DNA of 32,000 nucleotides from Delftia acidovorans NBRC 14950 (GTDB taxonomy: Bacteria > Pseudomonadota > Gammaproteobacteria > Burkholderiales > Burkholderiaceae_C), in NCBI RefSeq assembly GCF_001598795.1, contig NZ_BCZP01000006.1, positions 90,001 to 122,000 on the forward strand. Reading direction: 5' to 3'. Below, piece after piece: positions 1-32,000 of this stretch. Position numbers and translations under genes: made by a program. Numbering within the stretch: the first letter of the stretch is position 1; each line of letters starts with the position of its first letter. Below the pieces are notes generated by a model that did not search any database, was not told the origin of the DNA, and saw nothing but the letters and a program-made list of their open reading frames with translations.

Positions 1-423
1 CGCCACCAGGTCCAGGATGCGCGGCCCGACAGGGGTGTGCAGCAATGCGATGGAGCCGAACTGCAGATAGCGGCATTCGGGCGGCAACTCGGGCAGCTCG
101 GCAGGTGCCCACAGCGTGTCCGCCGTTGCCTGCGTGTAGAAGGCATAGCGGTTGGTGCCTTGCGCATGCTCGACAAAGGCCAGCGTGCTGGGCGCGTCGC
201 AGCGCTGCACCAGGCGCATGTCCACGCCGTTGCCCTGCAGGTGCGCGAAAAGGCGTTCGCCGAAGAGATCGCGCGACAGTTGCGAGACAAAGCCCGTGGC
301 CTGCCCGAGCCGCGCGGCGGCCACGGCGCAGTTGGCGGGCGCGCCTCCTTCATGGCCCTGGAAGGCCAGGCCGCCCGTGGCGGTGAAATCGATCAGGGCT
401 TCGCCCGCGATGGCTATGCGCAT
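1..423 (-). CDS. PfkB-family carbohydrate kinase (fructokinase-like); N-terminal 141 codons only, 3' end beyond the left window edge
   Basis: Not in the supplied ORF track because it runs off the window. My own reverse-strand translation from the ATG at 423-421 gives MRIAIAGEALIDFTATGGLAFQGHEGGAPANCAVAAARLGQATGFVSQLSRDLFGERLFAHLQGNGVD...FGSIALLHTPVGPRILDLVA, with no stop down to position 1. GGAPANxAVAxARLG is the PfkB/ribokinase N-terminal signature. It starts 5 nt after the stop of the upstream mannitol dehydrogenase gene on the same strand. Confidence 0.8.
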   Translation of the reverse strand, partial: MRIAIAGEALIDFTATGGLAFQGHEGGAPANCAVAAARLGQATGFVSQLSRDLFGERLFAHLQGNGVDMRLVQRCDAPSTLAFVEHAQGTNRYAFYTQATADTLWAPAELPELPPECRYLQFGSIALLHTPVGPRILDLVA

Positions 424-428
424 GCGTT

Positions 429-1853
429 CTACCTCGCTGCCTGTTGGACAAAAGCATGGACACGGTCTGTGGCACGGCGGACCGCCTCCACCAGATGCGG
501 ATGGCCCGCGGCCTCACCCCACAAGGGCACTTCGGCACACAGCGCGGCCACGGGGTCGGCGGCGGCGCAGATGGCGTGCGCCACTGCGGGGTCCATGGCC
601 TGATCCTGGTAGGCATAGGGCAGTGTGTCATGGTGCCAGCGCTGCAGAAAAACCAGGAACAGCGCCGGCAGCATGGCCACGGCATCCATGGACGCGCCCT
701 GCGCGATGCGCTCGCGCACCGTGGGCGCGATGAAGCCCGGGATCTTGGCAAAGCCGTCGGCCGCCACGCGCTGGTTGGTGTCGCGTATCGCAGGATTGCC
801 GAAGCGTTCCAGCACGGTGTCGCGGTAGGCCGGCAGGTCCAGGGCCGATGCCTTGCCGGGTGTTGCAAGGCAGGGAATCACGTCCTGCGTCACATAGTCC
901 CATGCCAGCTGGCGTATCGCCGGCACGGCACTGCCTTCGTGGATGAAGCGCAGGCCCGCCAGCGTGCCGGCCCAGGCAATGCAGCTGTGGCTGGCGTTGA
1001 GGATGCGGATCTTGGCCTCCTCGTAGGGGGCCACGGAAGACACCATCTCCACGCCCACGCGCTCCCAGGGCGGACGGCCTGCGACGAAGCGGTCCTCTAT
1101 CACCCACTGTGAAAAGCTTTCGGCCGTCACGGCGGCCGCATCGTCCCAGCCCGTCGCGGCCTGCACGCGCTCGCGCAGCTCCGGCGGCGGGCGCGGGGTG
1201 ATGCGGTCGACCATGGCATTCGGGCAGCTGATGTTGTGCCCTGCCCACTCAGCCAGTTCCTGCAGTTGCGCCAGTTGCATGAAGGCCAGCAGGCCGGCCA
1301 GCAGGCGATCGCCGTTGTGGCGCAGGTTGTCGCAGCTCAGCAGTGTGACCGGGCCTGCATGTGCACAGCGGCGCAACTGCAGGATGGCGCACAGCACGCC
1401 ATAGATCGTCTCTCCGACCTGCCCCTGTCGCATGCGGCCGATGTCGGCCGCAAGCTCCGGGCTGCCGGTGTCCAGCACGCCGCTGCCATCGAGGTAGTAG
1501 CCAGCCTCGGTCACGGTGAGGGAGATGACACGTGTGCAGGGGCTGGCTCCGCGCGCGATCACGGCGGCCAGCCCGGGCGCATGGGGGATCACTTCGCGCA
1601 GGGCCTCGATGCGTTGGTAGCGCACCGATCCGCCAGGCGAAATCGTCTCCAGTGTGTAAGCCCCTCCCTGGCGCGCCAGCGCCTCCAGCGTCTGCGCCAT
1701 GTCGGAGCGCAGGTTGGCCCCCACCAGCTCCCATTGCGTATCCCCCGCATCGATCAGCCGCTGTTGATAGGCGGCCTGGTGCGCACGGTGAAAGGAACCC
1801 AGGCCCAGGTGCAGCACCGTGGGTCTGGAAAGATGCGGAACAATCGCGTTCAT
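429..1853 (-). CDS. mtlD: Mannitol 2-dehydrogenase (long-chain mannitol/mannonate dehydrogenase family)
   Basis: ORF 429..2063 trimmed to the internal ATG at 1853-1851 (MNAIVPHLSRPTVLHLGLGSFHRAHQAAY...). The 70 upstream codons overlap the ABC ATPase gene and look like Arg/Pro/Trp-rich read-through. The GLGxFxRAH N-terminus and a length of about 474 aa are typical of the family. The symbol follows the Pseudomonas fluorescens mtlEFGKD nomenclature. Confidence 0.85.
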   Translation of the reverse strand: MNAIVPHLSRPTVLHLGLGSFHRAHQAAYQQRLIDAGDTQWELVGANLRSDMAQTLEALARQGGAYTLETISPGGSVRYQRIEALREVIPHAPGLAAVIARGASPCTRVISLTVTEAGYYLDGSGVLDTGSPELAADIGRMRQGQVGETIYGVLCAILQLRRCAHAGPVTLLSCDNLRHNGDRLLAGLLAFMQLAQLQELAEWAGHNISCPNAMVDRITPRPPPELRERVQAATGWDDAAAVTAESFSQWVIEDRFVAGRPPWERVGVEMVSSVAPYEEAKIRILNASHSCIAWAGTLAGLRFIHEGSAVPAIRQLAWDYVTQDVIPCLATPGKASALDLPAYRDTVLERFGNPAIRDTNQRVAADGFAKIPGFIAPTVRERIAQGASMDAVAMLPALFLVFLQRWHHDTLPYAYQDQAMDPAVAHAICAAADPVAALCAEVPLWGEAAGHPHLVEAVRRATDRVHAFVQQAAR

Positions 1854-1917
1854 GGTGACCAGAGGGAGATGAGGAAGAAAGGATGACTGCTCCGGGCAGC
1901 CTCTCGGAGCGAAGCGC

Positions 1918-2976
<1,059 letters not shown>

Positions 2977-3021
2977 GGTTTTCCTTGTGCAGCACAAAGC
3001 CGCGAAATGGATGCCGGACGG

Positions 3022-3843
<822 letters not shown>

Positions 3844-3847
3844 GCCC

Positions 3848-4741
3848 TCAGTCCAGGCTCTTGCCCACGATGCGGATCAGGAAGAGAGAGACGATGTTGG
3901 CCAGCACCACGGCAAACAGTGCACCGGCCGAGGCCACACCCACGTCGAAGTTCATCAGCGACTGCTTGTAGATCAGGTAGGTCAGGTTGGTGCTCTCGTT
4001 GCCGGGCCCACCTGCCGTGGTGATGGCAATCTCGGCGAACACGCTGAGCAGGAAGATCATCTCGATCATCACTACCACCGCCATGGGCCGCGCCAGATGG
4101 GGCAGCGTGAGGTAGTAAAAGCGCTGCAGGGCGTTGGCGCCATCCATGCGCGCCGCCTCCATCTGCTCGCGGTCCAGCGACTGCAGCGAGGTGATGAAGA
4201 TCAGGCAGGCGAAGGGCAGCCATTGCCAGGACACCATGACGATGACGGACAGCAGCGGCATCTCGGTGAGCCAGTCCACGGGCTGCAGTCCGACGGCCCT
4301 CCACAGGCTGGCCAGCACGCCATAGATCGGGTTCATCATCATGTGCTTCCACAGCAGCGCATTGACCGTGGGCATCACGAAGAACGGCGAGATCAGCAGC
4401 ACCCGCACGACGCCACGCCCCGGAAACGGCTCGTTGATCAGCAAAGCGATCAGCACGCCCAGCACCAGGGTGATCAGCACCACGCTGGCCAGGAAGTTCA
4501 GCGTGTTCCACACGGCGGGCAGGAAGTCCGGATCGGTGATGAAGAAGGCGTAGTTGTCCCAGCCGGCGAAGCGGTGCTCGCCCGGCTGCATGAGGTTGTA
4601 GTTGACGAGCGAGAAATAAATCGTCATCAACAAGGGCACGAGCATCCAGCACAGCAGCACGGCCACGGCGGGCGCCATCAGGGCGCGGGGCAGCAGGCGC
4701 CTGGCGGACGCCGCCCTGTCGGGAGTCCTATCGGCCCTCAT
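3848..4741 (-). CDS. mtlF: Carbohydrate ABC transporter permease (MalF-type)
   Basis: ORF 3848..5287 trimmed to the ATG at 4741-4739 (MRADRTPDRAASARRLLPRALMAPAVAVLLCW...). That ATG forms an ATGA overlap with the stop of the binding-protein gene (4738-4741). EAA loop: EQMEAARMDGANALQRFYYLTLP. Confidence 0.88.
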   Translation of the reverse strand: MRADRTPDRAASARRLLPRALMAPAVAVLLCWMLVPLLMTIYFSLVNYNLMQPGEHRFAGWDNYAFFITDPDFLPAVWNTLNFLASVVLITLVLGVLIALLINEPFPGRGVVRVLLISPFFVMPTVNALLWKHMMMNPIYGVLASLWRAVGLQPVDWLTEMPLLSVIVMVSWQWLPFACLIFITSLQSLDREQMEAARMDGANALQRFYYLTLPHLARPMAVVVMIEMIFLLSVFAEIAITTAGGPGNESTNLTYLIYKQSLMNFDVGVASAGALFAVVLANIVSLFLIRIVGKSLD

Positions 4742-6048
4742 TTGTAGTAGCCGCTTTTCCTCATCTCGCGTTCGGCCAGCGTCTGCGAGGTACTGAGTGC
4801 CTGCTCCACCGTGACCTTGCCCGACAGCGCAGCGCTCATCTGCTGGCCCACGGCAATGCCAATGGCCTGGAACTCTGGAATCGCAACGTACTGCACGCCG
4901 GCATAGGGCGACTTGGGCTCGGTCGCATCGGTCAGGCTCACGCTGTCGATGGCCCGCTTCTCGGCTGCGGCAAAGCCCGCCACCTTCTGGAACTCGGCAT
5001 TGGCATAGGTGGACTGGCGCGTTCCTGTGGGCACGGCACGCCAGCCGTGCTCCTGCGCAACCAACTGCACATACTCCCTGGAGGTGGCCCACTTCACGAA
5101 GACCTGGGCCGCATCGGCCTTCTTCGAGCTGGAGGGAATGGCCAGGTTCCAGGTCCACAGCCAGGTCGATCCCTTGGGCGTGCTGGCCATGGGTGCGGCC
5201 GCATAGGCCACCTTGTCGGCCACCTTGGATTGCTTGGGGTCGCTCACGAAGGAGGCGGCGATGCTCGCATCCACCCAGGCGCCGCACTTGCCCTCGTTGA
5301 ACAGCGCCAGGTTTTCATTGAAGCTGTTGGCCGAGGCGCCCGGGGGGCCATAGGCCTTCATCAGGTCCACATAAAAACCCACGGCCTTCTTCCAGGCGGG
5401 TGTGTCGATCTGCGGCTTCCACTGCATGTCGAACCATTGGCCGCCGAAGGTATTGGCCATGGTGGTGATCAGGGCCATGTTGTCCCCCCAGCCCGGCTTG
5501 CCGCGCAGGCAGATGCCGTAGACCCCGGCCTTGGGATCGTGGACCTTGGAGGCGAACTCCCGGACCTGCTCCCAGGTGGGCTTGTCGGGCATCTGAAAAC
5601 CCGCCTTGTCCGCCAGGTCCTTGCGGTACATGAGCATGGAGCCTTCGCCATAGAAGGGCGAGGCATAGAGCTTGCCTTCGTAGGACAGGCCTTCGCGGAT
5701 GGCGGGCAGCAGATCGGCCGCGTCATAGGCGGCATCGGTGGCAATGGGCTGCAGCCAGCCCTTCTTCGACCAGATCGGCACCTCGTAGATGCCCACGGTC
5801 ATCACATCGAACTGGCCGCCCTTGGTGGCGATGTCGGTGGTCACGCGCTGGCGCAGCACGCCTTCTTCCAGCGTCACCCATTTGAGCGTGATGTCGGGGT
5901 GGGCCTTCTCGAACCGGGGGGTGAGCTTTTGCATCTCGATCATGTGGCCGTTGTTCACGGTGGCGATCACGAGTTCGGTGCCGGCGAGTGCGCCCGCTGC
6001 GGCAGTGGCCATGGCCCATGTGAGGCTGGCCTTGAGCAAGCTGTGCAT
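4738..6048 (-). CDS. mtlE: Periplasmic sugar/polyol-binding protein of the ABC transporter (sorbitol/mannitol-type)
   Basis: 436-aa ORF with a signal-peptide-like N-terminus (MHSLLKASLTWAMATAAAGALAG) and AAGGAG upstream of the ATG at 6048-6046. It is the first gene of the operon. Size and composition are typical of family-1 extracellular solute-binding proteins. Confidence 0.85.
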   Translation of the reverse strand: MHSLLKASLTWAMATAAAGALAGTELVIATVNNGHMIEMQKLTPRFEKAHPDITLKWVTLEEGVLRQRVTTDIATKGGQFDVMTVGIYEVPIWSKKGWLQPIATDAAYDAADLLPAIREGLSYEGKLYASPFYGEGSMLMYRKDLADKAGFQMPDKPTWEQVREFASKVHDPKAGVYGICLRGKPGWGDNMALITTMANTFGGQWFDMQWKPQIDTPAWKKAVGFYVDLMKAYGPPGASANSFNENLALFNEGKCGAWVDASIAASFVSDPKQSKVADKVAYAAAPMASTPKGSTWLWTWNLAIPSSSKKADAAQVFVKWATSREYVQLVAQEHGWRAVPTGTRQSTYANAEFQKVAGFAAAEKRAIDSVSLTDATEPKSPYAGVQYVAIPEFQAIGIAVGQQMSAALSGKVTVEQALSTSQTLAEREMRKSGYYK

Positions 6049-6288
6049 TTTTGTCTCCTTGTTCCCTGGTCTTCGAATGCTGGATCACCGCGCCTCCCAT
6101 CCCGGCTGCGGATGAGGCATTGTGGCGACGGCCTCGTGCCTGGACTGGTACGACAGATGCGCCTTTCGATACTTTTATGCGCAGCCAAGCCGGTGATATC
6201 CCTTAGCCGATGCATCAAACCATTTGCCGCTGCTGCGGTGCGTCCCGACCTCCTAGAATTCCGTTCATCCGCATCTCCGAGACAGACC

Positions 6289-7191
6289 ATGGCCGTGCAG
6301 CGCATCCCTGTTCCACCGAGTGCACTCGGCGAGTCCCCCTTCTGGCACCCGCAGGAACACCGGCTCTACTGGTGCGATATCCAGGACCGGCACATCCATT
6401 CCTGGGAGCCCGCCACAGGCCTGCACCGCAGCTGGGCCACGCCCAGCGAACCGGGCTGCTGCGCTCCCACGGACCGGGGCCGCATCGTGGTGGGGCTGCG
6501 CGATGGCTTCGGCCTGCTGGACACCGCCACGGGACACACCGAAATGATCGCCCGCCTGGACCATGATCCGCAGCAGCTGCGGCTCAACGACGGGCGCTGC
6601 GACCGCGCCGGGCGGCTGTGGGCGGGGTCACTGTTCTCGCCCAAGACGGCGCCCGATGCCGCGCTGTGGTGCCTTCGCGCGGACGGCTCCGGAGGCTACG
6701 CCGTTCAGCGCATGGCAGGCGACTGCACCACGGCCAATGGCCTGGCCTTCAGCCCCGATGACGACTGGATGTACTGGGCAGACACGCCAGCCCACCGCAT
6801 AGACCGCTTTGCCTTCGACCTGGACTCCGGCACGCTGGGCACGCGCTCTCTGTGGAAGGCCTTCGCCCCCAAGGCCGAGGGCAGGCTCTATGGCGGCCGC
6901 CCCGACGGCGCCAGCGTCGACGTCCGGGGCAACTACTGGGTGGCCATGTACGAAGGCGGCTGCGTGCTGCAACTGAGCCCCGAGGGCGATGTGCTGCAGC
7001 GCCTGGACACGCCCGTGCGCTGCCCCACCATGGTCTGCTTTGGGGGGGAGGACCTGCGTACGCTGTACATCACCTCGGCCGGACACGGCCGGCCCGATCC
7101 GGAGCGATCGGCGCAGGTGCCTGCCGGCGCACTGATGGAGTGCCGTGTCGATGTGCCGGGCCTGCCGGTGAACAGCTTCCGCGAAGCCTGA
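6289..7191 (+). CDS. SMP-30/gluconolactonase/LRE-family sugar lactonase (no signal peptide)
   Basis: ORF 5047..7191 trimmed to the ATG at 6289. The preceding 414 codons are antisense to the binding-protein gene. MAVQRIPVPPSALGESPFWHPQEHRLYWCDI..., ...NDGRCDRAGRLWAG... and ...ANGLAFSPDDDWMYWADT... are the repeated beta-propeller motifs of this family. Confidence 0.8.
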   Translation: MAVQRIPVPPSALGESPFWHPQEHRLYWCDIQDRHIHSWEPATGLHRSWATPSEPGCCAPTDRGRIVVGLRDGFGLLDTATGHTEMIARLDHDPQQLRLNDGRCDRAGRLWAGSLFSPKTAPDAALWCLRADGSGGYAVQRMAGDCTTANGLAFSPDDDWMYWADTPAHRIDRFAFDLDSGTLGTRSLWKAFAPKAEGRLYGGRPDGASVDVRGNYWVAMYEGGCVLQLSPEGDVLQRLDTPVRCPTMVCFGGEDLRTLYITSAGHGRPDPERSAQVPAGALMECRVDVPGLPVNSFREA

Positions 7192-7201
7192 GCCTGCACA
7201 G

Positions 7202-7224
7202 CCCCGGCAACGTGTTGCCAGGGG
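7202..7224. terminator. GC-rich hairpin between the convergent lactonase and pgi genes (possible bidirectional terminator, no U-tract)
   Basis: CCCCGGCAAC-GT-GTTGCCAGGGG, with one bulged A. It lies between the TGA at 7189-7191 (plus strand) and the TGA at 7227-7229 (minus strand). There is no T-run on either side, so its function is uncertain. Confidence 0.35.
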
Positions 7225-7226
7225 CG

Positions 7227-8789
7227 TCAGGCCCGCATGCGCTGCAGCAGTCCTGCGGTCGATGCATCGAGCTCCGCCACATCACCGCTGGCCAGGCGCT
7301 GCTGCAGGTCGCGCGCCAGCAGCTTGCCCAGTTCCACCCCCCACTGGTCGAAGCTGTTGAGGCCCCACAGCGCGCCCGCCACGAACACGCGGTGCTCCTG
7401 CAAGGCGATCAGCGCACCCAGCGCCGCCGGCGTGAGCGCATCCAGCAGTACAAAGGTACTGGGCCGGTTGCCCGGGAAGTGGCGATGGCCATCATCGCAG
7501 GAACGCCCCTGCATCAAGGCCTGGGCCTGGGCCAGGGCGTTGGCCAGCAGTTGCTCATGGTGGCCCTGCAGGCCGTGCGACGGCCGCTGCACGGCGATGA
7601 TCTCCAGCGGCACGATGTCCGTCCCCTGGTGCAGCATCTGGAAGAAGGCATGCTGCCCATCCGTACCAGGCTCGCCCCAGAGCACGGGGGCTGAGCCCAG
7701 CGCCAGCGGCCGGCCCTGGCGGTCCACGCGCTTGCCATTGCTCTCCATCTCCAGTTGCTGCAGATAGGCCGGCAGGCGCCGCAGGCCTGCGTGGTAGGGC
7801 GCAATGCAGCGGCTGGCAAAGCCCAGCAGATTGCGGTTCCAGACATCGAGCAGGCCCAGACGCACGGGCAGGTTGGCCTGCAGCGGTGCCGTGCGGAAAT
7901 GGTGGTCCATGGCATGCGCGCCAGCCAACAGGTCGCGGAATGCCGCAGCTCCCACGGCGAGGGCCACGGGCAGCCCGATCGCCGACCACAGCGAATAGCG
8001 CCCGCCCACCCAGTCCCAGAAGCCGAAAGTGGTGGTGATGCCCATCTGCGCAGCCGCCGAGGCATTGGTGGTCAGCGCCACGAAATGCCGCGCCACATCT
8101 TCACCGCCCTGCGCATGGAACCATTGCAGCGCGCTCCGCGCATTGGTCAGCGTCTCCTGCGTGTTGAAGACCTTGGAGGCCACGATGAACAGCGTGCTGC
8201 GCGGCTGCAGCCCATCAAGCACCGATTGCAGCTCATGCCCATCCACGTTCGAGACGAAGTGCATGCGCCGCCGTGCATCGCACATTCCCTGCAACGCCTG
8301 CACGGCCATCTGCGGCCCCAGGCCCGATCCGCCGATCCCCATGCACACCACATCGGTGATGCCGGCATCGGCCCTCACGCGCTCGGCATAGGCCAGCATG
8401 GCATCCAGCGTTTCGTGCACCTGGGCCAGGGCCCATGCCAGGCCCGGCGGCGACTCGCCGCGCGGGCAGCGCAGTAGCGCGTGCAGCACGGCGCGGCCCT
8501 CGCTGCCGTTGACGTGCTCGCCGGCGAACATGGCATCGCGCTGCTGCTCCACTGCGCACTCGCGCGCCAGACGCAACAGCAGCGCCTCGGCCGGGGCATC
8601 CCAGAGGTTCTTGGACAGGTCTGCAAAACAGTGTGGCGCCTCCTGGCTGAAGTGCGCGAACCGGCCGGGATCATCGGCAAAGGCGTGGCGCAGATCGAAG
8701 CCCTTGCGCAGGGCCAAGGCATGGTGGTGCAGCGCAGGCCAGACAGTGGCATGGTCGCAGCGCGGGGGCTGGGGAATGACGGACAGCAT
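7227..8789 (-). CDS. pgi: Glucose-6-phosphate isomerase
   Basis: 520-aa ORF. N-terminus ...WPALHHHALALRKGFDLRHAFADDPGRFAHFS..., and the internal IGIGGSGLGP and GGRYSLWSAIGL motifs are classic PGI signatures. Confidence 0.92.
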   Translation of the reverse strand: MLSVIPQPPRCDHATVWPALHHHALALRKGFDLRHAFADDPGRFAHFSQEAPHCFADLSKNLWDAPAEALLLRLARECAVEQQRDAMFAGEHVNGSEGRAVLHALLRCPRGESPPGLAWALAQVHETLDAMLAYAERVRADAGITDVVCMGIGGSGLGPQMAVQALQGMCDARRRMHFVSNVDGHELQSVLDGLQPRSTLFIVASKVFNTQETLTNARSALQWFHAQGGEDVARHFVALTTNASAAAQMGITTTFGFWDWVGGRYSLWSAIGLPVALAVGAAAFRDLLAGAHAMDHHFRTAPLQANLPVRLGLLDVWNRNLLGFASRCIAPYHAGLRRLPAYLQQLEMESNGKRVDRQGRPLALGSAPVLWGEPGTDGQHAFFQMLHQGTDIVPLEIIAVQRPSHGLQGHHEQLLANALAQAQALMQGRSCDDGHRHFPGNRPSTFVLLDALTPAALGALIALQEHRVFVAGALWGLNSFDQWGVELGKLLARDLQQRLASGDVAELDASTAGLLQRMRA

Positions 8790-8797
8790 GGGATGAA

Positions 8798-8810
8798 AGT
8801 AATCTGATTA
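8798..8810. promoter_or_regulatory. Palindrome GTAAT-CTG-ATTAC, operator candidate (HexR/RpiR-like architecture) next to the pgi start
   Basis: Perfect 5-3-5 inverted repeat, 9 nt from the pgi ATG (8789-8787). Its right half and flank (ATTACCAAA) repeat the right half and flank of the second site (GTTACCAAAA). Confidence 0.45.
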
Positions 8811-8831
8811 CCAAATCGACAACACATCTCT

Positions 8832-8860
8832 GGAACAAAATCTCAATACCTTCCTATAAT
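8832..8860 (+). promoter_or_regulatory. Candidate sigma70-type promoter for zwf
   Basis: Perfect TATAAT at 8855-8860, with GGAACA at 8832-8837 (17-nt spacer). It sits in the only AT-rich stretch of the high-GC block. The 8879-8901 palindrome would then lie in the early transcribed leader. Confidence 0.4.
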
Positions 8861-8878
8861 TTATCCGATTCTTCAAAA

Positions 8879-8901
8879 TTTTGGTAACCAAGTTACCAAA
8901 A
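8879..8901. promoter_or_regulatory. Perfect 10-bp inverted repeat TTTTGGTAAC-CAA-GTTACCAAAA, operator candidate upstream of zwf
   Basis: Read directly: left arm 8879-8888, spacer 8889-8891, right arm 8892-8901. It lies 28 nt upstream of the zwf ATG (8929). The core GTAAC-N3-GTTAC is related to the 8798-8810 site. Confidence 0.5.
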
Positions 8902-8928
8902 ATAGACACACCAACTTGTGGAGACAGC

Positions 8929-10383
8929 ATGGGTTTCGATCTGGTTTTGTTCGGTGGCACGGGTGATCTCGCATGGCGCAAGCTCATGCCCGCGCTATTC
9001 CAGGCGTTCCGCCACGGCACCCTCCCCGAGGGGGGACGCATCCTGTGCGTGGGTCGCGATGATCTGAGTGACGACCAGTACCGCGCGCTCATTCAGGGCC
9101 GCTTCGAAAAGGTGGAACTGTCCAAGCGCCCCAGTCCAGAGGAGTTCTCGCGTTTCGCGGCCCTGCTGCACTACCTGCGCATGGACCTGTCGCAACCCGC
9201 CGACTACGAGCGCCTGGCCACGGCGCTGAACACCCGCGGCGCCGAGACGGTGGTGATGTACCTGGCCACTGCGCCCAGCCTGTTCACCACGGTCTGCGAG
9301 CAGATTGCCGCCGTGGGCCTGAATGGCCCGCAGACGCGCGTGGTGCTGGAAAAGCCGCTGGGCCACGACCTGGCCTCCAACCAGGCCATCAACGCCACGC
9401 TGCGTAAGGTCCTGCGCGAAGAGCAGGTGTTTCGCATAGACCACTACCTGGGCAAGCCCTCGGTCCAGAACCTGCTGGCCCTGCGCTTCGGCAACGCCCT
9501 GTTCGAGCCACTGTGGCGGCGCGAGACCATTGCCAACATCCAGATCACCATTGCCGAGGAACTGGGCGTGGAAAGCCGTGGCGCCTTCTACGACCAGACC
9601 GGCGCGCTGCGCGACATGGTGCAAAACCATGCCTTGCAACTGCTGTGCGCCATCGGCATGGAGCCGCCGATCAACGCCTCGGCCCACGCCATCCGCGACG
9701 AAAAGCTCAAGGTGCTGCAGTCGCTCAAGCCCTGGACGCCGGAAACCCTGAGCCAGCACGTGGTGCGCGGCCAGTATCTGGCCGGCGCCAGCCAGGGCCA
9801 GCCCGTGCCCGCCTACCAGCAAGAGAAAGGCGTGGCGGCCGGCAGCCAGACCGAGACCTTCGTCGCCCTGCGCACCGAGATCTGCAACTGGCGCTGGGCC
9901 GGCGTGCCCTTCTACATCCGCACCGGCAAGCGGCTGGCAGGAAGGGATGCGCGCATCGTCGTGAACTTCCGGCCCGTGCCCCATCCCATCTTCCGCTCGC
10001 CCCTGTCCGAAGCCAACCGGCTGGTCATCAACCTGCAGCCCAAGGACGGCCTGGAGCTGCACCTGCTGGCCCAGGGCGCCACCCAGCAGCAGGCCGAGCC
10101 TTCGCTGGCCCCTGTACACCTGAACCTGGACTTCGACCAGCGCTTCGGCGCCAAGCGCGTGGGCGCCTACGAACGCCTGCTGCTGGACGTGATCGCCGGG
10201 CGGCTGAACCTGTTCGTGCGCAGCGACGAGCAGGAACAGGCCTGGCGCTGGGTGGAACCCATACTGCAGCACTGGCGCAACGATCTCTCGGGGCCGCGCG
10301 GCTATGCGGCAGGCAGTTGGGGGCCCAGCGCGGCCAGCGCGATGATTGCGCGGGATGGTTTTTGTTGGAGCGAGGAGGTTTGA
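8929..10383 (+). CDS. zwf: Glucose-6-phosphate 1-dehydrogenase
   Basis: ORF 8881..10383 begins at a TTG. I place the start at the ATG at 8929 (MGFDLVLFGGTGDLAWRKLMPALF = NADP-binding GxxGDLA). The active-site motif RIDHYLGK is present. Confidence 0.93.
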   Translation: MGFDLVLFGGTGDLAWRKLMPALFQAFRHGTLPEGGRILCVGRDDLSDDQYRALIQGRFEKVELSKRPSPEEFSRFAALLHYLRMDLSQPADYERLATALNTRGAETVVMYLATAPSLFTTVCEQIAAVGLNGPQTRVVLEKPLGHDLASNQAINATLRKVLREEQVFRIDHYLGKPSVQNLLALRFGNALFEPLWRRETIANIQITIAEELGVESRGAFYDQTGALRDMVQNHALQLLCAIGMEPPINASAHAIRDEKLKVLQSLKPWTPETLSQHVVRGQYLAGASQGQPVPAYQQEKGVAAGSQTETFVALRTEICNWRWAGVPFYIRTGKRLAGRDARIVVNFRPVPHPIFRSPLSEANRLVINLQPKDGLELHLLAQGATQQQAEPSLAPVHLNLDFDQRFGAKRVGAYERLLLDVIAGRLNLFVRSDEQEQAWRWVEPILQHWRNDLSGPRGYAAGSWGPSAASAMIARDGFCWSEEV

Positions 10384-10561
10384 GGCTCCCCCTGAGGCGC
10401 TGCGCGCCTTCCCCCTCTCTCGCTGCGCGGGAGGGGGACGACACCCTCGGTGCGGGGCGGCCCTTCCTCGGTGTCCCTGGGGTGGGCCGCGACAGTTTCA
10501 TACGCCGCGCCTGCATATGGCGCCACGCAGTTGGCATATGGCCCGTGAGAAACGTTGAATC

Positions 10562-11356
10562 ATGGGGGAACCTACAATGAGGCCCCGAGAGACTGACCAC
10601 ACCATGAATCCTGCTGCGCCGGCTGCCGATGCCGCCCCCACCTCCTCCCTGATCGATCCCAAGCTCGCCATGGGATGGATGCACACGACGCGCTTTTTGA
10701 CGACGGCTGCGCAACTGCACCATCTTCCCAAGGTCGATGTGCCCGAGATCGCGTTCGTGGGCCGCTCCAATGCCGGCAAGTCCACCTGCATCAACACGCT
10801 GACGCAGCAAAAGCAGCTGGCCTTCGCCTCGAAGAAGCCCGGCCGCACGCAGCACATCAACCTGTTCTCCCTGGGCAAGCAGGGCGTGACCGACGCCGTG
10901 CTGGCCGATCTGCCCGGCTACGGCTACGCCGCCGTGTCGCGCACGGACAAGCAGCGCTGGCAGCGCGTGATGCTGAACTACCTGGTCAGCCGCGAGAGCC
11001 TGACGGGCATCGTGCTGCTGTGCGATCCGCGACTGGGCCTGACCGAACTCGACGAAGCCTTGCTCGATGCCCTGCGCCCGCGCGTGCAGGAGGGCCTGAA
11101 GTTCCTCGTGCTGCTGACCAAGGCAGACAAGCTCACGCGCGCCGAGCAGGCCAAGGTGCTGTCCATCACGCGGCTCAATGCCGGCGGTGGCGAGGTGCGC
11201 ATGTTCTCCGCGCTGAAGAAGCAAGGTGTGGACGAGGTGGCCCAGCTGCTGTGGCACTGGAGCCATCCCGAAGGGCTGGCCCAGCCGGCCGCCGCTGCAC
11301 CGCAGGAGAACGTCGCAGCCGCGACGCCCGGCGAGAGCGACAGCCCCCAAGATTAG
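10562..11356 (+). CDS. engB: Ribosome-biogenesis GTPase EngB/YihA (start codon uncertain: 10562, 10577 or 10604)
   Basis: G1 GRSNAGKST, G3 DLPGYG and G4 TKADK. FLTTAAQLHHLP is the conserved pre-G1 segment. The protein has Ala/Pro-rich N- and C-terminal tails. Confidence 0.88.
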   Translation: MGEPTMRPRETDHTMNPAAPAADAAPTSSLIDPKLAMGWMHTTRFLTTAAQLHHLPKVDVPEIAFVGRSNAGKSTCINTLTQQKQLAFASKKPGRTQHINLFSLGKQGVTDAVLADLPGYGYAAVSRTDKQRWQRVMLNYLVSRESLTGIVLLCDPRLGLTELDEALLDALRPRVQEGLKFLVLLTKADKLTRAEQAKVLSITRLNAGGGEVRMFSALKKQGVDEVAQLLWHWSHPEGLAQPAAAAPQENVAAATPGESDSPQD

Positions 11357-11401
11357 CGCCCGGAGGCGCTCGTGTAGCCAGCGCCCCGCAAGGAGCGCAA
11401 C

Positions 11402-12313
11402 ATGGTGACCACCTGCATTCGTGAGCTGCCTCACGGCATCCATCTGCACTGCCGCGTCAGCGGCGAACCCGGCCGGCCGTTGCTGCTGTTCCTGCACGGC
11501 TTTCCCGAAGGCAGCTTCATCTGGGAAGGCATGCTGGAGCAGTTCGGCACGCAATGGCGTTGCGTCGCCCCCGATCTGCGGGGCTTTGGCCGTTCCAGCC
11601 AGCCGGCCGGCGTGGAGCAGTACAAGGCCAAGCACCTGCTGCAGGATCTGGCGGCGCTGATCGCCATCGAAAGCCCTGGCGCACCCGCAGCCTGCGTGAT
11701 CGCCCACGACTGGGGCGGTGCCCTGGCCTGGGGTCTGGCCAATCGCCATCCCGGGCTGATGCAGCGGCTGATGATCCTCAACGCCCCGCATCCAGGCGCC
11801 TTTCTGCGCGAGTTGCTGGACAACCCCGTGCAGCAGGCCGCAAGCCAGTACATGCATTTCCTGCGCCGCCCCGATGCGCCCGCCCTGCTGGCCGACAACA
11901 ACTGGCAGCGCATGCTGGGATTTTTCCGCACACCGCAGGGCGAGCTGCCCGGCTGGCTCACGCCGCAGCTGCAGCAGCGCTACCGCGAGCACTGGGACCT
12001 GGGCGTGCAAGGCTCCTGCCACTACTACGGCGCCAGTCCCCTGGTGCCGCCCCGGCCCGAAGATCCGGCCTCAGCCGACGCACTGCGCAACCTGAGGCTG
12101 CCGCCCGAGATGCTGGACATCGGCGTGCCCACGCATGTGCTCTGGGGCGACAGCGACCCGGCGCTGCAGCCTGCCCTGGTCGAAGGTCTGGAGCCGTGGG
12201 TGCCGCGCCTGACGGTGCAGCACCTGGCAGGCACTTCGCACTGGGTCGTGCACGAGCAGCCCGATGCGGTGCGGCAAGCGCTGGAGCAGTTCCTGTCCCG
12301 CCCCGTTCAGTAG
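11402..12313 (+). CDS. Alpha/beta hydrolase, epoxide hydrolase / haloalkane dehalogenase-like
   Basis: AAGGAG at 11390-11395, 6 nt before the ATG. HGFPE oxyanion motif, AHDWGG nucleophile elbow with Asp, and a C-terminal GTSHWV with the catalytic His. Confidence 0.85.
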   Translation: MVTTCIRELPHGIHLHCRVSGEPGRPLLLFLHGFPEGSFIWEGMLEQFGTQWRCVAPDLRGFGRSSQPAGVEQYKAKHLLQDLAALIAIESPGAPAACVIAHDWGGALAWGLANRHPGLMQRLMILNAPHPGAFLRELLDNPVQQAASQYMHFLRRPDAPALLADNNWQRMLGFFRTPQGELPGWLTPQLQQRYREHWDLGVQGSCHYYGASPLVPPRPEDPASADALRNLRLPPEMLDIGVPTHVLWGDSDPALQPALVEGLEPWVPRLTVQHLAGTSHWVVHEQPDAVRQALEQFLSRPVQ

Positions 12314-13173
12314 ACCGAAGGCTCGCCCTCGGGCCGGGTCTTGAAGCGCCTGTGCACCCAGTAGTACTGGTCGGGCATGGTGCGAATCACCGCTTCCAAC
12401 TCGCGGTTCATGCGTGCCGTGTCGGCCTCGGCATCGTCGGTGGGAAAGTCCGTCCAGGCCGGCGTGATCTCGGCCACGTAGCCCGTGGGCGTCATGCGCG
12501 TATACATGCCCAGCACCTTGGCCCGGCCCAGGCGTGCAAAGCGCGACAGCGAGGGGATGGTGGCCGCGTTCACGCCGAAGAAGGGCACGAAGACCGAGTC
12601 GTTGCGGCCGAAGTCCATGTCGGGCAAAAGGTACAGCAGCCCGCCCTTGCGCAGGCTGGAGATGATGGGCTTGACCCCGTCGGCGCGGTTGAGCATGCGC
12701 ACATCGCCAAAGCGCTGGCGCCCCGACATGAACCACTCATCGACCGCCGGGTCCGGGTGGGTGGAAAAAATCGAGGTGAAAGGCCGCGTGGTGTGCAGCG
12801 GCAGCGCCAGGCCACCCGCATCCATGCTGTAGAAATGCGGCGCGAACAGGATGGTGGGCGTATCGCCATCGAGCTCATGCACGGCGCCCTGCAGCTTCAC
12901 GCGCTCGGCCACCACCTCGCGCGGCGCGGCCCACAGCCAGCTGCGGTCCAGCCAGGTCTGGCAAAAGACGATGAAGTTGCTGCGCGCCAGCTCCACGCGC
13001 TGCGCCTCGGTCAGCTCGGGAAAGCACAGCGCAAGATTGCGCAGCGCCACCTTGCGGCGCGGAGCCGCCAGCACGAACAGCACACGCCCCAGAAACGCAC
13101 CCAGCCCCCGCAGCCACGGCAGCGGCATCCAAGCCAGCGATCGCATCAGCCACACGCCGATGCGCCCGCTCAT
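12307..13173 (-). CDS. lpxL: Lipid A biosynthesis late acyltransferase (LpxL/HtrB family)
   Basis: 288 aa with an N-terminal membrane anchor. HX4D motif in APHFYSMDAGG. LPDMDFG and PDQYYWVHRRFK are typical of the family. Its ATG overlaps the stop of the upstream paralog (ATGA at 13170-13173). Confidence 0.85.
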   Translation of the reverse strand: MSGRIGVWLMRSLAWMPLPWLRGLGAFLGRVLFVLAAPRRKVALRNLALCFPELTEAQRVELARSNFIVFCQTWLDRSWLWAAPREVVAERVKLQGAVHELDGDTPTILFAPHFYSMDAGGLALPLHTTRPFTSIFSTHPDPAVDEWFMSGRQRFGDVRMLNRADGVKPIISSLRKGGLLYLLPDMDFGRNDSVFVPFFGVNAATIPSLSRFARLGRAKVLGMYTRMTPTGYVAEITPAWTDFPTDDAEADTARMNRELEAVIRTMPDQYYWVHRRFKTRPEGEPSVY

Positions 13174-14021
13174 GCACCCACCTCGCCGGCAGCTGCTTCA
13201 CGGCGCGGCTGCTTGTAGCGCGCATAGCCCCACAGGTATTGCTGCGGGCATTGGCGGATGGTGTGTTCCATCGCCTCGTTGATCTGCTGCACCGCAGCTT
13301 CCAGATTCTCGGACAAGGGCACGGGCAACTCCTCAAGATACAGCGCATAGCCCCGCCCCCAGGACAAGCGCTCACAACGGGCCACGATCACCGCGGCCCC
13401 CGTCTGCAACGCCAGGCGCGCCGCCAGCGTCATCGTATAGGCATCACGGCCGAAGAACGGCGACCAGACGCCCTGCCCCTCGGGCGGAACCTGGTCTGGC
13501 AGCAGCCCCACTGCCATGCCCTTGCGCAGCGCCTTGATCATCTGTCGCACGCCGGCCAGCGTGGTCGGCACGGCCTGCACGCCGGGGCGGTTGCGCGCCG
13601 TCTCCATGACGCGGGCCAGCCAGGGCTGGCGCGCGGGACGGTAAAGAATGGTGATCTCGCCATGCTCGGCCGACCATTGCCGCGCCGCCTGCTGCACAGA
13701 CAGCTCGAAGCAGCCCAGGTGCGGCGTCAGAAAGATGATGCCGCGCCCGGCCGCGTAGGCCCGGCGCACGCATTCCTCGTTGTGCATCTCGCAGCTCGGC
13801 TGCCTGCCCATCCACATGCGCGGCAGCTCCGCCACCATGCGCCCCGCATGTCCCACAGCCGGCGCCACGGCGCCGAGGCCGTAGCCGGCCTGCCGGGCGT
13901 TGGCCAGAAAGCGGCGCCGGTACGTGGCCGAAGCGGCGAACGCCACCCAGCCCATGAGCGCGCCAAGGGGGTGCAATAGCCACAAAGGCAGTGCAGCAAA
14001 CAGTCGGAACAGGGATGGCAT
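13170..14021 (-). CDS. Second LpxL/LpxM-family lipid A late acyltransferase paralog
   Basis: 283 aa. HX4E motif in TPHLGCFELS, plus LLPDQVP and PQQYLWGYARYK. It is translationally coupled to the downstream lpxL-like gene and divergent from metK. Confidence 0.8.
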   Translation of the reverse strand: MPSLFRLFAALPLWLLHPLGALMGWVAFAASATYRRRFLANARQAGYGLGAVAPAVGHAGRMVAELPRMWMGRQPSCEMHNEECVRRAYAAGRGIIFLTPHLGCFELSVQQAARQWSAEHGEITILYRPARQPWLARVMETARNRPGVQAVPTTLAGVRQMIKALRKGMAVGLLPDQVPPEGQGVWSPFFGRDAYTMTLAARLALQTGAAVIVARCERLSWGRGYALYLEELPVPLSENLEAAVQQINEAMEHTIRQCPQQYLWGYARYKQPRREAAAGEVGA

Positions 14022-14157
14022 TAAAATGATGGGTGTCGCTGAGTTAACTGAGCAACTTGCAGAGCGACGTTAAACAATTTCTGCTAAAGCGTTCGCCAGA
14101 GCTCCTGCAGCTTGGGCAGCGCCCAGCAAAAAAGCTGCAACCAAGGAGTTTATTCAT

Positions 14158-15339
14158 ATGGCGAACGACTTTCTTTTCACCTCGGAATCCGTCTCTGAAG
14201 GCCATCCGGACAAGGTGGCTGACCAGATCTCTGACGCGATCCTGGACGCCATTTTCGCCCAAGACCCGTACAGTCGCGTGGCGGCTGAGACGCTGACCAA
14301 CACGGGCCTGGTGGTTTTGGCAGGTGAGATCACCACCGGCGCAAACGTCGACTACATCCAGGTCGCACGCGACACCATCAAGCGCATCGGCTACGACAAC
14401 ACCGACTACGGCATCGATTACAAGGGCTGCGCCGTGCTCGTGGCCTACGACAAGCAAAGCCAGGACATCGCCCAGGGCGTGGACAAGGCCAGCGATGACG
14501 AGCTCAACACCGGCGCCGGCGACCAGGGCCTGATGTTCGGCTACGCCTGCGACGAGACGCCCGAGCTGATGCCCGCGCCCATCTACTACGCGCACCGCCT
14601 CGTCGAGCGCCAGGCCCAACTGCGCAAGGACGGCCGCCTGCCCTTCCTGCGCCCCGACGCCAAGAGCCAGGTGACCATGCGCTACGTGGACGGCAAGCCC
14701 CACAGCATCGACACCGTGGTGCTGTCCACCCAGCACAGCCCCGACCAGTCGGAAACCGCCACCAAGATGAAGGCCAGCTTCACCGAAGCCATCATCGAGG
14801 AAATCATCAAGCCCGTGCTGCCCTCCGAGTGGCTGCAGGACACCAAGTACCTGATCAACCCCACGGGCCGCTTCGTTGTCGGCGGCCCCCAGGGCGATTG
14901 CGGCCTGACCGGCCGCAAGATCATCGTCGACACCTACGGCGGTGCCTGCCCCCATGGTGGCGGCGCCTTCAGCGGCAAGGACCCGACCAAGGTGGACCGC
15001 AGCGCCGCCTACGCTGCGCGCTACGTGGCCAAGAACATCGTGGCCGCCGGCCTGGCGCGCCAGTGCCAGATCCAGGTGGCCTACGCCATCGGCGTGGCTC
15101 GCCCGATGAACATCACGGTCTACACCGAAGGCACGGGCGTCATCCCCGACGCCGAGATCGCCAAGCTGGTGGCCGCCCACTTTGACCTGCGCCCCAAGGG
15201 CATCATCCAGATGCTGGACCTGCTGCGCCCCATCTACAGCAAGACCGCCGCCTACGGCCACTTCGGCCGTGAAGAGCCCGAGTTCTCCTGGGAGCGGACG
15301 GACAAGGCAGCCGTGTTGCGCGCTGCAGCCGGCCTGTAA
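14158..15339 (+). CDS. metK: S-adenosylmethionine synthetase
   Basis: AAGGAG 8 nt upstream of the [40 protein letters not shown] and [19 protein letters not shown] are canonical MetK motifs. Confidence 0.97.
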
Positions 15340-15380
15340 GCAAAATGCCAGGGGCGCTTGCCCCACCTGATGGCCTCCCG

Positions 15381-15417
15381 GCCCCATGCCGTGCCTGCCG
15401 CGACATGGGGCTTTTTT
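15381..15417 (+). terminator. Rho-independent terminator of metK
   Basis: GCCCCATG (15381-15388) pairs with CATGGGGC (15404-15411), followed by TTTTTT (15412-15417). It lies 42 nt after the metK stop. Confidence 0.8.
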
Positions 15418-15573
15418 CATCGCGGGCCTTCTCACAACACTCACATCACTTGACGCAGCAGGCGCAGTAACCGGGTTTCACGGCTGTTAAACTGCCTGCG
15501 CTTTTCCCATGAGAGGCCATTTGCAAGGCCAACCCATCCAAGCTCCGCCACATCCGAGACAAGACAAGAAGCA

Positions 15574-17583
15574 ATGGCTGCCTCCCCCAAAGCGATCTAC
15601 TGGTTCAGTGCCCTTCTTTTGCTGGCCATATTGGGCGTTTACCTGCCCGGCCTGAACAACGGGCTGTTGTTCGACGATATGCGCCTGACGGATGGAACGA
15701 TCTTCGGCAACTACGGCAGCCTGCTGGATTTCAAACAGCGCACGCTGTCGTATGGCAGCTTCGTCTGGATCGAACAGCTCTTTGGAGCCGGCTGGTGGAA
15801 GCAGCGCGTCTTCAATATCGCCTTGCATCTCGCAACCGTAGCGGCTTTGTATGCACTGTTCAAGGCCCTGCTGACGCAGACGCGCTTTCCGCATGACATC
15901 GAAGAGCAGCCCCATTTCCTCGCATCGCGCGATGCAGCCCTGCAGTTGGGCCTGATCCTTTTTGCACTGAACCCCGTCGCGGTCTACGCCGTTGGATACC
16001 TGGTGCAGCGCTCCATCGTCATGGCAACGCTGTTCGCGGTGCTGGCATGCTGGGCCTTTGTGCGCGGGCTTCAGAGCGGGCGCGCCCTGTGGCATGTCGC
16101 GGCATTCATCTGCTATGTGCTTGCCGTACTGTCCAAGGAGCATGCTTTTCTGACAGTCGCCATGGTGGTGCCGCTCTATATCTTTGTGCGGCGCCCCGGC
16201 CTGAAGGCTGCCATGGTCATTGTGGGAATGGCCTTGCTGCTGCTGGCCGTTGCCTCGGCGGCAGTCTTTCATTTCTTCGGCAGTCTGGTGGGCCAGATTT
16301 TCGATGAGCAATCCCAGGGCTATGCAAGGCAATTGGAAGCCCTTCAACCCGGCATCACCTCTCGGATCTATCCCCTGAGCATCCTCAACGAGGCAGCCCT
16401 TTTCTTTGCCTATGGCTTTCTGTGGATCGTTCCCTATGCGGGCTGGATGTCCATCGATCTGCGACCGGCATTTCCTCTCGGCTTCGGCTCGATCTGGCAC
16501 CTAGCCGGCGCGCTCGGTTACCTGGCCCTGCTGTCCTGCTCGATCTGGGCCGTGCTCAGGCGTCCCGGTGTCATTGGCCTGGTCGCGCTCTGCCTCCTGT
16601 TTCCCCTGCTCTGGTACGCGACCGAATTCGCCACGGTCTGGCTGCAGGACCCCTTCGTTCTGTATCGCAGCTATCTGTGGGCTGTGGCCATCCCGGGATT
16701 GGCGGCCATTGCGCTGACGGGGGTCAAACCACGCACCATCTACATCGTCGGCATCGTCATCGGCGTGGTGTTCGGAGCCCTCGCTTTCGAACGCGTGCTC
16801 TCTCTTCAGGATGTAGGCACATCCTGGGCCGATGCCGCTGAAAAAATCGACAAAAAAGCCCCCGCCAATGCCGTGGGACGTGGCCGTGCCTTCCTGAACG
16901 TAGGAACAGCACACGCAGACAAGGGCATGCTCGACCAGGCGCTGCAGGACTTCGCCACGGCCAACGCACTTGGAGACCTGGGAGGCAATGCGCTGTTCAA
17001 CATGGGTGCTGTGCTTTCTCAGCAGAAGAAATTCTCCGAAGCCCTGAATGCCTTCTGGGCAGCACAATCAAAGGGCTTCAACGGCCAAGCTCTGCATTAC
17101 CAAAAAGCCGAGGCGCTTTTGGCCCTGGGCCAACCTCGCGAAGCACTCCAGGAATACACCAAAGCACTCTCAGCGCCTGCGGAAGATACTGCCAGCGCCA
17201 AGCAGATGGAGCAAACCCTTCGCCTCAAGCGTGCAGAAACAGCCATCGGGGCTCAGCAATATCAGGTAGCCCTTGATGACTTTCAAATTCTGCTGAAAAC
17301 CTCGCCTAGCGCCCCTCGATTGATTGTCGGGATGGGTCTGGCCTTGATTGGCAAGGGCGAAAGTGCCCAAGCCAAGGAATTACTCAAACCGCTGGTAGCC
17401 CGCGACCCTAGCGCACCTGCGCTGTACGGTCTTGCCATGGCCTATCACGGCCAAGGAAATCTGACTGAAGCCCTGAAATACTTGGACCAGGCCATTCGGC
17501 GGGAGCCTCAAAATCCGCAATATAGGCAAATCCGTAACCAGTTGAGCCAACAGTCGGCGGCCAAACCCCAGCCAGCGAAGTAA
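15574..17583 (+). CDS. Polytopic membrane protein with C-terminal TPR repeats; TMTC/PMT-like GT-C glycosyltransferase candidate
   Basis: 669 aa. The N-terminal ~400 aa are multi-TM, with an acidic first-loop motif (GLLFDDMRL). NIALHLATVAALYALF, LILFALNPVAVYAVGYLVQR and LAVLSKEHAF resemble TMTC/DUF1736-type proteins. The C-terminal ~230 aa carry TPR-like repeats (e.g. YGLAMAYHGQGNLTEALKYLDQAIRREPQN). Confidence 0.7.
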   Translation: MAASPKAIYWFSALLLLAILGVYLPGLNNGLLFDDMRLTDGTIFGNYGSLLDFKQRTLSYGSFVWIEQLFGAGWWKQRVFNIALHLATVAALYALFKALLTQTRFPHDIEEQPHFLASRDAALQLGLILFALNPVAVYAVGYLVQRSIVMATLFAVLACWAFVRGLQSGRALWHVAAFICYVLAVLSKEHAFLTVAMVVPLYIFVRRPGLKAAMVIVGMALLLLAVASAAVFHFFGSLVGQIFDEQSQGYARQLEALQPGITSRIYPLSILNEAALFFAYGFLWIVPYAGWMSIDLRPAFPLGFGSIWHLAGALGYLALLSCSIWAVLRRPGVIGLVALCLLFPLLWYATEFATVWLQDPFVLYRSYLWAVAIPGLAAIALTGVKPRTIYIVGIVIGVVFGALAFERVLSLQDVGTSWADAAEKIDKKAPANAVGRGRAFLNVGTAHADKGMLDQALQDFATANALGDLGGNALFNMGAVLSQQKKFSEALNAFWAAQSKGFNGQALHYQKAEALLALGQPREALQEYTKALSAPAEDTASAKQMEQTLRLKRAETAIGAQQYQVALDDFQILLKTSPSAPRLIVGMGLALIGKGESAQAKELLKPLVARDPSAPALYGLAMAYHGQGNLTEALKYLDQAIRREPQNPQYRQIRNQLSQQSAAKPQPAK

Positions 17584-17594
17584 GGCCCTCTGCA

Positions 17595-19451
17595 ATGGCC
17601 CTGCGCATACTTCACGTCGGCAAATTCTTCCCCCCCTACCGAGGCGGCATGGAAGTCTTTCTGGCCGACCTGATACACGAGCAACGACGCCAGGGTGTCG
17701 ATGCCCATGCCCTGGTCCATGGTGATCCGGAGCCGGACGATCCACCGTGGCTGGAGCGCGTGCCCGTGCAGTTCAACCTTGTCTATGCCCCCATGGCCAT
17801 GGGATTCCGGCGCGCACTGGGCCGCGCCATCGAACGCATTCAGCCCGACGTACTGCACCTGCATCTGCCCAACAACTCGGCGCTTTGGGCACTGACCCTG
17901 CCCATCGCGCGGCGCGTGCCCTGGGTCATCCACTGGCACTCCGATGTGGTGGTGTCCAACATCAAGTGGTCCGTGGCATTGGCCTACATGCTGTACCGGC
18001 CGTTCGAGCAGGCCTTGCTGGAACGCGCCCAACAGGTATTCGCAACGTCGCCACCCTATCTTGAGGCCAGCAATGCCCTGCGTACCTGGCGCAGCAAATG
18101 CGAGATCGTTCCGCTGGGCCTGAACCTCGAAACCATTCCTGCACCAGCATCGCTGCAGCACAGCCAAGGCTGGCGCCCCGACACCCGGCTGCGCCTGTTG
18201 TCCATCGGGCGGCTGACCTACTACAAAGGCTTCGAGACCTTGATCCGAGCCGTCTCGGCCATGCCAGGCGTGGAGTTGCTGATCGCGGGAGAAGGCGAGC
18301 TGCGAGCATCCCTGGAAGAGCTGATACGCCAATGCACTCCTGAGGGCAGACAGGCCAGTGTGCGACTGGTGGGCTCGGTGTCGGACGAGGAAAAACATGC
18401 CTTGTTTGCAGAGTGCGACATCTTCTGTCTTGCCTCGCGCGAACGTACGGAAGCTTTCGGCATCGTATTGCTGGAGGCCATGCTGCACGGTAAGCCCTGC
18501 CTGGTAACCGACCTCCCCGGTTCGGGCATGCCCTGGGTAGTCGCCCACTCGCACGCCGGCCTGCATGTACCGTTTGAAGACATTGATGCCTGGCGCAGCA
18601 GCATTGCTCGCCTGCAGCACGACACGGCCCTCAGGCAGCGGCTGGGCCAATCGGGCTACAAGGCCTTGCATCGGTTTTTCAGCATCGGCCCCTGTGAACG
18701 AAGCGTGGCGCGCCACTACCGCAGCCTGGCCCCCGACACCCGCCCGGCAAGAGCACGCCAGGACTTGCTGGTTGTCATTTCCACGCGCAACAACGAAGCC
18801 GAGATTGCGCACCTGATACGTCGCGTGCATGCATTGGTCGAGGCCAGCGTCCTCGTCGTGGACAACCGCAGCACAGATGCCACCTGCCATGAAGCCGAGC
18901 AATGCGGCGCCAGGGTACTGCGCCCCTTGCTGGCAATGACCAATTGGGGCAGCCTGCAGACCGGCCTGCGCTACGCGCAGACCCATGGGTTCCAGACCGT
19001 CGTCACCATCGACGCTGAAGGTCGCTATGAGGTGGAGGAGCTGCCCACGCTGCTGGCACAACGCCAGCAGGCGGACATGGTCGTAGCCTACTTCGCCGAG
19101 CGCAACAGCCTGGTGCGCCGCATTGCGTGGCAATGGTTCCGCTGGTTGACAGGTTTTGGCCTGCGGGATTTCGTTTCTGGATTCAGGCTGTACAACCGGC
19201 AGGCGCTGGAGGTTGCGAGCTCCACCGAAGCGACCATGCTCGACTATCAGGATATCGGGACGTTGCTGCTGATGCGCCGCCAGGGTCTGCGCATTGCGGA
19301 GGTGGCACTGCCTTTGCATACGGCAAAGGTCAACAGATCGAAGATCTTCCGGTCATGGGGCAACGCGGTCCGCTACGTGGCCGTGTCTTCGCTGTTGAGC
19401 ATTGCCCATGGCAAGACCCGAAGCGGCTCGGCTTGCCCTCCCTCGATTTAG
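17595..19451 (+). CDS. Bifunctional glycosyltransferase: N-terminal GT4 (GT-B) fused to a C-terminal GT2 (Dpm1/GtrB-like catalytic domain without TM segments)
   Basis: 618 aa. The GT4 part is ~aa 1-375, with ILHVGKFFPPYRGGME and the EX7E motif TEAFGIVLLEAM. The GT2 part is ~aa 390-585, with LLVVISTRNNE, VVDNRSTD and a DXD-like TIDAEG. The start is 11 nt after the stop of the upstream GT-C gene. Confidence 0.8.
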   Translation: MALRILHVGKFFPPYRGGMEVFLADLIHEQRRQGVDAHALVHGDPEPDDPPWLERVPVQFNLVYAPMAMGFRRALGRAIERIQPDVLHLHLPNNSALWALTLPIARRVPWVIHWHSDVVVSNIKWSVALAYMLYRPFEQALLERAQQVFATSPPYLEASNALRTWRSKCEIVPLGLNLETIPAPASLQHSQGWRPDTRLRLLSIGRLTYYKGFETLIRAVSAMPGVELLIAGEGELRASLEELIRQCTPEGRQASVRLVGSVSDEEKHALFAECDIFCLASRERTEAFGIVLLEAMLHGKPCLVTDLPGSGMPWVVAHSHAGLHVPFEDIDAWRSSIARLQHDTALRQRLGQSGYKALHRFFSIGPCERSVARHYRSLAPDTRPARARQDLLVVISTRNNEAEIAHLIRRVHALVEASVLVVDNRSTDATCHEAEQCGARVLRPLLAMTNWGSLQTGLRYAQTHGFQTVVTIDAEGRYEVEELPTLLAQRQQADMVVAYFAERNSLVRRIAWQWFRWLTGFGLRDFVSGFRLYNRQALEVASSTEATMLDYQDIGTLLLMRRQGLRIAEVALPLHTAKVNRSKIFRSWGNAVRYVAVSSLLSIAHGKTRSGSACPPSI

Positions 19452-20596
19452 CGGCGTACTCGCGTGTACACGCCCACAGTCTGCTCCGTGCACTGATCCC
19501 AGGAAAACTGTGCGGCCCGAACCAGCCCCTTGGCCCGTGCTGAATCCTGCCACTGGGTATCGCTCAGGCAAGCCCTTAGCTGATACGCGATATCTTCCAC
19601 CTGCATCGGATCGGCCAGACGGGCTGCTCCTGCCGTAATTTCCGGCATGCAAGACGTGTTGGAGGTCAGAACCGGCACTCCGCTGGCCATCGCCTCAACC
19701 AAGGGCAGGCCAAATCCTTCATACAACGATGGATAGGCAAACAATAGCGCTCCGGCATACAGCAAGGGGAGCTGAGCTTGGTCCACAAAGCGCAGATAGT
19801 GCATCCACCCTTCGTCCTGAGCGATGACCATCTGCTGATGTATATCTTCCGAACTCCAGCCTTTCGAGCCAGCTACGACCAGGGGAAAGTTGTGCCTTAG
19901 CTCCAGCGGCAAACTGCCATAGGCCTTCAGCAGACGCCCCAGGTTCTTCCTGGGCTCGATCGTGCCCACATAGAGCGAATATCCGTGATATCGCAGCTTC
20001 CACTGCGAGAGCACATGCTCCACATCCTCCCTTGATCTGGGGTGGTACGCAGAATCGACGCCCAGACCGATCGCCGTCACGTTTTCAGGAGCCCAGTCAT
20101 AACGTTCGAGAAACTCCTGACGGACGGCTTCCGAATCGGTAATGACATGGTCCGTACGCCGCATGCTGGCGCCGAAGGCAAGATTCAGGAAATCGATCCG
20201 CGCTGGAGGATGAAACTGCGGATGCAGCACATGCGAGAGATCATGCACGGTGCTGACTGCCGCACCATCGAATGGAGGAACGACGTAGTTGGGAGAGTGG
20301 TACACGGCATGCTTGTTGCCACGTAGGCGCCATCCGTACAAGGTGGGCGTTATAGCCTGATAGGCACGGACGGCCAACCGATTAGACACCAGGCGGCCGC
20401 GCAATGTCATCCTTTCCTGAGCGGGGTGCTCCAGACCAGAAAAAGGATCACTCACCCAGCGCCCCATCGAAAAATACCGCAGCCGCCTGATACGAGAATT
20501 CACAGCCAAGCGCTTGGCCAACTCATAGCTGTATCGCCCAATCCCCGTCAGAGGGGGATTGAGGATATCGGTTGCCAAAATCACATCCAAGGTCAT
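19448..20596 (-). CDS. GT4-family glycosyltransferase (WbpZ/WbdC-like mannosyl/rhamnosyl-transferase candidate)
   Basis: ORF 19448..20599 starts at a TTG; the adjacent ATG at 20596-20594 is preferred. ILNPPLTGIGRYSYELAKRL N-terminus and EX7E motif YEGFGLPLVEAMASGVP. It is the last gene of the minus-strand operon, after rmd. Confidence 0.85.
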   Translation of the reverse strand: MTLDVILATDILNPPLTGIGRYSYELAKRLAVNSRIRRLRYFSMGRWVSDPFSGLEHPAQERMTLRGRLVSNRLAVRAYQAITPTLYGWRLRGNKHAVYHSPNYVVPPFDGAAVSTVHDLSHVLHPQFHPPARIDFLNLAFGASMRRTDHVITDSEAVRQEFLERYDWAPENVTAIGLGVDSAYHPRSREDVEHVLSQWKLRYHGYSLYVGTIEPRKNLGRLLKAYGSLPLELRHNFPLVVAGSKGWSSEDIHQQMVIAQDEGWMHYLRFVDQAQLPLLYAGALLFAYPSLYEGFGLPLVEAMASGVPVLTSNTSCMPEITAGAARLADPMQVEDIAYQLRACLSDTQWQDSARAKGLVRAAQFSWDQCTEQTVGVYTRVRR

Positions 20597-20615
20597 CAAC
20601 TGCTTTCACATGAAG

Positions 20616-21521
20616 TCATGCAAGCATCCATTGCAGCGTCTCATCCAAAGGCCTCAGTGACCTAGTGCCGATCAGGCTTTCCAGCAAGCTGGTATCCGCG
20701 CACAGGGTTTTTACCTCGTTCGCCCGCACGAAGGCAGGATTCACACGAACTTGCAATCCATGGCCAGTGATCCGAATGCATTGATCCAAAATATCCTGCA
20801 GCGAAAAGAGTTTTTGTGAACCCACGTTGACCACATGGTTGGCTAAATTGCTTTCAGCCAACATTCGATAGGCACGTACCACGTCGCGAACATCGGAGAA
20901 ATCGCGCCAAACCTGGAGATTCCCCAGTTCGATCTGTGTTGCCCGACGGCGGAAATGGTCCACGATCTTGGGAATCAGGAAATCCCTGGACTGCCCGACT
21001 CCCGTGTAATTAAAGGGCCTGGCTATTGTGATGGGCAGCTTATCCATCCATATCCTGGCCATCATTTCCATCGCAGACTTGCTTACGGCATAGTCATTCG
21101 CCGGACACATGGGAGTAGCCTCGGTCAATTGGCCTTGCGCAGAATTGCCATAAACATTGGCACTGCTGGCAATCAACACGCTCTCCGGGACTTGCTCCTG
21201 GCTGGCAAGCGCTTGAAGCAGGTTTCGGGACCCACCCACATTGACTCGGTAGAAATCTGTCGGAGAGCCATGGCCAACAAAAGCGATGGCCGCTAGGTGA
21301 AACACGGCTTGCGGCGCAATGGCCTGCACGGCCTCTTGCAACTGGGTGTAATCCTCGAGATCGGCAACCCGATAGTTGGCCAGATCTGGCTGTTGCGTGT
21401 GGCCCAGCCCCCAGACCTCCCAGCCATGCTGCTCAAGCTCTTGCGTAAGGTAGCGTCCGGTAAAACCGGCCGCGCCGGTCACCAGGGCTCGCTTTTTTGC
21501 ACCGTTTTGCCGTTGATTCAT
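20616..21521 (-). CDS. rmd: GDP-4-keto-6-deoxy-D-mannose reductase (Rmd-like; a GDP-6-deoxy-D-talose synthase is an alternative)
   Basis: 301-aa short-chain dehydrogenase/reductase. Rossmann motif VTGAAGFTGRYL, catalytic YAVSK, and ARPFNYTGVGQ...WRDFSDVRDVVRAY, as I remember for Pseudomonas aeruginosa Rmd. It lies immediately downstream of gmd. Confidence 0.75.
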   Translation of the reverse strand: MNQRQNGAKKRALVTGAAGFTGRYLTQELEQHGWEVWGLGHTQQPDLANYRVADLEDYTQLQEAVQAIAPQAVFHLAAIAFVGHGSPTDFYRVNVGGSRNLLQALASQEQVPESVLIASSANVYGNSAQGQLTEATPMCPANDYAVSKSAMEMMARIWMDKLPITIARPFNYTGVGQSRDFLIPKIVDHFRRRATQIELGNLQVWRDFSDVRDVVRAYRMLAESNLANHVVNVGSQKLFSLQDILDQCIRITGHGLQVRVNPAFVRANEVKTLCADTSLLESLIGTRSLRPLDETLQWMLA

Positions 21522-21540
21522 AAGTTACCCACGGGGTCCG

Positions 21541-22608
<1,068 letters not shown>

Positions 22609-22708
22609 TCATCATTTAGAAAGGAACTGAAATACAACTTCACCCTGCCAGCATCAAAAGGCGAATATATTTCCAAGATTCCATCCAAAAAATCAATCAC
22701 CCTTGTTT

Positions 22709-23854
22709 TCAGAAATTATCATCAATATGTGCAATCGCATCCGACACCTTGCCGATCACCTCATCAATTTCAGCCTCAAGTCCGACCCAAAGAGGCAGCC
22801 TTACCAATCTATCTGAATACTGATCAGTTATATCCATATCTCCGTGATAGCGGCTGAAATCTCTTGCAGCCGGCGCTGAGTGGAGAGGAACATAGTGAAA
22901 AACCGAACCAATACCCTGCGATTTCAAATAGCTTATGAAAGCTGCTCTTTTATCAAGACTGGGAAGCAGGACATAATACATGTGCGCGTTATGTATACAC
23001 ATATCGGGCACAACCGGCCGTCTCAATCTTCCATTTCTCTCAAAAACCTCGAAGGCTGAATTATATCTATTCCACAACGCAATTCTACGGCTGTTGATAT
23101 CTTCCCCCGCCTCCATCTGAGCCCATAGAAACGCAGCTATCAATTCACCGGGCAAGAAACTTGAACCGAGGTCACACCAGGTGTATTTATCAACCTGTCC
23201 ACGAAAGAACTGACTACGGTTGGTTCCTTTTTCGCGAATTATTTCTGCGCGCTGCACAAGCTCAGGATCATTGATGAGCAAGGCACCGCCTTCCCCTGAG
23301 ATAATATTCTTTGTTTCGTGAAAACTGAGGCAACCCAGATGGCCTATGGAACCAAGAGGACGTCCTTTATATTTGGACATGATACCTTGAGCCGCATCCT
23401 CGATGACTATCAAGTCATGGCGCTTGGCAATCTCCATGATGGTATCCATCTCACAAGCGACTCCTGCGTAATGGACTGGAATGATGGCCTTGGTTCGAGG
23501 TGTAATAGCTGCCTCGATGAGGTTTTCATCAATGTTCAGGGTATCCGGCCTTATATCGACAAAAACGGGAACTGCTCCTCTTAACACAAAAGCATTTGCC
23601 GTGGAAACAAATGTATAGGATGGCATGATCACCTCATCGCCCGGTCCTAAATTTGCCAGCAGGGCAGCCATTTCCAAGGCAGCCGTGCAGGAATGTGTTA
23701 GAAGCGCCTTTTTACAGCCGATACTAGATTCCAGCCAACGAGAGCACGATTTTGTAAAAAATCCATCACCGGCCAAATGGCCGTTTGAATGTGCCTGAGC
23801 AATATACCAAAGCTCTTTGCCAGTCATGTATGGCTTATTAAATGGAATATTCAT
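22709..23854 (-). CDS. DegT/DnrJ/EryC1-family PLP aminotransferase, WecE-like (NDP-4-keto-6-deoxyhexose 4-aminotransferase)
   Basis: 381 aa. Long stretches match my memory of E. coli WecE: VIMPSYTFVSTANAFVLRGA, PVHYAGVACEMDTIM, IEDAAQG, SFHETKN (PLP lysine) and EIIREKGTNRSQFFRGQVDKYTW. This is not a computed alignment. Confidence 0.88.
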   Translation of the reverse strand: MNIPFNKPYMTGKELWYIAQAHSNGHLAGDGFFTKSCSRWLESSIGCKKALLTHSCTAALEMAALLANLGPGDEVIMPSYTFVSTANAFVLRGAVPVFVDIRPDTLNIDENLIEAAITPRTKAIIPVHYAGVACEMDTIMEIAKRHDLIVIEDAAQGIMSKYKGRPLGSIGHLGCLSFHETKNIISGEGGALLINDPELVQRAEIIREKGTNRSQFFRGQVDKYTWCDLGSSFLPGELIAAFLWAQMEAGEDINSRRIALWNRYNSAFEVFERNGRLRRPVVPDMCIHNAHMYYVLLPSLDKRAAFISYLKSQGIGSVFHYVPLHSAPAARDFSRYHGDMDITDQYSDRLVRLPLWVGLEAEIDEVIGKVSDAIAHIDDNF

Positions 23855-23964
23855 TTACCACGCTCCGTAATCTAATGCATACAAGGGAAAAACTCCCTTA
23901 TCTTCAAAATTCGCAGATCCCTTGTCTATTTAGATTCTACATGGCTTTCCCGCAACTCAAAATG

Positions 23965-24342
23965 CTAGCCACGCGAAAGCACCAACACACCAGCAACAAT
24001 TAGCAGGCTTCCCAGAATTTTTGAAAGAGTGATTGCCTCATGAAAAAGAACAAATCCCATAAAAAGAATCAGAACATAGTTCAATGCGACGAACGGATAA
24101 GCATAGCTCAACTCAAATTTCGTCATTGCCATCATCCAGGAAACGCCTGCCATAAAAGTGGCCAGCATACCTGAAATTACCCAGGGGTTTATCAGAAGAT
24201 TGAATATAAATAAAAACTTCCCCTTCAATGAGTCGGGCAACTCTCCTGCCGCCGTCACCTGCCAGCGCATCACCAATTGGCTGTATACCGTAAATACCAG
24301 CATCAGGAGAATATACAAATGATTTAGCAGGGATTTATTCAT
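23965..24342 (-). CDS. Small 4-TM DMT/EamA-half protein, ArnE/ArnF-like candidate flippase for a polyprenyl-phosphate sugar
   Basis: 125 aa with four hydrophobic segments. The C-terminal ITLSKILGSLLIVAGVLVLS is typical of EamA/SMR-like helices. It sits between the acyltransferase and aminotransferase genes. Confidence 0.6.
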   Translation of the reverse strand: MNKSLLNHLYILLMLVFTVYSQLVMRWQVTAAGELPDSLKGKFLFIFNLLINPWVISGMLATFMAGVSWMMAMTKFELSYAYPFVALNYVLILFMGFVLFHEAITLSKILGSLLIVAGVLVLSRG

Positions 24343-24364
24343 CAGTATCGTTGAATATTCAAAT

Positions 24365-24946
24365 TCATTTTAGGGATGAAATATATGCGTCTTCCTTCTC
24401 AAGCAAATCCCGGCTGCGGGCCTTGATTCGCTTCGCAGGATTACCGATATATATCGACCATTCTTCAGTAGACTTGGTTACCACAGACATCGCACCAACA
24501 GCACATCCTTCAGACAAATTAACTCCAGGGAAAATGACCGACCTAGTCCCGACAATCACATGTCTGCCAAGCGACACCCTACCTCGGGCTATTTTCCTAT
24601 ATTCCATCGAAACTGTTGGATTCGTCAAATGCGCACCCGTGTAATCATCCGATTGGCAGAATATGCAAGCACCAAATGCCAGCCCGGAAAAATCTCCGAA
24701 GTTCACTCCTTCCCGACCACCAATCACAAGGCTCGAATGCGCCAGATGGACATTGTTACCAAACTCAATAGCCCCAGAAATCACGCAAAAATCATCAATA
24801 ATCACCCGATTCTTGATCGAGGTATATTTTGCATCGTATATCCTGGCAGTCCTGGCAATTTTTACATTATCCCCGACGGACAAGAATCCCATAGCCAATA
24901 CCTCAGAGCGACTGAGATATCTAGACAGATCATTACTCATGGTCAT
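24365..24946 (-). CDS. Left-handed beta-helix (hexapeptide-repeat) acyltransferase
   Basis: 193 aa. Imperfect hexapeptide repeats (IIDDFCVISGAIEFGNNVHLAHSSLVIGG..., VSLGRHVIVGTRSVIFPGVNLSEGCAVGAMSVV) and a C-terminal IYIGNPAKRIK. Its start (24946 or 24940) overlaps the 3' end of the GT2 gene. Confidence 0.8.
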   Translation of the reverse strand: MTMSNDLSRYLSRSEVLAMGFLSVGDNVKIARTARIYDAKYTSIKNRVIIDDFCVISGAIEFGNNVHLAHSSLVIGGREGVNFGDFSGLAFGACIFCQSDDYTGAHLTNPTVSMEYRKIARGRVSLGRHVIVGTRSVIFPGVNLSEGCAVGAMSVVTKSTEEWSIYIGNPAKRIKARSRDLLEKEDAYISSLK

Positions 24947-25868
24947 CTCCGAAATTAAAAATCTCTCTGATTATTGAATTAGGCCGTGCCTTCACCTCAA
25001 CAAACACTTTCGCGATGTAGATGCCGACCACACCAATGGAAGCCAATGTCAATCCACCGAGAATCCATATCGACAGAATCAGAGATGTCCACCCCGTCAG
25101 GTAGTTTCCGACAAACACCGATTCCAAAAAAACAATCAATGCGCAAATCATTGATACAAAAAATATCCCGACCCCGATGAAAAAAATGAAATGGAGTGGT
25201 TTTGCAGAGAATGAGGTTATTGCACTAATCAGTAATGACAGTCTTCGACCCAAGGTGTACGATGTCTCTCCACGGGATTTCTTTGTTACGGACAGTGCCT
25301 TCTGGCGAAACCCGGTAATCTGCATGACTCCACCAAGGAACAAGTCCTTTTCTTCATGCAAAATCAGTGCATTCACATAATCTCTGCTCATTAACCGGGC
25401 AGTCAAAATATTGCGAGGGAGCTCGATACCAGACAAACGGTTAAACCCTGCATAGAAAATGGCGCCGCCGACTTTCTCAACAAATCCGCCTTTTCTCTCT
25501 GCCTGAACTCCATACACGACATCCATACCCAAATGGCGTTTTTCGCGGTCAAATTCCAACAGCAATTCTGGAGCCTCTTCTAGATCACAGTCGATCAAAA
25601 AGACATCATCTCCCCTGGATTGCTGCAGCCCGGCCATGATGGCTTTATGGTGTCCGAAATTTCTAGAAAGATCCACGACTGTCACGCGTGGATTTTCCTT
25701 TGCTATTTCCAGAACCACATCCAATACATTGTCAGGAGATCCATCATTTATCATGATAATCTCGTAGTCATCTCCTGCAATATTTCTCACCGCGGCCAGA
25801 GCTCTTTCATAGAACTCATTAATCCACCCCGATGATTTATACAATGTTGTTACAACTGATATTTTCAT
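24933..25868 (-). CDS. GT2 polyprenyl-phosphate glycosyltransferase (ArnC/GtrB/Dpm1-like) with two C-terminal TM helices
   Basis: 311 aa. KISVVTTLYKS, INDGSPD and DXD in FLIDCDLEE. The C-terminus has two hydrophobic helices (LHFIFFIGVGIFFVSMICALIVF and LILSIWILGGLTLASIGVVGIYI), the architecture of Und-P sugar synthases. TGATG overlap with the wbqC-like gene at 25866-25870. Confidence 0.85.
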   Translation of the reverse strand: MKISVVTTLYKSSGWINEFYERALAAVRNIAGDDYEIIMINDGSPDNVLDVVLEIAKENPRVTVVDLSRNFGHHKAIMAGLQQSRGDDVFLIDCDLEEAPELLLEFDREKRHLGMDVVYGVQAERKGGFVEKVGGAIFYAGFNRLSGIELPRNILTARLMSRDYVNALILHEEKDLFLGGVMQITGFRQKALSVTKKSRGETSYTLGRRLSLLISAITSFSAKPLHFIFFIGVGIFFVSMICALIVFLESVFVGNYLTGWTSLILSIWILGGLTLASIGVVGIYIAKVFVEVKARPNSIIREIFNFGDDHE

Positions 25869-26551
25869 CAGCCAAGCCTTCTAATATATTTGGCAGAATC
25901 TTTGCCGCAATTGAACAATAGATCCAATATCGAGACCTGATGCTGAAAATCACCCCATAGCTGAGGATACTCGGGATATTCTCCGTAGCTGAACCACGTA
26001 AGGTCTAATTTGTGGTCTTGAAAAATAGATTCTTCAATATAGCTCTTCGCAGACGGGCCGGAAACATATTCACTGCCGGAGGCCTGAATGCATATATTAG
26101 CAAGCCGCTCTACCCGATCGCCTACCAATTCATACTGAGAAGAGTCTGACAACTTTGTACCAATTCCAATAAAATCACAAATCTCACGAATGAATTTTTG
26201 ATTCATCTGGGACAGATTCTCATATTTTGAATCGAGATACAGAGGCTCCAAGAATTCTGCGATAACGTCAAAATTCTTCGCACGACGATAGTTCGATGAC
26301 AATGTTTTCCAGTGCTTTTTTTGCCAAGCATCATCTATCGTGACATCACATATGCGACGATCCAGATGAATGCCTACGGGTACAGTCAACCAACTCAGTC
26401 CCTGAGGGGTTTTAATCTTGTTTCTATTCCTCCAGTCATTCTTGGTGTACTGGACTTGGTCGTAAAACACAAACTCATCAACCGAATCGATTAAATCGAA
26501 ATATCCCTTCCAAGGGATATAGTTGGATTGGAGAATAGCAATTTTTTTCAT
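25868..26551 (-). CDS. WbqC-like family protein (function unknown)
   Basis: 227 aa. KIAILQSNYIPWKGYFDLIDSVDEFVFYDQVQYTKNDWRNRNKIKTPQGLSWLTVPV matches my recollection of the WbqC family N-terminal signature. It is the first gene after the 367-nt gap. Confidence 0.7.
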   Translation of the reverse strand: MKKIAILQSNYIPWKGYFDLIDSVDEFVFYDQVQYTKNDWRNRNKIKTPQGLSWLTVPVGIHLDRRICDVTIDDAWQKKHWKTLSSNYRRAKNFDVIAEFLEPLYLDSKYENLSQMNQKFIREICDFIGIGTKLSDSSQYELVGDRVERLANICIQASGSEYVSGPSAKSYIEESIFQDHKLDLTWFSYGEYPEYPQLWGDFQHQVSILDLLFNCGKDSAKYIRRLG

Positions 26552-26626
26552 TCTACAAGAATCCTATACCAATCATTTTTTTATTCTTCGATAATATTAA
26601 GCAGAGTTTCTGCAAGCCCAGGACAT

Positions 26627-26659
26627 TTCGACACGTGTTATGACGCTTCGACAATTGTC
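26627..26659. promoter_or_regulatory. Two palindromes (ACACGTGT and GACAATTGTC), each preceded by TTCGACA and 20 bp apart; candidate regulator-binding sites
   Basis: TTCGACA at 26627-26633 and at 26647-26653. ACACGTGT at 26631-26638 and GACAATTGTC at 26650-26659. On the transcribed (minus) strand the second palindrome contains TTGACA (26661-26656), but I found no convincing -10 element. Confidence 0.25.
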
Positions 26660-26918
26660 AAAATACATCTTATTCATGCGTGAAACCGGGGAGCGTTTAA
26701 CAAACAGATGTATCTGAGCTCATCATATTTCCTAGCGCGTCTCTTTCTCTTTCGTACTAATTGTAAAACTTTTTTCTTCAAATATTCTAATATCAGCCAC
26801 TAATTCTATGTCATTGTCACTGCACTAATGAAATGACCATGACTAACGCAGGCAGTACATCAAATTACTCAACCATCCCCCACCAAATTTAGGACAATCT
26901 TCCAGTTAGAATAATCCT

Positions 26919-27422
26919 TCATTGAGTATAGTAAATCTTGTGAAATCTAAATCCTAAATCTCTAGAATCACCCGGAACACTCGCTGTTACAGGCAGATTA
27001 ATTTGAGCACAAAGTATCCGTTTATTTCCCTGCCCAATACTCACGGGCATAGCCAAGGTACATGCGGCCTTCTCACAGATCCTGTCTACGGATTGCGTGC
27101 CATTTTTCAGAGAAATAGGTTGATTCACCAATCCATCAATCAGAGTTACAACAAGCGAAACTTCTGCGTGCTGAGTTGTGTTGTTGACTTTTGGATACAC
27201 AAAGCAAATTTTCGGATCCCGCTTTTCTGACCATCGATATCCTTCTTCTGTGCCAGAGAATCCATGGAATTTTATTCTCTTATCTTCATTCCGCCAGTCT
27301 ACAGACTCCTCGGACTGAAGAGGTGTTGTCATGCTCAGAAAATAATCATCCTGCGTTTTTCTGCCAAAAAGAACAAGGACAATCCAGATGAGAACAAGTC
27401 CTAACGAAAAAAACAATCTCAT
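26919..27422 (-). CDS. Hypothetical membrane-anchored protein with a predicted periplasmic domain (167 aa)
   Basis: ORF 26919..27431 starts at a TTG. The ATG at 27422-27420 forms an ATGA overlap with the stop of the upstream GT-C gene. It has one N-terminal TM helix (LFFSLGLVLIWIVLVLFG). A ~140-aa soluble part follows, with GFSGTEEGYRWSE...DSRDLGFRFHKIYY. Confidence 0.6.
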   Translation of the reverse strand: MRLFFSLGLVLIWIVLVLFGRKTQDDYFLSMTTPLQSEESVDWRNEDKRIKFHGFSGTEEGYRWSEKRDPKICFVYPKVNNTTQHAEVSLVVTLIDGLVNQPISLKNGTQSVDRICEKAACTLAMPVSIGQGNKRILCAQINLPVTASVPGDSRDLGFRFHKIYYTQ

Positions 27423-28648
27423 GATATCCAAACGCCGTTCAATTGAGCTATCCCATATATAGTAAAAAGATACAGCCCAGCGAAAAATATCATTAGCATA
27501 AGAAATGCACCAAGCATTGCGACGAACCTTCTATATACGGATCTAGAGCTTTTCTCACAACCAATAATCCAATTGACAAATTCGCCCAGAATAATTGGGA
27601 AAACAATTATATAAGGATTCAAAAATACGGTATGTCGACCAAAATTAAAAACAGATCCTGTAATCAGACCAAATACCGTCATAAGTAGATAAAAGCAAAA
27701 TATCTGCCACATTCCCTTTTTAAGGAAAATATGAAAACTCAAACCCAAGAGGATTACATTTAACAAAAAAACCAATGGACCCAATCTAATTGGGTCAATC
27801 CAAAATTTAATCCCAAGAATGGAGTCCGGTGTCGATATCAAATTAGATGCAGAGGAAACAATATGACTCAAAAATTGGAAGCCGCTCAAGTTATTGTTAT
27901 GTATACTCCAAGCCGAAATAGCATTCACATAGACCAGAGAATCTCCAAACTTTATATAGTAAAATAAAGTTAATAACATCGGCGCTATCAATACCACGGG
28001 AAATAGATTAATCAGCCGTACGATAGAGCGCAAAGCTGTAGAGCCCCATTCCTTTTCTGTATCGTCTACGCGCTCAGACATATATATTGCGGCACAAAGC
28101 AAAGGAATGAGGAGGATTGCGTGAGGCCTGGTAATCAATCCCAGTGACAAGATAGTGGACGCTATCAAAAACTTTTCTTTCCCAATAAAATAAACAAATG
28201 CAGCCAAAATTGGAAAAAATAGCGCCTCCGAATATCCATTGAAATAATAGATAGCATAAGGATTGAATCCCAGAAGCAAAACCGCCATCAATGAGCACCG
28301 GGGACCTATTCTTTCCACTAGATATCTAAACAGAAATATACCACCCGCTAAAAATGCAAGCGCAGATGCCAAAAACTGGGAAGCAACATAACTCAATCCC
28401 AAAGTTTTTTTCAAAAGTGAAATAAGAATCGGATATCCAGGTAAAAAAGCCAAATTGCTTTGCTTATCAATGTTCCCATCAAATTGATACCCAAGTTCTG
28501 CAATTCCTCTGTACCAGCCACCATCCCATTTAAAAGGCATCAGGCCCGTGCTAATCCACAATATAGAAAAGTAAAAAATGGGAAGGCATAGAACTACAGC
28601 CAGCAATTCATAATAGCCATCGCCTCTCTTATCAGGAGAGCTTTTCAT
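27419..28648 (-). CDS. Polytopic GT-C membrane glycosyltransferase candidate, PIG-V/Gpi18 (GT76)-like
   Basis: 409 aa with roughly 10 or more hydrophobic segments. The first-loop motif WDGGWYRGIAELGY...LAFLPGYP parallels the PIG-V signature as I remember it (WDAEHFLxIAEHGY...AFFPGFP). ATGA overlaps at both ends (28645-28648 and 27419-27422). Confidence 0.65.
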   Translation of the reverse strand: MKSSPDKRGDGYYELLAVVLCLPIFYFSILWISTGLMPFKWDGGWYRGIAELGYQFDGNIDKQSNLAFLPGYPILISLLKKTLGLSYVASQFLASALAFLAGGIFLFRYLVERIGPRCSLMAVLLLGFNPYAIYYFNGYSEALFFPILAAFVYFIGKEKFLIASTILSLGLITRPHAILLIPLLCAAIYMSERVDDTEKEWGSTALRSIVRLINLFPVVLIAPMLLTLFYYIKFGDSLVYVNAISAWSIHNNNLSGFQFLSHIVSSASNLISTPDSILGIKFWIDPIRLGPLVFLLNVILLGLSFHIFLKKGMWQIFCFYLLMTVFGLITGSVFNFGRHTVFLNPYIIVFPIILGEFVNWIIGCEKSSRSVYRRFVAMLGAFLMLMIFFAGLYLFTIYGIAQLNGVWIS

Positions 28649-31600
28649 AGTGAAGCTCGATTCTGCTCGTTATCACTTCGAAGGAGAATACCAAGCATTT
28701 TTTCTGAGCACTCCTTCCATGTCATCCAAGACATATTGCTCGACAAAGGGTGCTTCTTCTGTTTGAAATAAGACAGCCAACTTAAAATATGATCTGCAAG
28801 TTCTACTGGATTTCTTGCGTCAAAATAGTAAGCATTCTGACCAGCCACCTCTCTAAACACCGTAATATCTCGAGCCATGATCGGCAGTTGATTAATTGCA
28901 GCCTCAATCAAGGGTAAGCCAAATCCTTCACCGTAAGAAGCAGCAATAAGGCAGGAACAAGACTTGTAGACATGTCCCAAATACTCATCGCTGATCCCAT
29001 TCAGCCAGAATAAATGCTTGCCATACTCTCTATGACTGACAATTCTTTCAACTAATTTATCCACCAACCATCCTTGTTTACCAACAAGCACCAGGCTGAG
29101 TTCTTCTCCGTTTTCCCACAGTTTTTCAAACGCCGATAATACCTGTTCATGGCCTTTACGAGGCTCTAGCGTTCCGACCATCAAAAAGCTGGGCTGAGAT
29201 TTCAGTTTCTGGAGTATTCCTTCAGAGTCCGAAGGCAATCCATATGTAGGAATGGAACTCTCCACATCTGCCCCAAGATGGGACCATTCGATCTCGAACG
29301 GCCGCCCACTGGAAATTTTATTCTCTATACGCCAAGATTCCAGATCGTTGGCCACGGATTTAGAGATACATATAGCGCCATCGCACTCATTGACAACTTC
29401 CAGCCAGCTTTGAAGCAACTTATCTCCATCGGGGATAAAGCAATGGGGAAACTGAAGCAACAATAAATCGTATACGACGAACTTGACATTTACGCCAGCT
29501 CTGCGCATCATTTGGAAATATTCTCGTTGCTTTGGCACAATGACCGGCTGCAAATCAAGTCCCAAGAAATAGTCCCCGGCTCGATAGCTGAGCGGTTCAT
29601 CCTCAAGCATTGAGCGAGGACAATTCAAAAATTCCAGTGTGAAATTACGAGCATACCGGTAACCAAGACCATTTTCAGACGCATATACTGGCTCGACTCT
29701 ATATCCAGGAAGAGGAAGCTTCAGCCACTCCTGAAGAATTGAGCGCACCACTCTCTGAATACCGCTACGTGAGTCACGCTGAATCAACTCAGAAATATCT
29801 ACCAGTATTTGTGTCTGGTATATTCTTGGAACGATCGAGGCATCGATCGATGAAGCTATATTCCTTAAACTCGTGTCATCCAAGATTGGATTAGCTATAG
29901 ATGCCATTCTATCTATTAGTGACTTGATGGAAGTGAGCCTCTCCGACTGAAAGTCCTCTATTGCCTCGAAATAACTAGCAGCACAGCTAGCCGGATCATG
30001 CTGCGTTTTGACGATTTCCCGCGCACGAGTCCCTAAGTCACGGCGATAAGATTCATCCTTACAAAGCATCATTAATGCTTCAACTAGCTGCGAGTCTTCA
30101 AATTCATCTTTCAACTTGAAGACCCCATCATCAGGTAGATCGCCCATGCTACCATTAGCATTGACAATGGTAGCCAACCCATAATTCATGCAATCAAGTA
30201 CAGCAGCGGACGTTTCTCCTCGAGATAAAGTGCGGAGCTGAACACCGATATCCGCAGCTTCCAGATATTTTTGGAATTCTCCAGAATTCAGCCAACCTGT
30301 AATCTTGATACGATCACCCAGCCCACTCTCAGCAATCAATCTTTCTAGAGATGCACCGTACTCGCCATTGTCATTTTCTCCGACAAATATTAGTGTGTAA
30401 CTCGGGTCGTTTGCCAAAGACGATTGAAGCCACGCATTAAGTAGCCGATGATTGAGCTTGGTCCTACCTAGTAACCCAAAGCTGCAAACTATGCAACTTC
30501 TTCCGCTCAATCCGAGAGCTTTTCTAGCGGAAAGGCGACTATTTACATCTAGCGTTCGTTGAGAGCGCAGCAAGGGAATAATTTTCCAGTGGTCCCCCGA
30601 ATTTTTTCCGTACCAATGCCTAGCCAACTCACGTGAAAATTCAGAGTGAACAATGATTCCCTGGGCAAGATCCAAGACGGAGTAGTTGCATGGATATTCC
30701 CAAATGGCATCGGACGTATCTTCTGCATGTATTCTCCGAGATATTGCATTATATCCGTGACTTGAATACAGAGATTTCGTCCAGATCCCAGGGGAGACTC
30801 CAATGTGCTCCATATGCGCAACTATTCCAGACAGGAAGAAATCGTGCAGAACAACGACACCAGGAATCATCCGCAACAAGCCAAACATGTGCTCATGGTA
30901 ATGAGAATTACCAAAATGATAAATTACCCGCTCGTAATTATCAGAATGATCCATAAACCATTGAACACTGCGTTTCCTGCAGTTACCTACTATCCATTCA
31001 TCGGCAATTGAATCTTGCACGACAATTACTTCAATCTCGTAGTATCGAGCCAGCTCTGGCAACAATTCGGCGCTATAGTCAGAAATTCCACTACGCTCGG
31101 GGGGCAAAGGTGATATATACGCAAGCAATGGCTTCTTGAATGGAATTTTCTTCTTCTGCCCTTCTTCACCTCCGAGCCAACCTTCGATTGCAGAAATGGT
31201 TAGCTTTGCACTTCTTTCCCAACTGAAGATTTTCGATTGCTCTACGCCATGTAACTCAAGTGATGTCTTGAACTCTGAATTCGAAAGCACATGCTGTATT
31301 TTTTTGGCAATGGATTCATCATTTTTAGGATCAAACAATGCATCAGATCGCCCAATCACCTCTGGCAAACTTGAGCAGTTAGATCCAATAACAGCACGGC
31401 CACAAGCCATGGCCTCCAATGCGGGCAAACCGAATCCTTCGTGCCAGGATGGAAATACGAATATCTTGCATAAATTGTAGAGTGCAAGCAAATCCTCATC
31501 CGAGACAAAGCCCGTTAGGATCAAATCCTTCTCATCGATGCCATGCTCTTTTGCCAACTCGACAAGACGCCAACGGTCAACATCTCGAATAGAGCAAACG

Positions 31601-32000
31601 ATGGCAAGCTGATGGTCTTTGCGAGTCTGAAGAGGTAGCCGAGCATAGGCTCGGATCAGACCTTCAATATTTTTCCGATAATCGATCCCACCGCCATACA
31701 TGATGAACGGTTTGGACAACCCATATCTTTCTCTTACGTTCCTTTCTGTTTCCTCATCTATATTTTTTTTTCTGAACTCTGAATCAATCCCCGCCCAGAC
31801 GGTGACGACGTCCGCCGATGAAAAACCAGCAAGCTCAATCGCCTCAGATTTTGTTGAATTGGAGTTGCATATTAGATAATCTGCACGTTTTAAATCATCT
31901 ATTTTCCCCAGATACCAAGCCCTCATTGAGGGATTTGCCAGATAATGATCCGCATATATAAGTGGAATTAAGTCGTGCAAAAAAACCACTGTCTTATAAG
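28645..32000 (-). CDS. Multi-module GT4 glycosyltransferase (at least three GT-B modules; WbdA/WxcA-like polymerising enzyme candidate); 5' end beyond the right window edge
   Basis: The track ORF begins at a GTG (31989), but the frame stays open to the window end (..YKT VVFLHDLIPL), so the N-terminus is missing. Module 1 runs to ~aa 275 (HEGFGLPALEAM). Module 2 is ~aa 287-680 (GETSAAVLDCM, a degenerate EX7E). Module 3 is ~aa 727-1100 (GEGFGLPLIEAA). Confidence 0.85.
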   Translation of the reverse strand, partial: YKTVVFLHDLIPLIYADHYLANPSMRAWYLGKIDDLKRADYLICNSNSTKSEAIELAGFSSADVVTVWAGIDSEFRKKNIDEETERNVRERYGLSKPFIMYGGGIDYRKNIEGLIRAYARLPLQTRKDHQLAIVCSIRDVDRWRLVELAKEHGIDEKDLILTGFVSDEDLLALYNLCKIFVFPSWHEGFGLPALEAMACGRAVIGSNCSSLPEVIGRSDALFDPKNDESIAKKIQHVLSNSEFKTSLELHGVEQSKIFSWERSAKLTISAIEGWLGGEEGQKKKIPFKKPLLAYISPLPPERSGISDYSAELLPELARYYEIEVIVVQDSIADEWIVGNCRKRSVQWFMDHSDNYERVIYHFGNSHYHEHMFGLLRMIPGVVVLHDFFLSGIVAHMEHIGVSPGIWTKSLYSSHGYNAISRRIHAEDTSDAIWEYPCNYSVLDLAQGIIVHSEFSRELARHWYGKNSGDHWKIIPLLRSQRTLDVNSRLSARKALGLSGRSCIVCSFGLLGRTKLNHRLLNAWLQSSLANDPSYTLIFVGENDNGEYGASLERLIAESGLGDRIKITGWLNSGEFQKYLEAADIGVQLRTLSRGETSAAVLDCMNYGLATIVNANGSMGDLPDDGVFKLKDEFEDSQLVEALMMLCKDESYRRDLGTRAREIVKTQHDPASCAASYFEAIEDFQSERLTSIKSLIDRMASIANPILDDTSLRNIASSIDASIVPRIYQTQILVDISELIQRDSRSGIQRVVRSILQEWLKLPLPGYRVEPVYASENGLGYRYARNFTLEFLNCPRSMLEDEPLSYRAGDYFLGLDLQPVIVPKQREYFQMMRRAGVNVKFVVYDLLLLQFPHCFIPDGDKLLQSWLEVVNECDGAICISKSVANDLESWRIENKISSGRPFEIEWSHLGADVESSIPTYGLPSDSEGILQKLKSQPSFLMVGTLEPRKGHEQVLSAFEKLWENGEELSLVLVGKQGWLVDKLVERIVSHREYGKHLFWLNGISDEYLGHVYKSCSCLIAASYGEGFGLPLIEAAINQLPIMARDITVFREVAGQNAYYFDARNPVELADHILSWLSYFKQKKHPLSSNMSWMTWKECSEKMLGILLRSDNEQNRASL

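Follow-up and report, generated by a model that had tools for sequence, protein, structure and literature searches.

A probable side-branch module in the D-rhamnan O-antigen locus of Delftia acidovorans

Introduction

Three-component systems decorate glycans that are already finished, and the addition of side chains to ABC-transporter-dependent O-polysaccharides in this way is established (PMC11127046). In GtrABC, Klebsiella GmlABC and the Citrobacter O1 ribofuranose system (GT136), one enzyme makes the polyprenyl-phosphate sugar, a small flippase turns it over and a GT-C glycosyltransferase adds it. The Arn pathway (ArnB, ArnA, ArnC, ArnD, ArnE/F and ArnT) likewise has a GtrB-like GT2, an SMR/DMT-like flippase and a GT-C, together with a 4-aminotransferase and an N-acylation, transient or permanent. 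In the synthesis of ECA Fuc4NAc (WecE/WecD) and anthrose (AntC/AntD), the dTDP-sugar is passed to cytoplasmic transferases.

The closest precedent, and the one named in the original prediction, is region 3 of the Xanthomonas campestris wxc cluster (wxcK, wxcL, wxcM, wxcN and wxcO), which neighbours gmd/rmd within a D-rhamnan O-antigen locus of the ABC-transporter type and encodes a DegT-type aminotransferase, an acetyltransferase, a GT2 and small and large membrane proteins (PMC4878081, PMC12573098). Mutants in wxcK and wxcN lose the FucNAc branches of the D-rhamnan (PMC4878081).

Here a 32,000-nucleotide stretch of D. acidovorans DNA (the window), a low-GC island in this species, was analysed. 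Seven of its genes (22709-28648) probably form a module for side-branch addition within a D-rhamnan O-antigen locus that depends on an ABC transporter, with functions that we infer in silico. The precedent holds for the shared D-rhamnan setting and also in that the parts differ: wxc makes a 3-amino sugar, Fuc3NAc, via the fused isomerase/acetyltransferase WxcM, whereas the Delftia module has a WecE-type, 4-amino sugar aminotransferase and an AntD-like acyltransferase. There is no named p167 or WbqC equivalent in wxc, where WxcO, WxcL and WxcN were compared by description.

Results

Layout and setting of the locus

The open reading frames originally described are all present on the minus strand at their given positions, although eight genes had been claimed between 22709 and 28648 and the count is seven, all on that strand. 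Their family calls were borne out by profile searches (Pfam, NCBIfam) and structure matches. Packing is tight, as predicted, with overlaps of 1-14 nt at the triple-GT4/GT-C, GT-C/p167, WbqC/GT2 and GT2/LbH junctions. The operon extends in both directions. Upstream is a minus-strand gene with three Glycos_transf_1 stretches (28645..32000), cut by the window end so that its N-terminus lies outside; its full length of 1243 aa was read from a second locus (L026) that is 100% identical to the window, and it is the putative rhamnan-polymerising glycosyltransferase. Downstream, also on the minus strand, are gmd (21541-22605; TIGR01472, 468 bits against a cut-off of 415), an adjoining rmd-like SDR reductase (20616-21521) that matched no equivalog model, and the last gene of the operon, a 383-aa GT4 glycosyltransferase (19448..20599) that is 96% identical in locus L001 and 56% identical in Diaphorobacter (L003). 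The gmd and rmd-like genes would supply GDP-D-rhamnose. In L026 the order is manC, wzm, wzt (with Wzt_C), a 740-aa methyltransferase, triple GT4, GT-C, p167, WbqC, GT2, LbH, EamA, aminotransferase, gmd, rmd and GT4; the setting, from manC, wzm and wzt through the terminator methyltransferase and triple GT4 to gmd and rmd, is that of a D-rhamnan O-antigen locus that depends on an ABC transporter.

Synthesis of the aminosugar

The 381-aa aminotransferase (22709..23854, minus strand) is a PLP-dependent enzyme (PF01041, 304 bits), and the earlier WecE-like call can be sharpened to a WecE equivalog (NF008687, 627 bits against a cut-off of 375; TIGR02379, 622 bits). It matches the E. coli WecE structure 4piw with 516 bits and is 72-82% identical to its counterparts in the six sibling loci compared. 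It would convert dTDP-4-keto-6-deoxy-D-glucose to a dTDP-4-amino-4,6-dideoxyhexose, most likely D-Fuc4N. The genes rmlA and rmlB are absent from the window.

The predicted left-handed beta-helix (LbH) acyltransferase (24365..24946, minus strand; 191-193 aa) proved to be a full-length AntD homologue, matching PDB 3vbk/3vbi/3vbn with 160-165 bits; of these, 3vbn is the Bacillus cereus AntD, which is proven to N-acylate a dTDP-4-amino-4,6-dideoxyhexose. The LbH of the allelic locus L001 is 52% identical. The WecE equivalog and the AntD homologue are features shared with ECA Fuc4NAc and anthrose synthesis, and the sibling locus L003 has a GNAT in the WecD position.

The WbqC-family protein (25868..26551, minus strand; 227 aa; PF08889, 267 bits) is soluble, with zero TM segments by hydropathy. 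A word-indexed search gave at least 8000 scored matches, the best among the matches listed being about 60% identical. In 5/6 loci examined a gene for a GtrB-like GT2 follows it immediately, and in the window the two are translationally coupled. The best Foldseek match of its model was weak (BshC 4wbd, E 7e-3, TM 0.47); others were ThiF/E1, TyrRS and cytidylyltransferase, all Rossmann-like nucleotide-binding or adenylating enzymes. No match was found among PDB sequences, where the lone hint was to a metal-dependent hydrolase at E 0.06. Our best guess, weakly held, is that WbqC ligates a group to the amino sugar or modifies it as a nucleotide-dependent, BshC-like enzyme, at or beside the N-acylation step.

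Lipid-carrier steps

The 311-aa GT2 (24933..25868, minus strand; PF00535, 81 bits) is of the polyprenyl-phosphate glycosyltransferase type, as expected: it aligns end to end with GtrB (5ekp, 164 bits) and with ArnC structures (93-110 bits), and hydropathy gives two C-terminal TM segments at about residues 228-246 and 263-281. Its best NCBIfam match was PgfS (185 bits), and ArnC gave 119 bits, both under cut-off. Its product would be a polyprenyl-phosphate-sugar donor; from biochemistry, GtrB-type enzymes are not known to take a dTDP-sugar.

The 125-aa protein (23965..24342, minus strand) had been described as an ArnE/F analogue. Four TM segments by hydropathy and a marginal EamA match (28.9 bits against 28.2) agree with this, but the ArnF cut-off was not reached (45.9 bits against 99). 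It is 47% identical to the EamA protein of a Nitrosomonas WbqC-GT2 module, and in five sibling loci a GtrA protein (PF04138) fills its slot in the operon. It is a putative flippase for an undecaprenyl-phosphate-linked sugar.

The GT-C protein and p167

The 409-aa protein (27419..28648, minus strand) models as a GT-C glycosyltransferase (pLDDT 77, pTM 0.82), in agreement with the original call, and its subfamily is uncharacterised. Foldseek against the PDB gave STT3, ArnT, PglB, AglB and ALG9/12 as well as GPI-MT-I, Pmt, EmbB, PimE and AftA; Wzy, WaaL and SEDS were not among the matches. The protein thus models as neither Wzy, WaaL nor a transporter; transporter/receptor chains were few and low in the list, with probability no higher than 0.16. 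Of the statement that the protein is neither ArnT- nor Wzy-like, the Wzy part stands, but in fold the protein resembles ArnT as much as any GT-C does.

The proposed kinship to PIG-V also held only in part, since the loop motif is present (W41-D42..W45-Y46..IAELGY..AFLPGYP) but direct family membership is not: the protein itself matched nothing in Pfam or NCBIfam, even at E<=10, and the link is therefore transitive only. Among 47 sampled relatives PF04188 (PIG-V) was found in 22, PMT_2 in 10 and GT87 in 4; relatives carry the IMG names 'Gpi18-like mannosyltransferase' and 'Mannosyltransferase (PIG-V)'. A profile search collected 19151 representatives, and the family profile matches the GPI-MT-I structure 9wno at E 5e-7. 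W41, D42, Y46, G53, F68 and P70 are invariant among the homologues, and Asp42, in the first periplasmic loop after TM1, is a candidate catalytic residue.

The next gene encodes a 167-aa protein, p167 (26919..27422, minus strand), 100% identical to a hypothetical protein of D. acidovorans. A single TM segment at the N-terminus would anchor a putative periplasmic domain with conserved Cys; no significant family match or recognisable fold was found, only a weak DUF7024 hint. In five further loci a homologue (26-67% identity by BLAST) has its start at the GT-C stop or slightly ahead of it, and hmmsearch added one more, in L005 (E 1.2e-9). Both eukaryotic GPI mannosyltransferases, PIG-V/Gpi18 (with Pga1) and PIG-M/Gpi14 (with PIG-X/Pbn1), require a small single-pass partner, and the GT-C/p167 pairing suggests a likeness, with p167 as the putative partner of the GT-C. 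The sequence kinship of the two GT-C types is remote, the window protein itself falling short of PF04188, and their donors and acceptors differ. Since p167 has no detectable similarity to the known partners, the likeness is one of analogy, not homology.

Conservation and cassette exchange

The prediction that the gene set co-occurs elsewhere held for a core, which recurs in six independent loci (the window, L001/2, L003, L004 of Chromatiaceae, L028 and L029): aminotransferase, N-acylating enzyme, GT2, small flippase, GT-C and p167. The core lies beside multi-domain GT4 genes in all six, and a Wzt_C-containing gene falls within the examined stretch in five, the exception being L004. A short seventh locus (L005, Myxococcales) retains the GT-C/p167 pair, and distant GT-C relatives in Acidobacteriota are without the module's neighbour genes. 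Travel as a single unit was not borne out. The N-acylating enzyme varies between core loci (LbH, GNAT, formyltransferase or ATP-grasp), and the combination of WbqC, the window's GT2 clade and EamA, found in no other GT-C/p167 locus examined, is a swapped-in cassette. Triple GT4, GT-C and p167 form a single DNA block, 83% identical to L001, and this similarity stops at 26941; the AT-rich, non-coding 367-bp gap at 26552..26918, where an ORF scan gave nothing credible, is the cassette junction. GT-C and p167 are inherited together with the GT4 polymerase, and it is the donor-synthesis cassette that is swapped.

Discussion

In the pathway that we propose, RmlA and RmlB, encoded elsewhere, would supply dTDP-4-keto-6-deoxy-D-glucose, which the aminotransferase would aminate at C4, most likely giving dTDP-D-Fuc4N. 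The LbH enzyme would then N-acylate this from an acyl-CoA, the acyl group being acetyl or a larger, hydroxyacyl-type one, with WbqC tentatively placed at or beside this step. The GT2 would transfer the sugar to undecaprenyl phosphate on the cytoplasmic face, the 125-aa protein would flip it, and GT-C with anchored p167 would add it, on the periplasmic side, to rhamnan already exported by Wzm/Wzt on undecaprenyl diphosphate, before WaaL ligation to lipid A-core. The analysis shows the family or fold of each protein, the operon setting and the recurrence of the core, from which we deduce the substrates, the order of acylation and the WbqC step, the flippase role, the pairing with p167 and the acceptor. 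The acceptor, at first left as O-chain, core, lipid A or protein, can be narrowed: it is very probably the D-rhamnan O-chain. No Delftia O-antigen structure was found in the literature searched.

The same lipid-carrier pathway could serve lipid A or core (compare ArnT, FlmK and LgmC) or a protein of the periplasm or cell surface (compare Pgf and PMT-type systems). ArnT (5f15), STT3, PglB and Pmt are indeed among the best GT-C fold matches, PgfS, the top GT2 match, belongs to protein glycosylation, and two genes for lipid A acyltransferases are found about 9 kb off. Yet in every full locus found GT-C/p167 is part of, or adjoins, a multi-GT4 polysaccharide locus of the Wzm/Wzt type, the pair is co-inherited with the GT4 polymerase, and no Arn equivalog cut-off is reached (ArnB 207 against 631, ArnC 119 against 529, ArnF 46 against 99 bits), which makes such acceptors very unlikely. 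It is similarly improbable that two functions are interleaved here, the sugar of aminotransferase, LbH and WbqC going to a cytoplasmic GT4 (main chain, adaptor or cap) and GT2, flippase and GT-C adding Glc or GlcNAc in the Gtr manner: the GT2 gene lies among, and overlaps, the aminosugar genes in the window, L034 and L035, and six loci keep aminotransferase, acyltransferase, GT2, flippase and GT-C together despite changed gene order and enzyme types. Characterised GtrB-type enzymes do mostly take UDP-Glc or UDP-GlcNAc, but ArnC shows N-acylated 4-aminosugars to be acceptable to this GT2 clade. In favour of interleaving, a Wzx-type cluster (L032) has WbqC, LbH and aminotransferase without GT2 or GT-C, so the aminosugar nucleotide is usable by cytoplasmic transferases.

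Within the side-branch reading, and as a matter of that sub-step only rather than in competition with readings of the whole module, WbqC may not be a biosynthetic ligase but act like ArnD, taking off or remodelling the N-acyl group once the sugar is lipid-linked, or it may do no more than assist the GT2. Its translational coupling to GT2 in 5/6 contexts, the constant presence of an N-acyl or N-formyl transferase in modules with WbqC and the hydrolase hint point this way; its solubility, its occurrence without GT2 in L032 and a fold list free of deacetylases point away, and we regard the idea as unlikely. If WbqC were a deacylase, the final branch would carry a free or differently substituted amine.

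The side-branch module differs from the three-component systems in its predicted donor, a dedicated N-acylated aminodeoxyhexose for which it has a nucleotide-sugar pathway of its own, in a GT-C of a different subfamily whose gene has that of a small anchored protein behind it every time and, in the Delftia allele, in an EamA/ArnF-like flippase in place of GtrA. It differs from Arn in using a 6-deoxyhexose from a dTDP precursor, in having neither an ArnA nor an ArnD homologue and, probably, in modifying the O-chain instead of lipid A, and from ECA and anthrose synthesis in apparently routing the sugar through a lipid-phosphate carrier. Since the same logic is known from three-component systems, the gene set is less unusual than first judged; the strategy is already known, and it is the final transferase, the putative small partner and one accessory enzyme that are its uncharacterised parts.

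Gene content and setting of the proposed side-branch module

Eight tightly packed genes were originally predicted on the minus strand between 22709 and 28648, but the ORF check gives seven, coding for a 381-aa aminotransferase, a 125-aa membrane protein, an LbH protein of 191-193 aa, a 311-aa GT2, a 227-aa WbqC protein, the 167-aa anchored protein p167 (26919-27422, with the ATG at 27422 as its start codon) and a 409-aa polytopic protein, GT-C (27419-28648). Apart from this gene count the observation holds. Coding sequences overlap by 1-14 nt at the junctions of GT4x3 (the triple-GT4 gene upstream, 28645-32000) with GT-C, of GT-C with p167, of WbqC with GT2 and of GT2 with LbH; the sole sizeable gap in the module is a 367 bp AT-rich non-coding stretch between p167 and WbqC (26552-26918).

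The whole operon is visible in L026, a comparison locus that is 100% identical to window positions 16919-32000; p167 itself has a 100% identical counterpart among the hypothetical proteins of Delftia acidovorans. The order in L026 is manC, wzm, wzt (with a Wzt_C carbohydrate-binding domain), a 740-aa methyltransferase and the 1243-aa triple GT4, followed by GT-C, p167, WbqC, GT2, LbH, EamA and the aminotransferase, and then by gmd, an rmd-like reductase and a GT4, with one GT4 and one TPR gene on the opposite strand. The gmd product scores above its equivalog cut-off. The arrangement is that of an ABC-transporter-dependent locus for a D-rhamnan O-antigen with chain terminator, which we take to resemble those of the Pseudomonas common polysaccharide antigen and of Xanthomonas wxc. 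Nothing on Delftia O-antigen chemistry was found in the literature searched. The GC content falls stepwise, from 0.62-0.69 over the first 19 kb, through a transition at ~19000-22700 with 0.55-0.57 across GT4, rmd and gmd, to 0.38-0.46 across the side-branch module and the triple GT4, that is, from ~22 kb to the end of the window. This indicates that the low-GC island is a serotype-variable portion of the O-antigen locus, acquired by horizontal transfer.

Other genes of the window were also noted. The 618-aa GT4 protein on the plus strand (17595-19451) has a C-terminal GT2-like part (residues 390-572) and scores 50.9 bits, under the cut-off, with NCBIfam PpgS (polyprenyl-phospho-N-acetylgalactosaminyl synthase); it may be a bifunctional transferase. 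A 669-aa TPR protein (15574-17583, plus strand) adjoins this divergent GT4 in Delftia, in the L001 relative (87%) and in Diaphorobacter (57%). Tandem lipid A biosynthesis acyltransferase genes (PF03279; 12307-14021, minus strand, and 14158-15339, plus strand) lie beside metK, ~9 kb from the side-branch module.

Proposed synthesis of a lipid-linked sugar

The aminotransferase was described as WecE-like, and its score with NCBIfam NF008687 (WecE, dTDP-4-amino-4,6-dideoxygalactose transaminase) is 627 bits, well past the equivalog cut-off of 375; it aligns with the E. coli WecE structure 4piw at 516 bits, compared with only ~160-207 bits for perosamine synthases and ArnB (~173 and 207 bits). The gene adjoins gmd and a GDP-perosamine enzyme was therefore considered, but this is ruled out by the difference between the WecE equivalog score and the ~173 bits seen with perosamine synthases. 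From these scores the substrate is predicted to be a dTDP-4-keto-6-deoxyhexose and not the GDP-sugar produced by the neighbouring Gmd.

Similarly, the LbH protein was expected to be an acyltransferase, and it matches 3vbk, 3vbi and 3vbn over its full length (residues 7-192, 160-165 bits); of these, 3vbn is the structure of AntD, which serves as N-acyltransferase in the anthrose pathway. Scores of ~40-53 bits with NCBIfam WbbJ, Maa and Vat would point to an O-acetyltransferase, a reading superseded by the full-length AntD match. This homology supports LbH as a putative N-acyltransferase acting on a dTDP-4-amino-4,6-dideoxyhexose, and is compatible with an acyl group bigger than acetyl.

The GT2 can be aligned along its whole length with GtrB, a polyprenyl-phosphate glycosyltransferase (5ekp, 164 bits), as well as with three structures of ArnC, and it has two C-terminal hydrophobic or TM segments (residues 228-246 and 263-281), in agreement with its proposed role as a GtrB/ArnC analogue with two C-terminal helices. 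It is thus a predicted polyprenyl-phosphate monosaccharide synthase of the GtrB/ArnC type. The 125-aa protein, proposed as a four-TM analogue of ArnE/F, barely passes the EamA cut-off (28.9 against 28.2 bits) and has ArnF as its best NCBIfam match, but at 45.9 bits, under the cut-off of 99; it is a candidate small flippase. Its position in the operon is that of GtrA (PF04138) in five sibling loci. The module also differs from the Arn system, which modifies lipid A with L-Ara4N, in that its proteins do not reach the Arn equivalog cut-offs (ArnB 207 against 631 bits, ArnC 119 against 529, ArnF 46 against 99), and the ArnA, ArnD and ArnT models have no match in the module.

The GT-C protein

The 409-aa protein has no match in Pfam, even at E<=10, or in NCBIfam. 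A structure model was built from nine sequences (pLDDT 77, pTM 0.82), and all of its PDB matches at E<=0.02 are GT-C enzymes: STT3, ArnT, PglB, AglB, PIG-U, ALG9/12, GPI-MT-I and Pmt4, followed by EmbB, PimE and AftA. The alternatives considered for this polytopic protein were a Wzy polymerase, a WaaL ligase and a transporter; none is among the significant fold matches, Wzy, WaaL and SEDS proteins are absent from the PDB fold matches altogether, and transporters occur only as a few chains low in the list, with a probability of <=0.16. The protein is therefore modelled, as had been proposed, as a GT-C. Residue D42, just past TM helix 1 where the catalytic acid of GT-C enzymes sits, is invariant among 48 sequences, and W41, D42, Y46, G53, F68 and P70 are kept in all or nearly all of the relatives, so that the WD..W/FY..IAE loop motif read from the sequence is a conserved one. 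By its model, the protein would be a transferase of the GT-C fold whose first periplasmic loop holds a conserved acidic residue.

A word-indexed search of 5.8 billion proteins gave only nine; an exhaustive profile search gave 19151 cluster representatives at E<=1e-3, ~16 of them close (>239 bits); and a scan of GTDB species-representative genomes, with a 5-sequence alignment as query, found no close copy, the best being 36% identical. Membership of the PIG-V family, whose loop motif was originally read in the protein, has to be qualified. PF04188 (PIG-V) is matched by 22 of 47 sampled relatives (best 2.4e-10; PMT_2 by 10 and GT87 by 4 of the 47), some relatives are named 'Gpi18-like' or 'PIG-V' mannosyltransferase in IMG, and the family profile reaches GPI mannosyltransferase I (9wno) at E 5e-7, but the protein itself does not match PF04188 at E<=10. 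Since the relatives match and the motif is kept while a direct match is absent, 'PIG-V-like' is a fair label for a remote relationship, and direct membership failed; the claim is downgraded to remote homology. A Dol-P-Man-dependent alpha-mannosyl transfer to a GPI precursor, the role of CAZy GT76, is implausible for this protein; no mannose-specific lipid-donor synthase is found in the side-branch module.

The p167 protein

In each of the sibling loci compared below, the start codon of p167 lies at, or shortly ahead of, the stop codon of GT-C, and it is this conserved gene pairing that points to p167 as a putative partner subunit of GT-C. The family has an N-terminal TM segment, the invariant motifs G[FW]S..E...RWS and D.R.LG, and two invariant cysteines, which suggest a disulfide-bonded periplasmic domain. 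No significant match to p167 was found in Pfam, NCBIfam or the PDB; searches with the 409-aa and 167-aa proteins gave only a hint of DUF7024 (E 0.23-0.026), and no paper mentioning DUF7024 was found in the literature searched. Small partners of GPI mannosyltransferases are known, Pga1 for Gpi18 and PIG-X for PIG-M, and the resemblance of p167 to these is one of analogy.

In L035, a MAG locus with otherwise the same order (WbqC-GT2-LbH-MT-aminotransferase-gmd-rmd), a 709-aa polytopic protein (3824-5953) that lacks a Pfam match lies in place of GT-C and p167, and its C-terminus has the p167-like motifs GW..E....FRW and D.R.FG. That p167 is a detached form of this C-terminal domain was considered and rejected, the resemblance being confined to the motifs (hhalign probability 0.5%, E 0.12).

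Sibling loci and mosaic structure

Related loci from other genomes were compared. L001/L002, a metagenomic allelic variant from a close relative with flanks 91-98% identical, holds GT4x3, GT-C (86%), p167 (67%), GT2 (25%), LbH (52%), GtrA, the aminotransferase (78%) and gmd, and has no WbqC. In Diaphorobacter ruginosibacter (L003) manC, wzm, wzt, a methyltransferase and GT4 are followed by GT-C (36%), p171, GT2, GNAT, GtrA and the aminotransferase (78%), and a Chromatiaceae locus (L004) has GT4x3, GT-C (35%), p194, aminotransferase, GtrA, ATP-grasp and GT2. Two metagenomic loci carry GT2, a formyltransferase, GtrA, aminotransferase, GT-C and p179 (L028), and GT2, GNAT, GtrA, a methyltransferase, aminotransferase, GT-C and p179 (L029). 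A short contig of a Myxococcales MAG (L005, 1454-3504) holds a GT-C relative with 28% identity, whose stop at 2980 overlaps the beginning of the gene for a p167 homologue of 174 aa (hmmsearch E 1.2e-9); the pair is thereby extended beyond Proteobacteria.

It is clear from the shared gene set that there is a conserved core of an aminotransferase, one N-acylating enzyme of variable type, a GtrB-like GT2, a small putative flippase, GT-C and p167. The expected co-occurrence is thus seen for this set, but it does not extend to WbqC, which is missing from L001/L002 and lies outside the core. Distant GT-C relatives in Acidobacteriota are without core neighbours, so the association is a property of the close GT-C subfamily only. 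The N-acylating enzyme is an ATP-grasp protein in L004 (14945-16144), a formyltransferase in L028 (5447-6319) and a GNAT in L003 (12682-13359) and L029 (6827-7558), and this variation suggests that the 4-amino sugar added by the sibling modules is one and the same but varies in its N-substituent.

At the DNA level the window and L001 are 83% identical across GT4x3, GT-C and p167 (window 32000-26941), show no similarity that could be detected over the gap, WbqC and GT2, reach 67-72% identity in stretches of LbH and of the aminotransferase, and are 91% identical from gmd onward. This pattern places the GT-C/p167 pair with the polymerase block and makes the donor-synthesis genes an exchangeable cassette. 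The gap at 26552-26918 coincides with the end of the similarity to L001 and is therefore probably a recombination or cassette junction; it possibly carries an internal promoter. The linkage of GT-C/p167 to the polymerase block is also the main reason for preferring the O-chain as acceptor of the side branch, and it supports narrowing the acceptor to the O-chain.

The WbqC protein

The presence of a WbqC-like protein is confirmed by a score of 266.7 bits with PF08889 (Pfam gathering cut-off 21.3), a very large and conserved family to which no function is assigned in the literature searched. A word-indexed search gave at least 8000 scored matches, the best listed being ~60% identical, across Proteobacteria; a DNA search of E. 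coli genomes gave no match. Six contexts of WbqC were compared. In five of them, those of the window, Nitrosomonas L030, Burkholderiaceae L033, Neorhizobium L034 and the MAG L035, WbqC immediately precedes a GtrB-like GT2 to which it is coupled, and the GT2s of the latter four are of the same clade as that of the window (45-55% identical). These modules also hold a DegT aminotransferase, which was not seen in L030, and LbH or a formyltransferase. In the sixth, Pseudomonas paeninsulae L032, WbqC is flanked by LbH and the aminotransferase, within an rml/Wzx cluster that lacks GT2. The Nitrosomonas module (WbqC-GT2-MT-reductase-ATPgrasp-metallophosphoesterase-EamA) is flanked by 559-aa and 487-aa proteins (L030 5325-7004 and 12413-13876) without a Pfam match or significant similarity to the window GT-C family, which may be other transferases.

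No link to a solved structure was found by sequence. The best fold match of the WbqC model (pLDDT 80.6, pTM 0.82) is BshC, a putative cysteine ligase of bacillithiol synthesis (E 7e-3, TM 0.47), followed by E1/ThiF-like, TyrRS and cytidylyltransferase folds. A Streptomyces operon combines WbqC with GT4, an LmbE deacetylase, a ProRS paralogue and a special tRNA (PMC10404621), a combination reminiscent of how bacillithiol and mycothiol are made (GT4, deacetylase, ligase). Because of the BshC match and this operon, we tentatively suggest that WbqC could be a nucleotide-dependent ligase or modifier acting on the sugar amino group, although this is the weakest link of the account. A fuller reading, which we consider unlikely, is that a minimal PIG-V-like GT-C of 409 aa and an obligate single-pass periplasmic p167 would form a two-protein enzyme, a bacterial counterpart of Gpi18-Pga1 and PIG-M-PIG-X. 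In the same reading, but separately, WbqC would be a BshC-like nucleotide-dependent ligase that loads the 4-amino group with an amino acid or another acid; if true, the branch would be an N-(acyl-aminoacyl) sugar.

Discussion

The interpretation originally placed on the side-branch module is supported, its function being predicted from sequence, modelled structure and gene context. The module would follow the three-component scheme, established from Gtr, Gml and the 2024 ribofuranose/GT136 system (PMC11127046), whose amino-sugar version is Arn. The closest genetic precedent, judged by gene content from papers alone, is the one first suggested, region 3 of the Xanthomonas wxc cluster, where mutation of wxcK or wxcN removes the FucNAc branches of a D-rhamnan (PMC4878081) and wxcO is given no clear role in the literature. 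Compared with known systems, the Delftia module appears to use a 4-amino (WecE/AntD) route instead of a 3-amino route, its GT-C, a member of a PIG-V-like subfamily still uncharacterised, is always paired with p167 in loci of the close subfamily, and the allele in the window carries a WbqC/GT2/EamA cassette.

The overall mechanism is already established and no concept is overturned; interest is moderate and lies in the module as a source of uncharacterised enzymes. Three targets for biochemistry stand out. The GT-C subfamily is without a characterised bacterial member and would be likely to become a new CAZy family, as GT136 did in 2024; p167 is a conserved small putative partner protein; and WbqC belongs to a large orphan family of thousands of members, here tied to GtrB-type lipid-sugar synthases. 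O-antigen side branches set serotype, phage receptor specificity and immune recognition, and the variation seen here appears modular, with a conserved block of rhamnan polymerase, GT-C and p167 combined with exchangeable cassettes for 4-amino sugars that would be differently N-acylated (acetyl or acyl, formyl or ATP-grasp-dependent).
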